The notes under the pieces are model-generated. The model ran no database searches and was not told the DNA's origin. It saw only the letters and a program-made list of their open reading frames with translations. A program made the translations under genes and the position numbers. From positions 32,001 to 96,000 of the IMG/VR virus record IMGVR_UViG_3300028591_000007: a stretch of DNA of 64,000 nucleotides. The stretch is one strand, 5' to 3'. Position 1 is the stretch's first letter, and each line of letters begins with the position of its first letter. Below, piece after piece: positions 1 through 64,000 of the stretch. The DNA is from a virus. Its lineage: Duplodnaviria > Caudoviricetes.

Positions 1-138
1 ATTCAAATCAATTGTTGTATTAGAAGATACTATAAGTTGTTTAGTTATTTTGTAATTACCTGGACTAAATGTTATTGAACCTTTTTCATTTAATTTTGTT
101 TGAATGGTTTTCATATCATCAGTTTTATTTACTAACAT
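1..138 (-). CDS. 5' part of a probable right-handed beta-helix (pectate-lyase-like) protein, runs off the left edge
   Basis: Manual translation MLVNKTDDMKTIQTKLNEKGSITFSPGNYKITKQLIVSSNTTIDLN after AAGGAGG RBS; resembles beta-helix N-terminal cap. Confidence 0.55.
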   Translation of the reverse strand, partial: MLVNKTDDMKTIQTKLNEKGSITFSPGNYKITKQLIVSSNTTIDLN

Positions 139-185
139 TTTATTAGTTCCTCCTTATACCTATTTTGATTTGTTTTAAGAAAAGT

Positions 186-3100
186 CTACGATACTCCAAT
201 AACACAATCCATAACATTACTGCTTAACTCGTCATCATTATTATCAGTTGTAACTATACAGAAATAATAAGTACTATCGTAAGTTAATCCAGTAATATCT
301 TTAGTTGTTTCTTTCTCGCTAAGAGTAGTAACAATATTATCAGTATCATCACAATTAGGATTCTCACCAATCTTACCATAAAGTTTAATTGATTTGAATG
401 TTGTACTATCAGGTTGAACTAAAGTATAATCAATTGTTGCAGTGTTATCATTCACATCTATTGAGTTAATAACGGGAGACAATGAATTATTACCAGTTTC
501 AACTTTAATAGTTTTAGTAAATGTGTAATACCTTATTGGATGCTCTGGGTCGCTATCATCTGCCGTATAATACGGAAAGAATCCATAGTAATAAGTCTTA
601 CCTATTTTGATGTCTTCATCCTTATATCCTTTAGTCTTATATTTATCTCTTGTTTGAACAGATACAACTTTCTTACCGTCCCATCTGTGAAGCGGTGCAG
701 AATCTTCTTTACGAACTATTGTTGTTCCTTCCCAATTACAAGGATAAGGTTCCCATGTATCAATATCTGGTGGATCAGTCCATTTAAGCTGGATGTAGGG
801 TTTTGAACCTTGATCAAAAGTACCTTCAAATTTTGGATATTGACTTTCTTGTACCCAAAATCCAGGATATTGATATCTTGCAGTTGCATGCCAATGATCA
901 GTTCCATATCTTGACATCGCTAATTCTGCATAATCTCCAAATTGTGCTTGAGAAATTACTGGATCAGTTATTCGTGTTCCTCCGTATTCTTCATATTTCC
1001 AAGAACCACCCCCATATGTGTGATAATTTGGATTATAATTAATTATATAAACTTCATAAGATTCTATATCTATTACTTTTGTTATAATTGTATTTTCAGT
1101 TTGACCAAGTATTTCTTCTTCTGTTGGATAATAATCTTCTTGTCCTAAAAAGTGTTCTGCATTATATGAAGAATAATCATAAATATTTTTACCAAATAAA
1201 TCTCTATAACCTTGCCATTCTTTTGTTCCAACATATGTCCAAGAACCATTAATATAAACATATAAAGGCCAACAAAAATCATTATCTGGATCATTTACAT
1301 CTTGATGTACTACTGGGTCATCATGCTGGTAATTTTTAACTTGTACATAATCACCTTCAATAATATCTATTTGTTGTCCACCAACAGTAATAGGATTAGT
1401 AGTATCACCATCTTTTATATAAGAGTCTGCAGGATATGAAGAAGTCATATATAAATGATTTTGACTTAAATCCAGAGTGCCCGCTGTCCCCTTAACAAAC
1501 ACAGCTTCACAATTCATTGGTTCGTCAAGTAATCTATAACCACAGTTACGCATATATTCAATTAAATCAAATGGCGTCATTAATTCAATATTATTTTGAT
1601 CGTTTGAACCAGATTTAGAACTAGCTTGATAATTTGTAAAGACTGGACTACGCATATCACCTTTTGCAGTATACTTATCCATCATCTTTTGTATACCTTC
1701 AAGTTCTCTCTCTAATATATATGTATAAAAGTGAGACTCTTCTCCAGTTATTTTATCAGTAAAATCAATTCTAATTCTATCACCAGTATCTCTTACAAGA
1801 TCTGCAAATGTAGTTAATTGACATGGTGTATATATTCTATTTCTTATATTATTATATCCTTGATTAAACAAAGCGTCAGGTGATACAGTTCCTTTTGCAA
1901 TATCTTTACCAAACAATTTATTTCTTATTACTTTATACTTGTTAATCATTTTCTTAATATCTTCATTATCAGATTTTGTAACAAGATAAGAACAAAACAT
2001 ATTATTAGTACAAGTAAATGTTTGTATTTGTGATTTCTGTTCAGCAGCATATTGTGCTTTATTCAACTTGTGATAATTTATTTCGGTATTATCATCTAAT
2101 ATAAATTTCATTACCAAAATATCTTGAACTTGATAATAGTCATGTTGAAAACCTTTAACTATTTCACTGTTATCAAATTTAGATTCTGGTATTTTATCAA
2201 TATTATCATCTTCATCAACGCTTGGTAATGGTTTGAATGATAATATACATCTTTCATAGTTATTATATTTACTTGGATGTTTTTCTTCCGGTGTTGGTTT
2301 GATTGTTTCTGGATCAACAAAGTAACCATCTTTGAATCTATCAGTTCTTATAATAGGATAACGTCCAGCTAATAATCCAATATCTTCTAAGAATTTACCA
2401 GCAGATAAAGCACCAGCACTCATAATTTTTGGATCTTGATAAAACTCTAATTCAAGTATATCCATATATCCATAACGTTCATATTCTTCTTCGCCTGGTT
2501 CGGATGGTATATACCTTTCATTTCCTTTTTTAAGAATATCTTCGTCGATCATTATTGGCATACCAAGACCAGTATAACCATTACCTTCTTCATAATCATC
2601 TCTACCATATTCATAGGGATTAGTTATTGTATTACCAACCTTCATTACAATTTTCTTTTCTTTTGTTTCTGGATCTATTTCTGGTTCATAAACAACTGGA
2701 TCATATGCTGCTAAATGTTCTATCAAATCAGTTAATGCTTCTTTAATAGTCCATTTTTTTTTAGGATCTCGTATCCAGTTCTCATCCCAATCATCTGGTT
2801 TCTTAACTTCTTCACCAGATTCATTTGTCATATCTTCATAATCTGATTGTAGTTTATTAATGCCTTCAAATAAATGTTTATACCAGTTGAATATATCCAT
2901 TTCTCTTAACCACATTAAGAAATCATATCCGGTTATCTGTCTTGAATAACCATCATCAACTAGTTTATCTTCTTCAATTTTAAACATTCCAAGATAGATT
3001 AATGTAGAAGAATCACCATTGAAATACATATATGCTTCAACACAGGCATTACCAAGTAATTCACCAACAATCTTTCTTTCAGTTCCATTTGGGTCTGTTT

Positions 3101-3518
3101 CTACAAATTCATATTTTTGAAGATTTGGTATAACGGGTTCCCAGTATCCTTTTTCTTCATTATATTCTTTTTCATTCCTTATAGTAAACTGTATTTGTGC
3201 AGCATTACAAGATGAGAATGTTAAATTGTTATCAGAATTTAATGAATTAGAATATTTAAACTTTTCTTTAACAATATCTTTATTTGTAATAACCCATTCT
3301 ACTGGTTTATAAATGTAATTTCCATGACTATCTTTTGCAGGTATTGGTTTCTTATTTGGTTCATCACCAATCCATTCCCATTCGGGCATTTTTGATGTTA
3401 TTATTGGTTCGGAACCAGGTACTTTTTCAACTTCAGTAGCATGAGGGACTATTAAGATGTCTCGATGCACGCCCTTACCAAATTCATCTCTTATATCACT
3501 TGTATAATCCCAACGCAT
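186..3518 (-). CDS. Tail-tip/baseplate hub-like protein, MRWDY paralog 3, with C-terminal FN3-like domains
   Basis: 1110 aa; N-terminal ~650 aa clearly paralogous to 5167..8727 and 8756..12259; QLKWTDP..VRKE..P..DG..YYYGFFPY FN3-like module; downstream of tail genes. Confidence 0.65.
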   Translation of the reverse strand: MRWDYTSDIRDEFGKGVHRDILIVPHATEVEKVPGSEPIITSKMPEWEWIGDEPNKKPIPAKDSHGNYIYKPVEWVITNKDIVKEKFKYSNSLNSDNNLTFSSCNAAQIQFTIRNEKEYNEEKGYWEPVIPNLQKYEFVETDPNGTERKIVGELLGNACVEAYMYFNGDSSTLIYLGMFKIEEDKLVDDGYSRQITGYDFLMWLREMDIFNWYKHLFEGINKLQSDYEDMTNESGEEVKKPDDWDENWIRDPKKKWTIKEALTDLIEHLAAYDPVVYEPEIDPETKEKKIVMKVGNTITNPYEYGRDDYEEGNGYTGLGMPIMIDEDILKKGNERYIPSEPGEEEYERYGYMDILELEFYQDPKIMSAGALSAGKFLEDIGLLAGRYPIIRTDRFKDGYFVDPETIKPTPEEKHPSKYNNYERCILSFKPLPSVDEDDNIDKIPESKFDNSEIVKGFQHDYYQVQDILVMKFILDDNTEINYHKLNKAQYAAEQKSQIQTFTCTNNMFCSYLVTKSDNEDIKKMINKYKVIRNKLFGKDIAKGTVSPDALFNQGYNNIRNRIYTPCQLTTFADLVRDTGDRIRIDFTDKITGEESHFYTYILERELEGIQKMMDKYTAKGDMRSPVFTNYQASSKSGSNDQNNIELMTPFDLIEYMRNCGYRLLDEPMNCEAVFVKGTAGTLDLSQNHLYMTSSYPADSYIKDGDTTNPITVGGQQIDIIEGDYVQVKNYQHDDPVVHQDVNDPDNDFCWPLYVYINGSWTYVGTKEWQGYRDLFGKNIYDYSSYNAEHFLGQEDYYPTEEEILGQTENTIITKVIDIESYEVYIINYNPNYHTYGGGSWKYEEYGGTRITDPVISQAQFGDYAELAMSRYGTDHWHATARYQYPGFWVQESQYPKFEGTFDQGSKPYIQLKWTDPPDIDTWEPYPCNWEGTTIVRKEDSAPLHRWDGKKVVSVQTRDKYKTKGYKDEDIKIGKTYYYGFFPYYTADDSDPEHPIRYYTFTKTIKVETGNNSLSPVINSIDVNDNTATIDYTLVQPDSTTFKSIKLYGKIGENPNCDDTDNIVTTLSEKETTKDITGLTYDSTYYFCIVTTDNNDDELSSNVMDCVIGVS

Positions 3519-3556
3519 GTAATATTTGTCTCCTTTCTACCTATTTTGAATTATTC

Positions 3557-4246
3557 CTATGTATTTTCTCGTAGAAATGTTATCCTAGCATATCCATTAC
3601 CAATTTTAGGCTTGCCACTTACAGGAGTTTCACTTGCTTCATTTACTGATTCTGTCTTTGTCGATTCAGCACTTGAAGTGGAAATATTATAACCAACCAT
3701 CTTTTTATTAGATAATAGAGAATTACCAATATATCCTGAGCCTGCTCCACCACCAGTATTTTTATCAACTAATGAACCATTTATGTATAAGTTTTCATAA
3801 TTTGCAGTTGTATAAAATATGTATGGCGGAAGACTTTCATTAGAATTAGAATCATATGAATAATTTTTTCCTTCATAATTTCTAGTTGATAAGTTCCAAG
3901 CTACAGATTGAGCTTCTATACCATCACTGATATGAAACTTTGAACCATATAATACATTACTTCCAGAAAGATTTATTGATTGGTCATATGCTATACAATT
4001 GTCAACACCACTTACAAGATCATTACGAAGATATAAATCAGTTACATCATCTATATGATTTAGCCTAAACAAATAACCATAAGCAGTACTATAAGAATTC
4101 ATTAATAGAGTATTACAATTAGGAACAAGTTCTTGACCCATTGCCATTAATTCATCAAGTGTCAAACTAAGTGTTTCGCCTGTCCATGAACTTCTTAAAG
4201 TAACAACTGTGCTTCCAGGTGGTTGTAATAAACCTTTAACTCCCAT
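3557..4246 (-). CDS. Putative tail-associated protein: unique N-domain plus final third of a glycine-rich domain
   Basis: C-term GGGAGSGYIGN..NKKM..GNGYARIT; RBS GAAAGGA. Confidence 0.6.
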   Translation of the reverse strand: MGVKGLLQPPGSTVVTLRSSWTGETLSLTLDELMAMGQELVPNCNTLLMNSYSTAYGYLFRLNHIDDVTDLYLRNDLVSGVDNCIAYDQSINLSGSNVLYGSKFHISDGIEAQSVAWNLSTRNYEGKNYSYDSNSNESLPPYIFYTTANYENLYINGSLVDKNTGGGAGSGYIGNSLLSNKKMVGYNISTSSAESTKTESVNEASETPVSGKPKIGNGYARITFLRENT

Positions 4247-4273
4247 TTATATTTCCTTTCTACTCATTTTGAA

Positions 4274-5029
4274 TTATACAACAATACCTTTATACCCACC
4301 ATACAGACCGCCACCTCCACCAGATACATTAGAACTAGATTCACCTTGTCCAAAAGCATATCCAGTAGTCTGATCTGCAGAATTAGTACTATTTCCGCTT
4401 ATACCGCCAGCATCCGCTCCTGTGTATTCCGTTTCACCAATAAGCATACCACCACCGCCTCCACCTGAGACAATCAATATATCTGAGAGATTGTTGGAAA
4501 GTGATGATAACTGTCCTGTGACTTTGGCTATATGTGTTGCTCCACCACCATTGGATATGTAAGTTTGGACAGGAGGTATATAGCTCTTTATTGCAAGATA
4601 TGTATTACGTTGGTCTTCTGGTCGACCTTCTGAAACCATAGGATAGATACGATATTGACTTGGGTATGAAACTGAATGATAACATGAATAAAACATACCG
4701 ATTTCATTTGTTTCATCTACAGCAAAACCAAAACCAATAAAATCCATATCATTATATCCACCAGAACTTGCACCACCGCAAACTTGATTATTATAATATA
4801 ATTGAAAACCATATTGGTTCGGATAAGTGGATGCTAATGCATCTATTTTCATTATACCATTGTCATAGATGGTGTGCCACTCGTTATCTACTGTTATATA
4901 CCCGATAAGATTAGTACCTTCAATATATAAATCATTATTGTCACTGACTGGATAATTATAATAATCGGTACTTAATGATTTACTAGTAACAAAATTATCA
5001 AGTGTTAAATCTACAACTTCCCAAGCCAC
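4274..5029 (-). CDS. Putative tail-associated protein: unique N-domain plus middle third of a glycine-rich domain
   Basis: C-term GGGATHIA..ILIVSGGGGGG..FGQG..GGGGGLYGG; GTG start. Confidence 0.6.
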   Translation of the reverse strand: MAWEVVDLTLDNFVTSKSLSTDYYNYPVSDNNDLYIEGTNLIGYITVDNEWHTIYDNGIMKIDALASTYPNQYGFQLYYNNQVCGGASSGGYNDMDFIGFGFAVDETNEIGMFYSCYHSVSYPSQYRIYPMVSEGRPEDQRNTYLAIKSYIPPVQTYISNGGGATHIAKVTGQLSSLSNNLSDILIVSGGGGGGMLIGETEYTGADAGGISGNSTNSADQTTGYAFGQGESSSNVSGGGGGLYGGYKGIVV

Positions 5030-5065
5030 ACTCTCACCCTTCTTTCCATAAAATATCTATAATCT

Positions 5066-5147
5066 TACGCCTTACACCAATTAAGGTATTATTCCCAATT
5101 GTAAGCGACCCACTCCATCACGTCTACAGCCTTTCCGCCACCGAGTT
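5066..5147 (-). ncRNA. Truncated tRNA-like element (D-loop-like 5' end plus hairpin, no T-arm seen)
   Basis: CTCGGTGGCGGAAAGGCTGTAGACG resembles the 5' ends of elements at 53012-53129 and 54197-54329; followed by CGCTTACAATTGG...TTAATTGGTGTAAGGCG stem. Confidence 0.4.
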
Positions 5148-5166
5148 GTTTACTACCTATTTTGAA

Positions 5167-8100
5167 TTATTTGACGGTTAAAACTATATTCTTTACATGA
5201 TATATACCGTCGCCACCTTCTATACCAATATAATCTACATATGGTACTTCATTATTATTTATAAATTCTTCAGCATTATGCCAATTCTCATCTGAAGGAT
5301 ACTTACATCCTAATGATGTCATATTCCAATCATTATTACTTCCAATATATGCTATCCAGAATCCAACTCTGTCATAACCACCGCCCCAGTGATACTGATT
5401 TGTTACAGCATAGTCAGCAGTAATCTTTATAATATTTTTCTTTATTCTCTTGATTGGAATCCAGAATACACTATCTGATCTATTAGCTCCTCTACCAGCT
5501 CGTTTTAATTCACCATTTTCTTTAATAGTAGTATATAACCATTGATTACCAATAAGAAGATTCCATTCTGTTAAGAAATAATCTTGATATAAGTAAGTGG
5601 GGACATAACCATGCTCATTTCCATAAACAGCATCTGTCTTATATTTTGTCATATCCCAATTATCAACTAATAGACTTGAATTAAAATCATTAGTAAAGAA
5701 ATCTATGTTATCAGTACCATCCCATACATTACTTGATATTGAATTGATCTCAACTTTAATAACTTTAGTGTATCTAAAGAAATTAATGTCATGTCCATCT
5801 TCTTCTCTATTCTTGTAATATGGGAAGAAACCATAATAATAAGTTTTGCCGAATTCAATATCTTCATCATTGTATGCAATATCTTTATAAGCATTCTTAT
5901 TACTTAAAGTAGTTCTAACAATCTCTGTACCATCCCACATATGTTTTGGTGCTGCATTTTCTTTACGAACTACTACAGTTCCTTGCCAATCAGCTGGAGT
6001 AGGTTTCCATGAATCAATATCATCAGGGTCTTCCCATTGCAATTCTACATGATCTTTAGTATTTTGTGATACTGGATTTTCATGTAAATCAGGATAACCA
6101 CTCGTACAATCAACCCATACTCCAGGATATTGATATGTAGCCGCTATTTGATTCCAATGTTCTTCTTCTTGAGATGTTAGTCTTAAATTAGGTAATACAT
6201 CGTCTGTTAAATGCCCATACGAATTACCATCTATACATATAATATCACCGAGTTCAATATTTATAGTTTGTCCATTTACTTTTAAAACATTTGTTGTATC
6301 GCCATATTTTAAATCATTAGGCTCAAATATCCAATGTTTTGTTGGATCTTCTTTCCATTCTTCAGGATAGCCGCAATCATTAATTGGACTATTTTCATCA
6401 TATGGATCTTTACCAAAAAATTCCCATTTACCATTTACTGTATAAAAAGCAAATTCTGGATAATCACTATAAGGATATGTATTCCAACCCATATATGCTA
6501 TTGGATTTCCACTTGATGTTATATCATGAGGTTCCCATTCTTGTAACTCTTCATTCCAATATTCGCATTTAAGACCATGAGTACTTGGATCATCTTGTAC
6601 TGGTGTTTCGCCATCCCATGTTTCATCTGGATCATAAATAGCTCCATAGAAATTTAAAGGAGAAACTTCGCCACCTTCACTTCCTTCAACAAATATTGCA
6701 CTAGCTTCTATTGGTTCGTCAAGTAATCTAATACCAACATTTCTTAAATAAGATACTAACGAACCTGGTGTTACTGCAATATCTTCAGATCCATCACTTA
6801 ATTTATTACTTATACTATTACGATAACCTAACATTAATACATTTATATCAAAACCACTTTGATAAGTTGTACCAGCTTGATAGTTACTAAATGTTGGATT
6901 AGTTAAAGCGCCTTTAGCTTCATAGGTATCCATCATTTTCTGTACACCTTCAAGTGTTCTTTCAAGTATAAATGTATAGAATTGAGTCTTTTCACCAGTT
7001 ACCTTATCTTCAAAATTAATAAGTATTCTATCACCAACATCTCTTACTGGATCACCATATGTTGTAAGTTTGTATGGAACATAAGATCTGTTTTTGATAT
7101 TATTATAGCCTTGATAGAACAATGCATCACTAGTCATATTATTATTCTTCTTCTCTTTACCAAATAGTTTTGTTTTTATTTTCTTATACTCTTCTATATT
7201 TTTTGCAATGTCTTTATTATCACTTTCTTCAACAAGATAAGAACAAAACATATTATTGTTAAAAGAGAATTCTTGTAATGCATGGTCATCAGCATCTTTT
7301 TGTTGTTGTTTGGTTAATCTTTTATATTCAACATTATTACCATCATCCATACCTATTTTGATTATTAAGACATCCTTTACTGTGAATAAAGAATGTTCAA
7401 ACCCTTTAGCAATATCATTATTTGAGAATTGCTGTTCAGGTTGTAATTTAGTTTGTCCGCTTGAATAAGCATCATCTTTACTTGAAGGTAATGGTCTAAA
7501 TGATAATACACATCTTTCATAGTTATTGTATTTATTTGGATGTGGTTCTTTCTCAGTTGGAACTATTGTACTTGGGTCTATATAGTTACCATCTTCTATC
7601 TTGTCAGGTCTTATAAATGGATAACGTCCAGCTAATAAACCTATATCTTCCAAGAATTTACCCATTGATAATGAACCAGACTTTATTATTTTTGGATCTT
7701 CCATAAATTCTAGTTCAAGTATTTTCATATATCCATAACGTTCGTATTCATCTTCACCTGGTTCGCTTGGAATATATGGTTCTGTACCTTTTGTCATAAT
7801 GTCTGTATCTAACATTACTGGCATACCAAGACCTGAATAACCGCAACCATCACCGTAATCTCTTGCATAGACTGAAGGATTTGTAGTAGTTGCACCAACT
7901 AATGCTTTCTGTACATCACTATCCCATACAATCATATCAAAAGATGCTAAGTGATCAATAAGATCTTGTAAAGCATCTTTTACTGTCCATTTTGATTTTT
8001 TCTTTCTAATCCAATTTTCTTTTGAATCATACTTGTCAGGTTTCTTTTCTTCTTCACCTGTTTTGTTTGTATAATCCAAATAATCATTATCAAGTTTATT

Positions 8101-8727
8101 TATACCTGTAAAGAGATGTTTATACCAGTTGAATATATCCATATCTCGGAAGGTTGCCATAAAGTCATAAGCTGTAATTTCTCTATTATAACCATTATCA
8201 ACAGCTTTGTCTTCTTCAACTCTAAACATTCCTAAACACAATAATGTACTTGAATCACCATTAATATATGTATATACTTTTATTATATAATTTCCATTTA
8301 ACTCACCTAATAACAAATTACCATTATTATCATATTTGTAATAGTATTGTAGATTAGGTATATCCAATTCCCAAGTATCAGTATCTGGGTTGTATTCTTT
8401 ATTATTCCTTATTGTAAATTGTACCATTGCTGAAGATGCAGAAGTAAATGATATATTATCAGATGGATTTAAACTAAATGAATATTTAAACTTCTCTTTA
8501 ACAATATCCTTGTTTGTTATTGTCCAGTCAACATCTGTATAAATATAGTTTCCATGACTATCTGTTTTAGGTGTTCCATCATCATTAAACTCTGGTACTT
8601 TTGAAGTTACTATCGGATCATTTCCAGGTACTTTTATTACATTAGTAGCATGAGGGACTATTAATATATCTCTATGAGGTCCCTTGCTGAATTCATCTCT
8701 GTATTCATCATTGTAATCCCATCTCAT
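5167..8727 (-). CDS. Tail-tip/baseplate hub-like protein, MRWDY paralog 2, distinct C-terminal domain
   Basis: 1186 aa; paralogous N-terminus and FN3-like module; unique aromatic-rich C-terminal ~190 aa. Confidence 0.65.
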   Translation of the reverse strand: MRWDYNDEYRDEFSKGPHRDILIVPHATNVIKVPGNDPIVTSKVPEFNDDGTPKTDSHGNYIYTDVDWTITNKDIVKEKFKYSFSLNPSDNISFTSASSAMVQFTIRNNKEYNPDTDTWELDIPNLQYYYKYDNNGNLLLGELNGNYIIKVYTYINGDSSTLLCLGMFRVEEDKAVDNGYNREITAYDFMATFRDMDIFNWYKHLFTGINKLDNDYLDYTNKTGEEEKKPDKYDSKENWIRKKKSKWTVKDALQDLIDHLASFDMIVWDSDVQKALVGATTTNPSVYARDYGDGCGYSGLGMPVMLDTDIMTKGTEPYIPSEPGEDEYERYGYMKILELEFMEDPKIIKSGSLSMGKFLEDIGLLAGRYPFIRPDKIEDGNYIDPSTIVPTEKEPHPNKYNNYERCVLSFRPLPSSKDDAYSSGQTKLQPEQQFSNNDIAKGFEHSLFTVKDVLIIKIGMDDGNNVEYKRLTKQQQKDADDHALQEFSFNNNMFCSYLVEESDNKDIAKNIEEYKKIKTKLFGKEKKNNNMTSDALFYQGYNNIKNRSYVPYKLTTYGDPVRDVGDRILINFEDKVTGEKTQFYTFILERTLEGVQKMMDTYEAKGALTNPTFSNYQAGTTYQSGFDINVLMLGYRNSISNKLSDGSEDIAVTPGSLVSYLRNVGIRLLDEPIEASAIFVEGSEGGEVSPLNFYGAIYDPDETWDGETPVQDDPSTHGLKCEYWNEELQEWEPHDITSSGNPIAYMGWNTYPYSDYPEFAFYTVNGKWEFFGKDPYDENSPINDCGYPEEWKEDPTKHWIFEPNDLKYGDTTNVLKVNGQTINIELGDIICIDGNSYGHLTDDVLPNLRLTSQEEEHWNQIAATYQYPGVWVDCTSGYPDLHENPVSQNTKDHVELQWEDPDDIDSWKPTPADWQGTVVVRKENAAPKHMWDGTEIVRTTLSNKNAYKDIAYNDEDIEFGKTYYYGFFPYYKNREEDGHDINFFRYTKVIKVEINSISSNVWDGTDNIDFFTNDFNSSLLVDNWDMTKYKTDAVYGNEHGYVPTYLYQDYFLTEWNLLIGNQWLYTTIKENGELKRAGRGANRSDSVFWIPIKRIKKNIIKITADYAVTNQYHWGGGYDRVGFWIAYIGSNNDWNMTSLGCKYPSDENWHNAEEFINNNEVPYVDYIGIEGGDGIYHVKNIVLTVK

Positions 8728-8755
8728 ATTTTAATAGCCCCTCCTTTCTATTTAT

Positions 8756-11700
8756 CTACTCATTTTGATTTGTTGTACCGCCACCATTATATCCATCTTG
8801 TCCACCGACATTAACATAAAGTATATCACCTTGTTGTAATAATACTTCACCAACTGAATAAGAACCATAACCACCTCTTGCAGTATTAGTTCCATCAGTA
8901 GCATTACCACCTTGTGCACCCCATGTTTCAAGTTTATATATACCAGTCTTAGGTGCTATGAATGTTTGTATTGCTCCAGTGTAATCGAAATCTTGTTTCT
9001 TAAATTCTCCAATTGCTATACTTTCACTATTACTACTTATAGGTGTATCATTATTATCTATACAATGTATTGTAAAGTAATAAGTTGTACCATAACTTAA
9101 TCCAGTAACACCAATACTATCCTCATCAGTATCAATATCAAGAATTATATCATCTGTTTCATCACAACTTGGATAAGTATCTATCTTACCATAAAGTTTA
9201 ACACTCTTGTAACTAACATCTTCTGGTATTTCAATTGTATAATTAATAATTACAGTAGTCTCTTCTGCAATTATAGAATCAATTGAAGGTGCATAGATAG
9301 TAACACCAGTTTCAACTTTAATAGTTTTAGTAAATGTATAAAAGTTGATTGGATGGTCTGGGTCAGCTATTTTTGTATAGTATGGAAAGAATCCATAGTA
9401 ATATACTTTACCAGTCTCAATATCTTTATCTTTATATGCAGTATTTTTATATTTATCTCTTGTAGTAATACGAACAACTTTTTCACCATCCCATCGATGT
9501 AAAGGCGGTGAGTTTTCTTTACGAACTATTACAGTTCCTTCCCATGTTGCAGGTGTTGGTTTCCAATCAGTAATATCAGGTGGATCGGACCATTTAAGTT
9601 GGACACATTTTGTTACTTCAACTTTAATTTCAGTTTGATATCCATCTATACCCGAAGTGTTTGGATAACAATCAACCCATACACCTGGATATACATACCA
9701 AGCACCTTCTCCACTCCAATTAGGATCGTCATTAAAATTAGTATCTTGTAAATAAAAGTAATCGCCTAATTGTACAGTATAATCAACACCATTTATTTGT
9801 ATATTAGTAATAGTATCACCCGGTTTAAAACTCGGTGTTATAATTGTATTATAGTCATCGATTATCCTATTATAACCAGTCACATGCCATTTTCCATTTA
9901 CATCATAAAAATATGATTCCTCAAATACATCAATTGGAGGACCACTTGTTACATATTCCTCATTTTCTTCACTTGATAATAACCCATGATTACTTGTATC
10001 GCCTTCGGTTGGATAATTACCATCCCATGTTTGAACCATATCTTCAAGATCTTCATCATAATATTCAGTATAACATTTTGAATAACTACAAGTAGTTTTT
10101 TCACTTCCTGCACCTTTAACAAATTTAGCTTCACAACCAGTTGGTTCGTCTAAAAGCCTAATACCAAAATTACGCCAATATTGTACTAAATCAGAAGGTG
10201 ACATGCCTTTAGCTTCACTACCATCTGAACCACCAGAACTTGGTATTGCATTATAACCAAATGATTGAGCAGAGTAATTAGATCCACTTTGATAAGTAGA
10301 ACCATTTTGATAATTTGTAAAAACAGCACTAGAACTTTCTCCTTTAGCTTCATAAGTATCCATCATTTTCTGAATACCTTCCATGCTACGTTCTAGTATA
10401 TATGTATAGAAACTAGTATGCTCTCCAGTAATCTTATTTGTGAAATTTATCTTTATCCTATCACCAACATCTCTTACAGGATCTGCATATGTTGTAAGTT
10501 TATATGGAACATAAGATCTATACTTCATATTATAATAACCTTGAGCAAATAATGCTTTACTGCTCATGTTACCATTTTTATTAACAGTTTCCTTACCAAA
10601 TAACTTTTTTCTTATAGCTTTATATTCATCTAATTTCTTTTTAATATCTTCCTTATCAGACTTTGTAACAAGATACGTTGCAAACATATTATCACTAAAT
10701 GTAAATGTTTGAACGTTACCTGTTTCAGCTAATTTATGTTGTGATTTAGTTAATCTTTTATATTCTAATTCTGTTTTATCATCCATTTTGATTTTTATAA
10801 TCTCAATGTCATCGACTGTATAATTCTCATGTTGAAAGTCTTTAGCTATGTCATTATTATCAAAATTAGATTCAGGTATATTTATTAACTTTTTATCATC
10901 TTTACTTGTTGGTAATGGTTTAAATGATAATATACATCTTTCATAATTGTTGTAACGATTATCATATTTATGTTCTTCTCCAGAAGGTATATCTGCCGGA
11001 TCTTCAAAGTCATGCTCGTCAAACTTATCAGCTCGAATGAACGGATACCTTCCAGCTAATCTACCAATATCTTCTAAGAACTTGCCCATGCTTAAAGTTT
11101 TTCTTGACATTATGTTTGGATTTGCACAAAATTCCAAGTCAAGTATATCCATATAACCATAACATTCAAAAGCATCTTCTGCAGGTTCATCAGGTATTTT
11201 ATATTCTTTTTTAGTACTCGTTTCTGGATCTGGTAATATATCTGGATCAATCGTTACAGGCATACCTAAACCACTATAACCAGCACCTTCTTTATAGTCT
11301 CGTCCGTAATCATTCGGATTTGTTATAGTGTTACCTAATTTTGCAACTTTCTTTTTTACTTTCTTACCAGTTTGCGGATCTTTAACTGTTTCTTCTTCAA
11401 ACACAATTGGATCATAAGAACAGAAGTTTTTAATTAGATCTTCTAGAGCTTCTCTTATTGTCCATCTACCGTTTCTATCTGGAAATAATTCAGTTGATGG
11501 TTTTCTTATCCAGTTAATATCAGCATTATAATCATCTGGATTTGTTTCTTTTTTAGTAGATTTACTAGTAAAATCCATAAAGTCATCATCAAGTTTATTT
11601 ATACCAGTAAAGAGATGCTCATACCAATAATATATGTCACAATCTCTAAAGAAAGCCATAAAGTCATAAGCAGTTATTTGTCTTGAATAACCATTGTCTG

Positions 11701-12259
11701 TAACTTTATCTTCTTCTACTTGAAACATTCCTAAACATATTAAAGTATCTGAATCACCATTAATATATGTGTATACTTTGATAATACAATTACCTGATAA
11801 TTCACCGGTTATCTTTCTTTCTGTTCCATTAGGATCTGTTTCTGTGAATTCATAGTTTTGTAAATTAGGTATTACAGGTTCCCAATATCCTTTTTCTTCA
11901 TTAAATTCTTTCTCATTCCTTATAGTAAATTGTACCATTGCTGCATTACAAGCAGAGAATGATAAGTTATCATCTGAGTTAATAGAATAAGAATATTTAA
12001 ACTTTTCTTTAACAATATCTTTATTTGTAATAACCCATGGCACATCTTGCAATACTAAATTACCACCGGAATCTCGTTCTGGTTGTGGTTGTTTTTCTCC
12101 TTCATCTCCAACCCATTCCCATTCTGGTACTTTATATGTTATTAATGGATCATGACCAGATACTTTTTCAACTTTAGTAGCATGGGGAACTATTAAGATG
12201 TCTCTATGAGGTCCCGTGCTAAATAAATCTCTATATTCATCAGGATAGTCCCATCTCAT
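8756..12259 (-). CDS. Tail-tip/baseplate hub-like protein, MRWDY paralog 1, ending in first third of a glycine-rich domain
   Basis: 1167 aa; C-term FDYTGAIQTFIAPKTGIYKLETWGAQGG..GGYG..LYVNVGGQDGYNGGG. Confidence 0.65.
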   Translation of the reverse strand: MRWDYPDEYRDLFSTGPHRDILIVPHATKVEKVSGHDPLITYKVPEWEWVGDEGEKQPQPERDSGGNLVLQDVPWVITNKDIVKEKFKYSYSINSDDNLSFSACNAAMVQFTIRNEKEFNEEKGYWEPVIPNLQNYEFTETDPNGTERKITGELSGNCIIKVYTYINGDSDTLICLGMFQVEEDKVTDNGYSRQITAYDFMAFFRDCDIYYWYEHLFTGINKLDDDFMDFTSKSTKKETNPDDYNADINWIRKPSTELFPDRNGRWTIREALEDLIKNFCSYDPIVFEEETVKDPQTGKKVKKKVAKLGNTITNPNDYGRDYKEGAGYSGLGMPVTIDPDILPDPETSTKKEYKIPDEPAEDAFECYGYMDILDLEFCANPNIMSRKTLSMGKFLEDIGRLAGRYPFIRADKFDEHDFEDPADIPSGEEHKYDNRYNNYERCILSFKPLPTSKDDKKLINIPESNFDNNDIAKDFQHENYTVDDIEIIKIKMDDKTELEYKRLTKSQHKLAETGNVQTFTFSDNMFATYLVTKSDKEDIKKKLDEYKAIRKKLFGKETVNKNGNMSSKALFAQGYYNMKYRSYVPYKLTTYADPVRDVGDRIKINFTNKITGEHTSFYTYILERSMEGIQKMMDTYEAKGESSSAVFTNYQNGSTYQSGSNYSAQSFGYNAIPSSGGSDGSEAKGMSPSDLVQYWRNFGIRLLDEPTGCEAKFVKGAGSEKTTCSYSKCYTEYYDEDLEDMVQTWDGNYPTEGDTSNHGLLSSEENEEYVTSGPPIDVFEESYFYDVNGKWHVTGYNRIIDDYNTIITPSFKPGDTITNIQINGVDYTVQLGDYFYLQDTNFNDDPNWSGEGAWYVYPGVWVDCYPNTSGIDGYQTEIKVEVTKCVQLKWSDPPDITDWKPTPATWEGTVIVRKENSPPLHRWDGEKVVRITTRDKYKNTAYKDKDIETGKVYYYGFFPYYTKIADPDHPINFYTFTKTIKVETGVTIYAPSIDSIIAEETTVIINYTIEIPEDVSYKSVKLYGKIDTYPSCDETDDIILDIDTDEDSIGVTGLSYGTTYYFTIHCIDNNDTPISSNSESIAIGEFKKQDFDYTGAIQTFIAPKTGIYKLETWGAQGGNATDGTNTARGGYGSYSVGEVLLQQGDILYVNVGGQDGYNGGGTTNQNE

Positions 12260-12295
12260 ATATAGAATGCCCCTTTCTACTTATTTTGAAAAAAT

Positions 12296-12343
12296 CTAGT
12301 AGCAATAAAAGTAAGTAGCATTATTTACTCTTATTACTACTAG
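12296..12343 (-). terminator. Long hairpin followed by T-run, probable intrinsic terminator
   Basis: CTAGTAG...CTACTAG arms; minus strand continues ATTTTTT. Confidence 0.5.
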
Positions 12344-12418
12344 TCATACCCTAAATTACAGAAGCATTATCCAAATTATTATTTCGATAATCCGCCTGTA
12401 ACCTATAAAATGATATGA

Positions 12419-12473
12419 ATACCCAAGAGGGAGTCGAACCCTTATTACATGATACCTATTATCTCTTGAGTAT
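12419..12473 (-). ncRNA. Anticodon-less mini tRNA-like RNA
   Basis: ATACTCA/TGGGTAT acceptor, GAT-AATAGGT-ATC D-arm, AGGG-TTCGACT-CCCT T-arm, only ~6 nt between D and T arms. Confidence 0.55.
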
Positions 12474-12506
12474 GTTATTTTAGTTTTTATTGAGTTATTT
12501 CTTTAT

Positions 12507-12677
12507 CTATAAAAGTGTCATATAGGATGCATATATAATAATTTCTTCTGTTTTATCTTTATTTTGTTTTATAAGCGTAACAGAATAATCATTTGAAGAT
12601 TTTACTATATATCCTTTGTTTAAAAATTCAGGAGAAGATAATACCATTCTCTCATATTCATAATTATATGTTTTCAT
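12507..12677 (-). CDS. Hypothetical protein (56 aa)
   Basis: Manual translation MKTYNYEYERMVLSSPEFLNKGY...YMTLL; TTAGGAG RBS. Confidence 0.6.
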   Translation of the reverse strand: MKTYNYEYERMVLSSPEFLNKGYIVKSSNDYSVTLIKQNKDKTEEIIIYASYMTLL

Positions 12678-12697
12678 CTTTATCTCCTAAAATAGTT

Positions 12698-12907
12698 TTA
12701 TAAACGATACTTTCCAAATCCATAATTAGTAATTCTATTTACATACTCAACACACTTTAAGGCAATATCAACAGCTTTAGGATTTTGTTCTCTTACAGAT
12801 AACAGGAAATCCTCTACAGATACATATTCATCTATTGGTAGCTTTTTATGTGCATTTATATCATTTAAAAACGTATCATATATTGCATCTCTTTGCTCCT
12901 GTGTCAT
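12698..12907 (-). CDS. Hypothetical protein
   Basis: 69 aa ORF with TTAGGAG RBS. Confidence 0.7.
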   Translation of the reverse strand: MTQEQRDAIYDTFLNDINAHKKLPIDEYVSVEDFLLSVREQNPKAVDIALKCVEYVNRITNYGFGKYRL

Positions 12908-13069
12908 CTTTCTTCTCCTAAAAAGTTATTTTATTGGTACTTAATTTATATAATAAACCTTCTCAAAGAAATACTCATAGACGGCTATTATGGACAGTAA
13001 GTTTCGCTATGAGTATCTCTAAGAGAAGAATTTATTAACTAAGTAATGAAATGTTCATTTTATTGGATA

Positions 13070-14863
13070 TTAATATTTAATGCAATATATATATAATCGG
13101 GGCTGTATTGAAACATCAGTAGTATAATAATTATATAAATAGGCATACCATTTACCATCTTGACGTATTAACCAAGGCGTAATTGTGTTTGCTTGGCTGG
13201 CATATCTATCAAACACTATTGATATTGGTTGATACCCCGAAGGAATCATACTGTCAATATCATATCCAATAGCATTTTGAGCCGCTATTGTAACAGCAGA
13301 ATCAAAAGTATAGAATACTCTACTAATTCCCAAATTATTTATAATATTCCCTAGAACTTCAACATCCCCTAACGATGCTATCTCACCATTCTTATAACTG
13401 AATGACATATTGGTTCCATTAGTGCTGACATAAGCGTAATCCTTTAGGAGTGAGATTTCTTTGGGTGTGAGTTGGATGGTAAATGGTGTTTCTAATTCGT
13501 AGCATATCTGTAAAGGATGTGATGCTAAATTTGTTTTAAAAGTCTCCAGTGTTATAACTGCTCCGTAGTTAACATAAATATAGTTACTAATTCTATCATA
13601 TGATATTATATGTGGATTTGCTCCAGCATTTGATTGCTCATAATAGATAGAAGGACTATAACTCGAAAACCAATTTTCATAAGCATGAGTAACAGAACCG
13701 TCTGCACAATTTGTCAGCTCTTGTTGAGCGGCAAATAAAGATTGATAACCAGCACCTGCAAATTCCCATCCCTCATCAGAACTGCCATCAAATATTGCAT
13801 ACCCTCTGTCTACCGTTAAAATTCCTTTTTCAACGTCAAGTGTACCACCGTAGATGGTTTGTCCTAATGTGTGTTGAATGTTGGTGAGAGGATTATAAGA
13901 TTCCCAAGTATTATCACCACCAACCCTAACCATTGGATATATATGCATATTAGATGGAGATGATGATGCTAAAAATTCTAAAAATATAGATACTATATCA
14001 TATGGTAAAGTTATACTTACATCATTTAATAAAGCATCATAAGTTCCATTAGAATATTTACAACTCAAATTATAACCTTCTACACCAGTAGTCGCTTTTA
14101 TAGTTAAACCTGCTTTAAATGGCGTTTCTCCATCTATAATATTATCTGCATTAGTGATAACAATATAAGATGACTGAGATGATGTTTCGATTCTATTGGC
14201 AATAAAAGAACCATCTTGATTAATAGTATATTGTACACCATTCATTGTTCTTGTTACTGCTTTATTTTCTAATATATTTTTTCTACAAGATAAAACCTCA
14301 ATTTTATCGTAACCAGAAATTGCACGAACATTACTAGGACTGGGATCTCCGCTACCAGCTTGAATAGGTTCTAATGTTATAACTGGATTAATTGCTAACT
14401 GATTACTTTTAAGTCCACTTATACTAATAGGATTACCACTAGCGTTACTTGTTGTTTTATCAGCTGACCATCCTGCATCAGTAAGATTACCACTTGCATT
14501 TAGCCCTGCCAAATTTCCCGCAGTAGGGGAAGCAACTTTATCTACTTTATCTGCAACAATATCAACAACTTCATCTATAGCATCCTGGGTATTAGTTGCT
14601 TCTAACTCACTCGTAGTGTTATCATATCCAACTCTATTCGCTGGGTATGTGTTAGGCATAGCAGGCTGAGTATCATGCTGTTCCCATCCTGTCGCAGTAG
14701 CCTTGTAGAAATAACCATTTATATAGTCAGCAGTTGTACTACCTATATACTGCACTATAGTTCCCAAAGGAACAGATGAATAAGTTGGCATTGTAGTTGC
14801 CTGGATATTGTTGCCACCAGCTAATCCTACTAAATGTCCAAACTCACTTAATATTTCTGCCAT
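13070..14863 (-). CDS. Tail fibre / receptor-binding-like protein
   Basis: 597 aa; KVDK..AGNLAGL..SGNL.D fibre repeat, QAGSGDPSPSNVRAISG and YELETP motifs typical of Firmicutes phage fibre/baseplate proteins. Confidence 0.65.
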   Translation of the reverse strand: MAEILSEFGHLVGLAGGNNIQATTMPTYSSVPLGTIVQYIGSTTADYINGYFYKATATGWEQHDTQPAMPNTYPANRVGYDNTTSELEATNTQDAIDEVVDIVADKVDKVASPTAGNLAGLNASGNLTDAGWSADKTTSNASGNPISISGLKSNQLAINPVITLEPIQAGSGDPSPSNVRAISGYDKIEVLSCRKNILENKAVTRTMNGVQYTINQDGSFIANRIETSSQSSYIVITNADNIIDGETPFKAGLTIKATTGVEGYNLSCKYSNGTYDALLNDVSITLPYDIVSIFLEFLASSSPSNMHIYPMVRVGGDNTWESYNPLTNIQHTLGQTIYGGTLDVEKGILTVDRGYAIFDGSSDEGWEFAGAGYQSLFAAQQELTNCADGSVTHAYENWFSSYSPSIYYEQSNAGANPHIISYDRISNYIYVNYGAVITLETFKTNLASHPLQICYELETPFTIQLTPKEISLLKDYAYVSTNGTNMSFSYKNGEIASLGDVEVLGNIINNLGISRVFYTFDSAVTIAAQNAIGYDIDSMIPSGYQPISIVFDRYASQANTITPWLIRQDGKWYAYLYNYYTTDVSIQPRLYIYCIKY

Positions 14864-14876
14864 GGTATGTTCCTCC

Positions 14877-16025
14877 TTATTTAAAGAGACGTACTTTATT
14901 TAAAGTATTTCTCATTTCTTTTAAAGCTTCTTCTTCTTTTTTCTTAATTTGTTTTTTCTGTAATGCTTTATAAATATCGCCAGCATAAACATCTTCCATG
15001 GTGACTTCATTAGTTGCCATGTTGTCTAACTCTTTTGCGATTGATTCTATCATATTTTCAACAAAGTCTAATCGTTCTTTTTTCTGTTTACCAAATCCAA
15101 AGTAACCTGTTGGAGCTACATAATCAGTTATATTGCCATTATATTTTTCGTCATTATCTTTTAGATACCGATCAAGAACCCTCATAATACCATTATCTTT
15201 TATCTTGTCAAGCTTCTTAGTTTCTCCATCATATGCTTTTTTAACAGCATCCATCAAATCTTCTTTGTCTTTGTTAATAATCTCTTTAGAAGTATCAATA
15301 TATTTTTTGGTCTTCTCAATAATTTCCTTATTCTTCTTAGTGCCTTCTTTTATTGCAGCATCTCTTGCATCTTGGTTTGCTTTAAGGTTTTCTTTTCGTC
15401 TTACTCTTTCAGCGGCTTCTTGTTGGAGCTGTTCTTGTTTACTTTTAAGTTCTCTTTGTGTTACTCTTTTAGCAGCTTCTTGTTTGAGCTGTTCTTGTTT
15501 ACTTTTAAGTTCTCTTTGTGTTACTCTTTTAGCAGCTTCTTGTTTAAGTGTTTCTTGTTTACTTTTAAGTTTATACCAATTTGCTTCTTTCTTATTTGTT
15601 TCTGCTTCACCAGCTCTTCTCTGTGCTTCTCTCTCGGCTTCAGCTTCTGCAGCTGCCTGGTTATTATTATATTGAGGAGTACTCTTTCTATAATCCTCTG
15701 AAAGTTTCTTTGTGTCGTTAACTATTTTATCAGTTGCCTTATTAACAGCATTATCTATTGATACATTAATAATATCTTGTGTAGATAAAGGTTTAATATT
15801 CTTTAAAAGTTCATCTGTTTTCTTTTTCTTCTGCTCAGCTTCCCATGCATTACGTTTCTGAGCTTCGACATGAGCATCCCATTCGGCTTTAGTTTTGTAA
15901 TATCTATAATTACCGGGCTGGCCTTCTCTCATATAATAATTGGCATCATCACGTTTTGTGCCTTTAAGAGAACTATGCTCAAGTTCGTATTTTGTTTTCT
16001 TTGAATAAAATTCTATTATATTCAT
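14877..16025 (-). CDS. Basic coiled-coil protein with N-terminal ELEH|SS motif, putative internal virion protein
   Basis: Start moved to 16025 (RBS AGAAAGGAAAG); ELEHSSLKGTKR..GNYRYY; 20-aa tandem repeats. Confidence 0.6.
   Translation of the reverse strand: MNIIEFYSKKTKYELEHSSLKGTKRDDANYYMREGQPGNYRYYKTKAEWDAHVEAQKRNAWEAEQKKKKTDELLKNIKPLSTQDIINVSIDNAVNKATDKIVNDTKKLSEDYRKSTPQYNNNQAAAEAEAEREAQRRAGEAETNKKEANWYKLKSKQETLKQEAAKRVTQRELKSKQEQLKQEAAKRVTQRELKSKQEQLQQEAAERVRRKENLKANQDARDAAIKEGTKKNKEIIEKTKKYIDTSKEIINKDKEDLMDAVKKAYDGETKKLDKIKDNGIMRVLDRYLKDNDEKYNGNITDYVAPTGYFGFGKQKKERLDFVENMIESIAKELDNMATNEVTMEDVYAGDIYKALQKKQIKKKEEEALKEMRNTLNKVRLFK
15410..15571 (-). repeat. 60-bp in-frame tandem repeat (~2.7 copies; LKSKQEQLKQEAAKRVTQRE)
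   Basis: Lines 15421, 15481 and 15541 are near-identical. Confidence 0.9.
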
Positions 16026-16320
16026 AGTCTTTCCTTTCTTTATATTCCAATCTGCCATATTCTTACTAACAAATATCATAGGAGGTACACGTGGAAAAAT
16101 TTTTGTGTTCAGAATATGGCGAGAATGAATATTAATATTTTTACCAGTAATTATAGCTTTGTAATTACTTACTATTTTGATTTTTTCTTTTAAATTTAAT
16201 TAACTTGTTGGTGTTATAAGTTCCCATGCAGATTGAGCTGAAGTATACCTATTAATCCAAATATATAGTTTCTGTTTTTTTTCTTTTTATGTTTTATAGC
16301 TTTTAATCATGGGTTCATCC

Positions 16321-17664
16321 TTAATGGAATAATATAAGCCCAGCAGCACGGCCGCTATAGGTCACGCCATCCTCGCGCACAAAGCCAACGCTGTCGGCAT
16401 CCACGGCACTGACAGAGGACGCTATAGACCTCAACCAAATCCAAGTCCAACCGAATATTTGGTTAAAAGAATATTTAGCAAATAGATTTAATTGTTTATG
16501 TCCTTCACCTTGCTGATATTTATCTGCTGACCATATTTTAGCACCAGCCAACTGACATTCTGTAAGAGCAGCAATATACTGACTATGAGTATTCTCATCT
16601 GACCAATACCAATTTCCAAGTTTATTCCATAACTTTGTATGACCTAACAGATGTTCTAATCCTGTACTACCGCCGAATAATGCTATCATATCTGCTTTGA
16701 TAATATCTAATGCTGAACCAGACAGATAACTATGTAATGTCGATTGGTTATAACCTACATCAGTAATATCGGAACTTGTATACCACTGAGAACTCTGCAT
16801 AGTATCAACAACAATACCTATATGATGTACTGACTCAACTGCATACTGATCATATCCACCATAGAACGTATCCATATCAGCAAGCCAATATCTAAAGTTA
16901 TTACTTGCCTGAGATGTACCCATAAAGTAATCGCCAATTTTATATCCATACTTCTCAAGATTCTGTTCTGATACTGCAGTAGTCAATCTTGACAAGTCGT
17001 TTGTAATATCCCTAGGAGTATGGTCAGATAAAAGAATAATTTTGTCCTTCCCAATACCGCTATCTACAAGGTTTCCAGATGCGTTCAATGTAGCAAGATT
17101 ATCTGCTGTTGCTGAAGTTACCTTGTCGGCTTTGCCAGATTGTAAAGCAGAAATATTATCTGCATTAGCTTTTCCTTTGTTACCTGCGTATGCCGTACTT
17201 GAAGTCTCGCCTAATGCGAGGCTCTCGGAAATTTCTACATAAGCAGAACCGCTCCATCTATATGTATTATCACTTATGAGGTCAACATATATTTTTCCGG
17301 TCTCGCCAGTGATGGCATGTTCATGTTCAGAATCGGAATAAAATACTCCGTTATAAAGATATCCCTCTATGATATTATCAACGTATGGCGGCAACTCTGA
17401 TGCAGGGACTTTACCATTTGCATCTAAATCTGCCACGCCGTTTGCCACACCAGTATTTTTAAATGCTGCAGTGCCAAGCTGTTGCCCTGCTCCCTGAGCC
17501 GGGTAGTCAGTAATTATATATCTATGTGCAGCTTTCTCTGTCTCGGTTAATGCCTGGTAAGCTGCCCAAGTAATAGTAATTGCGTATGCTTTATTTATTT
17601 TATTAGCATATGGAGTTAGTACTGATACTGCATTTTCTTTATCCATAAAATGTTTCTTTGGCAT
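16321..17664 (-). CDS. Fibre/adhesin with C-terminal C-type-lectin-like (DGR-target-like) domain
   Basis: Start at MPKKHF (GGAGG RBS); GVADLDANGKVP, GKIYVD..YRWSGS.Y fibre motifs; C-term WIWLRS..RAAGLILF. Confidence 0.6.
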   Translation of the reverse strand: MPKKHFMDKENAVSVLTPYANKINKAYAITITWAAYQALTETEKAAHRYIITDYPAQGAGQQLGTAAFKNTGVANGVADLDANGKVPASELPPYVDNIIEGYLYNGVFYSDSEHEHAITGETGKIYVDLISDNTYRWSGSAYVEISESLALGETSSTAYAGNKGKANADNISALQSGKADKVTSATADNLATLNASGNLVDSGIGKDKIILLSDHTPRDITNDLSRLTTAVSEQNLEKYGYKIGDYFMGTSQASNNFRYWLADMDTFYGGYDQYAVESVHHIGIVVDTMQSSQWYTSSDITDVGYNQSTLHSYLSGSALDIIKADMIALFGGSTGLEHLLGHTKLWNKLGNWYWSDENTHSQYIAALTECQLAGAKIWSADKYQQGEGHKQLNLFAKYSFNQIFGWTWIWLRSIASSVSAVDADSVGFVREDGVTYSGRAAGLILFH

Positions 17665-17677
17665 CTCTTTTACCTCC

Positions 17678-17798
17678 ATTTTGATTTTTTAAAATAGAAA
17701 GCAGTTTCCGTTTATGGAAAGTGTTCTATATTTTGATTTTTTAAAATAGAAAGCAGTTTCCGTTTATGGAAAGTGTTCTATATTTTGATTTTTTAAAA
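17678..17798 (-). repeat. 52-bp tandem repeat (2.3 copies), each a terminator-like hairpin plus TCAAAAT motif
   Basis: attttgattttttaaaatagaaagcagtttccgtttatggaaagtgttctat at 17678 and 17730, partial at 17782. Confidence 0.9.
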
Positions 17799-17833
17799 AG
17801 AAATAGAGGCTAAGCCGATGAAAGCCTAGCCCC
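17795..17833 (-). terminator. Intrinsic terminator
   Basis: GGGGCTAGGCTTTCATCGGCTTAGCCTC then TATTTCTTTTT. Confidence 0.75.
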
Positions 17834-17869
17834 TTGATTTGGTTACAGTTCCGTAAAATTAATTAATTG

Positions 17870-18889
17870 TTAGGGCGTTACAGTTCCGTTCAGGATGTCA
17901 ATAAGATCCTGTACTTCTGTGCTTGTAAGTGACTCTGCATCAGCAGCTTCGATCAGATCAATAATTGTTACATCATCAACTTCTGCTGCAACCCAAGGAC
18001 CTGCTACAGAATGAGCTGTAGTAAACTTGTACAGAACATCCTGATATGTAACAATATCACCAACTGCATACACACCAGCAACAGGATCGAACTCAGGAGC
18101 AAGATCATTTCTTACTAAATCAATCCTTCCGCCAAGTGCTGCATCAGCTGCCTGAAGAGTCTTAACAACAGTGTCAAGATTGATCTTAGTAACCTCTGAA
18201 GCAACCCAAGCACCAGGTGTATCATGAGCTGTAGTAAATTTGTAGAGTTCATCATTGTAAATTACAAGATCACCTACTGCATATGTTCCACTTGTTGCAT
18301 CGAATGCAGGAGCGATATCTGTCTGAGTCTTATCAATTCTTGCATTAGCACCAGCGATTCCTGCTGTAGCAGCTGCTGCAACTTCGTTGATGATCTCTTC
18401 TACAGTTACATCCTCAACCTTTGAAGAATCCCAAGCACCTGCTACATCCTGAGCTGTGGTAAATCTGTAAAGGAAGTTGTTATGTGTAACAATATCACCA
18501 ACTTCATATGTCTCTGTCTCAAGGAACTTGTCAGCGATCATAGCTGCTACATTACCAATTTCTGTATAGATAGCAGCTACATCAATGAATCCAGCAAGTA
18601 CATCAAACTTAAGATCAGGTGTAGAAGCGGTTCCAACATCAGCAATTGCTACATTGGTTCCAGCAGGATAAACATTACCGGCACCTTCTACGAATCTTGA
18701 GTCAGTTGTGAACTCTTCAGTAAGATTGTAGGTCCAACCTACCATACTTGCCTGAAGTGTTGCAGGAAGTCCATTAAAAGCTACTGAACCGTGGAACACA
18801 TATGCTCCATCAACCGCGTCAAATCTGAGTTTAATCGCTTCCATTAATGCGGTAGCGTTACTCATGTCAACAAAATGTTTCTTTGCCAT
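17870..18889 (-). CDS. Structural protein with three CBM5/12-like repeats
   Basis: Three F...Y.VGD.V.Y...LY.FTTAH...G.W repeats. Confidence 0.65.
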   Translation of the reverse strand: MAKKHFVDMSNATALMEAIKLRFDAVDGAYVFHGSVAFNGLPATLQASMVGWTYNLTEEFTTDSRFVEGAGNVYPAGTNVAIADVGTASTPDLKFDVLAGFIDVAAIYTEIGNVAAMIADKFLETETYEVGDIVTHNNFLYRFTTAQDVAGAWDSSKVEDVTVEEIINEVAAAATAGIAGANARIDKTQTDIAPAFDATSGTYAVGDLVIYNDELYKFTTAHDTPGAWVASEVTKINLDTVVKTLQAADAALGGRIDLVRNDLAPEFDPVAGVYAVGDIVTYQDVLYKFTTAHSVAGPWVAAEVDDVTIIDLIEAADAESLTSTEVQDLIDILNGTVTP

Positions 18890-18902
18890 TTCTTTTTCCT
18901 CC

Positions 18903-19604
18903 TTAAGGTTTTAAGATTTGTAATAGCTCGGCCATTTCCTCTTCGGAAAGACCATCAACAGTGTCGTTCACTTCCATTTCATCCCATTTGTAAGATTGGC
19001 TGTCTTCATCAAAGATGCATTTATAGAAGTGACCTGAGGTGAAACTTAAATTAGTCTCACCAATATATTGCGTTACTCTACCTAGAAGTACTCTCTTTGG
19101 AGTAGGCATTTTTGGATACTGTACCAAATTATTTTGAGGTACCCAATAATAACCATCCCACAAATAGAATATTCCTTCTTCGATAGCGTAATACATTTTT
19201 CTATCGGCAGATGTAAATATTGGTGGTAACATGGTACTGTTTTCTACAATATCGTAATTACCATCTGGACTGCCGATTTCGTTCCACTTTCTATCGTCAA
19301 ATACTGTATCACTGTTTTCTGCAATACAACGATAGAAGCAGGACGCATAAATAACAAGATCACCATATTTATAGAGATTACCAGATTCCCATACATAAAT
19401 AGGTGTTCCGTCATTTACTACCAATTGTGACTCTCTTACTTCACCAGCATCGTTCTTCCATTCAAAAGTAACGATGTTTACGCCATTGCGTTTTTCGACA
19501 GATTTTACTTTACAGGGGGCGCCTTTAAGTCCGCCAAACTGCATTGCTGTTTCATCAGTATATTTTTTGCTAAGAGCGTAAGTGATAATATCTACACCAG
19601 CCAT
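18903..19604 (-). CDS. Structural protein with CBM5/12-like module
   Basis: WESGNLYKYGDLVIY..FYRC..W; MPT..LG..QYIG.T..G.FYK motif shared with N-terminus of 13070..14863. Confidence 0.6.
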   Translation of the reverse strand: MAGVDIITYALSKKYTDETAMQFGGLKGAPCKVKSVEKRNGVNIVTFEWKNDAGEVRESQLVVNDGTPIYVWESGNLYKYGDLVIYASCFYRCIAENSDTVFDDRKWNEIGSPDGNYDIVENSTMLPPIFTSADRKMYYAIEEGIFYLWDGYYWVPQNNLVQYPKMPTPKRVLLGRVTQYIGETNLSFTSGHFYKCIFDEDSQSYKWDEMEVNDTVDGLSEEEMAELLQILKP

Positions 19605-19608
19605 ATTA

Positions 19609-19854
19609 TTAACCTCCTATCCTCTCCCAAATATCCTGTGAATTAAGCATGTAGACCTCTCCAGTAGATATGACCATACACTGAGAGCCAAACTCAACTG
19701 GTGCAGAACCATCAAATGTCGGATCGGAGTATCTATAATTCTGTTCTACTCCACGACGTTTTGATGTTGGTAGATTAATAATGTCATTGTCTGTGTCTGC
19801 ATAAAATACTTTCTGACTGGCAGTTGATGACTGATTGTGATCTAACCAATACAT
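19609..19854 (-). CDS. Small fibre-associated hypothetical protein
   Basis: 81 aa; F.AD..DI..LPT..GS.C.VI.TGEVYMLNS..W; AAGGAGG RBS. Confidence 0.6.
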   Translation of the reverse strand: MYWLDHNQSSTASQKVFYADTDNDIINLPTSKRRGVEQNYRYSDPTFDGSAPVEFGSQCMVISTGEVYMLNSQDIWERIGG

Positions 19855-19947
19855 CTTTTATTCCTCCTTTCGTATGTTATATATTAACCCAATCTGCATA
19901 AATTAATTTATACAGTAATACACTGTTTAATATGTTTTAGAAATATC

Positions 19948-20006
19948 TTGCTTGGGTAAGGATTCGAACCCTACCTGTTAAAACATTGCCACTCTGACAC
20001 CAAGCA
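19948..20006 (-). ncRNA. Anticodon-less mini tRNA-like RNA
   Basis: TGCTTGG/CCAAGCA acceptor, CAGAGTGGCAATG D-arm, GTAGGG-TTCGAAT-CCTTAC T-arm, 9 nt in place of the anticodon/variable arm. Confidence 0.65.
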
Positions 20007-20116
20007 ACCCATTACGGTATTCAATTGTTTTTTTTTGTTGTTGTTAAAGACTAACCGATTAAAGCCGGCCTTTTTAATCAATTAGTTGAAATCATTAGAG
20101 AAATTATGAATATCTT

Positions 20117-20563
20117 TTACTGCATTTTATTCAGAATTTTTCTAATTGTTTCAGCCTCGTTCGGATCTCGAGTGTTATTAAGCATATCTTCGAGTTCCAT
20201 TCTTGCATCAGATCCTCTTGAATATGAACGTCTCATGTTTCTACCTGAGTATCCATCATTTCCACTTTCTACAGTATATGTCCCTCTGTAAGAATTACCT
20301 GAATATCTTCGGTCCCACATAGGTTCATTTCTATACATCATATTACCAGAGTATCCATCTCCCATCTGCTCCATGTCCTCGATTTCGTAGATTTTCTTAA
20401 GTGTTGACTTTGTATCTTTTATAATATCCAAGATTTTATAAAGAAGGTCAACATCAGCCGGAGACATAACATTCTTATTTTGATCAAGTCTGTTATTTAT
20501 CTGAGATAATTCTAAAGTGACTCTTTCACACGTTCTGTGAAGTTCTTTTTCCAATTCTGCCAT
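20117..20563 (-). CDS. Conserved-looking hypothetical (helical N-term, R/G/Y/S-rich tail)
   Basis: 148 aa; D.LYK..D.IKD and GYSG repeats; last gene of 20117-23283 block. Confidence 0.7.
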   Translation of the reverse strand: MAELEKELHRTCERVTLELSQINNRLDQNKNVMSPADVDLLYKILDIIKDTKSTLKKIYEIEDMEQMGDGYSGNMMYRNEPMWDRRYSGNSYRGTYTVESGNDGYSGRNMRRSYSRGSDARMELEDMLNNTRDPNEAETIRKILNKMQ

Positions 20564-20585
20564 TTAATTGTTCTCCTTTCTTGGT

Positions 20586-21053
20586 TTAGGCTCGGTCTAT
20601 TACAATATTAGCATTTGAAACTGTGATTGGTTGTGTTGAAATATTTCTTATAGAAATATTAGAACAAGTACAAATATAAGGTACTTGTACAATCACACTA
20701 ACACTAACATTGAATGGTTCGTTTACAGCTGCTGGTGTAACTTCCATAATGGCACTTGAATCTTCTTCACCATCTACAAATAAAGCAAGTGAAATAGTTT
20801 CTACAGTACCATCAGTAGGTATTTCTATATTTGCACCGAAACTTATCAAATAATTACTATTTCTTTTCCAGCACTGACAAACATTCAGGTTCTGTCTAAA
20901 GAAACGATTGACAAGTCTAAATACACCACTACCATCTCTATGATAAATAAATCCTTCAAAGCAAGGTACTGGTGATTCGTTAAATATAACACTAGCGTTC
21001 GCAGCTACAAGCTGGTCGCCACTATTACTATATTCAGCTGACATAACGACCAC
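20586..21053 (-). CDS. Beta-sandwich protein, BclA-C/C1q-TNF-like
   Basis: Q.V.....V.F..HR.GSG.F.L..Y.I.F.ANI pattern, all-beta composition. Confidence 0.5.
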   Translation of the reverse strand: MVVMSAEYSNSGDQLVAANASVIFNESPVPCFEGFIYHRDGSGVFRLVNRFFRQNLNVCQCWKRNSNYLISFGANIEIPTDGTVETISLALFVDGEEDSSAIMEVTPAAVNEPFNVSVSVIVQVPYICTCSNISIRNISTQPITVSNANIVIDRA

Positions 21054-21057
21054 CCCC

Positions 21058-21945
21058 TTAAGCTACGAAACCATTGTTTCCACAACAGCCTCCGCCATTA
21101 TTGCAAGTGAATATAGGGGTCTTACCGTAAACAGGTACAGTATTAATTGGACAGTTATTTAACCTGTTGTATAAGTTATCTACTTCTTGGCTAAATCCCT
21201 GTGCAATAAATGCATTCTGTGCAGTCTGAGATGCTGCAAGGTCTTTCATTGACAAATCCTGACGAAGTCTTGCAATCTCGTCATTCTTTGATTCAACCTG
21301 AGCCTTAACGCCGTCAAGTTCTAACTGACAGAGTTTGTCAAGTATTGCCTGAGTTCCACGCGTCTGCGCATCAATAATATCTCTTGTATTATTAGCATCA
21401 GATGTTCTTGTCATATTCCCTTCAGACTGTACTACATTCTGTATTCCAACAGTCGCTAAGCGATTATCACAACAGCACTGAGCTAACTGAGACTGAAGAT
21501 TCATCAATCCCTGCGTGTTAGCTGTCTGGGATGCGAAACTCCTCTCAAGATCTGAAATCTGGTTTGTATAGAGCTGATTAGCAATTGCATTCTGAGCTCC
21601 ATTCACAGTCGCGTTAACTCCCGCAAACCCGGCACAGAGTGAATTTTGAACATCACCAAATCCTGATACTACACCATTCTGTATTCCATTAATTGTAGTA
21701 TTCAGCATCTGATCTCTGAAACCGTCATTGATCTGGTTAGAATTATTGAGCCAAGGATAAAGGCCATTTGTTCCATTGCCTCCACCAAAGCCGTTTCCAT
21801 TACCCCAACCTCCGAAAAGACCAAAGATCAGAAACAAAATTATCCAGCTACCCCAATCACCATTACCAAAACTACCACAGTTACTATTTCCGTATCCCAT
21901 CATAGGGCTTACAGGCATTACCATGTTATCATTTGTACTAATCAT
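21058..21945 (-). CDS. Membrane-anchored N/Q-rich coiled-coil protein with CCC motif
   Basis: WIILFLIFGLFGG hydrophobic segment, Gly/Asn linker, heptad region, QCCCD. Confidence 0.75.
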   Translation of the reverse strand: MISTNDNMVMPVSPMMGYGNSNCGSFGNGDWGSWIILFLIFGLFGGWGNGNGFGGGNGTNGLYPWLNNSNQINDGFRDQMLNTTINGIQNGVVSGFGDVQNSLCAGFAGVNATVNGAQNAIANQLYTNQISDLERSFASQTANTQGLMNLQSQLAQCCCDNRLATVGIQNVVQSEGNMTRTSDANNTRDIIDAQTRGTQAILDKLCQLELDGVKAQVESKNDEIARLRQDLSMKDLAASQTAQNAFIAQGFSQEVDNLYNRLNNCPINTVPVYGKTPIFTCNNGGGCCGNNGFVA

Positions 21946-22069
21946 AATTAAAATCCTCCATAAGTATTATTTTTTTGTGTTATATATTTAATACCTATTT
22001 TGAATTGTTTTATGAAAAATATTTTTCAGGCCGGCTTAAAACAATTCTCAATAAGTATTGAAACCTAAT

Positions 22070-22270
22070 TTATTGTGAATTGTTAAAAGCTCCAGGGTAC
22101 ATATTCCTAGACTGCTGGTAAGCTTTATTATATTGATCTTGACTAATTTTGCCATTTTGCATTAAATACTGGATAATGGCATTTGGGTCATTCATATTAA
22201 CATTTTGTGGTATATTTATTCCACGCATTTTCATAACTTGAAATAATTGTTGGATCATATTAGCCATCAT
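22070..22270 (-). CDS. Small Q/M/N-rich protein
   Basis: DP..IIQYLMQNGKISQDQYN; overlaps upstream stop. Confidence 0.7.
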   Translation of the reverse strand: MMANMIQQLFQVMKMRGINIPQNVNMNDPNAIIQYLMQNGKISQDQYNKAYQQSRNMYPGAFNNSQ

Positions 22271-22740
22271 TCTCTACCTCCCTTCTTATTATAATTCTTA
22301 TTGAAGTTTGGTTTAGAATTCTGATTAATCAATTCTTTTAATTCTTCTATACTTGTCCTTAATGAACTCATTTCAAGATCATTAGAAGATTTGTATTTCT
22401 CGAATTCTTCTTTGAGAGGATTCTGTTCAGCTTGTGAATTTTCATTTACAGGTTCAACATAATCTTCTCTTTTATAGACAGTAAATACTGGTTTATCATT
22501 TGGAGCAAACCCTAAGGTTTTAGTATAAAAGTATAATCCATTTTGATCTTCAAATACTAAATGATTACCTGGAGCAATTGGCCATCGTTCAGCTTCAGAT
22601 CTATCTCTAGTAAAATTGTAAGTATATGAATTATTATATACTTGGTTTAATTGTTCTTGCCTCTGTTGTGCTTGCATATTCTGATATGGAGGCATCTGAT
22701 ATAAATTATTCTGTGGGTAAAATTGATTTGGATATGTCAT
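22267..22740 (-). CDS. Hypothetical protein, Q/Y/P-rich N-terminus
   Basis: 157 aa; A..WPIAPG....FED....FY.K. Confidence 0.7.
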   Translation of the reverse strand: MTYPNQFYPQNNLYQMPPYQNMQAQQRQEQLNQVYNNSYTYNFTRDRSEAERWPIAPGNHLVFEDQNGLYFYTKTLGFAPNDKPVFTVYKREDYVEPVNENSQAEQNPLKEEFEKYKSSNDLEMSSLRTSIEELKELINQNSKPNFNKNYNKKGGRE

Positions 22741-22886
22741 TCGTTTTCTCCTTTCTTATAAATCCTATCAACACTTTCTAAACAAATTTTTTCTATACTC
22801 ATTGGATAATCACAACCAATAGTACCATCTGGATAATTTGTTAGATGTACACAACCTTCACAAGTTACAGTTTCTTCTTCGTCCAT
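22737..22886 (-). CDS. Small Cys-rich protein (49 aa)
   Basis: Manual translation MDEEETVTCEGCVHL...GCDYP...IC...KGENE; GAAAGGAG RBS; ATGA overlap with next gene. Confidence 0.6.
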   Translation of the reverse strand: MDEEETVTCEGCVHLTNYPDGTIGCDYPMSIEKICLESVDRIYKKGENE

Positions 22887-22905
22887 ATGTTTCTCCTTTC
22901 ATTTT

Positions 22906-23283
22906 TTATATTTTTGTAAAATAGTACAATACTGACATATTACCTGAATCGAACGTATCTATATAGCACGAGTTAACAACTGCTACAGTGTGCCGTCCAT
23001 CTCCTACTATATATACACCACGCGGATGATCTTTAATAAAATCTTTTAAAGTATAACACATTGGACAAGTATCTGGTATTAAGAATCTTTTATAACCTTT
23101 TTTAATTAAGTAATTCCACCAAATTGCGTTAAAGTTACCCCAATTCTTATGTTCATAACCTTCAATCATTAAGTCCAAATACACATCATCCCAACTTCGT
23201 CCAGTAGCTGTTGCGATTGCTCGTATAACACAATCATCAACAAGTATTCCATGAGGGTTTTCATTTAACTGTATATACCCCAA
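22906..23283 (-). CDS. Putative papain-like/C39-like cysteine peptidase fold protein
   Basis: NP....DCVIRAI, H.VAV....IDTFDSG (Cys-His-Asp arrangement). Confidence 0.5.
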   Translation of the reverse strand: MGYIQLNENPHGILVDDCVIRAIATATGRSWDDVYLDLMIEGYEHKNWGNFNAIWWNYLIKKGYKRFLIPDTCPMCYTLKDFIKDHPRGVYIVGDGRHTVAVVNSCYIDTFDSGNMSVLYYFTKI

Positions 23284-23310
23284 TTCACCTGATCACCTCG
23301 ATTCTTTTAA

Positions 23311-23350
23311 AAAGAGCTGACCCTAGAAGAAATTCCTCAGAGCCAGCTCC
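23311..23350 (-). terminator. Intrinsic terminator after tail operon
   Basis: GAGCTGGCTCTGAGGAATTTCTTCTAGGGTCAGCTC followed by TTTT. Confidence 0.7.
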
Positions 23351-23375
23351 AACGGAGAAATAAAAATGTTTTTAG

Positions 23376-24341
23376 TTACATTTCTTGTATAGTTATTGAT
23401 AAAGGACTATACTTGTCATAATGACCAAATATTGGTTGTACCCATGCATTATTATCTATTTTGATAAAGAACTTACCAGTATAGTTAATACGTTGCATGA
23501 CATCAGTACCAATACCAGCTTTAATATCTAGCATATTATTAACAAACACTTGTAAATCTACATATGCAATACCATCACCATTTAACTGTTTACTTTGTTC
23601 AATACGATACATGAAGTCATTATATCGTTCCATAGTAGGAAAAATCATTTCAAATTTTCCAGTAACTTTCTTTCTTGTTACTATCCTATGTGTTTTGTAA
23701 TCAGCATCTTCCCAATCTTCAGTAACATCTTCGGAATTAACATCATATGTCGGAAGTTTAATACAATCTGTAAAGTCGTCCCAACCAATATTTATTTGAT
23801 CACCATTTTGTTCATAGACAGGAAGACAGAATAATGGTCTGTTTAAAGCATAATATTGAAGTTTATATCTTATTCCTTCACCAACTGGATCATGAATCCA
23901 TGGTTTTGTTGGACTAGTACTAGTCTCTTTTCTAAATAACCTAAGCCATGCCCTGGTATACCATAGTGCATGAGGATCTATATTTGGTATTGTAAACCCA
24001 ACGAGATGCATATCTGGAGAGAAACCAAGTATATTACGAAAGGATCTCATAATAACTGATGAACTAGTATTACCATCTGCCCTATATGGTTTTCTCCAGA
24101 AATCTGCTTTAAGAATATTCTCGCCAGTTAATTTGGAATCGGGAGGAACTATATCTTTATGTTCAGCGGTTGCTGCAGAGCCAGGAGTTGTAGTATAGTA
24201 CACTCTTAAACTCTCAGCTTCTTTAAAAACATATGATGATTTGTATTTAAATTGTATTATTCCGCTAAGATCAAATTGCCCGGTTGATGCATTATATGTT
24301 ATATTTCTATTAGAATAATGTATTTCACCTCTTGATGACAT
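23376..24341 (-). CDS. Distal tail (Dit)-like protein
   Basis: Immediately after tape measure; C-term Y.V......W.D.....HR...R.K..G.F motif. Confidence 0.5.
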   Translation of the reverse strand: MSSRGEIHYSNRNITYNASTGQFDLSGIIQFKYKSSYVFKEAESLRVYYTTTPGSAATAEHKDIVPPDSKLTGENILKADFWRKPYRADGNTSSSVIMRSFRNILGFSPDMHLVGFTIPNIDPHALWYTRAWLRLFRKETSTSPTKPWIHDPVGEGIRYKLQYYALNRPLFCLPVYEQNGDQINIGWDDFTDCIKLPTYDVNSEDVTEDWEDADYKTHRIVTRKKVTGKFEMIFPTMERYNDFMYRIEQSKQLNGDGIAYVDLQVFVNNMLDIKAGIGTDVMQRINYTGKFFIKIDNNAWVQPIFGHYDKYSPLSITIQEM

Positions 24342-24362
24342 TAAATATTATTCCTCCTTTCC

Positions 24363-27300
24363 TCAATATGCTAATGGATTTTTACCAGTTTGTCTAAATT
24401 TTTGTCTATTCATATTTACAACAGTTTCATAAATATTATTTGTATCAGCTTCAGTATTAATATTGATATCGATGATGTCACCTTCTGCAACCATTTGCAT
24501 GAATGAATTAACAACAGTAGTTAATGTTGCAACTTTGTTAGACAAATCCGCAAATGAACCATTGTAATTCGGTGTATCATCTTTAAATGAATTAAGAGTA
24601 GCTTGAGCAGTTGGCATAAAATTATTCAATGCTGTGTTTACACCTTTTACTCCATTTTGAATTGATGTATCATCAAGTATAGGAGTAATAGTAGGCTGAA
24701 TAGTATCATCGTCAAGTGAATCTACCATTGCCTGCAAACCAAGTTTAGTAGTATCAGTCATTAAATCTGTTGCATCAGTAAGAGTACTTAACACGCTTGA
24801 TATGTTTTCATCGATACCAATATTAAAACCTTGCATAAAGTAATCCATTATAGAAATCGCTTCAGTCGAAGGAGATTTAATGCCTAATGCCTGACGTATT
24901 GTTTGAATCATATCATATGTTACTTGAGCTGCTTTTAGTTTGCCATCTTTATCAATACTTAGCCAACCTTCATCCATACCAAGTTGGAATAGTCTAAATA
25001 TTTCTTTAGCATCATATTTGAGATTAGTTGAATCCATAAAATCTTTGAAAACACTCATATCTTTATCTGATAAAGTTGAATATTTACCATGGGTTTTGGT
25101 CCAATCTTCTCTAATATCACGAGTAGCAATATCAAAAGTAGCTTTTTCTAATGCTTCAGCTCCTCTTTTTTTAGCTTCAATTAATTCTTTTTCACGTTCT
25201 TCTTCTTTCTTAGCTTCTTCAGCTTCTCTTTCTTTAATACGTTCAAGAGCAGCTTGTTGTTCAGGTGTAGTACTGCCAACATTTAAGAATTTCTTGTCTT
25301 TATCTTTACTAAGTTTATTGGTCGCATTAGTTATAGTATCATCTATTTCTTGTGTATACTCTTGAATCTTCTTTGTTCCAACAATATCACCAAAATATGT
25401 TTCATAGAAATCTTTTTGCGAAAGCCAATGCAATTTCTGATCTTTTGTTAAATCTGTATATTCTTTAGAACTCATAAATTTTATTAAAGAATCATAAGCT
25501 TCTTTTATTTCATCTCTATAAACATTTTTAGCATTTGACCATCTTGCAATTTCAGAAGTATCATTATTAGTATAAGCATTTTGAAGACCATAATAGATTT
25601 CTTGTGCAGTTTCATAAGTTGTAAGATCATCTTTATCTTTTACTTTAATGCCGCCAACACTAATGTCACGCAAATATCCTAATATACTAGTTACTAAGTC
25701 AGTTTGTTGCGTAATATTATAACTTAATAAACCAGTGCTGGGGTCAAAAGCATTACCAAATTTAGTCTTTAAATCTTCAATCTGCTCTCTTGTAAGTTTT
25801 TCTGTTAAAGTATACCCTTCTTTATTTAATAAGCCATCAATTTGTGTACTAATAGTTCGAGCTTTTTCATTTGCTTCTTCTTCAATATAACCTCTACTAG
25901 CAACATAATCATAAAACTTTTGGAATTCTTCAGTAGAACCATTTATTGCGTCAAAAAGAATATGTCCATCAGCATCAATTAATGTACCATATGACTGTAA
26001 TTTTTTCAAAATAACACCTTTGTATTTTTCAAATTCTTCAGTCATTTCTTCGTCAGTAAAATTAACTTTACCTGATTCAAAAGTAAATATTCCTTCATGT
26101 GAATCATTATAATAACTCTTTAAAATATTTTTAAATGTTTCTTCTAATTCAGGCATTAGTATTTCGTTTTGAGCATCTTCTTCTTCACCTTTATAATGAA
26201 CATAACTAGATGATAATAATGCACTTGCATAATCTTCTAATCCTTGCGACAATTCAATAAATGTTACTTCTTTTCCAGAATCGATTTTATCTCTATAATC
26301 TTTGAAAATATTAACAACATCTTCGGCACTTAATGCTATATTCTTATTTTGTGTTGTGGCCAATTTTAGTAAATTAGTAAAATTACTATATTTTCCATTT
26401 ACATCATTTTGACTTAATACTTTATCAAAATAATTAATTAATTCTTGATTACCACTATAAATTTGTTTAGCACGACCTTTACCACTAAGAAAATCTAAAG
26501 CATCTTGTACCCATCCGCCACCAAATGTTAAAACATTACTAATACCCATCATAATGCCTTGTCCAATTTTATCGCCTAAATTACTTGCTTCCTTTTCTAT
26601 ACCACCATCTTTAGTAATATTATTGATAGCTTCTTTAACTTCATCTGGAAGTAATTCTTTTATCTTATCACCAGCATTACTAATAGTTTCGTCAACAATA
26701 CCACCATCACCATTAAATAAATTACCAAGAGTCGAAGCAAAATCTCCATCTATTCCAAAGAAACCAGTAATCTTTCCACCAATATCTGAAAGACCACTAT
26801 CAATCTTTTCTTTAAGATCTGGATTATCAAATGCATCACTTAAACCACCACTAAATATACTACTAAGTGTATCTGCAAAACTACCACCCTTAGCTGATTT
26901 ATTAGCAATTTTTGTTTCAAGTTCAGCAAGCCCTTTAAGTTTTTCGTTTGTCTTAGTAATTTCATCTTTATAATCTGCTTGTGCTTTAGCCCATTCTTGA
27001 GGATTAGTTTGCTGAAGTGATGCATTTTGCTTATTCCAAGCATCCATCAACTTATTACGTTCTTTTATGAGGTCATCATATTTCTTTTGTTCCTCCTCAG
27101 TAAGACCATCATCACCAAGGAATTTACTAAAGAATGAATCAAAAAAACCTTCACCAGCTTTTTCAGCTTCTTCATCAATATCTAAATTATCCCATATGCC
27201 TTTCATGCCTTCTTGGGCTTTCTTAATGGCGTCATCCATACCTTCAGTAAATCCTTCGGCCATATCTGCACCAGCTGATTTATTTTTATTAGTTTCATCT

Positions 27301-30300
27301 CCCATACCATTTATGAAACCTCTAACAACAAATCGACCATTCTCATAGAATACTTTTGAAGGTGAAGCTATACCAAGTTCATCACAGAATGATTCATTGG
27401 TAAGATCTGCCATGCCGACAGCGGTCTTTGTTATAAGACTCTTACTCTGTTTAATACCAAGATTAAGACCTTGTGCTAAATACTTACCATTTTGAGCCAT
27501 TACTTTTGAAGGTGATTTGGTTTTAGATTCTTTCTTCCAACCTTGATTAAATATACTGAAGGTTGTTTCACCAAGACCAAATACATCTTTAAGCATACTT
27601 GCACCAACAGCAACAGCAGCAAAAGCAGCAGCCATTACAGCTAATCCAGCCGCTATTTCTAAAGAAGTCATCATAAAACTATGACCAACTTGTGCAGTAG
27701 CAAATGAGCTAATCATTGTAGTTAATACATAGAAAGGAACAATGATTGCTGCTAAACCGCCAAGTATCTCTGTTAGTTCGGTACCACGTAATAAGTTAAA
27801 TGCTTCAAATATCTTTGGTACTACAAATGCAAGAAGTAATAAATTAGCAGCTAGACCAATAATGGATGCAACAAGACCTTTTATACCGCCATGATGACTA
27901 ACGCCGGCTTTTTGTACTTCTGCCATAGTATGCATCATTATACCGATAATAGCGGCTATTCCAAGCAATGTTGAAGCTATAACTTCCCAAGAAATATTTT
28001 CTAATCTTGCTAATGATGGAATCAATACTAAACCAACTTCACCAAGTATTACTGTTATTAAGAATAATGATGAAAGAATTGTAGCAAATTGTCGTTCATT
28101 TAATTTAATATTTCCAACACTATTTATAAATTTTGAGATAAATAACAATATAAGACCAACTGCAGCTAATGTCGAACCAATAAGTGTAGCTATCATTCCT
28201 ATATAGCCAATTTCTGTTCTAAAAATGCTTCGCATGTATAAAGCTGAAAGTGTTATTTCTCCAACTAATATTAATAATGATATAAATGTTAATTTAAGTA
28301 TATTGAAAGTATTTTCATTATATGATGATGTTGAAACTTTTGTAAAGAATATCGTAAGAGCTGCAAATACTCCACCAATTAATAACAATGTACCTATTAC
28401 AACTGTAGATATAGTTCCAATGTAACCCAAAGTATCAGTATAAGCTAATTTTATAAATATAGCACTTGTTGTTAATAGAAATATTAAACCACCAATTGAT
28501 ATAAATGTCGCTACAATTACAGATAAAATACTATCTATATTAGTCATATAAGCAGTTCTAAATGAATTACTAATTGACTTTATAGCTTTTGATAATATAA
28601 GCATTGACAGTGCTAATATTCCCAATATTGTAACAGCCATAGTTCCAATAACAGTTAATGCATCGCCAATATTACCCTCATACATATATTTTATAGCAGC
28701 TAGCATTCCAACAAATGAAGCTGTTAATACACCAATAAATATTGATAATGTATTTACTAAACGAACAAGATCATTTCTTGCTGTGGCATCATCTTTAGTT
28801 GTTTTAACAATCATTTTGGCAAATACTCCAAAGCCAACCATTATTGCTAAGAAAGTACCAAGAACAAGTAATACTGAACCAACACTTAATTCTTTACCTT
28901 GATCTTCAAATATATGTGACAATACAACAATAGAAGCAATAACGGCTCCCATGGAAAGTATTATTGTTAACCATGTTTTAGCATTTATTCTTCTTAATTC
29001 ACCCATAAGTGAAGATAAACCTTTAAGTATTCTTTCAATTGCAATACCGATTAGTAATGATAATAAACCAAGTGATGCTGCAGAACTTAAAAGACTTGTA
29101 TTATCTATTTTGGATATTTCTTGTAACATAGGTATCATGAAATTTTTAATTACATGTACTATATTACTAAATACTAAACCAGCTGCCAATATCTTTAAAC
29201 TGCCACCTTTTCCATTAGCACCAGCAGTTAATAAATAGAATGACGCACCAATACCAAGTATTGTAGTAACTACCATAAGAACTGCTTGCATGTACTGAGG
29301 AAACTTGTCTACATTTTGAACCAATTCATCTAGCATTGGCATTACTATAAATACTGTAGCAGCAATCATAGCAACAACACCAGCAGCAACTGCTAAACCA
29401 CTTTTAAGATTACCTGATGTTGCTAAAAATCTTGACATTACTATTGTAACAATTGTCATTACAGTGATTAAAGCAACAAGCATACCAAATGCTTCCCAAA
29501 TCAGTCCAGTATCCTTTTTATTAGTCACAAATACACCAGTTAATGTTTTAATAGCTATTGCCAAAAACATTATTGATGCACCAATACCAACAAGTGCTGC
29601 AGCAACAGCAGCCAAATGTTTAACAATACCAGATTTCTTTAATACTTTACCTATTAACCATAATGCACTTACTATTGTTAATATTGGAGCTAGAGTTCCA
29701 AGTATTGTACTAAATAATCGTTCAACATTTAATTTCTTTTCACCAGTCTTTTTTCCGTTTTCATCAACTACATCATCAAATAAACTATTAAATGCTAATC
29801 TAAGTAAGAATATAGCACCTATAGTTGTAATAATAGCTGCTGTTAAACCAAATAACATTCTTGCAGCTGATTCAAGAGGATCTGCTTTGAAAAAGTCCCA
29901 AATGTTTTCAGCACCATGATTAAACTTGGTCATTAATGTTAATGCAGTTAAGAATACACCTAATGCTATAGCAACGCCAAGTAACATATTCTTTAAAGTT
30001 TCAAGATTCTGAGTAGGTAAAAATGATATTGCTGTAAGTACACCAAGTACAAGACCTGCTGCTATTGCAAATTTAAGCAATGAAGTCGATATTGCATTCA
30101 TTGTTTGCGCTTTGAAATAGGTTCCGATCTGTTTGATTGTCTTAGCAGTATTTCTGAATACTTTAAGCAAACCACCTGAACCAATTATCTTTACAATACC
30201 TCTTAATACTTTGAATAATTCAAGAGCTCCAATTGTTTTAATTGATTTACCTATAACTTCCAATATATGAAGAATATCGCCAGTCTTGAATGCTTCACCT

Positions 30301-33191
30301 ATATCATACATACAAGCAGCAACGCCTTCAAACAAAGCAAATAAAGTAGGTCTTATTACATTTGTATAAAGCCATCTTATAATAGTTCCAACTTCATAGA
30401 AAACATCTTTTAATGAATTGATAGCATGACCAACTTTACCACTAGTTGCAGCTTCATCAAATCCAAGTAATGCTCCAATAGTACTACCAATTTTTGTGAT
30501 AATATTATCGAGCATTGCGGCTAACATTTTTAAGAAGTTTCCAACACCACTTCCACCTTTAAATCTATTAAATATATCTGCTAATGACTCTGTTGAATTC
30601 CAAGCTTTCTTAGCTTTATCACCAATATTTTTGAAACCATCAGCAACATTCTTTAATACATTACCGCCATTTCCACTAAATAATCCTTTAAGTTTATTAA
30701 TTAAATCGCCTATTGTGTTAGCAATAAATGAAATAACTGGTCCTAAAAATCTTCTTAATACACCAACAAGATTAATTACAACTGACAATATCACCTGAAG
30801 AATAGTCTTTAATACTTCTCCAACAGTTGCCATTGCTTGTACTTGATCTACACCTTTTTCCCAACCAAAGAAAGCATCTGCTATACTAGCTAATAATTCA
30901 AGTATTGTACCAAATATACTATTGCCAGCTCCGAATAAAGTATCGAATATTGGTTTGATAATATTATTCCAGATACCAAGTATAGCTTTGCCAATTAACC
31001 TAAAGAATGATACAACACCTCTAAGTATTCTTGCTAATCTTTTTATTGTTTCTTCACTTGGTCTAATTTTATCAGTTAATTCTTTAAATCTTAAAGCGAT
31101 TGAATTTAATGCATCTTGTACAGTTTTGGATTGAGGTAAAAATTGTCCAATAACAGATCCAATAACTTTAATTAAAGTAGTAATAGGACTAAATAAGTTC
31201 TTTATACCTTGTGAAATGTTACGGAAGAATGATGTCTTGCCAAGATTTTCCATTAATCTATAAAATCTTAAACCATCATTTCTTAACTTTTCACTAAATG
31301 ATAATAATCTCTTACCGCCTATATTGTCTTCTGTAACCTGATCCCAACCTTCACGAAGATTAAATAATAATGACTTAAAACCAGCTCCAAAAGCATATAT
31401 ACCTTGAAACATTCTTGTACGACCATCTACAAAAATAGTATTTTCTAATGCTTCATTTAATGTTTCAAGTTCTTTTTTAACTTCTTCAATTCTTTTTTTA
31501 TCAGCCTTTGTAAGGTCTGTTTTAGCAGTAATAGCATTTAATTCATTTTCATATTTTGCTATCTGATCTTCGACAGCATAAGTAGTTGTCTTTTCACCAT
31601 TAAGAAATACCGTATTAATTTCAGTGTCAAGTCTATCGATTTCTTGACGTAAAAACTTCATTCGATCTATCTCAGCTTGAACTGGTGAAGATTTGCTCTC
31701 TAATGATTTTAATTCTTTCTGGTATTTATTCATTAATGCTTCGAGAGCACTTGAACCACCACTACGCCAGTATTCAAATACATCATTTAAATCCCAAAGT
31801 CTATTAACAAATATTTCATACAAACTATTTGCCAAATCTGTCCAAAGTGATCTAGCTTCATCATAGTCACCAAATATATTTGTATAAATAGTTGTCCATA
31901 CAGTACTTGCTGCATCCTTTGCGGATTCAATTGCTTCCCCAAAAGTCTTAGCTTCCTGTGCTGCAGAGAACGCTTTAATACCATAACTTGATACATATGT
32001 ATGCCAATCTTCTAGAGCATCTACAGCTGACTTTTCTGCATCCTGAAATGTTTCAGCATATTCTTTTAAATATTCTGCATAACCTTCCTGCTTAGCTTTC
32101 ATTTGCATTTCAGCCTGCTCTTCGGTAAGGTTATTCATTTTAGCATATTCTTTAACAGTTATATCTGTAACTTTTTCAACTTTCTTCCATTTTGATAACA
32201 GTTTATTTATTTGGTCATCATTAAGTTTAGTTTTTTTAAACTTACTAACTAAGTATTCATTATTCTTCTTAACTTCATTTACAGCTTCTGCAGTAGTGTT
32301 CAAAGAAACATAATTTCCTTGAGCATCCATATAAGATCCTTCTTCATAAATCTCTCGGATCTCGTCAACTGCTTCGGAATACTTTTTGTAAACCGTCATC
32401 ATTACATCAGTATTAAACCATTTACCTTGTGTTAATGACTCTGAGAAGTTCTGTAAACTAAAAGTAATTTTATTGTTTAATGCTGAAGTATAAGTTCCAT
32501 TTAAATTATCTTTAAGAGTTCCTACTGCAATAGCTGCTTCAATAGCATTCTCTCGGAACTCCTTTGTATCCATATTCAAGTTCTGAACAGACTTATAATC
32601 CTGTAATCTCATCTGTCCTGCACCAAGAGCCTGTGATAACTGATACATTGCTCTTGACGCTTCACCTGCATTCTTACCAGAAAGAGCTGCCCAGTTTGCA
32701 ATACCCATCATTGCAGTAGTAGCATCTTCAAGTTTCTGACCCGATGCAGTAAATTTACCGATTTCCCCAACCATCTTAGTAAATTCAAATGAGGTTTCGT
32801 CAGTAAAGTAATTTAATCGTTCAAGCTGTTCAGTAATTTTTTCCATTTCGTAACCCTGTGATTTCAGAGTTGCGACGGATGTTGTCATGTCAGCATATTT
32901 ACTCCAACCTGCTTGTAACTGACCAACAGTATTTTGTTGAAGGAAGTTAACTAACTTATTAGCTATATTATCTTTAATCTTATCAATCATTCTGTCGACG
33001 ATTGTATAAGCTTTATCTGCTACTTTTTGTACATTATCTGCAATAGCGTTTAATGAATCACTATTTGCAGCATCTTTAAATGATAACTTATCATTTAACT
33101 TATCTAATGTATCTAAAGTCGATTTTGATTTTTTCTCGAAATCATTCGAGTTAAATTTCATAGAGACTACTCTCTCATCTATATCGACCAT
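24363..33191 (-). CDS. Tape measure protein
   Basis: 2942 aa; IDERVVSMKF.N.DFE start, AMYQLSQAL..G...LQD tape-measure motif, hydrophobic central region, LGI.SPS motifs. Confidence 0.95.
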   Translation of the reverse strand: MVDIDERVVSMKFNSNDFEKKSKSTLDTLDKLNDKLSFKDAANSDSLNAIADNVQKVADKAYTIVDRMIDKIKDNIANKLVNFLQQNTVGQLQAGWSKYADMTTSVATLKSQGYEMEKITEQLERLNYFTDETSFEFTKMVGEIGKFTASGQKLEDATTAMMGIANWAALSGKNAGEASRAMYQLSQALGAGQMRLQDYKSVQNLNMDTKEFRENAIEAAIAVGTLKDNLNGTYTSALNNKITFSLQNFSESLTQGKWFNTDVMMTVYKKYSEAVDEIREIYEEGSYMDAQGNYVSLNTTAEAVNEVKKNNEYLVSKFKKTKLNDDQINKLLSKWKKVEKVTDITVKEYAKMNNLTEEQAEMQMKAKQEGYAEYLKEYAETFQDAEKSAVDALEDWHTYVSSYGIKAFSAAQEAKTFGEAIESAKDAASTVWTTIYTNIFGDYDEARSLWTDLANSLYEIFVNRLWDLNDVFEYWRSGGSSALEALMNKYQKELKSLESKSSPVQAEIDRMKFLRQEIDRLDTEINTVFLNGEKTTTYAVEDQIAKYENELNAITAKTDLTKADKKRIEEVKKELETLNEALENTIFVDGRTRMFQGIYAFGAGFKSLLFNLREGWDQVTEDNIGGKRLLSFSEKLRNDGLRFYRLMENLGKTSFFRNISQGIKNLFSPITTLIKVIGSVIGQFLPQSKTVQDALNSIALRFKELTDKIRPSEETIKRLARILRGVVSFFRLIGKAILGIWNNIIKPIFDTLFGAGNSIFGTILELLASIADAFFGWEKGVDQVQAMATVGEVLKTILQVILSVVINLVGVLRRFLGPVISFIANTIGDLINKLKGLFSGNGGNVLKNVADGFKNIGDKAKKAWNSTESLADIFNRFKGGSGVGNFLKMLAAMLDNIITKIGSTIGALLGFDEAATSGKVGHAINSLKDVFYEVGTIIRWLYTNVIRPTLFALFEGVAACMYDIGEAFKTGDILHILEVIGKSIKTIGALELFKVLRGIVKIIGSGGLLKVFRNTAKTIKQIGTYFKAQTMNAISTSLLKFAIAAGLVLGVLTAISFLPTQNLETLKNMLLGVAIALGVFLTALTLMTKFNHGAENIWDFFKADPLESAARMLFGLTAAIITTIGAIFLLRLAFNSLFDDVVDENGKKTGEKKLNVERLFSTILGTLAPILTIVSALWLIGKVLKKSGIVKHLAAVAAALVGIGASIMFLAIAIKTLTGVFVTNKKDTGLIWEAFGMLVALITVMTIVTIVMSRFLATSGNLKSGLAVAAGVVAMIAATVFIVMPMLDELVQNVDKFPQYMQAVLMVVTTILGIGASFYLLTAGANGKGGSLKILAAGLVFSNIVHVIKNFMIPMLQEISKIDNTSLLSSAASLGLLSLLIGIAIERILKGLSSLMGELRRINAKTWLTIILSMGAVIASIVVLSHIFEDQGKELSVGSVLLVLGTFLAIMVGFGVFAKMIVKTTKDDATARNDLVRLVNTLSIFIGVLTASFVGMLAAIKYMYEGNIGDALTVIGTMAVTILGILALSMLILSKAIKSISNSFRTAYMTNIDSILSVIVATFISIGGLIFLLTTSAIFIKLAYTDTLGYIGTISTVVIGTLLLIGGVFAALTIFFTKVSTSSYNENTFNILKLTFISLLILVGEITLSALYMRSIFRTEIGYIGMIATLIGSTLAAVGLILLFISKFINSVGNIKLNERQFATILSSLFLITVILGEVGLVLIPSLARLENISWEVIASTLLGIAAIIGIMMHTMAEVQKAGVSHHGGIKGLVASIIGLAANLLLLAFVVPKIFEAFNLLRGTELTEILGGLAAIIVPFYVLTTMISSFATAQVGHSFMMTSLEIAAGLAVMAAAFAAVAVGASMLKDVFGLGETTFSIFNQGWKKESKTKSPSKVMAQNGKYLAQGLNLGIKQSKSLITKTAVGMADLTNESFCDELGIASPSKVFYENGRFVVRGFINGMGDETNKNKSAGADMAEGFTEGMDDAIKKAQEGMKGIWDNLDIDEEAEKAGEGFFDSFFSKFLGDDGLTEEEQKKYDDLIKERNKLMDAWNKQNASLQQTNPQEWAKAQADYKDEITKTNEKLKGLAELETKIANKSAKGGSFADTLSSIFSGGLSDAFDNPDLKEKIDSGLSDIGGKITGFFGIDGDFASTLGNLFNGDGGIVDETISNAGDKIKELLPDEVKEAINNITKDGGIEKEASNLGDKIGQGIMMGISNVLTFGGGWVQDALDFLSGKGRAKQIYSGNQELINYFDKVLSQNDVNGKYSNFTNLLKLATTQNKNIALSAEDVVNIFKDYRDKIDSGKEVTFIELSQGLEDYASALLSSSYVHYKGEEEDAQNEILMPELEETFKNILKSYYNDSHEGIFTFESGKVNFTDEEMTEEFEKYKGVILKKLQSYGTLIDADGHILFDAINGSTEEFQKFYDYVASRGYIEEEANEKARTISTQIDGLLNKEGYTLTEKLTREQIEDLKTKFGNAFDPSTGLLSYNITQQTDLVTSILGYLRDISVGGIKVKDKDDLTTYETAQEIYYGLQNAYTNNDTSEIARWSNAKNVYRDEIKEAYDSLIKFMSSKEYTDLTKDQKLHWLSQKDFYETYFGDIVGTKKIQEYTQEIDDTITNATNKLSKDKDKKFLNVGSTTPEQQAALERIKEREAEEAKKEEEREKELIEAKKRGAEALEKATFDIATRDIREDWTKTHGKYSTLSDKDMSVFKDFMDSTNLKYDAKEIFRLFQLGMDEGWLSIDKDGKLKAAQVTYDMIQTIRQALGIKSPSTEAISIMDYFMQGFNIGIDENISSVLSTLTDATDLMTDTTKLGLQAMVDSLDDDTIQPTITPILDDTSIQNGVKGVNTALNNFMPTAQATLNSFKDDTPNYNGSFADLSNKVATLTTVVNSFMQMVAEGDIIDININTEADTNNIYETVVNMNRQKFRQTGKNPLAY

Positions 33192-33213
33192 GTTAAGTTT
33201 CCTCCCTTCTTAA

Positions 33214-33603
33214 TTAATCATTAGTACTATATTCTTGCCAAACTTTTTCAGCCATTTCATTAAATATTGGAGCTAATGCTGGATTAATGTAGTCTATACC
33301 TTCCACCCATGTACCTTGTGCAGTACCATGCCCCAATTGTATAAATAGTGCAACATTAAACCATTCATCTTCGAGGTTACTATTACACCAAATTATCTTG
33401 TAAACACCTTTACCTTCTTCTACAATGTCATAATACCATGATTCAGCAGTAACTCCAGTAAGAACAGGTGTGGCATTCTTAAGGGCTTCCACTCCACGCT
33501 GTCCATATTTACGCAATGTGCTCATATATGGTCTAGGTTTTCCGACTTTTATAAGCCAATCCCTGGTTTTTGTCCACTTGCCCTTACTGGTATACTGTAT
33601 CAT
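33214..33603 (-). CDS. Neck/tail completion protein (HK97 gp10-like)
   Basis: G..GV.AL..ATP..TG.TA.SW.Y..QLGHGT..G.DYINPA. Confidence 0.75.
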   Translation of the reverse strand: MIQYTSKGKWTKTRDWLIKVGKPRPYMSTLRKYGQRGVEALKNATPVLTGVTAESWYYDIVEEGKGVYKIIWCNSNLEDEWFNVALFIQLGHGTAQGTWVEGIDYINPALAPIFNEMAEKVWQEYSTND

Positions 33604-33608
33604 AATTA

Positions 33609-34235
33609 TTATCCTTTCTTGCCGAGTCTTTTTAGTCGCTCTTCATTGATTCTTGCATAGTCTTGTGCAACTTCATATGGTTTCTGTGTCTTCTTCTTAT
33701 CATCTGGAGTATTATCATAGTTAATTACTTGTATAACATTCATTAATCTATTAATATTCCAATATTCAGATTCTATCGGCATTTGTAATTCAGCAATCCA
33801 AGCATAAATCCTATCACTAGTCATTTTGATTGAATCTGTTTTTTTCTTTTTGCTTTCTTTGGTTTCAGGTATATGTGTTAATGCAGTTTGTGAATCTTGC
33901 AGATACTCCGTTATTTTCTGATAATCTTTTTCTTTGAATCCATAAAGTATTTTATCATCTACGTCTTCTACACATAATACTTTTTTACCATCTATGTGAG
34001 TAATCATACACTTAATGAAATAAAACATCTCATCTTGTGTTTTTTCTGATTGTTTCTTTTTAATCGAATCACTTGCTCTAGAATCGGGGAACCAAGGTTT
34101 TTTATATTTCTTCTCCCATTCAGCAATTGCAAAAAGAGAATTTTCCATATGAAGTTTGACGCTTTGATCTATTGATATAAACTTTTCAGTTGATTCATCA
34201 AAAGCGCCGTAAGCTTCGACTGTGATTGTTATCAT
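33609..34235 (-). CDS. Tail assembly chaperone-like protein
   Basis: E.SL..I..WE.KYKKP, W.INRL, N..R...LG..G; before tape measure. Confidence 0.65.
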   Translation of the reverse strand: MITITVEAYGAFDESTEKFISIDQSVKLHMENSLFAIAEWEKKYKKPWFPDSRASDSIKKKQSEKTQDEMFYFIKCMITHIDGKKVLCVEDVDDKILYGFKEKDYQKITEYLQDSQTALTHIPETKESKKKKTDSIKMTSDRIYAWIAELQMPIESEYWNINRLMNVIQVINYDNTPDDKKKTQKPYEVAQDYARINEERLKRLGKKG

Positions 34236-34699
34236 TTATTGACTTCCTGATCTTTAATAGCCTCAGCAAGAATTTCAGGCATCTCTACTTTGCCTTCAGC
34301 CTCAGCCTTAGCAATATTTGCCTGTACGTCATTAGGAAGTACCTTCCTTAAGAAATCTGAGAACTTATCAGCAGCTGTCTCGTCACCGGTAAGCTCATCG
34401 AATAATGCTTCATATGCTGCAGAATACTGGAAAGCTTCTCTTACTTTTGCATTCTTTACAAATCTCTCACCATCTTCAGACTTCTCTCCGTATGATGTAA
34501 GAACAAGATCCTCAACAGTCTCAAGAAGTCTTCTCATATCCTGCTTGTTCATGATAATATTAAATCTTCCTGACAGACCGCCATCTTCCTGATACTTTGC
34601 ATTAAGTGTCTGAATATCTTTCTTTGATAAATAGAAGAAAAACTCCTGTGTTCTTGCATTGTCATTGTAATCAGTGTATTTAATTATTTTCTTTAACAT
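34232..34699 (-). CDS. Tail assembly chaperone
   Basis: MLKK.I.YTDYN...F.F.L..SYGEKSEDG.RF.K..F..S.AY; follows major tail genes. Confidence 0.75.
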   Translation of the reverse strand: MLKKIIKYTDYNDNARTQEFFFYLSKKDIQTLNAKYQEDGGLSGRFNIIMNKQDMRRLLETVEDLVLTSYGEKSEDGERFVKNAKVREAFQYSAAYEALFDELTGDETAADKFSDFLRKVLPNDVQANIAKAEAEGKVEMPEILAEAIKDQEVNK

Positions 34700-34774
34700 A
34701 ATATTATCTCCTTTGTCTCCTTTTTTGGGAATTTCTTTATTTTATGCCCAAAATAATGTTCAATTTCAAGTGAA

Positions 34775-34816
34775 AAAAATTATAGAGGGAGACCATAATT
34801 TACAGCTCCCCCTATA
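34775..34816 (-). terminator. Intrinsic terminator
   Basis: TATAGGGGGAGC...TCTCCCTCTATA followed by T-run. Confidence 0.65.
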
Positions 34817-34835
34817 ACTATTATTTAATTTTTTA

Positions 34836-35573
34836 TTACGGATGTACGGGCCATGTGCCAGTCTTACAGAACTTAATTAAGTCAGTAAGCGAAGGCATTG
34901 TAGGTATTCCGTTTGTCTTTCCGTATAACTTATCTTCAACTGCTGCGCAGAGAGGATTAAGTATAGGAGTCTGTCCAGGAATAATTATCTTGCTTGTGAT
35001 AAATACATGTGCACAAGGCTGAATAGCCATCTCTTTAGTTCTACCACCATCAAGATATATCTTTTCACTGGTCTGAGGAGGAATTGAACTAACTTCCCAG
35101 CTAAATTCCTGTGCCTCAGGTGAATCGTTCTGTGTAGCGTGATCCATTTCCGAAGGAGCTGCACTTAAGCCCCAAGCAAGATGAAGTTTATATGCAAACT
35201 TGTCACCAACTGCATCATTACCGATAAGTGATCTCCAAGAAAATGCAAACTTCTTTCTTGACTGCTGTCCGATGAATGCTTTGATACCACTAGCTTTTAC
35301 ATTACCCATACAAGCATTGAACTCTTCAGGATATGTATAAGCTTTGATAGTACCCTTCCAGTCTTCTTTTGAAATCAGAGAAAGGTACTTCATATTGTCA
35401 GCATAAGTATCATTCGCATCAGCGCCTTCGGGTGACTCGGTAACACCAGTAAGACCGTTCCAAGCTACACCTGTTCCGTAGCTGCTATCTGAATTCATGA
35501 TGTAAAGAGCACCCTTATCAACACCAGTCTCAAAGAGTCTCTCGCCATCAGCATCCCAATTTAAAGCTGCCAT
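34836..35573 (-). CDS. Major tail protein, copy 2
   Basis: WD..ER.FETGVD.G..GVAWNGLT.VTESP.G....YADN.KY. Confidence 0.9.
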   Translation of the reverse strand: MAALNWDADGERLFETGVDKGALYIMNSDSSYGTGVAWNGLTGVTESPEGADANDTYADNMKYLSLISKEDWKGTIKAYTYPEEFNACMGNVKASGIKAFIGQQSRKKFAFSWRSLIGNDAVGDKFAYKLHLAWGLSAAPSEMDHATQNDSPEAQEFSWEVSSIPPQTSEKIYLDGGRTKEMAIQPCAHVFITSKIIIPGQTPILNPLCAAVEDKLYGKTNGIPTMPSLTDLIKFCKTGTWPVHP

Positions 35574-35591
35574 GTTATCTTTCTCCTTTCA

Positions 35592-36314
35592 TTATGATAT
35601 TGCTGTAATAAGATCATCGGGTAAAGGAAGACTAGGTATTACTTCATCTGTTCCAGTTGTTTCATCTTCATCTACACCAAATAATATCTTTTCAAGTTTT
35701 GCGTATGCTGTAGCATTATCTCTACTATCAACAACGATATGTGCAACCGGTGCAAGTTTCTCATTTGGATTCTCGGGATCTACGGTTGTCTTGAATGCCT
35801 CAGGTATTGAGTTAAGTTCCCAGCTATACTCTGTTGCTTCAGGTGAATCATTAACTGTAGCATGATCCTTCTCAGAAGGTGCTGCAGAAAGTCCATAAGC
35901 AACATGAAGCTTGTAACCGTAAGCATCACCCTCAGTTGCATTACCAACTATTGTTCTCCAAGCGAGACCAAACTTAGCATGTGTCTGCTGTCCAAAGAAT
36001 ATGCCTCTAGTGCTTCCATCGTTATACTCGTATTCACCCTGGCAAGGATTGAATTCTGAAGGCCATGTATATGCTTTAATAGTACCCTTCCAGTTCTCAA
36101 CAGAGATCAGAGAGAGGTATTTCATATTGTCAGCATATATATCATTAGCGTCAGCACCTTCAGGACTTTCAGTAACACCTGTAACACCATTCCAAGCATA
36201 GCCCTTGGGATACGGGTTAGTAGGATCACTAGAGTTCATAGGGAAAAGAGCTACTTTGTCGACACCAGTCTCATAAAGACGTTTTGAGGCTTCATCCCAT
36301 ATTAATTCTGACAT
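35592..36314 (-). CDS. Major tail protein, copy 1
   Basis: Same motifs; clear paralog of the adjacent gene. Confidence 0.9.
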   Translation of the reverse strand: MSELIWDEASKRLYETGVDKVALFPMNSSDPTNPYPKGYAWNGVTGVTESPEGADANDIYADNMKYLSLISVENWKGTIKAYTWPSEFNPCQGEYEYNDGSTRGIFFGQQTHAKFGLAWRTIVGNATEGDAYGYKLHVAYGLSAAPSEKDHATVNDSPEATEYSWELNSIPEAFKTTVDPENPNEKLAPVAHIVVDSRDNATAYAKLEKILFGVDEDETTGTDEVIPSLPLPDDLITAIS

Positions 36315-36337
36315 GCCTTTTTCCTCCTTTTAATTTT

Positions 36338-36655
36338 TTAATAATATATTGTGTAAGGATGGTGATACAAATTATCTTTACCATAAGGTTTACCATGCCT
36401 ACACTTTGGCAATGTTGCCAATGTATATACTAACTCATCATCTGCTTCTCTTGTAATATATCTCATACTATAAGGTATATGCAAGAGATAAGACATGTTG
36501 TCAGCATATTGTGGTTTTAAAGCATCCAGTGCATAAATTATACAAGGATACTTTATTTTTTGAGATTCAGGCGGTTGAAAGTATACATTTGGACATAATG
36601 TCAAAAGAAACTGATGAAAGTCTTCTCTATTCTTCACTAGTGCCATTATACTCAC
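36338..36655 (-). CDS. Tail terminator/completion protein
   Basis: NVYFQPP....YPCIIY, DNLYH..Y.IYY. Confidence 0.75.
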   Translation of the reverse strand: MSIMALVKNREDFHQFLLTLCPNVYFQPPESQKIKYPCIIYALDALKPQYADNMSYLLHIPYSMRYITREADDELVYTLATLPKCRHGKPYGKDNLYHHPYTIYY

Positions 36656-36971
36656 CTCCCAAACTCACTATGAGTCTTGGTCTTTGTATGTCAACAGAAG
36701 TTACTTTCCATTTAATACCCAAAAACTCACAGTAAATAATAGAATTCAGATGAGATATGGTAAACGCATCACAAGCTATCATACTTAACTTGTTAGTTAT
36801 CTTGTAATCATCATTAATACTTTCGCCTGGTTGGTTCCTGTATCCATATGACATTACATCTGCTTTGTAAGTACGTTCTTCAATTCTCTCTTTAAATACA
36901 CCATTAGGTCTACCTTGAGAATCTTTTTGTTCTTCTGTAAAACGAAAACCTACTTTTGAACAGTATCTCAT
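36627..36971 (-). CDS. Head closure (stopper) protein
   Basis: G.KWKVTSV..QRPRL....GG.YNG; follows capsid gene. Confidence 0.75.
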   Translation of the reverse strand: MRYCSKVGFRFTEEQKDSQGRPNGVFKERIEERTYKADVMSYGYRNQPGESINDDYKITNKLSMIACDAFTISHLNSIIYCEFLGIKWKVTSVDIQRPRLIVSLGGEYNGTSEE

Positions 36972-36995
36972 ATCTCATCCTCCTTTCTAAGAATT

Positions 36996-37024
36996 AGAGG
37001 ACACCTAGTTTCCTAGATGCCCCC
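36996..37024 (-). terminator. Terminator hairpin after capsid gene
   Basis: GGGGCATCTAGGAAACTAGGTGTCCTC. Confidence 0.65.
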
Positions 37025-37060
37025 ATTTTGATTACGAACACTTATACTTATTGATCAATC

Positions 37061-39439
37061 TCACTGAGCAAGAAGCTTAAGTCCGCTGAATGAGAAGGTT
37101 CTTGTGATAATGTCACCGTTAAGTGAGCAATTAACTCTGAGCTTCTCCTTTGTAGACTTAACATAGATAACAGCATTCATATCCTGATCAAGGGTAACGA
37201 TTCTAGTGTCGTCAACACCACCGATTGTCTGGATAGTAACTGTTGCTCCATCAGATGCATCGAACTTAAGAGCAAGGTAATGACCTTCCTGAAGCTCAGG
37301 ATTGTCAGAGTACTGAGTATAGCCAGTAACATAGTTAAGGATACCCTGTACAGAGTTATCATTAACATATACGTTCTCCTGAAGCTCAGATACCTGCTTA
37401 CCAAGAACAACAGTAGTGCTGTCTTCAGCCTGTACATCAAGTGTAAGGTTGTAAACGAACTCATAAGCTACTGCTGAGTAAGGAAGAACAAGAGCTCCTG
37501 AGAATCTTGACTCCATCAGGTACTTCTGCTGGTTGAAGTCGATATCGAAATCATCGAAGAAGCTAAGCTCGCCGCCCTTATCACGACCTGTACGGTAATC
37601 GTTAAGATTAACAAGAATAGCTGCAAGATACTTAGTATCGCCATTGTCAACTCTCATAAGACCATCGAAGATCGGAACTTCAACGATCTTGTTAACACGA
37701 AGAGTATTCTTAAGCTTGCTAATATCATCATAGATAAGACGTCCAGTCTCATCCTCGATAAGCAGCATGTCAGCAAGAAGGTCTTCCTGAATAAACAGAG
37801 TAGGATTACCTGAACCTCTGTAAAGCTTTCTTGACTTAACAAGGTTCTTGATGAATGCCTTAGCACGAGCCTGATCAGTTGTAGCAGTAGTAACAGCGAT
37901 TGCTCTCTTAACTGTGAAGAGGTCATCATCTGTCCAGATAGGTCTGATGTTAGCTTCCTTGATCTTCTCAGGTGAAAGAGGATTACGTCCATCACCAACA
38001 AGGATTGCACGAGCACATTCCTCATCGTACATAATTCTCATTTCTGCCTTGATGTACTCGATAACTGAGAAGTCAGTAATATCGATAATATCATCACGAT
38101 CGATTCTCTGCTTCTTGTAAACAGTAGTAGGAGTAGTCTCTCTCTTTAACAGAGTGAATACTTCCTCTGCCTTACGGTTACCCTTGATGTAACCCTTAGC
38201 ACGAGCTTCATCCTCAGTGATGTCTGCAAAGATAGTCTTTACACGGCTGAAAGGTGACTGACGTACGCCAGAAAGTACCTCGTTAACCCACTCAGTTCTT
38301 CTCTTGATGAACTCGGGCTGTGTGGTATAATTCTTTGCATTGGGGAACAGGTAATCGATATTATCGATACCATAATCGGCACTGTGTGCCATAACTGAAT
38401 CCTTAAGTGATCCAAACTTAACTGCATCGGCCATCATCTCGCTGCACATTTCAGCTGAGTGAATAAGAACGTCGTTCTGTGCCTGATTCTCAAATAAATT
38501 GTGTGTCATGTCTTTTTTCTCCTTATTATTATTTTTGTTGTTTGTTTCGTCCTCGTATTCATCCTTATCTTCTACATCTTCATCATCTGCATCGTCATCG
38601 GATTCATCGTCGAGGTCTTCATCATCGTCATCATCTTCTTCATCTTCTTCTTTGTCATCATCTTCGTCGGTTTTATCGCTCGAATGGAATAATGAGAAGC
38701 TGTGAGAACATGATTTCTTTTTATCCTCATCTTCATCATCTTCTGAAGATTTTGAATGCTCTAACTCTGATTCTTCATCCTCGTCATCGTCATCGGGGTC
38801 TTCATCATCGTCAGGATCTTCTTTATCTTCGTCGTCTTTTGAAGAATGGGAAACACTTTTTGCTGCATCTTCTGCCGCCATACCCATCATGATGAGCATA
38901 AGCTTTTTCTGGTCTTCTGTCATAGATTCAAGAACAGCTTCTTTATCAAACTCTTCATCATCATCAAGACCGCTATGCTCGATAGGATTTTCATCACCAG
39001 AGTATACAATAATACCATCTTCATCATCACTAGCATCTGCTGCATGTGCTAATACCGTATCGATAAATGCACCCTTGTTAGCGCCAGCAAGGACGAGTGA
39101 TACTTCACGAATGATACCATGTATTACATTATGGCCAACTTCTTTGAGCTTATTAGCATAAATCGAGAGAGACTTCATGCTGCCATTCTTGATAAGACTT
39201 AACGCATGTTGTGCATTAGGTGAATCTTTATCAATGTAACCATAACAGTATACGCCCTCATCACGATTCTCTAAAACACAATGGCCAAGAACATTACCGA
39301 TATCTTTGTGATCATGATTGTATACCAACGGTACTGTTACACCGTTCTGCTCCTTGAATGCATCCCTTTTGATAACACGACCATCATCGCAAAGTATGTC
39401 ATTCTTCGTCGCCCAACCACTAAAATCGTAGTCCTTCAT
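37061..39439 (-). CDS. Prohead protease - acidic scaffold - major capsid fusion with C-terminal extra domain
   Basis: YDFSGWAT..C.DGR.I, VPLV.NH.H, LSIYAN, IREVSLVLAGAN protease; D/E-rich linker; HK97-like capsid (YKKQ.IDRDD..DITDF, FDDFDIDFNQ.KYL.E.R.SGAL). Confidence 0.92.
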   Translation of the reverse strand: MKDYDFSGWATKNDILCDDGRVIKRDAFKEQNGVTVPLVYNHDHKDIGNVLGHCVLENRDEGVYCYGYIDKDSPNAQHALSLIKNGSMKSLSIYANKLKEVGHNVIHGIIREVSLVLAGANKGAFIDTVLAHAADASDDEDGIIVYSGDENPIEHSGLDDDEEFDKEAVLESMTEDQKKLMLIMMGMAAEDAAKSVSHSSKDDEDKEDPDDDEDPDDDDEDEESELEHSKSSEDDEDEDKKKSCSHSFSLFHSSDKTDEDDDKEEDEEDDDDDEDLDDESDDDADDEDVEDKDEYEDETNNKNNNKEKKDMTHNLFENQAQNDVLIHSAEMCSEMMADAVKFGSLKDSVMAHSADYGIDNIDYLFPNAKNYTTQPEFIKRRTEWVNEVLSGVRQSPFSRVKTIFADITEDEARAKGYIKGNRKAEEVFTLLKRETTPTTVYKKQRIDRDDIIDITDFSVIEYIKAEMRIMYDEECARAILVGDGRNPLSPEKIKEANIRPIWTDDDLFTVKRAIAVTTATTDQARAKAFIKNLVKSRKLYRGSGNPTLFIQEDLLADMLLIEDETGRLIYDDISKLKNTLRVNKIVEVPIFDGLMRVDNGDTKYLAAILVNLNDYRTGRDKGGELSFFDDFDIDFNQQKYLMESRFSGALVLPYSAVAYEFVYNLTLDVQAEDSTTVVLGKQVSELQENVYVNDNSVQGILNYVTGYTQYSDNPELQEGHYLALKFDASDGATVTIQTIGGVDDTRIVTLDQDMNAVIYVKSTKEKLRVNCSLNGDIITRTFSFSGLKLLAQ

Positions 39440-39463
39440 TGGTTTTCTCCTCTCGTAATATTT

Positions 39464-40822
39464 TTATTTAAATAAGCTAAATGTATTAGAACTATCAGAA
39501 GATTTATCATTTGATGACTCATTGGGATTATAGTATACTTCTTCTTCCTCATTTTGATTTTCAGTTTCCTGTCCATCGCCATTAGGATTATAGTATTCTT
39601 CATCCTGTGTTTCATTTTCTTGAGGTGTCATCATGCTTTGATCTTCTGGATAGTCTGGCATGTTAGCATTATTTAATTCATCAGCTCTAGGATCGTCTGA
39701 AGGTTTCATACCTATCTTCTGACGCATTTCGTTACTTGTCATAATTTCATTTCTAGACAATACGTCAGCAAGTTTAGCAATTTCACTAACAGGTATAAGC
39801 CTAAACGGATCATCATAGTAAATAATTGACTGACCTTTTGTACGAGCAGTCTTTGTCAACCATTTACGTTTCATTTCATCACAAATTGCAGCACAGATGG
39901 GTTCAATTGTTCTTTTAATATAATTGTTCATCTCTACTTCATTTGCAGTTCCGTTTAGAATTGCATCAGTGATACCTAGATGATTCTTGTAAGTCTCCAT
40001 CAAATATTTGATATGTTCGAGGAGATTCGACTCAAGAGGCCTACTCAACTGAATAAGTTTCTCATTAATATCCATATACGCAATACCGTAAGGATTATTA
40101 ACAAGCTGGTCTTCAATCTCTTTTCTTCGTCTTGTTGCATTATCTTGATGAAGTTGAGATCTTGTTGAATAAGGTACTTGAATAATCATATTTAACTTGT
40201 TTGATGCGTTTTCATTGTCAACAACATCAAGCAGAGCTAACTTTTTAAATATCCTACTTAGAATAGAACTTGGTGCGTTCATTATTTCGTACATAGGATT
40301 TTGAACAATACATACAATCTCTTTATCAAGTAATAGTTTCTCAATTCGTCCAGTTTTGTCGTTGTATATTTCAACTTCAACCTTTCTTGGATACCATTGA
40401 ACTATGTCGCCGCACCTGACGTCGTATATATCGTATGTACCGGTTTCATTAGGATTGTCATCAGATACTATTGGAGCAAGAGCAACAACTCCTTGTGCAA
40501 ACATTCTTTGAACTGCATCTTGTATAAAAGCTCGTCCTGTCTGATCAATGTTTGCACTGACATTAAGACACTCATTTAAAGGAGAATCTATATGATCTAC
40601 AAAATTACCGTCTACATCTACCTTTGCATGCATTATCTCAACACTAGCTACATCAATTGCTATACGATTAAATATAGAATTAATCATAGAACGATCAGTT
40701 TGTGATCTGTTTTGTGTTCGCTCTGGATAATAGTATGAACTTGGTCCTAACTCTTGTACTGGCGTAGGATCTTTATTCATAAATGCATTCCAGGCATGTT
40801 TTATTCTGTTTTTAAAGTCCAT
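39464..40822 (-). CDS. Portal protein
   Basis: R.KHAWNAF, NRIA.DVA, ANIDQTGRAF, RNEI.TSNE.R; between terminase and capsid. Confidence 0.9.
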   Translation of the reverse strand: MDFKNRIKHAWNAFMNKDPTPVQELGPSSYYYPERTQNRSQTDRSMINSIFNRIAIDVASVEIMHAKVDVDGNFVDHIDSPLNECLNVSANIDQTGRAFIQDAVQRMFAQGVVALAPIVSDDNPNETGTYDIYDVRCGDIVQWYPRKVEVEIYNDKTGRIEKLLLDKEIVCIVQNPMYEIMNAPSSILSRIFKKLALLDVVDNENASNKLNMIIQVPYSTRSQLHQDNATRRRKEIEDQLVNNPYGIAYMDINEKLIQLSRPLESNLLEHIKYLMETYKNHLGITDAILNGTANEVEMNNYIKRTIEPICAAICDEMKRKWLTKTARTKGQSIIYYDDPFRLIPVSEIAKLADVLSRNEIMTSNEMRQKIGMKPSDDPRADELNNANMPDYPEDQSMMTPQENETQDEEYYNPNGDGQETENQNEEEEVYYNPNESSNDKSSDSSNTFSLFK

Positions 40823-40856
40823 TATGCATCTCCTTTTGATTACAATCCATTTTGAA

Positions 40857-42599
40857 TTATTCGAAAAAGTCTTTGTTTAATTTATATGCTACAAAAGCAT
40901 CCATTAACGCAGACACGTTATCAATCTTATCTTGGTGTCTCTTTTTATGTAACTTTCTATTACCATTACTATCTTCACTAACAACTGCATTCTCCATAGC
41001 ATAACTCATCAGTTGTTCATCAAATAATAACATTCTATTTTCAGCAAGTTTCTTTAACTCACCAAGTGGTACTGATTCAGTTCTAACACCTTGTATTACT
41101 TTCTCAATTCCGTAAGGTCCATTATCCCTAGCCCATCGTTCAACAAACTCTTTAGCATTGTAAGGGTCATAACCTAAACATTCTATAGAGTATTGATGAG
41201 CTGCAATAAACTGTTCCAGATCTTCATATACAATATTTAAATCCAAAACAGTAGCATCCATAACAACTAATGAACCTTCTTCAATGAAAGTATCATATAA
41301 TAATCTTGTTGCCAAAGTCAGTTTAGATTGGGTTAATGTTGTAATATAACTTCGTGTCTTAACACCAAATGTACCATTAGAAAGTGGAAATAGAAAAGTA
41401 AATGCACAAAAGTCATCACCTTGAGATAAGTCACAACCCATTGCACAAGACATGTTCCAAAATTCTTGATGAGGTCCTGGAACTGTTTCTTCATATGTGA
41501 AGTAATATGTGAAACCTTCCATTGGAATATTAAACATCTTTGCAAGTATTTCATTTCTTAAAGACGGGAACGCATTTGCTTTCTTAACATCTTCTAAGTA
41601 ATCCTCTTCTGAAGTTGTATAACCAATGTTAGGATTAGCTTTACGCCACATAAAAGGATAGTTAATCTCTTCCTTATTATCTAGCTTGTAATAGAAAATA
41701 CTTGTGTGTGGATCTACGAACGTACCTTTGAGTATGTCCATTAACATCATTTTGATTGTATCACCAACACCATGTCTAATAGTTCCTTCTGATGAGGTAC
41801 AAAGTAATAAGTAATCTGGTACTTTCTTTGCACCCTGTTCAATTGCTTCTATAGGATTCTCCTTAGTCTCACCTGATAACCATTCATCAAGACTTGCGAC
41901 TTTACAGCGCAAACCCTGAAGCGAATCAATCGACAATGGTCTTACTTCAAGAAGTGAGTTTGTTAAGAAGTTCTGTATTCCTTTCTTTGTAGAAGCAACT
42001 TTAACTCTATTAGCTTTTGAGCCAGTAGTGTTATTAATTGAACCTTCTGTAAGAAATTTGAATAATGGGCCTCTAGCTTTAGTAAGTGCAGTCTTTATTG
42101 GAGACATTACTTCTTCAGCCTGTCTCATAGTTGGTGCTACTGCTATTTGGTGAGTAGTAGAATTATCTATATTCAAGAAGTAATTATGTATTGTACTTGA
42201 ATACAGTGACTTTGATGCACGTCTCCCAACTATAAGAAATTGCTTGTGTATAAGTCGTCTACGAACGTTTTTTGTGACATAATGTCCGGGTTGTCCGTCA
42301 TGTCCTTTAACAAATACTTGTGCCGGTTCAAAGTAATACCAACCAAATATCTGTTCAGCCCATAACTTAAATGAATCGAGTAGGACTAAATCCGAACCGT
42401 CTGTCAAAGTTAGTTCTTTCTCGCAGAACTTTATATAACCTTCTACAGGACCTCTATCATACCAAACTGTTGGATTCGCAATTAATCTATCAATTCGTTG
42501 CATCTCCATTGAAATAGTTTGACAGACAGGTATTTCTGCAGCTAAGACAGCGTCTCGAAATTGCCCATAATATTTCGGTACAGCTGTATTTGATATCAT
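40857..42599 (-). CDS. Terminase large subunit
   Basis: SNTAVPKYY, variant Walker A VGRRASKS, Walker B DEWL, G.DLSQGDDF and KID.V.ALMDA nuclease motifs. Confidence 0.93.
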   Translation of the reverse strand: MISNTAVPKYYGQFRDAVLAAEIPVCQTISMEMQRIDRLIANPTVWYDRGPVEGYIKFCEKELTLTDGSDLVLLDSFKLWAEQIFGWYYFEPAQVFVKGHDGQPGHYVTKNVRRRLIHKQFLIVGRRASKSLYSSTIHNYFLNIDNSTTHQIAVAPTMRQAEEVMSPIKTALTKARGPLFKFLTEGSINNTTGSKANRVKVASTKKGIQNFLTNSLLEVRPLSIDSLQGLRCKVASLDEWLSGETKENPIEAIEQGAKKVPDYLLLCTSSEGTIRHGVGDTIKMMLMDILKGTFVDPHTSIFYYKLDNKEEINYPFMWRKANPNIGYTTSEEDYLEDVKKANAFPSLRNEILAKMFNIPMEGFTYYFTYEETVPGPHQEFWNMSCAMGCDLSQGDDFCAFTFLFPLSNGTFGVKTRSYITTLTQSKLTLATRLLYDTFIEEGSLVVMDATVLDLNIVYEDLEQFIAAHQYSIECLGYDPYNAKEFVERWARDNGPYGIEKVIQGVRTESVPLGELKKLAENRMLLFDEQLMSYAMENAVVSEDSNGNRKLHKKRHQDKIDNVSALMDAFVAYKLNKDFFE

Positions 42600-42617
42600 A
42601 TAATTACCTTTCTTTGC

Positions 42618-44228
42618 TTAGTCTATTCTGCCTTCGTCATAGGCATTTAACCAAGCATCTACGTACTCTTCGGCCTTCTTCTCAGCATCTTTAGAGTTCA
42701 TCTTACGTTCTTTCATATATTTCTTTTTCATATCTTTGACCCAATCGTCTATTACATCTGAGTCATGTTTCTTGAGATCTTTCTTCCATTGTTCATTACG
42801 AACTACTGGTTCATTAAAGTAATCTGTTTCTGTAGTCTTTAACTGACCGAGATACTTCTTGGTAATGCTATTAGTTCTCTTGTCGTCAAGATCGAAGTCA
42901 GTTCCTTTAACATCTTCTTTATTCTTTTTGGAGAACCAGCCACCAATAGAACTCTTCTTGGATTGACTACCGATAAGATCGTATAAGTCGTGAATAGTGT
43001 CTTCATCAGTTATACCTTTTGAAATAGCTTTTTCACGGAAATCGTCTTCACTAACTTTCTTACCTTTCTTACCAGAGTTACTATTATCACCTTTACCTTT
43101 ACCGCTGCCAGAATTATCAAGTGATCCCCATTTGTCCTTGAAATCCTGCATAGACATTTTATTTGATTTCATACTTTCGTAGTCTGTTTCTCTATCTTTT
43201 GAAAGTAATTTCTTCCAATCGGTATCAAGATCAGTCTGTATGTTCTCTCTTATAAGTTTACGATTTTCGAGTGCTTGTTTTGCATTCTTAAGAGATTCTG
43301 CTTCAGTAAGAGGTTTGTTTAAAGGATTATAGAACCAATCAAGTTCTTTCTCAGCTTTCTCGGCCTCAATCTCTTCTTTCCTTGTCTTCGGTTTACTCTT
43401 AGGATCCTTAAGCCATTGTAACTCAAGTTCTTCTTTTTCAGTCATTGGTTTGCTCTTAGGATTCTTAAGCCAATCTAATTCTAACTTATCTTTCTCAAGA
43501 GCAATCTCTTCTTTCTTGGTAAGGGGCTTGGCTTTAGGATTTTTCAAGTATTCAAGTTCCGTAGCGCTCTTCTTTTCGCTAATAAGCTGACTTCTCTTTT
43601 CAGAAGCCTTCTTAGAAGCTTCATTAAGTTTGTTACTAATATTTGTGATTGGTGTAACAACTCTTTCAGCACTATTCAGAAACTTAGCTGCTTTGTCCAT
43701 AAAGTAAACGCTATCTTTCTTGTTAGCATTCTCTAATGTTCTAAGATTCTGCATCTTGTTGAAACGAACTATTGCTTCATCAATCTCGTCATTAGTAAAT
43801 TTGCTGATATTTCTTGAAATAAAGGAGAGATCACCGTTTTCGAGTGCCTCTCTTTTATCTCTATTAAACTCTCGTTTAGCTCTACGCTCTGCCTCATTAT
43901 GTCTAGCACGCTTTCTAGCTTCACGGAGTTCTTGACGAGTCATATCCTTATATGCCTTACTACCAATCTTTATGTCTTCGCTTTTGTCTATTGACTCTTC
44001 AATTCCATTCTTGTGAGCATTGGCATCTTTTTCTTTTTGTTTCTCTTCTCGGATGTAACCAACTCGTCTTCTTTCTTTACCAAGTTCTGTATAAGTTCCA
44101 TCAGGATTTTGATAATTTCGCTGTCCCCACTTCTGGCCTTTTACACCATAATGTTCAAGCGAATTCTGATCATCTTCTTGCATTACTGCTTGTAGTTCTT
44201 CATTCATTTGCATCATCCTCCGCTTCAA
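42618..44228 (-). CDS. HYGVKGQKWG-motif protein, putative internal virion protein, with L.WL.NPK.KP repeats
   Basis: SLEHYGVKGQKWGQRNYQNPDGTYT..GK.R; four ~20-26 aa repeats. Confidence 0.7.
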   Translation of the reverse strand: MKRRMMQMNEELQAVMQEDDQNSLEHYGVKGQKWGQRNYQNPDGTYTELGKERRRVGYIREEKQKEKDANAHKNGIEESIDKSEDIKIGSKAYKDMTRQELREARKRARHNEAERRAKREFNRDKREALENGDLSFISRNISKFTNDEIDEAIVRFNKMQNLRTLENANKKDSVYFMDKAAKFLNSAERVVTPITNISNKLNEASKKASEKRSQLISEKKSATELEYLKNPKAKPLTKKEEIALEKDKLELDWLKNPKSKPMTEKEELELQWLKDPKSKPKTRKEEIEAEKAEKELDWFYNPLNKPLTEAESLKNAKQALENRKLIRENIQTDLDTDWKKLLSKDRETDYESMKSNKMSMQDFKDKWGSLDNSGSGKGKGDNSNSGKKGKKVSEDDFREKAISKGITDEDTIHDLYDLIGSQSKKSSIGGWFSKKNKEDVKGTDFDLDDKRTNSITKKYLGQLKTTETDYFNEPVVRNEQWKKDLKKHDSDVIDDWVKDMKKKYMKERKMNSKDAEKKAEEYVDAWLNAYDEGRID

Positions 44229-44547
44229 CTTTTAATAAGTACTCGTATTCTTTTATTTGTTCTTCCATATGCTTTGATAAAGAAGAATTTGTTGCGGGAT
44301 CAAATAATGATTTAACTTTAAGATAGATGTAAACTTTACACATTTCTTCTTGTGTTATGTCTACAACAAATTTGTCCCATGTAGTGCTGCTGTCTTTTAT
44401 TGAGAAGCCTTTAACTGGACCGACACCAAGCTGTGTCAGCCTTGCAAACGCAGCATTAATAAATATTATTATCTCTTGATCGAATGATTCATCTTCTGGC
44501 ATAAGAGATAACTGTGTTTTGATTGATGTCAGTATGCTCTCATTCAT
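44200..44547 (-). CDS. Head-to-tail adaptor
   Basis: SILTSIK..L...FD.EII..IN.AF..L.QLGVGP..YIYLKVK.LFDP. Confidence 0.75.
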   Translation of the reverse strand: MNESILTSIKTQLSLMPEDESFDQEIIIFINAAFARLTQLGVGPVKGFSIKDSSTTWDKFVVDITQEEMCKVYIYLKVKSLFDPATNSSLSKHMEEQIKEYEYLLKVEAEDDANE

Positions 44548-44558
44548 AGTCTTCTCCT

Positions 44559-44798
44559 TTACAGAGTAGCAGTTCCCTTTTTCTGTACCTTTACTGTCTT
44601 GGGTTCCGGTTTAATTTCAACCTTAGGTTCAATTTTCTTAATCTCAACTGCTGGTGTTTCAACAGGTTTCACTGTTGTATCAAGTATTGGATTTGTTGCA
44701 GGTACAGATTCTTCTACAGCAACATCTTCTACTACATGTGTTTCTGCTTCATTTGTAACTTCTTCGTTGTTCTGATAAAAGTTTCTATTCTTTCCCAT
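44559..44798 (-). CDS. Hypothetical low-complexity protein
   Basis: 79 aa, GAAAGGAG RBS. Confidence 0.65.
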   Translation of the reverse strand: MGKNRNFYQNNEEVTNEAETHVVEDVAVEESVPATNPILDTTVKPVETPAVEIKKIEPKVEIKPEPKTVKVQKKGTATL

Positions 44799-44814
44799 TT
44801 TGGTATTTCTCCTT

Positions 44815-45315
44815 TCATCTTATTATTGTCGGAATGTGTTCATACTTTGCAGTGAACATGTCTTGATCACCTGGATAACGTCTTACTGGATCTTTTGCAA
44901 TTCTTGAAACATTTATGTCGCCGTAGTGAATTGCATTATGTGTCTCGAATGAAACACAGATCAAGTATTCAGGATCTAACAAGAATGGAGTACGATTAAT
45001 AATGTCATCGGTAGTAATTGGATTCATATGATGTATTATTATTTTGACCTTATTAGGTATTTCGTATTCCGGTATTGCTAAATCACAAGCATTATCTCGT
45101 ATAACAATTTGTCTTTTAATTCTTGCCCATTCGATCGACTTGTAAAAGTTTTGGTTCATCCATCTTCTACTATAAGGACCGAATGTATCTTCTCCTATTC
45201 TCCCGTCAAGTTTTAAGTACTCGAAACGTTCTTTAAATGTTGGAAGTTGCATTAACTCAGTATACGTCCTGATACGGTCCGTAACCATCATTATCACCTT
45301 CCTCGTACTCGTCAT
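44815..45315 (-). CDS. HNH endonuclease (packaging-associated)
   Basis: RD..CDL....IIHHMNP...LI.VS..THNAIHYG. Confidence 0.85.
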   Translation of the reverse strand: MTSTRKVIMMVTDRIRTYTELMQLPTFKERFEYLKLDGRIGEDTFGPYSRRWMNQNFYKSIEWARIKRQIVIRDNACDLAIPEYEIPNKVKIIIHHMNPITTDDIINRTPFLLDPEYLICVSFETHNAIHYGDINVSRIAKDPVRRYPGDQDMFTAKYEHIPTIIR

Positions 45316-45631
45316 AGTTTATACCTTGGTATTCTTGGAATGCCGAGATTATTTGTCCATATAATTCTTCTGTGCTTCTTGAACGTTCGATGTCGGCAAC
45401 TCTTGCTTGAATTAATTTTGTTTCTTCTTCCAATTTTATTCTTTCTAGTCTTGCTTCAGGTGAAGCTTGCTTAACAAAATATAAGATCTCGGCTGAAGAC
45501 GCCACACCATTTCGCATTCTTTGTTCAGCCAAGTCCATTGCAAGAGAGCCCATCTGTAGAGTTCTTTCCTCATCAGAAGACGCCGGCGGGAAGTCCGGAG
45601 TGTTTGGTTTCACTCTCTTGTCTTCTTTCAT
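45257..45631 (-). CDS. Putative terminase small subunit-like protein
   Basis: LA.DLAE.RM..G.ASS; first gene after the putative genome end, upstream of HNH/TerL. Confidence 0.45.
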   Translation of the reverse strand: MKEDKRVKPNTPDFPPASSDEERTLQMGSLAMDLAEQRMRNGVASSAEILYFVKQASPEARLERIKLEEETKLIQARVADIERSRSTEELYGQIISAFQEYQGINYDEYEEGDNDGYGPYQDVY

Positions 45632-45660
45632 ACACTTTCCTTCCTTTTCTATTTGCTTAA

Positions 45661-45841
45661 CAGTGAGGTCTATCCCACTTTAAAGCTCCACTGACACACT
45701 TTAGCCACAGTTTATTGGGCGTGACTGAGCTAATACCGCTTTGACTTCTGCAATCTTATGAAGGGCTTACAAAAATCAGTTAAAGGATAAGGAGACGAAC
45801 CTAGCGAGACAATGGAGCTTTAGAGTGAGAAGACCCCACTG
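45661..45841 (-). ncRNA. ~180-nt multi-helix structured RNA candidate
   Basis: ~32-bp closing inverted repeat and two inner hairpins, G-U pairs on the minus strand. Confidence 0.6.
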
Positions 45842-45877
45842 GTAAAGCCCCGGGTATAAAATCAAATATCAGCAGAT

Positions 45878-45950
45878 CCCCCCGGAGAAATTTCGAAGTG
45901 GCGCTCGAAGCAAGAGTCCCATTCTTTCCCACGAACCCCCCGGGGTGTGT
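45878..45950. other. Candidate genome end / packaging (cos-like) site
   Basis: GC-rich island with CCCCGGGG palindrome between the RNAP block and the packaging genes. Confidence 0.4.
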
Positions 45951-46016
45951 TTTATAGATATTAAGGGGTATATGTTCTTGGATAAACATTTTATAAACTT
46001 AATATTAATAAAAACA

Positions 46017-46337
46017 TTAACTGAATCTGTCAACATCATCAACATTGTCGTCACTATACTCTTCCTCAGCTTTAACAACAGCATCCCAATCAGGTTCAGG
46101 TACTTCACGTACTAACTTCTTGTAGGTCTGAGGCATTAGCTTAACCCAACGATCAATGACTTGCTCCTTAATAGCTTCGTTATAGCTATCAGGTAAGCTG
46201 TCAGCAGGAGCAGGTGCAAGACGAGCTAACAATGCACAAGTGTTGTAACCAAACTGCATGTCAATCTTGTACCATTCCTCGAAATTGTCAAAGGGATTAA
46301 ATGGATTGTCTACTGTGGTAAGCATTACTTCTCTCAT
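46017..46337 (-). CDS. Conserved-looking hypothetical protein
   Basis: MLTTVDNPFNPF..F.EW...D...GY.T..LLAR; AAGGAGG RBS. Confidence 0.75.
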   Translation of the reverse strand: MREVMLTTVDNPFNPFDNFEEWYKIDMQFGYNTCALLARLAPAPADSLPDSYNEAIKEQVIDRWVKLMPQTYKKLVREVPEPDWDAVVKAEEEYSDDNVDDVDRFS

Positions 46338-46465
46338 AGATTAATCCTCCTTTCCCTTTTATTATTATTACTATTATTATTTATTGACCCATTACAAATA
46401 TCACAGTGAGTAGAAGGAACAACAACTGTGAGTGTAAATGTAAATATAAATGAATCTCTCATAGC

Positions 46466-49390
46466 TTACTCCTCCTTACCCTTAACATACTTGAAGACTG
46501 TTGTCTTAGATACACCAAGACGCTTAGCAATGTCCTCAAGAGTGTAACCGCTATTAGCCATAGACTTGATAAGATTCTGCTTGGTCTTAGGCAGTGTGTT
46601 AGCAGGTGCTTGAGGTGATGCAAGCTTCTTGACCTTATCACTATCAGCGTTCTTAAGGATCTCACGTAGCTTAGAAGGGCTAATGGCATTCTTCTGTATA
46701 GCTTCCCACTCACGAGGAGTAATCTCAACTTGTACATCCTTCTTATTAGCACCAACACGAGCTCTAGCCTTAGTCATCTGTAACTGTGCTTCCTTCTTGA
46801 CCTTCTCGTTGTCCATACCAGGATTAGCTTCCTTGATCTCACGCATAGCAACATTAGCCAATACCTGTGCTTGTCTTTCTTTAGGTGCATTCCTTAAAGC
46901 ATTCTCAAGTTTATTATTCAAAGATTCAACTTCTTCTTTATAAGCTTCTCTTGCTTCAGGATTACATTTTGCAGGTTTTATAGCTAATGATTCTTTACGA
47001 GCTTCAATTGCTAATCTTTTCATATTATTTGCATATTCTGCATAAAGTTCTTCCTGAATAAATCCTTTCTTAGGATTACTCATAAGTTCTCTTGCATCAG
47101 CAACCTGTGACATTTTAGAAACTTTTACTTTTACAGGTTCTTCTTTAAATATAACATTTCCATTCTCATCAGTTTTGAATGTGCCATCTTTATTTTTCTG
47201 AGGCTTCATTCTTGTACGACCTGTAGGCATATACATAAGTTCGCCAGATTCGTCTGGTCTCCAAGCTTTCTTAAGTTCTCCAGTCTTGGGATCGATTTTT
47301 GCTAACTGAACTTCGTCTATATGTTGTTCAGAACCAGCTCTTGAAAGAAGAGTTCCAGCTCCACCATAACCTATAACATTACCGTCAGCATCATACTTCT
47401 TCTGATACTTTTTCTTAAGGCTTTCGATATCATTCTCTTTGTAACTTCTCTGCCAATCAAGATTGTGTTTGTCTGCATCGATAACTGTGTTAGCATACTT
47501 AACTGCTCTTACTAACTCACCATCTTCAGCACCAATCATTGTCATGTCGGTAATTAAGTTTGAGATGATACCCATTTCCGTCTGAGTTCTCTTCTTGTCA
47601 AGGTGTTTCATTCCTTCTCTGTAAGGATACTCAGCTTTTGCATCAAAGCCAACAAGTCCTTCAAGAGGTGGTCTGTTCTTAATGTCTACTATCTTACTTG
47701 TAGGTATTACAGTAACAGTATCCCCATCGAAGTCTGCTCCTGACATTATTTCTGCAACATTGTGGTTAATACCAATTGCATCGGGAGCTAAAGGACCTAT
47801 AAACTTCTTGCCTTCTTTGTTTTTGTTATTTACAATCAGTCTAGGAATCTGGAATGTTCCTTCATGAGGATATCTGACTAATATAACTTCCTCACCATTA
47901 TCATAGCCAGGTGCATAGACTTCATTGTCTTTCAAAGTGTTAATAGGAATTATAACATGTGACTGCTGTCTTGGTAATGCTGCTGCCTTAAGATCTACTG
48001 CTGCACTATCGCACTGACTTGCAAACTCTTCAAGAGCTTTCTGTCTAACAACATCATTTGTATAATTCTTTATTTCATTGAATTCGTCAAGAGCTTCAGC
48101 ATATGTTAAGTTAAGCTGTCTCTTGATAAGTTCTTTAGGCTGTTTACTTAAGAACTGTGAAGGAAGAGTCTTAGACCAACCTTGCCAAGTTCCTTCAGCA
48201 TTAACTTTATTTATCAAACCAAGATGCTCTTTACCGTCATCACCAATATAATGGTCTTGTCCATTAGTCATGATCTTTGCACCAAAGACTGCATCAACAT
48301 CTGTTGTATCCTTGATAGGCTTAAGAGCTTTAGCATCGCCCTTTGATCTGGGCTTAGAACTGTTTACAACAATATCATAACCTTCAGGTATCTCATCAGA
48401 ATATACAGCCATTCCTTTAATGTATCTTGTAGTAGGTTCAGGATTACCATAATCATCTACTTTACCTTTAACATCACAATTCTTAACTGCAATTCTAACC
48501 TGTGCATAAGTAGAATTTCCAAGAGATAAGTCTTTCAAACCTGGTCTAATCTCAACCATACCATCTCTCTCAGCTCCACCTTCATCAGGATACTTAATAT
48601 AAACTCTACTTCTATCAATAGCTTCAGGCCATTCAGGAACCCACCAAGTTCTACCAGCATCAGGTGTATAATCTTCAACTGCATGAATCTTCTCGAGATT
48701 GTTTAATATCTCTTTCTTGGTTGTTCCAGCTGGAGCTAATATCGTAGTGTTTGTATACTGACCAGGATTGGTTACCTGTCTCAGATTAATTACATGAATA
48801 GAATATCCTTTCTCTCTAAGCATTATTGAAGCAGTTCTCAACTGACTTGAACTAATACCTGTCTTAGGAGCATCAGGTGACCAAGGATATCCAAGTTCTG
48901 TTCCTGTTGAAATATCCAAATATCCGCCTTTCTGCTTAAGAATCTTCTCAAGTCTGTCTGCAACTTGCTGATTCAACTGTTTCTTAGGAGCTTTAGCATT
49001 CTTGTAAATGGAACGAGCTGTTGATTCATTCTTTAAGCCCATCTCCTGTGCTATAGCTGTCCAACCCATACCTTTCTTATCATGAAGTCTAACAACTCTA
49101 ACTCTCTGAGCTTCTTTCTCTTGCTGTGAAGACATTGAACGACGTGCTTTAAGTTCATTAATTGAACAATCGCAAAGGTCAGCAATTTCTTTATCACTCA
49201 TTCCTTTATTGTGACAATCATTATAAAAGCGATGAAAATCTTCATTTCTTTGATAAGGATTATCTCCTGAACCCCAAGGATATCTACCAGAATGTCTAGG
49301 GGTTCCATAATGTTGTAATGATGACTCCGTTTCATGGAGTTCAATATATGCTTTGATTTTGTCATCTAAAGACATATTAGTAGTATCCAT
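46466..49390 (-). CDS. Single-subunit double-psi-barrel RNA polymerase (YonO/eukaryotic-RdRP-like) with HTH domains
   Basis: VRYPH and MSGADFDGD catalytic motifs, MG.ISNLITDM, N- and C-terminal HTH (LEDIAKRLGVSKTTV). Confidence 0.85.
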   Translation of the reverse strand: MDTTNMSLDDKIKAYIELHETESSLQHYGTPRHSGRYPWGSGDNPYQRNEDFHRFYNDCHNKGMSDKEIADLCDCSINELKARRSMSSQQEKEAQRVRVVRLHDKKGMGWTAIAQEMGLKNESTARSIYKNAKAPKKQLNQQVADRLEKILKQKGGYLDISTGTELGYPWSPDAPKTGISSSQLRTASIMLREKGYSIHVINLRQVTNPGQYTNTTILAPAGTTKKEILNNLEKIHAVEDYTPDAGRTWWVPEWPEAIDRSRVYIKYPDEGGAERDGMVEIRPGLKDLSLGNSTYAQVRIAVKNCDVKGKVDDYGNPEPTTRYIKGMAVYSDEIPEGYDIVVNSSKPRSKGDAKALKPIKDTTDVDAVFGAKIMTNGQDHYIGDDGKEHLGLINKVNAEGTWQGWSKTLPSQFLSKQPKELIKRQLNLTYAEALDEFNEIKNYTNDVVRQKALEEFASQCDSAAVDLKAAALPRQQSHVIIPINTLKDNEVYAPGYDNGEEVILVRYPHEGTFQIPRLIVNNKNKEGKKFIGPLAPDAIGINHNVAEIMSGADFDGDTVTVIPTSKIVDIKNRPPLEGLVGFDAKAEYPYREGMKHLDKKRTQTEMGIISNLITDMTMIGAEDGELVRAVKYANTVIDADKHNLDWQRSYKENDIESLKKKYQKKYDADGNVIGYGGAGTLLSRAGSEQHIDEVQLAKIDPKTGELKKAWRPDESGELMYMPTGRTRMKPQKNKDGTFKTDENGNVIFKEEPVKVKVSKMSQVADARELMSNPKKGFIQEELYAEYANNMKRLAIEARKESLAIKPAKCNPEAREAYKEEVESLNNKLENALRNAPKERQAQVLANVAMREIKEANPGMDNEKVKKEAQLQMTKARARVGANKKDVQVEITPREWEAIQKNAISPSKLREILKNADSDKVKKLASPQAPANTLPKTKQNLIKSMANSGYTLEDIAKRLGVSKTTVFKYVKGKEE

Positions 49391-49962
49391 TACAATTCTC
49401 CTTTGATGTTATTTAATAATTTGTCGAATTGAATTATTTTATCCATAATTGGTAGAATATCTTCTCCGGTTAAACCAGTAGAGGCATTCGCAATATCAAT
49501 TCCATTATTCTGATAGATTCGTAACTCAAAGCCCATGTTACCAGGTTTTTGGTGATATTCCAAACAAAATAAAGCAGCGTATATAAGTAACTGCTCCATC
49601 TTTGCTGGTATCTCTCCAGTCTTTAAATCATGGATTCTTAAGAACTTAGTCTTTTCATCCCATGCAATAGCATCCGCTGTTCCAAAACAATTATCACTAT
49701 AATATAAAGTCTGTTCTGGTCTCATTCGAAAACCAATTGCGTCATTTACATATTGATCAAATGTTTTAGTTGTTTGAGGAAGTTCAATTCCAAGCTTTAT
49801 TAACTTTGCAGCAAGGTCATGTAATTCTGTTCCTCTTTCAACAGCAATAAAACGTAAATATCTTGCTTTGAGTTTAACGGGGTCATCTTTTAACCAACCG
49901 TATTTACTTGCACCAAGAAAAGCATGATTACCTGCAATCTTGGAATGATCGTTCCATTTCAT
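49390..49962 (-). CDS. PD-(D/E)XK nuclease (Cas4/exonuclease-like)
   Basis: HAFLGASKY.W, GT.LH, FGTADAI, IHDLKTG, QL.IYAA. Confidence 0.8.
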   Translation of the reverse strand: MKWNDHSKIAGNHAFLGASKYGWLKDDPVKLKARYLRFIAVERGTELHDLAAKLIKLGIELPQTTKTFDQYVNDAIGFRMRPEQTLYYSDNCFGTADAIAWDEKTKFLRIHDLKTGEIPAKMEQLLIYAALFCLEYHQKPGNMGFELRIYQNNGIDIANASTGLTGEDILPIMDKIIQFDKLLNNIKGEL

Positions 49963-50257
49963 TTAATACCTCCTCTACATTTTCAGGATATACATAAGAT
50001 GCGTAAGACATATCATTCATTGTATTAATATACCATGCTTGATTCTGATCTTGTCGTTTTGTGGTGCACCGAATGTATTCCTCTTCTGAGACTTTGTTTT
50101 CCAAAGCAGCCCAGTGATTCTTGTAGAGTACTGTAAGGTCAGGAATTCCTTGAATATAATTTGCATCATTCTTCATAACAATACAACCTGGAAATCTGTC
50201 TCGCAGTTTGGTAATTAAATCAGATTGGAAATCACTTTCTTTTTTGTAATGCTTCAT
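49928..50257 (-). CDS. VRR-NUC / resolvase-like nuclease
   Basis: ESDFQ..L, QGIPDL, WAALENK, YPEN; start at MKHY after AAGGAG. Confidence 0.75.
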   Translation of the reverse strand: MKHYKKESDFQSDLITKLRDRFPGCIVMKNDANYIQGIPDLTVLYKNHWAALENKVSEEEYIRCTTKRQDQNQAWYINTMNDMSYASYVYPENVEEVLNEMERSFQDCR

Positions 50258-50421
50258 TTGGTCGTCTCCTTTTTTTGTGTTACGTTCAACATCGCCCAAT
50301 GTTGATATTCGAAAAAATAAAAAACAAAAGGTTACACCAATCTCTTTTTAATTCAAGAATCACATCATTTGTTATCTCAAACAAAGCAAAAAAGAGTTGG
50401 TCTTACCCCTCTACATAATAG

Positions 50422-50590
50422 GAGCGAATTTTTTCGCGAATTCCGAAGTGTTTTGGTTTTAACACTTTGGTCAATAAGCTAAAGTCAGCTTGTCTGACGG
50501 GAGCGAATTCTAGAGTGAAGGTTTTTAACACTCTAGCTAATACTGGAAGTTTGCTTGTCAAACTGAGCGAATTCTATACTACAGCTGTAG
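50422..50590. repeat. Tandem structured repeat (GAGCGAATT plus two hairpins), ~2.5 units
   Basis: GAGCGAATT at 50422, ~50501, ~50565; hairpins GTCAG-CTTGT-CTGAC and GTTTG-CTTGT-CAAAC. Confidence 0.7.
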
Positions 50591-50661
50591 AATACTTTTG
50601 CAAAAATATCCAGTAAGTAAAAAAATAAATGAGCATAAACTACAGCTCCTCTAAATATCAT

Positions 50662-51915
50662 TTATCTCTCCTCTCTATTTTTAGGGAATAAATATCCAAA
50701 GAATTTCTCTTCATTAAATTTCTTCTTTTGTTTAATAGCTCTTGCAATTCCTCTATCAATTCCTGATTTAGTTTTGAAATGATAATACCACAAGTTAGTA
50801 AATGGTGTTGTTAATCTATCAATTCTTCCAGCTGCTTGTACCATTACTTTATATGAATAGTTTGGACTAAAGAATATAATTGTATCTGTTTGTGTGCAAT
50901 TCCATCCTTCATTACCTGCATTGTATTGTACAAGATAAACCCAAATATCATTTGTTGGTATTTCTTCATGTTTATGACCATTCCATTGTGTATAAGGTAT
51001 TTGCGTTTTATCAAAGAGTTCTTTCAATGCATCAAGCTCATAATCAAAATTATAAAATATAATTACTTTCTTTCTCGTCTCAATAATATCCAATATAATG
51101 TTAAACTTCTCTGGTGATAGATTACAAACTTTTCGTAATGCGCTACACAATTCATTAGCATTCTTAAATGGCACATTCTTTTCAAAATCGAATCTTGTTT
51201 TCATTATTTTATCATAAAGAGCACTATCATATGTTACATATATATCCTCGTGATGTTGAACAGTCTTTCTTTCAAAAGGCATATCAACTAAAATATCATT
51301 TCTCAATTGTTCAAGTTTAGGTACATTTAAATATCGTTCAACTTGTCTAAACTTTGAGAAAGGATTATACACAACATGCTGTAATCTAAAATCTGTAAAA
51401 TTCTTGTAAAAGCCATTTGCTATAAATACTGGAATATAATCTAACCATGTATCACCTGGTGTTGCACTAAGTAATATCCATTCATTATACTTTGCCAAAC
51501 ATAAAAAAGACTTAACCCAAGTTCCTGTACCAATTACTCGTTGTTCATCAAATATAAAATATGCATCAGTAACTAATGGTCTCCAACCTCTACCTTCTTT
51601 ATGCTCAACATACTTGTGCAAATTATTCCATGAATCAATTACTACTTTATTACCAAAGTTCTTACCATTTCTTGATAAACCAAAATGTAGTAATTCATCA
51701 TCCCACTCAAATGTATCTCTTTTTCTTGCTGTTGTGATAATATATAAATCTTTCATTTGTTTTGGAAATCTGAAAGGTTCTATACTTCCTCCAGCTTTTA
51801 AAAAATAATATGAGATACTTGTAATACTTTTACCAGAACCAACACCACCACAAAGAATACATCCATTCTTCATTTGTGTAAGTGCTTTCTTCTGATGATT
51901 TCGTAATGTTACCAT
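50662..51915 (-). CDS. SF2 DNA helicase
   Basis: GGVGSGKS Walker A, IFDEQ, LLSATPG, QAAGRIDR. Confidence 0.9.
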   Translation of the reverse strand: MVTLRNHQKKALTQMKNGCILCGGVGSGKSITSISYYFLKAGGSIEPFRFPKQMKDLYIITTARKRDTFEWDDELLHFGLSRNGKNFGNKVVIDSWNNLHKYVEHKEGRGWRPLVTDAYFIFDEQRVIGTGTWVKSFLCLAKYNEWILLSATPGDTWLDYIPVFIANGFYKNFTDFRLQHVVYNPFSKFRQVERYLNVPKLEQLRNDILVDMPFERKTVQHHEDIYVTYDSALYDKIMKTRFDFEKNVPFKNANELCSALRKVCNLSPEKFNIILDIIETRKKVIIFYNFDYELDALKELFDKTQIPYTQWNGHKHEEIPTNDIWVYLVQYNAGNEGWNCTQTDTIIFFSPNYSYKVMVQAAGRIDRLTTPFTNLWYYHFKTKSGIDRGIARAIKQKKKFNEEKFFGYLFPKNREER

Positions 51916-52336
51916 AAAACTACCTCTTTTTGGCTGTTTTTTTGCCGTTTTTATTTTGTGAAAAAATATAAAAAATATTATTTTAAAACTATTTATTAAA
52001 TATACTCCTCTCGCGCGCGAGGTAAAATGATATAAAAAATACGACCAAGTTCTTCGCGCATTATGCGTACGTACGCGTACCTGGGCGGATGCGCTAGGCG
52101 GGCGCTGGCGCGCGCGAGGATTTCACTGTGTTTTTCTTATTCAAAAATAGGACAAAAATAAGACAAATATTTTGTCACAAAAAAAATAAAAAAGAAGCTA
52201 AGAATCCTCTCACGTCCACTGTCTTTCAAGCCGCTAGATCGGTCTCCCGTAATCTATTAGTCACCTAATAAACATTCTTATTTAACTATAACCTATTGCT
52301 CAATTATAGCCTTCTTTTCATTATATAATATTCTTT

Positions 52337-52657
52337 TTACGCGACCCAAAATATTAAAATATCATTATCAAAATTGCAATTCATATCTTCAGGTAAAACT
52401 ATATTAACTTCATTATCAAATTTAAAATAGTCTTCATAATTTGTAATTATAAAACAATGATAATAATATGAATCGGAATTGTTATCTCTCTTTTCAATAG
52501 AATACTTTCTCAAAATATCAAAGAATTCTTTTTGTGAATCTTTACTAATAAATAATTCATCTGTGACATCACCTTCTGGATACATTGATAAATAAGGTAA
52601 TACTTTGTCATTGTTGCATTCTTTTGAATAAATTCCATAATAAATACTATTTCCCAT
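52337..52657 (-). CDS. Hypothetical protein
   Basis: 106 aa with AAGGAG RBS. Confidence 0.7.
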   Translation of the reverse strand: MGNSIYYGIYSKECNNDKVLPYLSMYPEGDVTDELFISKDSQKEFFDILRKYSIEKRDNNSDSYYYHCFIITNYEDYFKFDNEVNIVLPEDMNCNFDNDILIFWVA

Positions 52658-52672
52658 TATATATTCTCCTTT

Positions 52673-52987
52673 TCATGTAAGTGCTTCTTTGATCATATTC
52701 TTTATTTCATTATAAGTTTCTTTTACATATAAATCTTTATTACATTCTTTATTAAAACCAACTAATTGAATAATAGCATTTGCATTTTGTGCTTCATCTT
52801 GTATGCTAGTAATTCTTTCTTTTAAAGTATCACCAAACAAATTATAAAATGCTTGCATTTCTTCACTATCAGTTATTTCTGTAATCATATCTTTATCACT
52901 TTTTGTCATTGGAATAACACGAAGGATATTGTTAACATTGATTAAACTTTTTTCATCACATTTGGTAACTTCAATAAAATTTTTCAT
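52673..52987 (-). CDS. FlbD-like small protein, paralog of 55260..55586
   Basis: MKNFIEV...LIN.NNI...V.ET..EI; start moved to MKNF after GAAAGGAG. Confidence 0.55.
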   Translation of the reverse strand: MKNFIEVTKCDEKSLINVNNILRVIPMTKSDKDMITEITDSEEMQAFYNLFGDTLKERITSIQDEAQNANAIIQLVGFNKECNKDLYVKETYNEIKNMIKEALT

Positions 52988-53011
52988 ATATATTCTCCTT
53001 TCTAAAAATAT

Positions 53012-53129
53012 CATTCAAGATAAGGATCTGCACCTTATATGATATAAAGTTTTGCTAAGATTATTCTTAATGGTTTTATATATCTTTAACCCTATCACTA
53101 AAAACGTCTACCTATTCCGCCACCTGAAT
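53012..53129 (-). ncRNA. tRNA-like RNA with long insert replacing the anticodon arm (copy A)
   Basis: ATTCAGG/CTTGAAT acceptor, TGGCGGAATAGGTAGACG D-region, ATAAGG-TGCAGAT-CCTTAT T-arm. Confidence 0.75.
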
Positions 53130-53191
53130 GATGATTGCTTACTCATGAGGGACATACCACTTTCAGCTTGAGGCCCATATTCATTTATATA

Positions 53192-53249
53192 GCGCACCAA
53201 AAGCTCCTCTGTGCTTCAACTGCCATTGTGTCCACGGCCATCCGTGCGC
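53192..53249 (-). ncRNA. Structured RNA motif, copy 2 (GGAU-hairpin-AGUUGA)
   Basis: GCGCAC/GTGCGC closing stem; GCCGT/ATGGC hairpin; AGTTGAAG. Confidence 0.55.
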
Positions 53250-53258
53250 ATAAATTTG

Positions 53259-53442
53259 TATTCAAGAAATAATTCATACAATTTCACCATCTATTCAACC
53301 CCTACGTTTTACCAAATATGGTTCTAGTTTACTTATTCGTTAGATGCACCCTTTTCGGGTATTAAGTGACATTACTGCCTCAGCCTTCAACTGCCGTAGG
53401 CGACATCCAGCATCTTGACCATATGAATTAATTTCTTGAATA
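53259..53442 (-). ncRNA. ~185-nt structured RNA containing copy 1 of the GGAU-hairpin-AGUUGA motif
   Basis: TATTCAAGAAAT(T)AATTCATA / TATGAATTATTTCTTGAATA closing stem; AGATGC/GCATCT inner domain; ACCC-GAAAA-GGGT hairpin. Confidence 0.6.
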
Positions 53443-53444
53443 AA

Positions 53445-53517
53445 CAGCCCCTACTGGATTCGAACCAGTGAATAACGGTGTCAAAGACCACCGCCTTCAC
53501 CACTTGGCTAAGGGGCT
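53445..53517 (-). tRNA. tRNA-Gln(TTG)
   Basis: AGCCCCT/AGGGGCT acceptor, GTGGT-CTTTGAC-ACCGT anticodon arm, ACTGG-TTCGAAT-CCAGT; no encoded CCA. Confidence 0.9.
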
Positions 53518-53529
53518 ACAAAATATCAT

Positions 53530-53952
53530 TTATCGAATTATTTCTTCAAATCTAAACTTTTGCTTTATGTTCGGATATTTTTCTTTGTCCACTTCACTTA
53601 CAAATTCATTATATGGACGAACATATAATTTAAAATCTCCATACATAGCACGATATATAACCATTGATGATTGATCTAAAGTATTAATAGCAAAATCTTC
53701 TATTCTATATATGTATTTATTTTGTGCTTTTTCTGCATCTGATAATGTTTCATATTTAAAATGCTTTACTATACTTCCGACTTGTATCATTTTTTCTCCT
53801 TTTGGTTCTTCATATTCCATATTAAGCCATTCTTCCATACAATCAATATCATCTATGTAAGCTGATCTAAGTGCAAGGATTTGTGGCTGGATTGATCTGC
53901 TCCAATATATTTCCTTGCCAAATATCTTTTTAAATTTTTCTCTATTTGTCAT
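53530..53952 (-). CDS. DUF1653-like domain protein
   Basis: C-term KHFK..Y....A.....MVIYRAMYG...YVRPY.EF.SEVD.EKYP...QK.RFE. Confidence 0.75.
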   Translation of the reverse strand: MTNREKFKKIFGKEIYWSRSIQPQILALRSAYIDDIDCMEEWLNMEYEEPKGEKMIQVGSIVKHFKYETLSDAEKAQNKYIYRIEDFAINTLDQSSMVIYRAMYGDFKLYVRPYNEFVSEVDKEKYPNIKQKFRFEEIIR

Positions 53953-54170
53953 ATGTTCACATCCTCAAATAATAATTTTATTTTAGCAGACATTATCTTA
54001 TAGCAAGATTCGCAATAGTCTTTTTGTATAAATAACTGACTATTTTGTTTATCTGCACTTTTATTAACGTCTAATCTAAGTAAATAAATATCTTTAGGCC
54101 AAATACCTCTCTTTTTGCATTTATCACAAACATATGTTTGAACATTATATTCTATTATTCCTTTAGACAT
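53949..54170 (-). CDS. Small zinc-finger-like protein
   Basis: CDKC...DYCESC. Confidence 0.7.
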   Translation of the reverse strand: MSKGIIEYNVQTYVCDKCKKRGIWPKDIYLLRLDVNKSADKQNSQLFIQKDYCESCYKIMSAKIKLLFEDVNI

Positions 54171-54196
54171 ACCTTATTTCTCCTTTCTAAAAATAT

Positions 54197-54329
54197 CATT
54201 CAGGGTAAAGATTTGCACCTTACACAAGATACCAGAACTAATATCTCTCGCCATTTATACGCCAATCTACGGCTCAGTCTGTTCAGATTACTCTGCTTGC
54301 TATGCGTCTACCTATTCCGCCACCTGAAT
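54197..54329 (-). ncRNA. tRNA-like RNA with long insert replacing the anticodon arm (copy B)
   Basis: ATTCAGG/CCTGAAT acceptor, same D-region as copy A, GTAAGG-TGCAAAT-CTTTAC T-arm, unrelated ~80-nt insert. Confidence 0.75.
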
Positions 54330-54336
54330 GATTTAA

Positions 54337-54408
54337 CAGCCCCTACTGGATTCGAACCAGTGAATGCATCTGTCAAAGAGATGTACCTTGCCGCTTGGTG
54401 AAGGGGCT
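54337..54408 (-). tRNA. tRNA-Gln(TTG)
   Basis: CATCT-CTTTGAC-AGATG anticodon arm; acceptor and T-arm identical to 53445..53517. Confidence 0.92.
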
Positions 54409-54416
54409 ACAAAATA

Positions 54417-54602
54417 TCATTTATTAATCTGCTCAATATGTTTAGTTGTTGTAACACTATCAGATAATACCTTACCCGCCATAATAGATATACATAGCAA
54501 AGAAAGATTATAAGATGATATTTTATGTATACCATGATAGTGTTCCCAACATATTTTATACATATCAATTTCATCTGGTATTTCAATCACTATTTTTGAC
54601 AT
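54417..54602 (-). CDS. Hypothetical protein
   Basis: 61 aa, KIVIEIPDE start, GGAGAGG RBS. Confidence 0.6.
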   Translation of the reverse strand: MSKIVIEIPDEIDMYKICWEHYHGIHKISSYNLSLLCISIMAGKVLSDSVTTTKHIEQINK

Positions 54603-54904
54603 ATTTCCTCTCCTAAAAATTTCTCAATATTTATGGATATTGTTGCATTTAATAAACCACCATGATTATCACAATAATTATCAAACTCTTTTCTATATTG
54701 CTCATAAATATCTTTGTCTTCTTCTGGAACTTTCCAATAATCTCCATTTGGACATCTACTACAACCCATACAAGAATATCCATCACATACTTCAGAATAC
54801 TCAGGTTTTGGTATAGGTGGATACAGTTTATCCCATTTTTCTTTTAACTGGTTCTTTGGTGGATCAAATATAGTTCCATCAGGAAATACTATATTATTAT
54901 TCAT
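54590..54904 (-). CDS. Hypothetical Cys-cluster protein
   Basis: CDGYSCMGCSRCP. Confidence 0.7.
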   Translation of the reverse strand: MNNNIVFPDGTIFDPPKNQLKEKWDKLYPPIPKPEYSEVCDGYSCMGCSRCPNGDYWKVPEEDKDIYEQYRKEFDNYCDNHGGLLNATISINIEKFLGEEICQK

Positions 54905-54931
54905 GTTGTTTTCTCCTAAAATAATTCCATC

Positions 54932-55111
54932 TTATAAAAGTATTTTAAATGTCTTACATACAAGACATTCATCCATGCACACCATTCTACCAAGACTTTT
55001 ATAATATTTAAAACAAGATTCAGCATTATCCTTATTATCAAAAACTGTAACTATGGGTTCTTCATTAGTATTAGGAAAATATTGTGTTACTGTATAAACA
55101 ATTTGTTTCAT
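54932..55111 (-). CDS. Hypothetical protein (59 aa)
   Basis: Manual translation MKQIVYTVTQYF...KTFKILL; TAGGAGG RBS. Confidence 0.6.
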   Translation of the reverse strand: MKQIVYTVTQYFPNTNEEPIVTVFDNKDNAESCFKYYKSLGRMVCMDECLVCKTFKILL

Positions 55112-55138
55112 CTTTCCTCCTAAAATAATTTTATCGGG

Positions 55139-55237
55139 TTACTTCTTTTTCTTAATTTTAGTTATAACGTAATTATAACCTAATGTTATTATAGCTATCA
55201 AAACAATGAATATTCCTATAATTGCTAAATCATTCAT
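55139..55237 (-). CDS. Small single-pass membrane peptide (32 aa)
   Basis: MNDLAIIGIFIVLIAIITLGYNYVITKIKKKK; TAGGAG RBS. Confidence 0.6.
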   Translation of the reverse strand: MNDLAIIGIFIVLIAIITLGYNYVITKIKKKK

Positions 55238-55259
55238 CTTTTTCTCCTAAAAATATCAT

Positions 55260-55586
55260 TTAACATAAAGCATTTTCAATCTTAACTTTAATTTCATCAA
55301 AAGTTTCTAAAGCAAATATACTATTATCACTTTTATCATTACTACCAGTAGTTAAAATTATAATTGTATTTGCTTTAAGCATATTGCTAGACATATTATT
55401 CAACTTACTTTTTGTCTCATCGTCACTAATAAATTCCATAAAAAGATCCCACTTGTCATTTTTGAAAACACCATCAAGAACTTTTTTATCTCCATCATTG
55501 ATAGGATATACTTTTGCAATATTATTTATGTTAACTAAATACTTTGAACCTTCTTCAACACCATTAACTTCAATAAAATTTTTCAT
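55260..55586 (-). CDS. FlbD-like small protein, paralog of 52673..52987
   Basis: MKNFIEV...LVNINNI...ETFDEI. Confidence 0.55.
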   Translation of the reverse strand: MKNFIEVNGVEEGSKYLVNINNIAKVYPINDGDKKVLDGVFKNDKWDLFMEFISDDETKSKLNNMSSNMLKANTIIILTTGSNDKSDNSIFALETFDEIKVKIENALC

Positions 55587-55630
55587 ATATTTTTCCTCCG
55601 TTTATAAATATCATTTATTCTAAAATATTT

Positions 55631-55768
55631 TTATGTAGTTACTTCATACTTCTTAATGGTTCTAATAAACAAGTCAATTATAGCATCAACTACACATGGA
55701 TCTTTTGCTAATACTTGTTTGTCAGCCTGCGAATACCAGTCCTTTATTTCTTTTCTGACATTTTTCAT
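55631..55768 (-). CDS. Hypothetical protein (45 aa)
   Basis: MKNVRKEIKDWY...; ATGA overlap with the ligase stop. Confidence 0.5.
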   Translation of the reverse strand: MKNVRKEIKDWYSQADKQVLAKDPCVVDAIIDLFIRTIKKYEVTT

Positions 55769-56388
55769 TTCTCCTTAACAGGCCACTCAAAACCAAAGTC
55801 ACTTCTTTTAATCTTACAAATAGGTTCGCTACCTGTAGGATCAGTAAACCAGAATACTATACCTTCTATTTCATTGTTATATAAATACTCTCTAAGAATA
55901 TCTATTGTTAATGGTTTATTAGATAATTCTTCAATGACACTAACACCATGCTTATACAAAGTATCTTTTTCTAATTTATATGGATTACCTTGGAAATGCG
56001 GTCCAATAGCTTCATAAGTTACCGGACACCATTTGTCACCACTTTCAATTTCATATAATTCACGATAATTATTAAAAGCAGCAATAAACCATTTATCTTC
56101 TGCTTTATCAGGATTAAGTTCTATCCAATGAGGCCAATGACCTGTAATAGGATCTGGATTATCTTGACAAGGTATTGCACCTTCTGGAACTTTCTTACCA
56201 GCTTTAGCATCATATCTCTTATACCACTTGTCATCAATTACGGCACAACAAGAACCATCAATCTTGACAGTAGGAGTACATCTACCATCTAATACAACTT
56301 GTAATCTTTTATCTGTTAATGTATCTGTTATTCCAACAACTTTATGATTTTCATATGTTCTTTCAAATAATGTAGGTATTTTTCTCAT
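55765..56388 (-). CDS. ATP-dependent RNA ligase-like protein (DUF5565/RLIG1-like)
   Basis: MRKIPTLFER, motif I TVKIDGS, TYEAIGP..QGNP, EGIVF, KIKRSDFG. Confidence 0.75.
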   Translation of the reverse strand: MRKIPTLFERTYENHKVVGITDTLTDKRLQVVLDGRCTPTVKIDGSCCAVIDDKWYKRYDAKAGKKVPEGAIPCQDNPDPITGHWPHWIELNPDKAEDKWFIAAFNNYRELYEIESGDKWCPVTYEAIGPHFQGNPYKLEKDTLYKHGVSVIEELSNKPLTIDILREYLYNNEIEGIVFWFTDPTGSEPICKIKRSDFGFEWPVKEK

Positions 56389-56708
56389 AATTCAAATGCA
56401 TCTCCTAAAACATAAATTTCCTTAATACTATCTTTGTAATATATTTCACTGAACAATTGTCTTTTGCTATCAATTGTCTGTATATCGCAATTCTCGACAT
56501 AAAACATTCCATCATATAACACATTATCAAGTCTATGTGATTTACCAAGTTGCCATTCCGTTATTTTATTACGAACTATTTCATTATATTCTTCTGTAAA
56601 AATAAATAAAATTCCAGAATAGTTAACATCTTCTAATGATAAATTTTCAAATTCTTCTTTTGTAATGTTATAAACTGGAATACAAATATTCATAAGAAAA
56701 TTAGCCAT
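56385..56708 (-). CDS. Hypothetical protein
   Basis: 107 aa, GAGGAGG RBS. Confidence 0.7.
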   Translation of the reverse strand: MANFLMNICIPVYNITKEEFENLSLEDVNYSGILFIFTEEYNEIVRNKITEWQLGKSHRLDNVLYDGMFYVENCDIQTIDSKRQLFSEIYYKDSIKEIYVLGDAFEL

Positions 56709-56728
56709 TTATCATTCCTCCTCAAATA

Positions 56729-57010
56729 TCATTTAATTGTTATAGCATCAATACCATTTAATTTAACAAACTTCATACGTCTCCAATCTTTAAAATAATA
56801 ACGAATTGCTTCATTAAGATCATCTTGTTTTTCTTTAAAATTAAACTCAATGTCATCTCCTTGTGTAATCACAATTACATTTTTATCTTTACAATACCAT
56901 ATTCCATCCATATGTGTTGCATTACATTCCCATCCACTATGTGATAACAATAAAACATTATCCGGAATTTTATTTCTATCTATTATTTCTTTTAATGCAC
57001 CAAAAGTCAT
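56729..57010 (-). CDS. Hypothetical protein
   Basis: 93 aa, SGWEC motif, TAGGAGG RBS. Confidence 0.7.
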   Translation of the reverse strand: MTFGALKEIIDRNKIPDNVLLLSHSGWECNATHMDGIWYCKDKNVIVITQGDDIEFNFKEKQDDLNEAIRYYFKDWRRMKFVKLNGIDAITIK

Positions 57011-57034
57011 GTTTTATTCCTCCTAAAATATCAT

Positions 57035-57340
57035 TTAATCTCTTATTTTTGCACCAAAATCAGATAAATCTAAATAACCATCTCTCATTAAAGTAAAACG
57101 TAAATTATTCATAGTTTTATATATCTTTTCTATTTTTGCAATTTCATCATCAGATGAAGAAGCGCCTGCTAAAAACTGATTATTATCTTCTTTAAAATCT
57201 ATATAATATGTACAATCATCTGTTGCATAAAATTCAATTTGCAAAGTTTTTAAATAAAAACCAACATGAGGTGTTTCAACTACAAAATAATTTCTAACTG
57301 CCTCAACATCATTTATTCCTCTTAATGTTATTCTAAACAT
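57035..57340 (-). CDS. Hypothetical protein
   Basis: 101 aa, GGGAGG RBS. Confidence 0.7.
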   Translation of the reverse strand: MFRITLRGINDVEAVRNYFVVETPHVGFYLKTLQIEFYATDDCTYYIDFKEDNNQFLAGASSSDDEIAKIEKIYKTMNNLRFTLMRDGYLDLSDFGAKIRD

Positions 57341-57373
57341 AATTCCTCCCTTTTCATAGAATGGTCTTATAAA

Positions 57374-57464
57374 GCACCAGAAGCCTCATTTAGGCCTGTT
57401 TCATATTTTACCCTGCAATTATACTGGAATTATACTAAAAAGCCAAATATGGGCATTCTGGTGC
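57374..57464. repeat. Long imperfect hairpin element, copy 1
   Basis: gcaccagaagcctcatttaggcc...gggcattctggtgc; similar to 57805-57916. Confidence 0.75.
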
Positions 57465-57533
57465 GTCTGAGAGCACTTTCCTGCAAACCAGGAAACTACA
57501 TTTCTCACTTTGTTCAAAATACATTATAAAATA

Positions 57534-57770
57534 TCATTTATTCATTTCTTCTAATAATTCAGTAACCTGAGGAAAATGTCTTCCGGTCTTTCTAATATTA
57601 TCATTACTTGTACAAGTATGATGATGTCCACCAGCACTTATACATTGATAAACCATACAATCTCCTCTATTACCAACCAAATGAACTACTACATTGTAAG
57701 CATTTCTGCCTTCTGTTCCAACTCTAAGTTCATCACCAACTACAATATCATTTGTAATTTGTTCTGACAT
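57534..57770 (-). CDS. Hypothetical protein
   Basis: 78 aa; I.VGDE..KTGRHFP. Confidence 0.7.
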   Translation of the reverse strand: MSEQITNDIVVGDELRVGTEGRNAYNVVVHLVGNRGDCMVYQCISAGGHHHTCTSNDNIRKTGRHFPQVTELLEEMNK

Positions 57771-57804
57771 TTTATATACCTCACAAATATCATTTTTCTA
57801 AATA

Positions 57805-57916
57805 CCCTCTGTAACGCACTACAAGCCTCATTTAGGCCCATTTCGTATTTTACCATACAATTATACCATAAATATACCAAACAGGCCTTTACGGGCATTC
57901 TGATGCGTTACAGGGG
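57805..57916. repeat. Long imperfect hairpin element, copy 2
   Basis: ccctctgtaacgcac..aagcctcatttaggcc...gggcattctgatgcgttacagggg. Confidence 0.75.
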
Positions 57917-57943
57917 CATATCTTGATTACTAAATATCTTTAA

Positions 57944-58456
57944 TCATTCAAACGGTATCACTTCAGCTTCTTCCTCTTCAGGGTCAGTATACATCTCATA
58001 CTTCTTCTCAAACTCATCCTGTTCAATGTTTACATACATCTTGTCAAGATAAGCTGCAACTCCTGCCTTACCCTGTACCTCATAATAATAAGGTCTGATA
58101 ACAATATCACAATAAGCAATATCTGCCTGGTCAAGAATCTGTGCTGTCTGAGGTGTGATAAGAACTTTCTTATTATTATTAATCATATAGATATGAGGAC
58201 TAAGTAACTCACTACCATCATCATTATATCTAAAGTTAACTTTAACCTTTAAGAACGGAACATCAGGATCTGTCTCTTCTTTCTTTTTAAAATACTTTAC
58301 TGCAAATCCCATATCAACTAATGCCTGTACATCTTCATAAGTATCAAGTACAACTGCAAAGTCTCTTGCTCCACCTTTCTTGTTCCAATCAGTAGGACGT
58401 CCTGAAAAATTCTTAAATGTAATTCTTGCTCCTGCGATGTTAATCTTTTGTGCCAT
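57944..58456 (-). CDS. Single-stranded DNA-binding protein (phage type)
   Basis: ARI.FKNFSG..N..G.R.F, LD.ADI..D..IRPY, AYL..MYV; acidic tail ending IPFE. Confidence 0.75.
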   Translation of the reverse strand: MAQKINIAGARITFKNFSGRPTDWNKKGGARDFAVVLDTYEDVQALVDMGFAVKYFKKKEETDPDVPFLKVKVNFRYNDDGSELLSPHIYMINNNKKVLITPQTAQILDQADIAYCDIVIRPYYYEVQGKAGVAAYLDKMYVNIEQDEFEKKYEMYTDPEEEEAEVIPFE

Positions 58457-58624
58457 AATTCTTTTCTCCTTTTCTTCTTTTAAAGGGAATACAGTTTACT
58501 TTGTAAAGTGCTAACCCCTTTTCTTGTTCGAGTATTCTAAAATATCTTTAATACATAAACCCAATCAAACTGTATTAAATAACCAACCCCTAATCACATT
58601 ATGGTCTTTCCCGATAAATATCAT

Positions 58625-61600
58625 TTATTCAAAGAACCCATCAGTTCCGCCATAACTTGAAATATCATTTATAGCATCCTGACACATCTTGTCGAAGTAA
58701 CCATAATCAATCTTATCTTCAAGATGATGTTCTTTAACATAACTTGCTTCCATCCAACGAACATCTTTACAGCCACTTGGTGATACATATTTACCATCGT
58801 CATTCAAACAAACTAATTCTGCACCACCATAACCTTCTCGTATAGGACAGAAGTTACCAACTTTACCAATAAACTGTCTACTATGTCCAGCAGCTATCAT
58901 TTTATCAAGATCTTCTTCACTATATGTCTTTAAGAATTCATTCATTTCAGCAATTGCTTTCTTTGTATACTTCTTATCAATATCAGTACCATTATTTATA
59001 TCTGTAAGAATATCTTTAAATAATTCATACTTAGTTACATCATTTAAGTTCTCATTAAAATCAAGATACAATGAACCTTTACTTACATTCTTAATCATAC
59101 ATACATCTTCAAATGTAATAGGTTCTTTACTAAATAATGTCTTAAATACATAAGGAATCTGGAACTGTGCTCCAGTTGCTGTCCATCTTGTAGGTTCAGG
59201 TAAACCTTTCTCAATAGCTTTCTTACATTCTTTCTTCCAGTCACTATCATTCTCAGTTACTTTAGCTATATAAACTGCATCATTTACCAAGCAGATCTTT
59301 TCAAATTCATGTTCAACTTCAAATGAATAACCATATCTCTTTCCAAAGTCCAATATAAATTTCTCAATATATTCATCAGGATTAATTACTTTCAATGAAT
59401 CAGTCTTAATATGGAATATCTGATAACCCTGTGCTAATACTGCATCTCTTAGATCCATCATAAAGAGTGCACCACGTTTTGCAACAATATTATCATAATT
59501 ATCAGGATGTCTTAAATTATTCTCAAATTTAGCTGCTGTTAAACCATAAACAGCATTAATAGGTGTCTTAAGTGCTGTACTCAATTTCTTTTTCTGGTCA
59601 TCATCTGTACAATACTTTAACAACTTACCATCAAATAACTTACCTAAGAATTCCATATCATCATGTTTAATCGCAATTCTTGCTCTAACCAAGTTATAAT
59701 ATCCTTCAGTATACTTACCAAAATAATATTCTGCCGCCAAGCTGTGAGGATGCATTGACGTAACATCGAATGTTTTGGCATAACCATATACTCCAGGAAC
59801 TGCTCTAACTAATCCACCTTCTCCAATCTCTTCACCTTTATAAATACTTGTCTTGGTGAACTTATCAAATGTATAACCAGGGAAGTAAGGCAATAATGAC
59901 TTCTCTTCACCATGTGTTGTGCTCATCATCTCAGGGAAGACTTCCTCTAAGAATTCTTTCTGGTCTGGATCAAGATGATAAACAGGTTTAGCTAAATCTC
60001 TATAATAGAATGAAGCTTTAGCTGCTTTTCTCTCCTGATAGTTAGTTCCAAGAATCAATCTCTCAGTTAATGTATTATCTGTATCATTTACACAACCACC
60101 TGCAATATCTGCTAATATCTGTCTTGATGTGAAGTCAACTTGAGTAGCTAACCAAACTGCCTCAGTCGCGTCTAAGTCATATCCGTTATACTCTTTTGCT
60201 GCCATCCACAATTCTTCAGGAAGAGGTTTATTCCAATCAGCATCCATTTCTTTGTGATAGATACCTAACTCAATCTCCCATTTCTTAAGTGATTGCTTCT
60301 TCTTACTATAATCATAAATATCTGTGTAAGATAAATTATATGCTTCACCGAACAATCCATTATCTTTATCACCTTTCTTAGTACTAACTATCTTTTGTGA
60401 TAACTTATACAATTGTTCATTAGTGTAACCATTCAAGAAAGCATATGTAATATGATTATCATACTTTCTACAGTTAAATCCAACTAACTTACATTTTAAC
60501 AACCATTCAATATCTGCAGGTTTAGGATTTAATAATACATGTTTCTCTTTACCTAAGAACTTATAACCAAATATAAATAAATTCGGCCAAACTTCTACAT
60601 CATAAAATACAGGTAAATCAATATCATAGTCTTTTTCTACTGCCTCGCTAGGTTCGTCGCTCTTTAAAGGCATCTTACTTAATAACTCCAAACAATACTC
60701 AGAACTATTTGATGAAGCCATAGCATAATTTAAAATATCATTATACATATCGGTGAGGTCGAAATGTACATTATTATTATATGCATCTGTTAATATCTTG
60801 TAGATGAAGTCCATATTAGGTTTATGATGGCCATGAATTTCATTACGTAGACATTTAATAATAGTTCTTCGCATCATGTTTTCAGTTTGCAAAGCTTCTT
60901 GATCTAACATCTTACCTCCTTTCTTTTCTTTCAGAGGCAATCCTTCAGATATCTTTGCAATGTCTTCATTATTAAATTTTGTTAATTGCCTCCTCAATGA
61001 TGCATTACCAGTAAATATCTTTATTTCAATATCATCTCCAAATATTCTACTAAGTTCACTTATGTCACCAGAGTATAAATAATGAAGATGTATACCAGCA
61101 CCAGACTTACTTAATTCTGCATATGTTCTCGGAAACTTATTAGCTTCTTTAAGATTCAATTCATAATCTTTTTCACCATTTTCATTTTTCTTATCAAAAT
61201 CTATAACTATCAATTGTTCTGGAGCTTGGACATAATGTAACTTATCTGTAGAAATATCTTTAAGTGTTGTTGTTACATTCTCCCAACGTTTCCCAGGAAT
61301 ACCATCTTTAGTTGCATACTGTGCTTTATAATCTTTTAAGTATTCATCAAGTTTAGATTCACATTCACCATATGTCTTGTCAAATGTTAACCAATTAACA
61401 GAATCTTTGTCAACTGTTTCTATATCAATATTATTTTCTTCAGCATAGTCTTTATTAATAATTACATTCTTACGAGGTTTCTTTACTTTAGTTGCTTTTT
61501 TAATTAAGTCATCAAATTTCTTTTTTATAAAACCTTTATACACATGATAATGATTATGGTTATCATCACCTATTTTAGTTTCATAATAATATTCTTCAAA

Positions 61601-62866
61601 ATATTTTTTAAGTTGTTCTCGTACTTCAACCTTTCTATGAAAATGTTTAATACCATTATCTTCTACAAATATCTTGTACATTCTCCAGACTTGTTCAAGA
61701 TATGTATAATCCTGTTTCCTAAAAATATCATAGTTCTCCTCCATAAACTGAAAAAACTGATTTGTTTTAGAAAACATATCTTCAGCAACATATCCATTAA
61801 AATAAGTTTTACCCAATCTATTAAATACTTGAAGACATTTATATGCTATTGCACCTCTTTCATATTTTGTGATACGATTCAACAAAATATCATATTCATC
61901 AGTTGGAATGGGTTCACCACCAGTTGGATTAATATCTATAAGTCTTCTTGTAAAACCTGATTGAGGACCTGTCATTTGTACCGGTTCATTACTTGACATG
62001 ATTAACAAAGTTTTAAATTTTACTGGATAAGGACTTTTAAACTTTGTCTCAACTGGAATGGTCTCATGAGATACAATACTATTCAATCTTGTGTTATCTT
62101 GAACTTGTGATAAGTCGCCATCTTCATCAATTGCAACAAGAGGATTCATTGCTAAACATTCCAATGGAAAATTACTATTACTTACAATTCTTTTTGAGAT
62201 AAATGGAGCATAATATGGTTTAAACATTGACTCAATTATCTTCATTATTGTACCTTTTCCAGACCCAGGATCCCCATAAAAAACAAAGAACTTTTGTATT
62301 TTTGTACTATATCCAGAAACGATACTTCCAATCATCCATTCTATCTTTTCTTTCTCTTCTGGTTCGTACAAATAACCGACCATTTGGTCCCAACTTTCAG
62401 TGCTTCCTTCTTCCAAATTATAAGGCAATTTTCCAGTGCTATAATCTTCTCTTTTTAGGTCCATATTTTTGAAGATAATATGAGGGTTTAAATCTATATC
62501 TTCATGGTACTTTTCAACCCTTTTTGTGAACTGTAAAAACTTCTCTAAATAACCAGAATCACTTGTGTAATTATCAAATTCAATATCATTAGTTATAAAC
62601 TTACGATCTGCAGCAGGAAGACGTTTATTTGCTTCATCAATTTCCTTTACTTTAGCATTATATTTTTTAATCCAGTCATTGTTTAGAACCTTCATCATTT
62701 TGTCCATATCAGTGACCCAAATTTTCTTACTTTCATCATAAATTGCATATACTCCACCACCCTTAATTATGATGTCATTTGAGTCATCTAAATTGATATG
62801 AGGTTCAAGCGTAATTGTATGTCTATTTTTTGCATTACTTTTTGCTCTTACTGATAAAAAATCCAT
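58625..62866 (-). CDS. SF3 helicase - primase/polymerase - family B-like DNA polymerase fusion
   Basis: GDPGSGKGT; VIDFD..SKSG.GIHLHY; YDVEV / GFN.RKYD exonuclease; DVTSMHP, K..INAVYG, HIKTDS. Confidence 0.88.
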   Translation of the reverse strand: MDFLSVRAKSNAKNRHTITLEPHINLDDSNDIIIKGGGVYAIYDESKKIWVTDMDKMMKVLNNDWIKKYNAKVKEIDEANKRLPAADRKFITNDIEFDNYTSDSGYLEKFLQFTKRVEKYHEDIDLNPHIIFKNMDLKREDYSTGKLPYNLEEGSTESWDQMVGYLYEPEEKEKIEWMIGSIVSGYSTKIQKFFVFYGDPGSGKGTIMKIIESMFKPYYAPFISKRIVSNSNFPLECLAMNPLVAIDEDGDLSQVQDNTRLNSIVSHETIPVETKFKSPYPVKFKTLLIMSSNEPVQMTGPQSGFTRRLIDINPTGGEPIPTDEYDILLNRITKYERGAIAYKCLQVFNRLGKTYFNGYVAEDMFSKTNQFFQFMEENYDIFRKQDYTYLEQVWRMYKIFVEDNGIKHFHRKVEVREQLKKYFEEYYYETKIGDDNHNHYHVYKGFIKKKFDDLIKKATKVKKPRKNVIINKDYAEENNIDIETVDKDSVNWLTFDKTYGECESKLDEYLKDYKAQYATKDGIPGKRWENVTTTLKDISTDKLHYVQAPEQLIVIDFDKKNENGEKDYELNLKEANKFPRTYAELSKSGAGIHLHYLYSGDISELSRIFGDDIEIKIFTGNASLRRQLTKFNNEDIAKISEGLPLKEKKGGKMLDQEALQTENMMRRTIIKCLRNEIHGHHKPNMDFIYKILTDAYNNNVHFDLTDMYNDILNYAMASSNSSEYCLELLSKMPLKSDEPSEAVEKDYDIDLPVFYDVEVWPNLFIFGYKFLGKEKHVLLNPKPADIEWLLKCKLVGFNCRKYDNHITYAFLNGYTNEQLYKLSQKIVSTKKGDKDNGLFGEAYNLSYTDIYDYSKKKQSLKKWEIELGIYHKEMDADWNKPLPEELWMAAKEYNGYDLDATEAVWLATQVDFTSRQILADIAGGCVNDTDNTLTERLILGTNYQERKAAKASFYYRDLAKPVYHLDPDQKEFLEEVFPEMMSTTHGEEKSLLPYFPGYTFDKFTKTSIYKGEEIGEGGLVRAVPGVYGYAKTFDVTSMHPHSLAAEYYFGKYTEGYYNLVRARIAIKHDDMEFLGKLFDGKLLKYCTDDDQKKKLSTALKTPINAVYGLTAAKFENNLRHPDNYDNIVAKRGALFMMDLRDAVLAQGYQIFHIKTDSLKVINPDEYIEKFILDFGKRYGYSFEVEHEFEKICLVNDAVYIAKVTENDSDWKKECKKAIEKGLPEPTRWTATGAQFQIPYVFKTLFSKEPITFEDVCMIKNVSKGSLYLDFNENLNDVTKYELFKDILTDINNGTDIDKKYTKKAIAEMNEFLKTYSEEDLDKMIAAGHSRQFIGKVGNFCPIREGYGGAELVCLNDDGKYVSPSGCKDVRWMEASYVKEHHLEDKIDYGYFDKMCQDAINDISSYGGTDGFFE

Positions 62867-63063
62867 ACAATTTTGTATTCCTCCTTTCGCGAAAAAGTAT
62901 CATTTTTTGGCATTTTTTTCGCCGGACACGATGTCAGAGCATACTTTTAAAACTTTTTTAAAAAAAGTGTCTTTTTCATAAAGATTTTTGTAATGTTCTT
63001 TTTACCTACAAAATAAGACAACTTTTTTACTCAAAAAATCATCAAAATCACACCAAAAAATGC

Positions 63064-63615
63064 CTAAATAAAGTATGATTTTAGATACAAATTAGCCTGC
63101 ATATATAGGTCATCATTCATATTTGAGTAAACTTCTCTACAAGGGAACAAAACAGGAGGATTTTCATTACCTTTTGGCTCTCTTCCATTAAAAGTTCCAT
63201 GTATAAAATCATTCAAAATACCAGCCACAATATCCTGATCAAAATCATATTTTGTAGCCCATTTTAAACCCAAATTATCTATAAACATCCAGAAAAAATC
63301 ACATCGTTTTAAACTAACAATATACGTCAATCTATCAGCAAAAGCAACCAACATTTCAAGCATCGAACAAGGTTTATTTTGTAATAGATTTAGCAATAAA
63401 TTTCCATCATTTTCACCCAATAATTTGGCATAAATTTTTCTCAATTTTAGACCATCTGCAGCCCTATTTTCGTCAAGAGGAACCGACTCTAACCAAACAA
63501 AATCCGTGTTAAATAAAAGCTCGATTAAATCCTCATATAAACCAGCTTTTTCTTTATCATCAATCTGTTCAACCAACCAATCAACATACAATTTAACCAA
63601 ATATTCTTCATTCAT
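63064..63615 (-). CDS. Conserved-looking hypothetical protein
   Basis: F.W....DENRA.DG..LR, CSMLEML.A.A, FW.FI.NLGL. Confidence 0.75.
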   Translation of the reverse strand: MNEEYLVKLYVDWLVEQIDDKEKAGLYEDLIELLFNTDFVWLESVPLDENRAADGLKLRKIYAKLLGENDGNLLLNLLQNKPCSMLEMLVAFADRLTYIVSLKRCDFFWMFIDNLGLKWATKYDFDQDIVAGILNDFIHGTFNGREPKGNENPPVLFPCREVYSNMNDDLYMQANLYLKSYFI

Positions 63616-63736
63616 AACTTACCTCCTTGTCTAAAAAATTTACAAGGATAATATCTTTATTCATATTCTCTCCTTTCCGCCCAAATTTAAAAGGCCACCT
63701 AGGGCCTTCTCGTTTATATTATAAAACATTTTCGCG

Positions 63737-64000
63737 TCACATTTCTTCTTCTCTTGGTATACAAATTATTCTATAAAATGGAGCGATAATTGGATCTTCA
63801 TCAAAACTTGTACCGCCTTGACAAAAGAAAACAGGTAATACATTATCTTCATCTTTACCGCTTGAAGGAATCCATCTATTCATTAAACAATAATAAAATT
63901 GATCACCAGGAAAACAAGAAAATAACTTACCTTTTCTATATCTGTCAATAATATCTTTACAGAAATCTTCTAACGAAATTTCTTGATCATCTTTGGTATA
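63737..64000 (-). CDS. 3' part of a hypothetical protein running off the right edge
   Basis: Open frame YTKDDQEISLEDFCKDIIDRY...RIICIPREEEM*. Confidence 0.6.
   Translation of the reverse strand, partial: YTKDDQEISLEDFCKDIIDRYRKGKLFSCFPGDQFYYCLMNRWIPSSGKDEDNVLPVFFCQGGTSFDEDPIIAPFYRIICIPREEEM

Follow-up and report, generated by a model that had tools for sequence, protein, structure and literature searches.

A glycine-rich domain divided over three tail genes of an uncultured phage most likely rejoins to mount exchangeable, sugar-binding-type modules on the tail

How receptor-binding modules are attached and exchanged decides the host range of a phage. Phages are known to solve this with N-terminal domains that act as anchors or adaptors, or with modules inserted in cis. 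The latter is seen in siphophages of Gram-positive bacteria, where carbohydrate-binding modules (CBMs) inserted in cis into 'evolved' Dit and Tal proteins recognise cell-wall glycans (PMC7291167, PMC7533335). Other phages carry, at the fibre's distal end, a TNF-like or otherwise beta-structured base with a lattice of glycine motifs, e.g. Pam3 gp24 (7YPX) and S16 gp38 (6F45), both of them single chains with short variable loops; the turns between their motifs are hypervariable and have been proposed to bind the receptor (PMC9608196). The TNF-like plus glycine-rich (TG/GRD) domains of ALK and LTK (Pfam PF12810) have the same motif series as the domain described here and the fold that is predicted for it, and the intact glycine-rich domains (GRDs) that we compared, e.g. 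those of human ALK/LTK (7LRZ, 7MZY, 7NX1) and of membrane-anchored Firmicutes-type proteins, are all single chains. The C. difficile phages phiCDHM11 (gp21) and LIBA2945 have a 'glycine rich protein', again a single chain, after the tail-fibre gene, so that it closes the tail module as the GRD does here. Our literature search found no paper describing a split GRD or a trans assembly of this kind.

We analysed a window of 64,000 nucleotides from the metagenomic record of an uncultured phage with a 136-kb (135.7-kb) genome. A holin-like gene and an endolysin gene come after the tail module. The features on which the analysis turns are the following, all on the minus strand.

8756..12259, minus strand: P0003 (phrog_18190; MRWDY paralogue 1), distal tail protein of 1167 residues whose C-terminus is GRD piece 1
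8762..9001, minus strand: GRD piece 1 (p1, the 'socket'), P0003 residues ~1087-1166 (PF12810, hhalign and HMM coordinates)
5167..8727, minus strand: P0004, which separates pieces 1 and 2: a paralogue of 1186 residues without a GRD piece
5170..5802, minus strand: C-terminal accessory domain of P0004, residues 976-1186, pool family 2
4274..5029, minus strand: P0002, 251 residues, with an accessory N-domain (~155 residues) ahead of GRD piece 2
4280..4564, minus strand: GRD piece 2 (p2), P0002 residues ~156-250 (hhalign and HMM coordinates)
3557..4246, minus strand: P0001, 229 residues, with an accessory N-domain (~160 residues) ahead of GRD piece 3
3563..3754, minus strand: GRD piece 3 (p3), P0001 residues ~165-228 (hhalign and HMM coordinates)
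186..3518, minus strand: P0005, a 1110-residue third paralogue, given for context, which carries no piece

The first-pass annotation of the window had proposed that the C-termini of three genes hold, in order, one GRD with both breaks in variable loops, and profile comparison bore this out. P0003 matched PF12810 (ALK_LTK_GRD) at 34.7 bits against a cut-off of 24.5, covering only positions 6-59 of the 243 in the profile (39.8 bits and positions 6-72 in a six-frame search), and P0002 and P0001 alone gave no Pfam match at E up to 1 and no PHROG match. The alignments of each piece were then compared by hhalign with an intact reference profile (A5) built from 24 single-chain GRD proteins of the membrane-anchored Firmicutes type. 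In this comparison p1 aligned to columns 98-186 (E 6.8e-31, probability 99.9), p2 to columns 192-308 (E 9.8e-20, probability 99.2) and p3 to columns 312-376 (E 9.8e-20, probability 99.2), so that the pieces lie end to end, collinear and without overlap, and make up the complete GRD motif series. Both junctions are variable-length loops in A5, and in the sequence alignments the breaks and the domain insertions sit between paired glycine motifs. The first piece holds five TNF-like beta-strands and the first glycine-rich motifs, its tail running ...GGQDGYNGGG, then TTNQNE and the stop codon; p2 holds one helix, two beta-strands and most of the glycine-rich motifs, according to the secondary structure of an intact homologue's model; and p3 holds the last glycine-rich motif and three C-terminal beta-strands (...GNGYARITF). 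The minimal pieces measure 88, 102 and 75 residues, and in P0003 an FN3-like domain adjoins p1 in the C-terminal fragment. In the paralogue comparison the C-terminal end of P0005 coincides exactly with the start of the GRD of P0003. In contrast to the single-polypeptide PF12810 domain, the GRD is spread over separate open reading frames here and likewise in relatives; its split over three genes is real and not a chance resemblance.

The remaining features of the gene layout were also as first described: on the minus strand every piece gene starts and stops on its own, the N-domains of P0002 and P0001 have no detectable similarity to each other, and a full 1186-residue gene (P0004) separates pieces 1 and 2. 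We also found a Shine-Dalgarno-like sequence for each piece gene. Genes between p1 and p2 also occur in the related loci L002, L015 and L019. A gap of one 3.5-kb gene, as in the window, is unusual for partners that fold together. P0002 and P0001 are in a common frame, for which reason we considered read-through from the one into the other; the two TAA codons between them, together with a strong ribosome-binding site, led us to reject it. This layout bears on whether the pieces are joined covalently after transcription or translation (by introns, trans-splicing, inteins or ribosomal bypassing), which would leave a mature GRD of one chain. Phages of Gram-positive hosts are known to carry group I introns and inteins, and the common frame of P0002 and P0001 would suit such joining. 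However, an Rfam scan of positions 1-13000 at E up to 1 matched neither an intron family nor any other RNA family (two chance-level matches fell elsewhere), and a Pfam scan found no intein or homing-endonuclease family. Moreover, what lies between the pieces is made up of conserved protein domains found again at other positions, the genes have ribosome-binding sites and starts of their own, the whole of P0004 stands between p1 and p2 and the two TAA codons between P0002 and P0001, and in L004 and L005 the sequence 3' of p1 runs on in frame as a folded-looking domain. We regard covalent joining as very improbable.

The GRD is likewise divided in relatives of the window, of which we counted well over a hundred in metagenomes; its two to four pieces lie on separate genes, and domains of 150-200 residues are fused at the breaks, in which they differ from the intact GRDs. 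Homologues of p1 at >=66% identity never had p2 or p3 in the same chain, the more distant ones being intact, and p1 was found upstream of p2 in one chain in none of the best 120 p2(-p3) homologues. Stand-alone p3 proteins formed at least 93 clusters at 50% identity. The p1/p2 break is universal within the clade, while the p2/p3 break is optional, the two pieces being fused, split or separated by a domain inserted in the same chain. In the window and ten other phage loci the numbers of pieces were balanced in every case (11/11, either 1:1:1 or 2:2:2), and the pieces always lay on the same strand in the order p1, p2, p3; a whole-genome profile search of the 135.7-kb genome found one p1, one p2, one p3 and no further copies. 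In small relatives the tape-measure gene is followed by a small DUF6711 gene and then by the p1-carrying protein.

A paralogous gene inserted between pieces 1 and 2, in a record that is a metagenomic assembly, could suggest an artefact of assembly, or a GRD gene that insertions broke up and whose remnants are now decaying. Relaxed selection, which the first-pass annotation had named as the mark of a decaying pseudogene, was not what we found: dN/dS was about 0.06-0.32 in all three pieces with synonymous sites near saturation (pS about 0.6), i.e. the pieces are under purifying selection and are not decaying. The piece genes show no frame disruptions, and the same split is present in independent assemblies from IMG/VR, ENA, Logan and NCBI. 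Selection and the balanced piece counts together effectively refute decay or artefact.

The p1 tree had at least four p1 groups and set a mostly cis group apart from split rows with a branch support of 91, but it is a quick tree of 89 columns with many unresolved forks from which fission events cannot be counted, and the few 'split' rows inside the cis group are shortened proteins or cases of a missed p2. A scan of IMG/VR with the p2+p3 alignment gave one new locus only, and scans of the same collection with P0002 and with P0004 gave no relatives. The DNA of positions 3400-9100 matched no deposited phage, two scans of GTDB genomes found no split-form relative (with one irrelevant weak match, to a Myxococcota MAG), and tblastn of p2+p3 against the INPHARED phages gave no match, to which the low-complexity filter may contribute.

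We used structure prediction to look at how the three segments contribute to the fold. An AlphaFold2 model of the intact homologue (pLDDT 81) drew the strands of its beta-sandwich from all three segments, so that no single piece is plausible as an autonomous fold; its best PDB matches were the ALK/LTK GRD/TG domains (E 3e-9 to 7e-6), with the Pam3 fibre among the weaker ones. Consistent with this, the orphan p3 of a natural third-piece protein was modelled at pLDDT 31-52 and its adjoining C-domain at 80-93. When the window pieces were predicted as three chains, a comparison that the first-pass annotation had proposed, ipSAE was 0.92, 0.92 and 0.91 in three runs as against 0.02 for the best of three controls. 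Of 80 solved complexes 58 came up to the ipSAE mark, as did 2 of 110 mismatched pairs, counts that hold only roughly here because our prediction used its own shallow alignments of 7 rows. The three runs agreed in at least 98% of contacts with partner pLDDT of at least 93, and replacing p1 by an unrelated protein lowered the pLDDT of p2 to 48. The contacts of lowest error paired LYVNV, a strand of p1, with THIA, a strand of p2, and joined GYI and the final strand of p3 to p2; these are the strand pairings expected within one domain. As single-chain ALK/LTK and phage GRD folds have already been solved, this result may be model memory, and it is to be read as a predicted likeness to one domain and not as binding.

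These predictions, together with the survey, also speak to whether the pieces no longer assemble at all, i.e. whether they share descent from one domain and are now independent modules (e.g. self-associating glycine-rich segments or homo-oligomers) whose collinearity is historical only. Polyglycine-II segments can pack between molecules in other systems, which would allow such behaviour. Independent modules would, however, not be expected to keep strictly balanced counts and a fixed gene order in 11 loci, nor to conserve the residues of the shared sheet and lattice at ~70-90% identity while everything around them is replaced. In the intact fold the strands of the three pieces interleave, and co-folding is predicted and collapses on replacement of p1. 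Independent modules are thus improbable, though less so than covalent joining.

The domains fused to the pieces are drawn from a common pool whose families are present at every attachment point. The p2 of P0002 and that of its counterpart in L019 are 81% identical whereas their N-domains are unrelated, which is the exchange of accessory domains between related phages that the first-pass annotation had suggested looking for. The C-domain of P0004 recurs after p3 in L019 at 58% identity, and other members of its family (pool family 2) are fused to split-GRD pieces in other phages. The 58%-identical homologue models as a CBM-like jelly roll (CBM29 1gwk, Z 11.7, rmsd 2.7 A over 128 residues; Foldseek 1w8t, E 7e-6, TMt 0.70), and the P0004 C-domain itself gave weak CBM-type leads in the Protein Atlas (score 0.90, with recognition under the reliability mark). 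By contrast with this family, a homologue of the P0001-type N-domain was modelled poorly (pLDDT about 40-70), so that the label 'receptor-binding', which had been put forward with a question mark for the domains of the two small genes, rests on another pool family, that of the P0004 C-domain, in the form of a predicted CBM-like fold. From alignment and modelling, the accessory domains form a shared, shuffled pool in which at least one family is CBM-like.

The nature of these domains is relevant to a further explanation, in which P0002 and P0001 are non-structural assembly chaperones that complete the GRD only while the tail protein folds, or hold a pre-infection state, and are then released. 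Small genes downstream of fibre genes often encode chaperones, the orphan pieces look incapable of folding alone, and the GRD fibre of Pam3 needs a chaperone, gp25, which binds the TNF-like/GRD junction (PMC9608196). The Pam3 chaperone embraces the domain and contributes nothing to its fold, unlike what is proposed for the pieces here. On release of P0002 and P0001, however, p1 would be left as half a beta-sandwich with its core exposed. Large, diverse, shuffled domains, one family of them CBM-like, are unlike chaperones, and the bridging proteins of L015, in which p2 is followed by a new p1, imply permanent chains. We consider a chaperone role unlikely, if marginally the least unlikely of the rival explanations.

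We infer, with a probability of about three in four, that the GRD is naturally split into three pieces on three polypeptides which fold only together (obligate fragment complementation) and mount modules on the tail. The socket p1, from P0003, would bring the first glycine-rich motifs and five of the strands that make up the beta-sandwich; p2, from P0002, would bring a helix, two strands and the greater part of the polyglycine-II lattice; and p3, from P0001, would close the domain with three strands and the last glycine motif. With an N-terminal accessory domain (~155-160 residues) on p2 and another on p3, the reassembled GRD would fasten two extra modules non-covalently to one tail protein and would be carried in the virion. 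The three-part clasp acting in trans that the first-pass annotation had envisaged is thus supported by all of its proposed computational checks that we ran, namely by the tiling, predicted co-folding, purifying selection and swapped domains, and also by the lack of an intron match, with the amendment that its p2/p3 break is optional and not fixed. Both breaks would lie at turns between paired glycine-rich motifs, and since such turns are the receptor-facing tips in Pam3 gp24 and S16 gp38, the window phage would show whole domains where these phages show loops, its turns being chain breaks that bear the domains. Compared with the 'evolved' Dit and Tal proteins, the modules would be attached in trans via a split domain; the window would combine the two solutions, in cis in P0004 and in trans in P0003 with its partners P0002 and P0001. 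Given a shuffled pool with at least one CBM-like family, we take the device to be, most likely, an adhesion hub of modular build that would change its specificity by exchange of whole genes, i.e. the pieces most likely rejoin to bolt exchangeable sugar-binding-type modules, which may bind glycans or other receptors, on the tail.

L015 and L019 each carry two sets of pieces, of different sequence type and in nested gene order, including a bridging protein (N-domain, p2', p1) and a tail protein in which two sockets stand in tandem, an arrangement that makes sense only if the pieces pair specifically. In L019, gene D carries p2'-p3', and the locus also has an integrase. In L015 gene B and in P0040, p2(-p3) is followed by a new p1 in one chain. 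These loci raise the possibility, to which we give slightly less than even odds, that the split GRD is a general plug-and-socket connector system, in which sequence types pair only with their own p2 and p3, sockets lie in tandem or on a plug-bearing protein, branched or chained devices carry two to five exchangeable glycan-binding modules, and host range is re-tooled by swapping small genes. In the donor-strand complementation of chaperone-usher pili, the next subunit contributes a segment that finishes the incomplete fold of the one before it, and the chains so formed are non-covalent and very stable. L015 gene B and P0040 would chain by the same logic, but this is an analogy only: the fold is different, more than one strand (two thirds of the domain) would be donated, the setting is a phage tail, and there is no known chaperone or usher.

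For annotation, these results carry a warning, as domain models miss the piece proteins and a match to p1 only resembles a truncated domain. One small globular domain seems to be assembled from up to four polypeptides, with its chain breaks serving as mounting points for binding domains. If confirmed, this would explain many 'hypothetical' small genes downstream of tail genes, which escape Pfam because each holds only a third of the domain, and would provide natural, possibly orthogonal split-domain connectors for protein engineering and modular phage retargeting. Should the plug-and-socket reading also be true, it would mean that virions are put together on a principle not described before, and that nature offers split-protein tags in three pieces that are orthogonal to one another. 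For the phages themselves, confirmation of the split GRD would mean a new assembly principle for the adhesion devices of a large group of uncultured phages.

The first-pass annotation proposed that the C-termini of three separate genes together make up, in order, one ALK/LTK-like glycine-rich domain (GRD; Pfam PF12810), and the three pieces were indeed found to cover the intact profile collinearly and without overlap. The genes of the block, all on the minus strand, are:

8756..12259, minus, P0003, ending in the first piece (p1, the 'socket')
5167..8727, minus, P0004, a paralogue of P0003 without a GRD piece
4274..5029, minus, P0002, an N-terminal domain followed by the second piece (p2, a 'plug')
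3557..4246, minus, P0001, an N-terminal domain followed by the third piece (p3, a 'plug')
186..3518, minus, P0005, a further paralogue of P0003 without a GRD piece

The C-terminus of P0003 corresponds to the first ~80 residues of the GRD (PF12810, 34.7 bits, profile positions 6-59 of 243); P0002 and P0001 alone matched no Pfam or PHROG family. We collected and aligned 24 intact single-chain relatives (alignment A5), and compared them, profile to profile, with alignments A2, A3 and A4, each made up of one window piece and its orthologues in six further phages. The pieces p1, p2 and p3 fell on A5 columns 98-186 (E 6.8e-31), 192-308 (E 9.8e-20) and 312-376 (E 9.8e-20), a complete, ordered and non-overlapping tiling, and both junctions are the A5 stretches of greatest length variation, i.e. 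the breaks do lie at variable loops. The whole genome contains exactly one p1, one p2 and one p3. As had been stated, the N-terminal domains of P0002 and P0001 share no detectable similarity and the three piece genes have separate starts and stops; each gene also has a ribosome-binding site of its own, and P0002 and P0001 are in the same frame with two TAA codons between them. These separate translation signals count against the pieces being covalently joined, as do the intervening sequences, which are conserved protein domains, and the lack of any intron or intein signal in an Rfam scan of window 1-13000 and in Pfam, leaving that explanation unsupported.

The window spans bases 32001-96000 of its source record, a complete 135.7-kb IMG/VR phage genome with direct terminal repeats and a GC content of ~30%, in which the minus strand carries all genes and the split-GRD genes form the end of the tail module. 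P0003, P0004 and P0005 are paralogues of ~1100-1190 residues, each starting MRWDY (phrog_18190, function unknown); the small genes P0002 and P0001 sit between the second and third of them, and downstream of the block lie genes for a beta-helix-like protein, a holin-like protein and an endolysin. The paralogues (window 186-12259) are ~45-88% identical across their first ~700 residues and an FN3-like region, and diverge in a central slot of ~250 residues and at the C-terminus, which is the socket p1, a CBM-like domain or nothing. P0005 ends exactly where the socket would start, with a sub-threshold match to a Spy0128-like isopeptide domain (PF12892, E 0.057). Two upstream tail-module proteins contain CBM_5_12 repeats (window 17870-18889, E 3e-18, and 18903-19604, E 5e-4), so, beyond the split-GRD device, this phage carries other modules for glycan binding.

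A 17-nt motif, TAATTCAAAATAGGTAG, occurs on the minus strand in seven copies with at most three mismatches, against 0.7 expected by chance:

156-172, minus, copy of the motif
3537-3553, minus, copy of the motif
4260-4276, minus, copy of the motif
5153-5169, minus, copy of the motif, ~125 nt upstream of the P0002 start
12277-12293, minus, copy of the motif
21991-22007, minus, copy of the motif
40843-40859, minus, copy of the motif

The copies lie just 5' of gene starts, most of them a few bases before the Shine-Dalgarno sequence, and a related form, AATCAAAATGAGTAG, codes for the final residues and stop codon of P0003. The motif could be a late promoter, a processing signal or a cassette-exchange junction. 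The 137-nt spacer between P0004 and P0002 (window 5030-5166) has a higher GC content than its surroundings and several predicted hairpins (MFE -26.8 kcal/mol), and matched no Rfam family; the other junctions of the block are only 27-38 nt long.

Modelled with AlphaFold2 (pLDDT 81), an intact relative had its best PDB matches in the GRD/TG structures of ALK and LTK (E 3e-9 to 7e-6), with weaker matches including the tail tip of mycobacteriophage Bxb1 and the fibre of cyanophage Pam3. In the beta-sandwich of this model the p1 segment accounts for five strands, p2 for two strands and a helix, and p3 for three strands, and the glycine-rich motifs are divided among all three. When a natural third-piece protein was folded alone, p3 reached a pLDDT of only 31-52 and the adjoining C-terminal domain 80-93. 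In these models the pieces look like one fold and none looks autonomous. The expectation that the fragments co-fold was borne out in structure prediction: with minimal window pieces of 88, 75 and 102 residues, a 7-row alignment for each and p2 as the scored partner, three runs gave ipSAE values of 0.92, 0.92 and 0.91, compared with 0.02 in the best of three controls; in calibration, 58/80 solved complexes and 2/110 mismatched pairs reached the pass mark. The runs shared at least 98% of contacts with a partner pLDDT of at least 93, which dropped to 48 when an unrelated protein replaced p1. However, because the alignments were self-made, the job is unlike the calibration set and the single-chain fold is already solved, this pass may reflect likeness to one domain rather than binding.

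In every relative locus the domain is broken after p1: P0001 led to five such loci in IMG/VR and the p2+p3 alignment to a further one, and four came from ENA and Logan assemblies. No p1 homologue at or above ~66% identity shares its chain with p2 or p3, whereas more distant ones are intact. Among the best 120 p2+p3 homologues, 96 are p2-p3 and 21 have p2 only, as in P0002; none carries p1 ahead of p2 on one chain. A library with one representative per 50%-identity cluster yielded at least 93 new clusters of stand-alone p3 proteins (64 N-p3-C, 14 N-p3 as in P0001, 13 p3-C and 2 bare p3), only one with a possible hidden p2. A six-frame count of 11 loci gave p1:p2:p3 ratios of 1:1:1 in eight and 2:2:2 in three, always on a single strand in the order p1, p2, p3. 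These balanced sets and the interleaved fold contradict the idea that the pieces are independent modules that do not assemble.

For the pieces, pairwise comparison gives a dN/dS of ~0.06-0.32 at nearly saturated synonymous divergence (pS ~0.6), so selection is not relaxed and decay is ruled out; mis-assembly is ruled out by the same split in independent assemblies. Cultured C. difficile phages (phiCDHM11 gp21 and the LIBA2945 'glycine rich protein') have the GRD intact, in cis, at the same genome place, and a quick, low-resolution tree of p1 segments places a mostly cis group apart from split forms of several sub-types. Judged from these sequences, the split is old, widespread and under selection. 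At the opposite extreme, P0311 (3197 aa), P0294 (1226 aa) and P0326 (1486 aa) each carry three complete GRDs in tandem in one chain. In a 38.7-kb relative (L017:5587-6900) the genes after the three-piece set encode a GDPD (glycerophosphodiester phosphodiesterase) protein and an endolysin carrying PG_binding_1, a combination typical of phages of Gram-positive hosts acting on teichoic acids, and a hint of host type.

Flanking segments of 100-300 residues occur at every possible position: after p1, before or inside p2, between p2 and p3 (in the same chain in P0185, P0188 and P0195), and before or after p3. Clustering revealed identical families at different positions; family 2 is found 18 times after p3, nine before p2, five after p1 and once between p2 and p3, and also at the C-terminus of P0004. 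Relatives with the same split and a swapped N-terminal domain had been anticipated, and L019, the locus closest to the window's small genes, is one: the final 110 residues of its p2 protein match P0002 at 81% identity, whereas the N-terminal domain is unrelated. Its p3 protein (57% identity overall) has an N-terminal domain homologous to that of P0001 and, after p3, a domain 58% identical to the P0004 C-terminal domain. This last domain gave a confident jelly-roll model that matches carbohydrate-binding modules best (CBM29 1gwk at Z 11.7 and an rmsd of 2.7 A across 128 residues; Foldseek against 1w8t, E 7e-6, TMt 0.70). The break points thus seem to be mounting points for a shuffled domain pool, and the window shows two ways of carrying pool domains: fused in cis to P0004, and fused to plug pieces that would complement the P0003 socket.

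Two loci contain nested double sets, each of two split GRDs of different sequence type (L015:577-8890 and L019:1393-9771). The L019 tail protein carries at its end two tandem sockets that differ in sequence type; after it come N-p2 and N-p3-C, both of window type, and then a divergent N-p2'-p3'-C. Five genes in a row in L015 read ...p1' / N-p2'-p1 / N-p2a / N-p2b-p3 / N-p3'-C, i.e. a single protein carries a plug from one set together with the socket for the following set, and p2 is itself divided between two genes. In L016 a tail protein ending in p1 precedes P0178, which has p2-p3 and then a complete GRD in cis. Such arrangements would make little sense if the pieces did not meet, and the nested double sets argue for specific pairing.

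In the mechanism we propose, P0003 would present half a domain that P0002 and P0001 complete, and completion would fix their N-terminal domains to the tail. The most serious rival is that the small proteins complement only transiently, like chaperones: small genes after fibre genes often encode chaperones and Pam3 requires one, but such a role fits poorly with large shuffled domains and with proteins that bridge two sets. Each break separates a descending glycine-rich motif from an ascending one (...GYNGGG / NGGGATH... and ...GGLYGGYKG / GGGAGSGY...), and in the solved tips of Pam3 gp24 and S16 gp38 the inter-motif turns make up the distal end, which is hypervariable and has been proposed as the receptor-binding site (PMC9608196). 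By homology, the accessory domains would therefore probably project from the end that faces the receptor.

In the full-text literature on PF12810, phage glycine-rich or polyglycine domains and split tail domains, we found no description of a GRD divided among genes. Both the GRD fold and what it does at fibre tips have been described before, and pili are known to assemble by fold complementation; the GRD split over several genes is therefore a striking variant on a known fold and a known complementation principle.

Follow-up and report, generated by a model that had tools for sequence, protein, structure and literature searches.

Phage tRNA clusters are increasingly viewed as counter-defense and recoding loci, and the non-tRNA RNAs encoded there are almost unexplored. 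Examples of functional tRNA-operon spacers are the 3'ETS-leuZ sponge RNA of E. coli and, from the tRNA cluster of T4, the stable "species 1 and 2" RNAs. A minimal HDV-like fold is found in theta ribozymes, which are located no more than 5 nt from the ends of phage tRNAs (PMC10879173). Together with type I hammerhead ribozymes and purine-riboswitch-type aptamers, these are the systems with which we compare here two related RNA motifs from a phage tRNA locus.

The DNA studied (hereafter, the window) spans 64,000 nt and corresponds to bases 32001-96000 of an IMG/VR phage record that is 135.7 kb long and has direct terminal repeats. All genes around the motif region are located on the minus strand, and two paralogous cassettes are present, each consisting of a tRNA-Gln(UUG) and, after it, a tRNA mimic that lacks an anticodon and has a Leu-like D arm:

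53445..53517, minus strand: tRNA-Gln(UUG), upstream neighbor of the motif region (ARAGORN and Rfam RF00005, 63.6 bits); CCA is not encoded
53010..53130, minus strand: tRNA mimic, downstream neighbor, outside the motif; Leu-like D arm, atypical T arm, cargo in place of the anticodon arm
54408-54337, minus strand: second tRNA-Gln(UUG), in the parallel cassette (ARAGORN and Rfam)
54197..54408, minus strand: parallel cassette, comprising tRNA-Gln, 5 nt, and tRNA mimic, without the junction module

According to the preliminary description, two copies of an unrecognized motif lie between the tRNA-Gln and the mimic at 53 kb. Both copies were found on the minus strand, at 53415..53342 (copy 1) and 53249..53192 (copy 2) as read from the sequence, and have in common GGAUG, a hairpin, and then GGCAGUUGAAG. 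The pattern GGATG-N8-24-GCAGTTGAAG has exactly two matches in the window, and likewise in the whole phage record; two matches were obtained in none of 100 shuffles. The described conservation of junction strings between stems that differ and yet pair is also seen, as each copy is closed by six Watson–Crick pairs of unrelated sequence and carries a hairpin between the two conserved strings. The paralogs keep the junction strings and differ in P1, P2, L2, and L3; copy 1 is, judged by its sequence, a diverged paralog of copy 2. We conclude that the motif copies are real and represent cores of small portable non-coding RNA modules behind rumen-phage tRNA genes.

The gap between the tRNA-Gln and the mimic is ~310 nt at 53 kb vs. 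5 nt at 54.3 kb. The parallel cassette had been described as lacking a single ~310-nt insert; the absence stands, and the single insert does not, being composed of a 191-nt element with copy 1 (element B) and a ~118-nt module with copy 2 (module A), each of which is missing from some near-identical relative. Three near-identical pairs of filled and empty loci are available:

Filled L289 vs. empty L288: insert of 116 nt
Filled L251 vs. empty L286: insert of 122 nt
Filled window vs. empty G001: insert of 191 nt (element B)

In all three pairs the insert starts at the tRNA-Gln discriminator or a few nucleotides after it: the 116-122-nt unit begins at most 5 nt past the discriminator base, and the 191-nt insert directly after the discriminator. 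G001 (also L146, with the locus given as L168 as well) is the one close relative in IMG/VR that carries the motif, in the order tRNA-Gln, 4 nt, copy 2 identical to that of the window, and mimic, copy 1 and its stem being absent. When the window is aligned with L168, the two differ by a clean indel that starts right behind the tRNA discriminator, and the flanking sequences are 95-99% identical. The two copies lie in two independent insertions, and both modules are optional and portable.

The copy-2 family, as sampled here, comprises 15 distinct sequences from at least 12 assemblies, all of them ruminant-gut phage contigs. True homologs of copy 2 were recovered by a tighter pattern on JGI metagenomes, and further ones via look-ups of neighboring genes in the ENA and Logan assemblies; natural variants, including those of copy 1, came from Logan contigs of four ruminant-gut runs. 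Scanning of databases with the shared strings yields chance matches, as these strings are too short: an exact scan of IMG/VR with the 15-base shared pattern produced chance matches only, mostly in coding DNA, and tighter patterns on IMG/VR produced nothing beyond the close relative L146. Two scans of GTDB, with one genome per species, gave nothing or chance matches in coding sequence, and tRNA-Gln was the sole part matched in a phage database search. Among 80 loci of related phages around the neighboring helicase gene, the motif is present in one and absent from 79. Weak covariance-model matches in L242 and L286 were rejected as false, falling into a ribosome-binding-site region and the D arm of a tRNA mimic. 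Exact-protein look-ups for the two ORFs flanking in the window gave no match. Contigs of two metatranscriptome libraries cover the module; since contigs cannot show transcription or RNA ends, they are not counted as evidence. Among the sequencing runs, only those with contigs aligned to the window were used for habitat.

The features of module A are as follows, all in window coordinates:

53191..53250, minus strand: three-way junction of copy 2, the first 60 nt of module A; 15 distinct homologs
53249-53244 with 53197-53192, minus strand: P1 of copy 2, with three covarying pairs
Junction strands of copy 2, minus strand: J1/2, GGAUG; J2/3, AGUUG; J3/1, UUG
53238-53234 with 53226-53222, minus strand: P2 of copy 2, with wobble-compatible changes and some mismatches
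53233-53227, minus strand: L2 of copy 2
53216-53213 with 53204-53201, minus strand: P3 of copy 2, invariant
53161..53190, minus strand: A/U-rich linker, predicted unpaired, almost invariant (columns 61-90 of alignment A5)
53145..53160, minus strand: domain-2 hairpin with a 4-bp stem and an 8-nt loop
53154-53150 (UGUCC) with L2 positions 53233-53229 (GGACA), minus strand: loop–loop helix
53133..53144, minus strand: 3' tail, up to the tRNA-mimic start; right indel boundary in L289 vs. L288 and L251 vs. L286

The copy-2 fold spans ~106 nt, with the three-way junction P1–P3 and a downstream hairpin, whose loop pairs with L2 and locks the core. Five helices, namely P1, P2, P3, the 4-bp domain-2 hairpin, and the 5-bp loop–loop helix, were tested on the 120-column alignment A5. 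The fraction of paired cells is 97.7%, compared to 32-51% with partners slid, and six pairs change on both sides, a count reached in none of 500 shuffles (mean 1.8). Three of the compensatory pairs are in P1 (GC/CG, AU/GC/UA, and CG/UA), two in the loop–loop helix, and one in the domain-2 stem. The loop–loop helix is paired in 14 out of 14 sequences that reach domain 2, the 15th, L268, ending before it; the changes are G–C to A–U in L290 and L294, A–U to G–C in L294, and U.G in L284. In L258, a U–A pair of the domain-2 stem is replaced by A–U, in a stem that is longer and otherwise different. In copy 2 from run X19, the P1 pair 53245-53196 is changed from A–U to G–C.

Not all helices are equally well defined. 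As P3 never varies, it escapes the covariation test, and because of C.A or A.C mismatches (L290, L294, L268) only the three inner pairs of P2 are solid, the outer ones being imperfect. A low-depth variant from run X2 (one contig, 2.9x) has an A.C mismatch in the loop–loop helix and a broken P3 pair, which either count against the fold model or reflect a sequencing error. In contig L250 (L250:789-850), the two strands of P1 are of different types and only four out of six pairs form; the probable cause is a chimeric assembly or recombination between two variants that occur together. Within the copy-2 family, GGAUG, P3, and A-UUG-AAG (with G or A as its second base) are invariant, as is most of the A/U-rich linker after P1, although this invariance of the junction may partly reflect short divergence, given a narrow family whose sequences are at least about 85% alike. 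Minimum-free-energy folding alone gives a weak signal (z about -1.4).

Alternative pairings did not fit the same data. Pairing of the Shine–Dalgarno-like L3 with the C-rich loop was dropped for the L2 pairing, as L3 varies freely and one end pair breaks in L250 and L290. Mutual pairing of the junction strands (GAU with GUU) would require different registers in the two copies, and other helices in domain 2 (CUCA with UGAG, GCC with GGC) are lost among the homologs. Separately, in the unpaired invariant UUGAA of J2/3 (53388-53392 and 53217-53221), UUG followed by A repeats the letters of the anticodon and base 37 of tRNA-Gln(UUG), the usual upstream neighbor of the module; this may be a coincidence, as the module is also found behind tRNA-His and tRNA-Leu.

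Element B, which carries copy 1, has the following features:

53251..53444, minus strand: element B, the 191-nt insertion carrying copy 1, absent from the close relative G001/L168
53422..53443, minus strand: closing stem, 5' arm, pairing with 53259-53278
53259..53278, minus strand: closing stem, 3' arm, pairing with the 5' arm
53342..53415, minus strand: junction of copy 1, a reading of the sequence, with the strings common to copy 2
53415-53410 with 53347-53342, minus strand: putative P1 of copy 1
53404-53401 with 53396-53393, minus strand: putative P2 of copy 1, loop CCUA
Junction strands of copy 1, minus strand: J1/2, UGGAU; J2/3, AGUUG
53387-53385 with 53366-53364, minus strand: putative P3 of copy 1
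53348..53360, minus strand: extra hairpin P4, with four pairs and a GAAAA loop
53281..53341, minus strand: domain B; its UAGG (53304-53301) is complementary to the CCUA loop of copy 1 (53400-53397)

The ~20-bp stem reported to enclose copy 1 is real, pairing 53443-53422 with 53278-53259 with one bulge. Its natural variants mostly stay paired: a double substitution shifts the bulge 53431/53432, and U.G occurs at 53425 and 53273; in one variant there is a C.A mismatch at 53427. P4 has two independent compensatory changes of C–G to U–A, in X19 at 53359/53349 and in X3 at 53358/53350, with an additional change to U.G at 53357 in X3. The core of copy 1 is unchanged in three natural variants, and no change is listed for domain B among three. 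Since there is no variation in P1 and P2 of copy 1, both are assigned by homology, and the same applies to the junction as a whole, because it is not found by the covariance model and because thermodynamic folds of element B favor other inner pairings. The model in question, R1, was built from copy-2 relatives and did not detect copy 1 even with filters off. By this homology, the core strings of copy 1, which agree with those of copy 2 in identity and order, would form a junction closed by a separate P1, and the CCUA loop may pair with UAGG in the loop of a hairpin downstream, mirroring the loop–loop helix of copy 2.

Rfam 15 contains no family matching the motif, either at gathering scores or at E up to 10, where tRNAs alone were hit, and our literature searches retrieved no paper describing it. 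The check by covariation proposed earlier turned out positive, as homologs and natural variants do covary. Taken together, the absence of an Rfam match and the covariation uphold the initial view of a structured RNA of no known family, in which the junctions are conserved and the stems vary yet pair; the functions suggested there (ribozyme, ligand binding, or protein binding) are candidates. Beyond that description come the contact of each junction with a downstream hairpin through a loop–loop helix (by analogy for copy 1), the separate insertions, and the portability of units placed immediately behind tRNA 3' ends. The module counts as new in that no Rfam 15 family and no paper describing it were found. 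The statistics and the breadth of the finding are limited by the family being narrow and confined to ruminant-gut phages related to the source phage.

Other assignments of the module were considered and rejected. Coding by small ORFs in the linker and domain 2 was rejected: most homologs lack the GUG start, L261 lacks the stop, and L258 has a different frame. Module A features no sigma-70-like promoter or terminator-like site, nor was a promoter-like or terminator-like site found between the two modules and the tRNA and mimic genes; TATATAAAT, considered as a -10 promoter element, has no sigma-70-like match. The bacterial, relaxed, and intron modes of ARAGORN find nothing tRNA-like on either copy; its most permissive mitochondrial mode makes only three spurious calls, one of them ([142,210], counted within the stretch searched) overlapping part of the copy 2 junction. 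The Rfam tRNA model recognizes true tRNAs only, and L2 has neither U33 nor a purine at position 37.

The modules are co-oriented with the phage tRNA and tRNA-mimic genes, and across the contexts of the copy-2 family, P1 starts 3-5 nt past the discriminator of several tRNA-Gln variants, tRNA-His (L258), tRNA-Leu (L268), or a truncated pseudo-tRNA (L284). What follows downstream can be a tRNA mimic, a "closing-stem" RNA, or unrelated ORFs; in L290 and L294, an ORF with its ribosome-binding site comes directly after the module. Other modules in these operons sit 1-8 nt from the tRNA end, and as they are packed equally tightly, the spacing may not be motif-specific and does not prove coupling to the tRNA end by itself. 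No adjacent partner gene tracks the module: over about 5 kb, it is the sole difference between L289 and L288.

Our tentative preference is that the module is a stable small RNA, released by tRNA-processing enzymes and acting in trans through its folded junction. Since the module begins within 5 nt past the tRNA discriminator, a cut by RNase Z of the CCA-less tRNA would produce its 5' end, and a cut by RNase P at the following tRNA mimic would produce the 3' end, whereas in element B the 3' end would be made by RNase III in the 22-bp stem. The freed RNA would be stable, and its invariant junction may serve as a pocket or a surface for a partner. The most likely partner would be a protein that handles or attacks tRNA, making the RNA an accessory or counter-defense factor; the counter-defense suggestion comes from the neighbors, namely, several tRNA-Gln variants, mimics with interchangeable cargo, and genes for an RLIG1-like RNA ligase and, in relatives, a Tad4-family member. 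With its ~106 nt, invariant junction, near-invariant linker, and covarying clamp, the fold is more than a stabilizing hairpin.

A compact pseudoknotted fold with an invariant core suits a ribozyme equally well. The module may be a new self-cleaving ribozyme. It would cut itself in the invariant linker, at its 5' edge, or close to that edge, and so trim tRNA 3' trailers or separate the packed operon RNAs; it would resemble in role, not in fold, the HDV-like theta ribozymes behind phage tRNAs. We regard this as unlikely, although it is the main rival and the most interesting one. The genomic niche is theta-like, with P1 3-5 nt past the discriminator of three tRNA isotypes; the size, invariant junction nucleotides, covarying helices, and loop–loop clamp are typical of small ribozymes; portable elements are also commonly associated with ribozymes, and the two window copies flank a ~166-nt segment. 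On the other hand, no ribozyme family of Rfam 15 scores with E relaxed to 10, the sequence neither threads into the HDV fold nor matches the hammerhead core (CUGANGA, GAA), and RNase Z, RNase P, and RNase III could perform all the processing required. New ribozyme classes are rare among novel RNA motifs. A broader version, in which the junction-plus-kissing-loop RNA founds a new class of catalytic RNA, self-cleaving or both cleaving and ligating, and joins the processing of tRNA 3' trailers to precise placement behind unrelated tRNA genes, we consider quite improbable.

With a similarly low probability, the module could act in cis as a stability or processing element, that is, as a structure which, left at the 5' terminus after RNase Z with no more than about 5 unpaired nucleotides, shields the downstream RNA (mimic, closing-stem RNA, or mRNA) from 5'-end-dependent nucleases or guides tRNA 3' maturation. 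5' stem-loops are known to act as RNA stabilizers. The linker to the tRNA end is short and constant, in L290 and L294 the module is placed like a 5' UTR, and the existence of empty sites agrees with a dispensable element. However, a simple hairpin would do this job, and the junction conserved in both paralogs, the almost invariant linker, and the covarying loop–loop helix argue for a more specific role; moreover, copy 2 of the window is intact despite lying 195 nt from the tRNA end.

The presence/absence polymorphisms, three in number, clean, located directly past the discriminator and with near-identical flanks, would also be expected of a selfish miniature mobile element, active at the DNA or RNA level, whose target is the 3' edge of tRNA genes, its fold serving its own spread or reflecting terminal inverted repeats rather than benefiting the phage. 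In the window, two different elements built on one core lie one after the other at a single site; element B ends in 22-bp terminal inverted repeats, possibly with a 5-bp direct repeat (TTTAT), and the module is found behind unrelated tRNAs (His, Leu, Gln). We nevertheless assign little probability to this explanation: each element has a single copy per genome; among the genes next to the module, no transposase, integrase, reverse transcriptase, or homing endonuclease was identified; module A lacks a clean target-site duplication or inverted ends; gain and loss may be explained by recombination in the conserved tRNA and mimic flanks; and inverted repeats do not account for the internal and loop–loop compensatory changes. 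Finally, that the similarity of the copies is a meaningless remnant of local duplication with helices formed by chance, as might be suspected from the weak folding z-scores, the failure of the covariance model to find copy 1, and the other pairings preferred in folding element B, is hardly credible given the covariation in four helices with slid-partner controls and shuffles, the core kept while the flanking stems were replaced, and the persistence of the unit in at least 12 assemblies behind different tRNAs.

The surroundings of the module deserve a description of their own. The neighborhood contains an RLIG1-like RNA ligase gene and tRNA mimics with swapped cargo; genes for the RLIG1-like ligase, WDGH, and nucleoside deoxyribosyltransferase recur near the tRNA cassette, and a precomputed Tad4-family match (PF25186) is located ~600 bp downstream of the cassette in relatives (L286:2984-3343, L287:2984-3343). 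The region looks like an accessory or counter-defense locus. The anticodon-less tRNA mimics (53010-53130, 54197-54332; L286:1005-1300; L123-L156) belong to a widespread phage and prophage family with exchangeable middles, recognized by the Leu-like D arm and a UGCA-type T loop. The mimic of L286 has the same cargo as the 53-kb mimic of the window and a different, still paired acceptor stem, and in Logan variants the cargo is swapped at the 53-kb locus itself. Some mimics have T-loop insertions (GGUGACAGAAAUUCAAAUCC and longer), e.g., L263:1690-1720, L288:2435-2465, L132, L147, L154, and L213.

A further, closing-stem module (CUUUAGGGGAUA... pairing with ...UAUCCCCUAAAG in a ~14-bp stem) occupies the slot behind tRNA-Gln or behind the junction module, at L286:2399-2475, L251:1130-1215 (minus strand), and L258:610-760 (minus strand), the stem of the latter being different yet pairing; it has no Rfam match. 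A tandem pair of pseudo-tRNAs (L284:1745-1888) separates a true tRNA-Gln from the junction module; their acceptor, D, and T arms resemble those of tRNA-Gln, and their anticodon arm is shortened. The small phage contig L258:1-3700, in which the module follows tRNA-His, has 11 tRNA genes and a tmRNA gene (tag ANNYAMAA). Directly before tRNA-Gln or an ORF, AAATGATATT is found in the window (53521-53531, 54412-54422) and in relatives (L286:2316-2326, L288:2192-2202, L294:1093-1103); it also overlaps the 3' end of the tRNA mimics.

The module is a ready-made test case, with a compact fold supported by covariation, an invariant core, a defined position, and clean presence/absence variants, and the natural filled and empty phage pairs are built-in controls on the use of an accessory structured RNA to the phage. 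Catalytic activity, or a role as a decoy that draws off a tRNA-directed enzyme, would make the module a new RNA-based tool in the phage–host conflict, and in the catalytic case, a ribozyme-based portable element of phage tRNA operons.

Among the known systems, theta ribozymes share with the module its small size (~60 nt for the junction alone), structured nature, location within ~5 nt of tRNA 3' ends, occurrence in gut phages, and association with several isotypes. Unlike in theta ribozymes, the terminal helix of the module closes a three-way junction, an external hairpin kisses L2, and the strand after P3 has no P1 partner. The HDV/theta nested double pseudoknot was rejected, as the near-invariant A(G/A)UUG after the P2 hairpin has no complementary strand on its 5' side, where the closing helix is preceded by 3-5 variable nt (UAA, UAG, UUA, CUAA, GCAG, UAAU, UGCGC). 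Covariation joins the 5' end of the module with its 3' end, unlike the P1 topology of HDV, and the catalytic cytosine expected at the first position of J4/2 has no counterpart, J3/1 being UUG or UAG, with no C, in 15 out of 15 sequences. Rfam HDV-type models did not match six homologous loci at E up to 1 or the window region at E up to 10.

The order of closing helix, junction strand, hairpin, junction strand, hairpin, and short junction is that of the type I hammerhead (RF00163), and in both cases the fold is stabilized by a tertiary loop contact. The strands themselves differ, with GGAUG instead of CUGANGA, AGUUG before AAG instead of GAA, and the A15.1–U16.1 context missing. A hammerhead core was rejected, since the extra AGUU before GAA in J2/3 would leave helix III with two pairs and Rfam gives no match at E up to 10. 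Purine-riboswitch-type aptamers likewise have a three-way junction closed by P1, conserved junction nucleotides, and a covarying loop–loop helix, but in the module L2 kisses a hairpin outside the junction rather than L3. The varying downstream neighbor, the lack of a terminator-like site or expression platform, the location in a non-coding RNA operon, and the lack of an Rfam match led us to reject a riboswitch aptamer. The remaining ribozyme and riboswitch families of Rfam 15, compared by covariance-model scores, gave no match at E up to 10.

The tRNA-operon spacer RNAs, like the module, are encoded between or behind tRNA genes; it, too, is expected to be a by-product of tRNA processing and may act in trans. 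We know of no junction-plus-kissing-loop fold reported for these spacers and of no sequence relation to the module, which, unlike them, is portable between tRNA contexts. We therefore propose a new family, defined by a P1-closed junction (GGAU, AGUUG-AAG) together with an L2 complementary to the loop of a downstream hairpin; both features are found, with covariation, in 14 sequences of the copy-2 type, and by inspection of the sequence (CCUA with UAGG) in copy 1.
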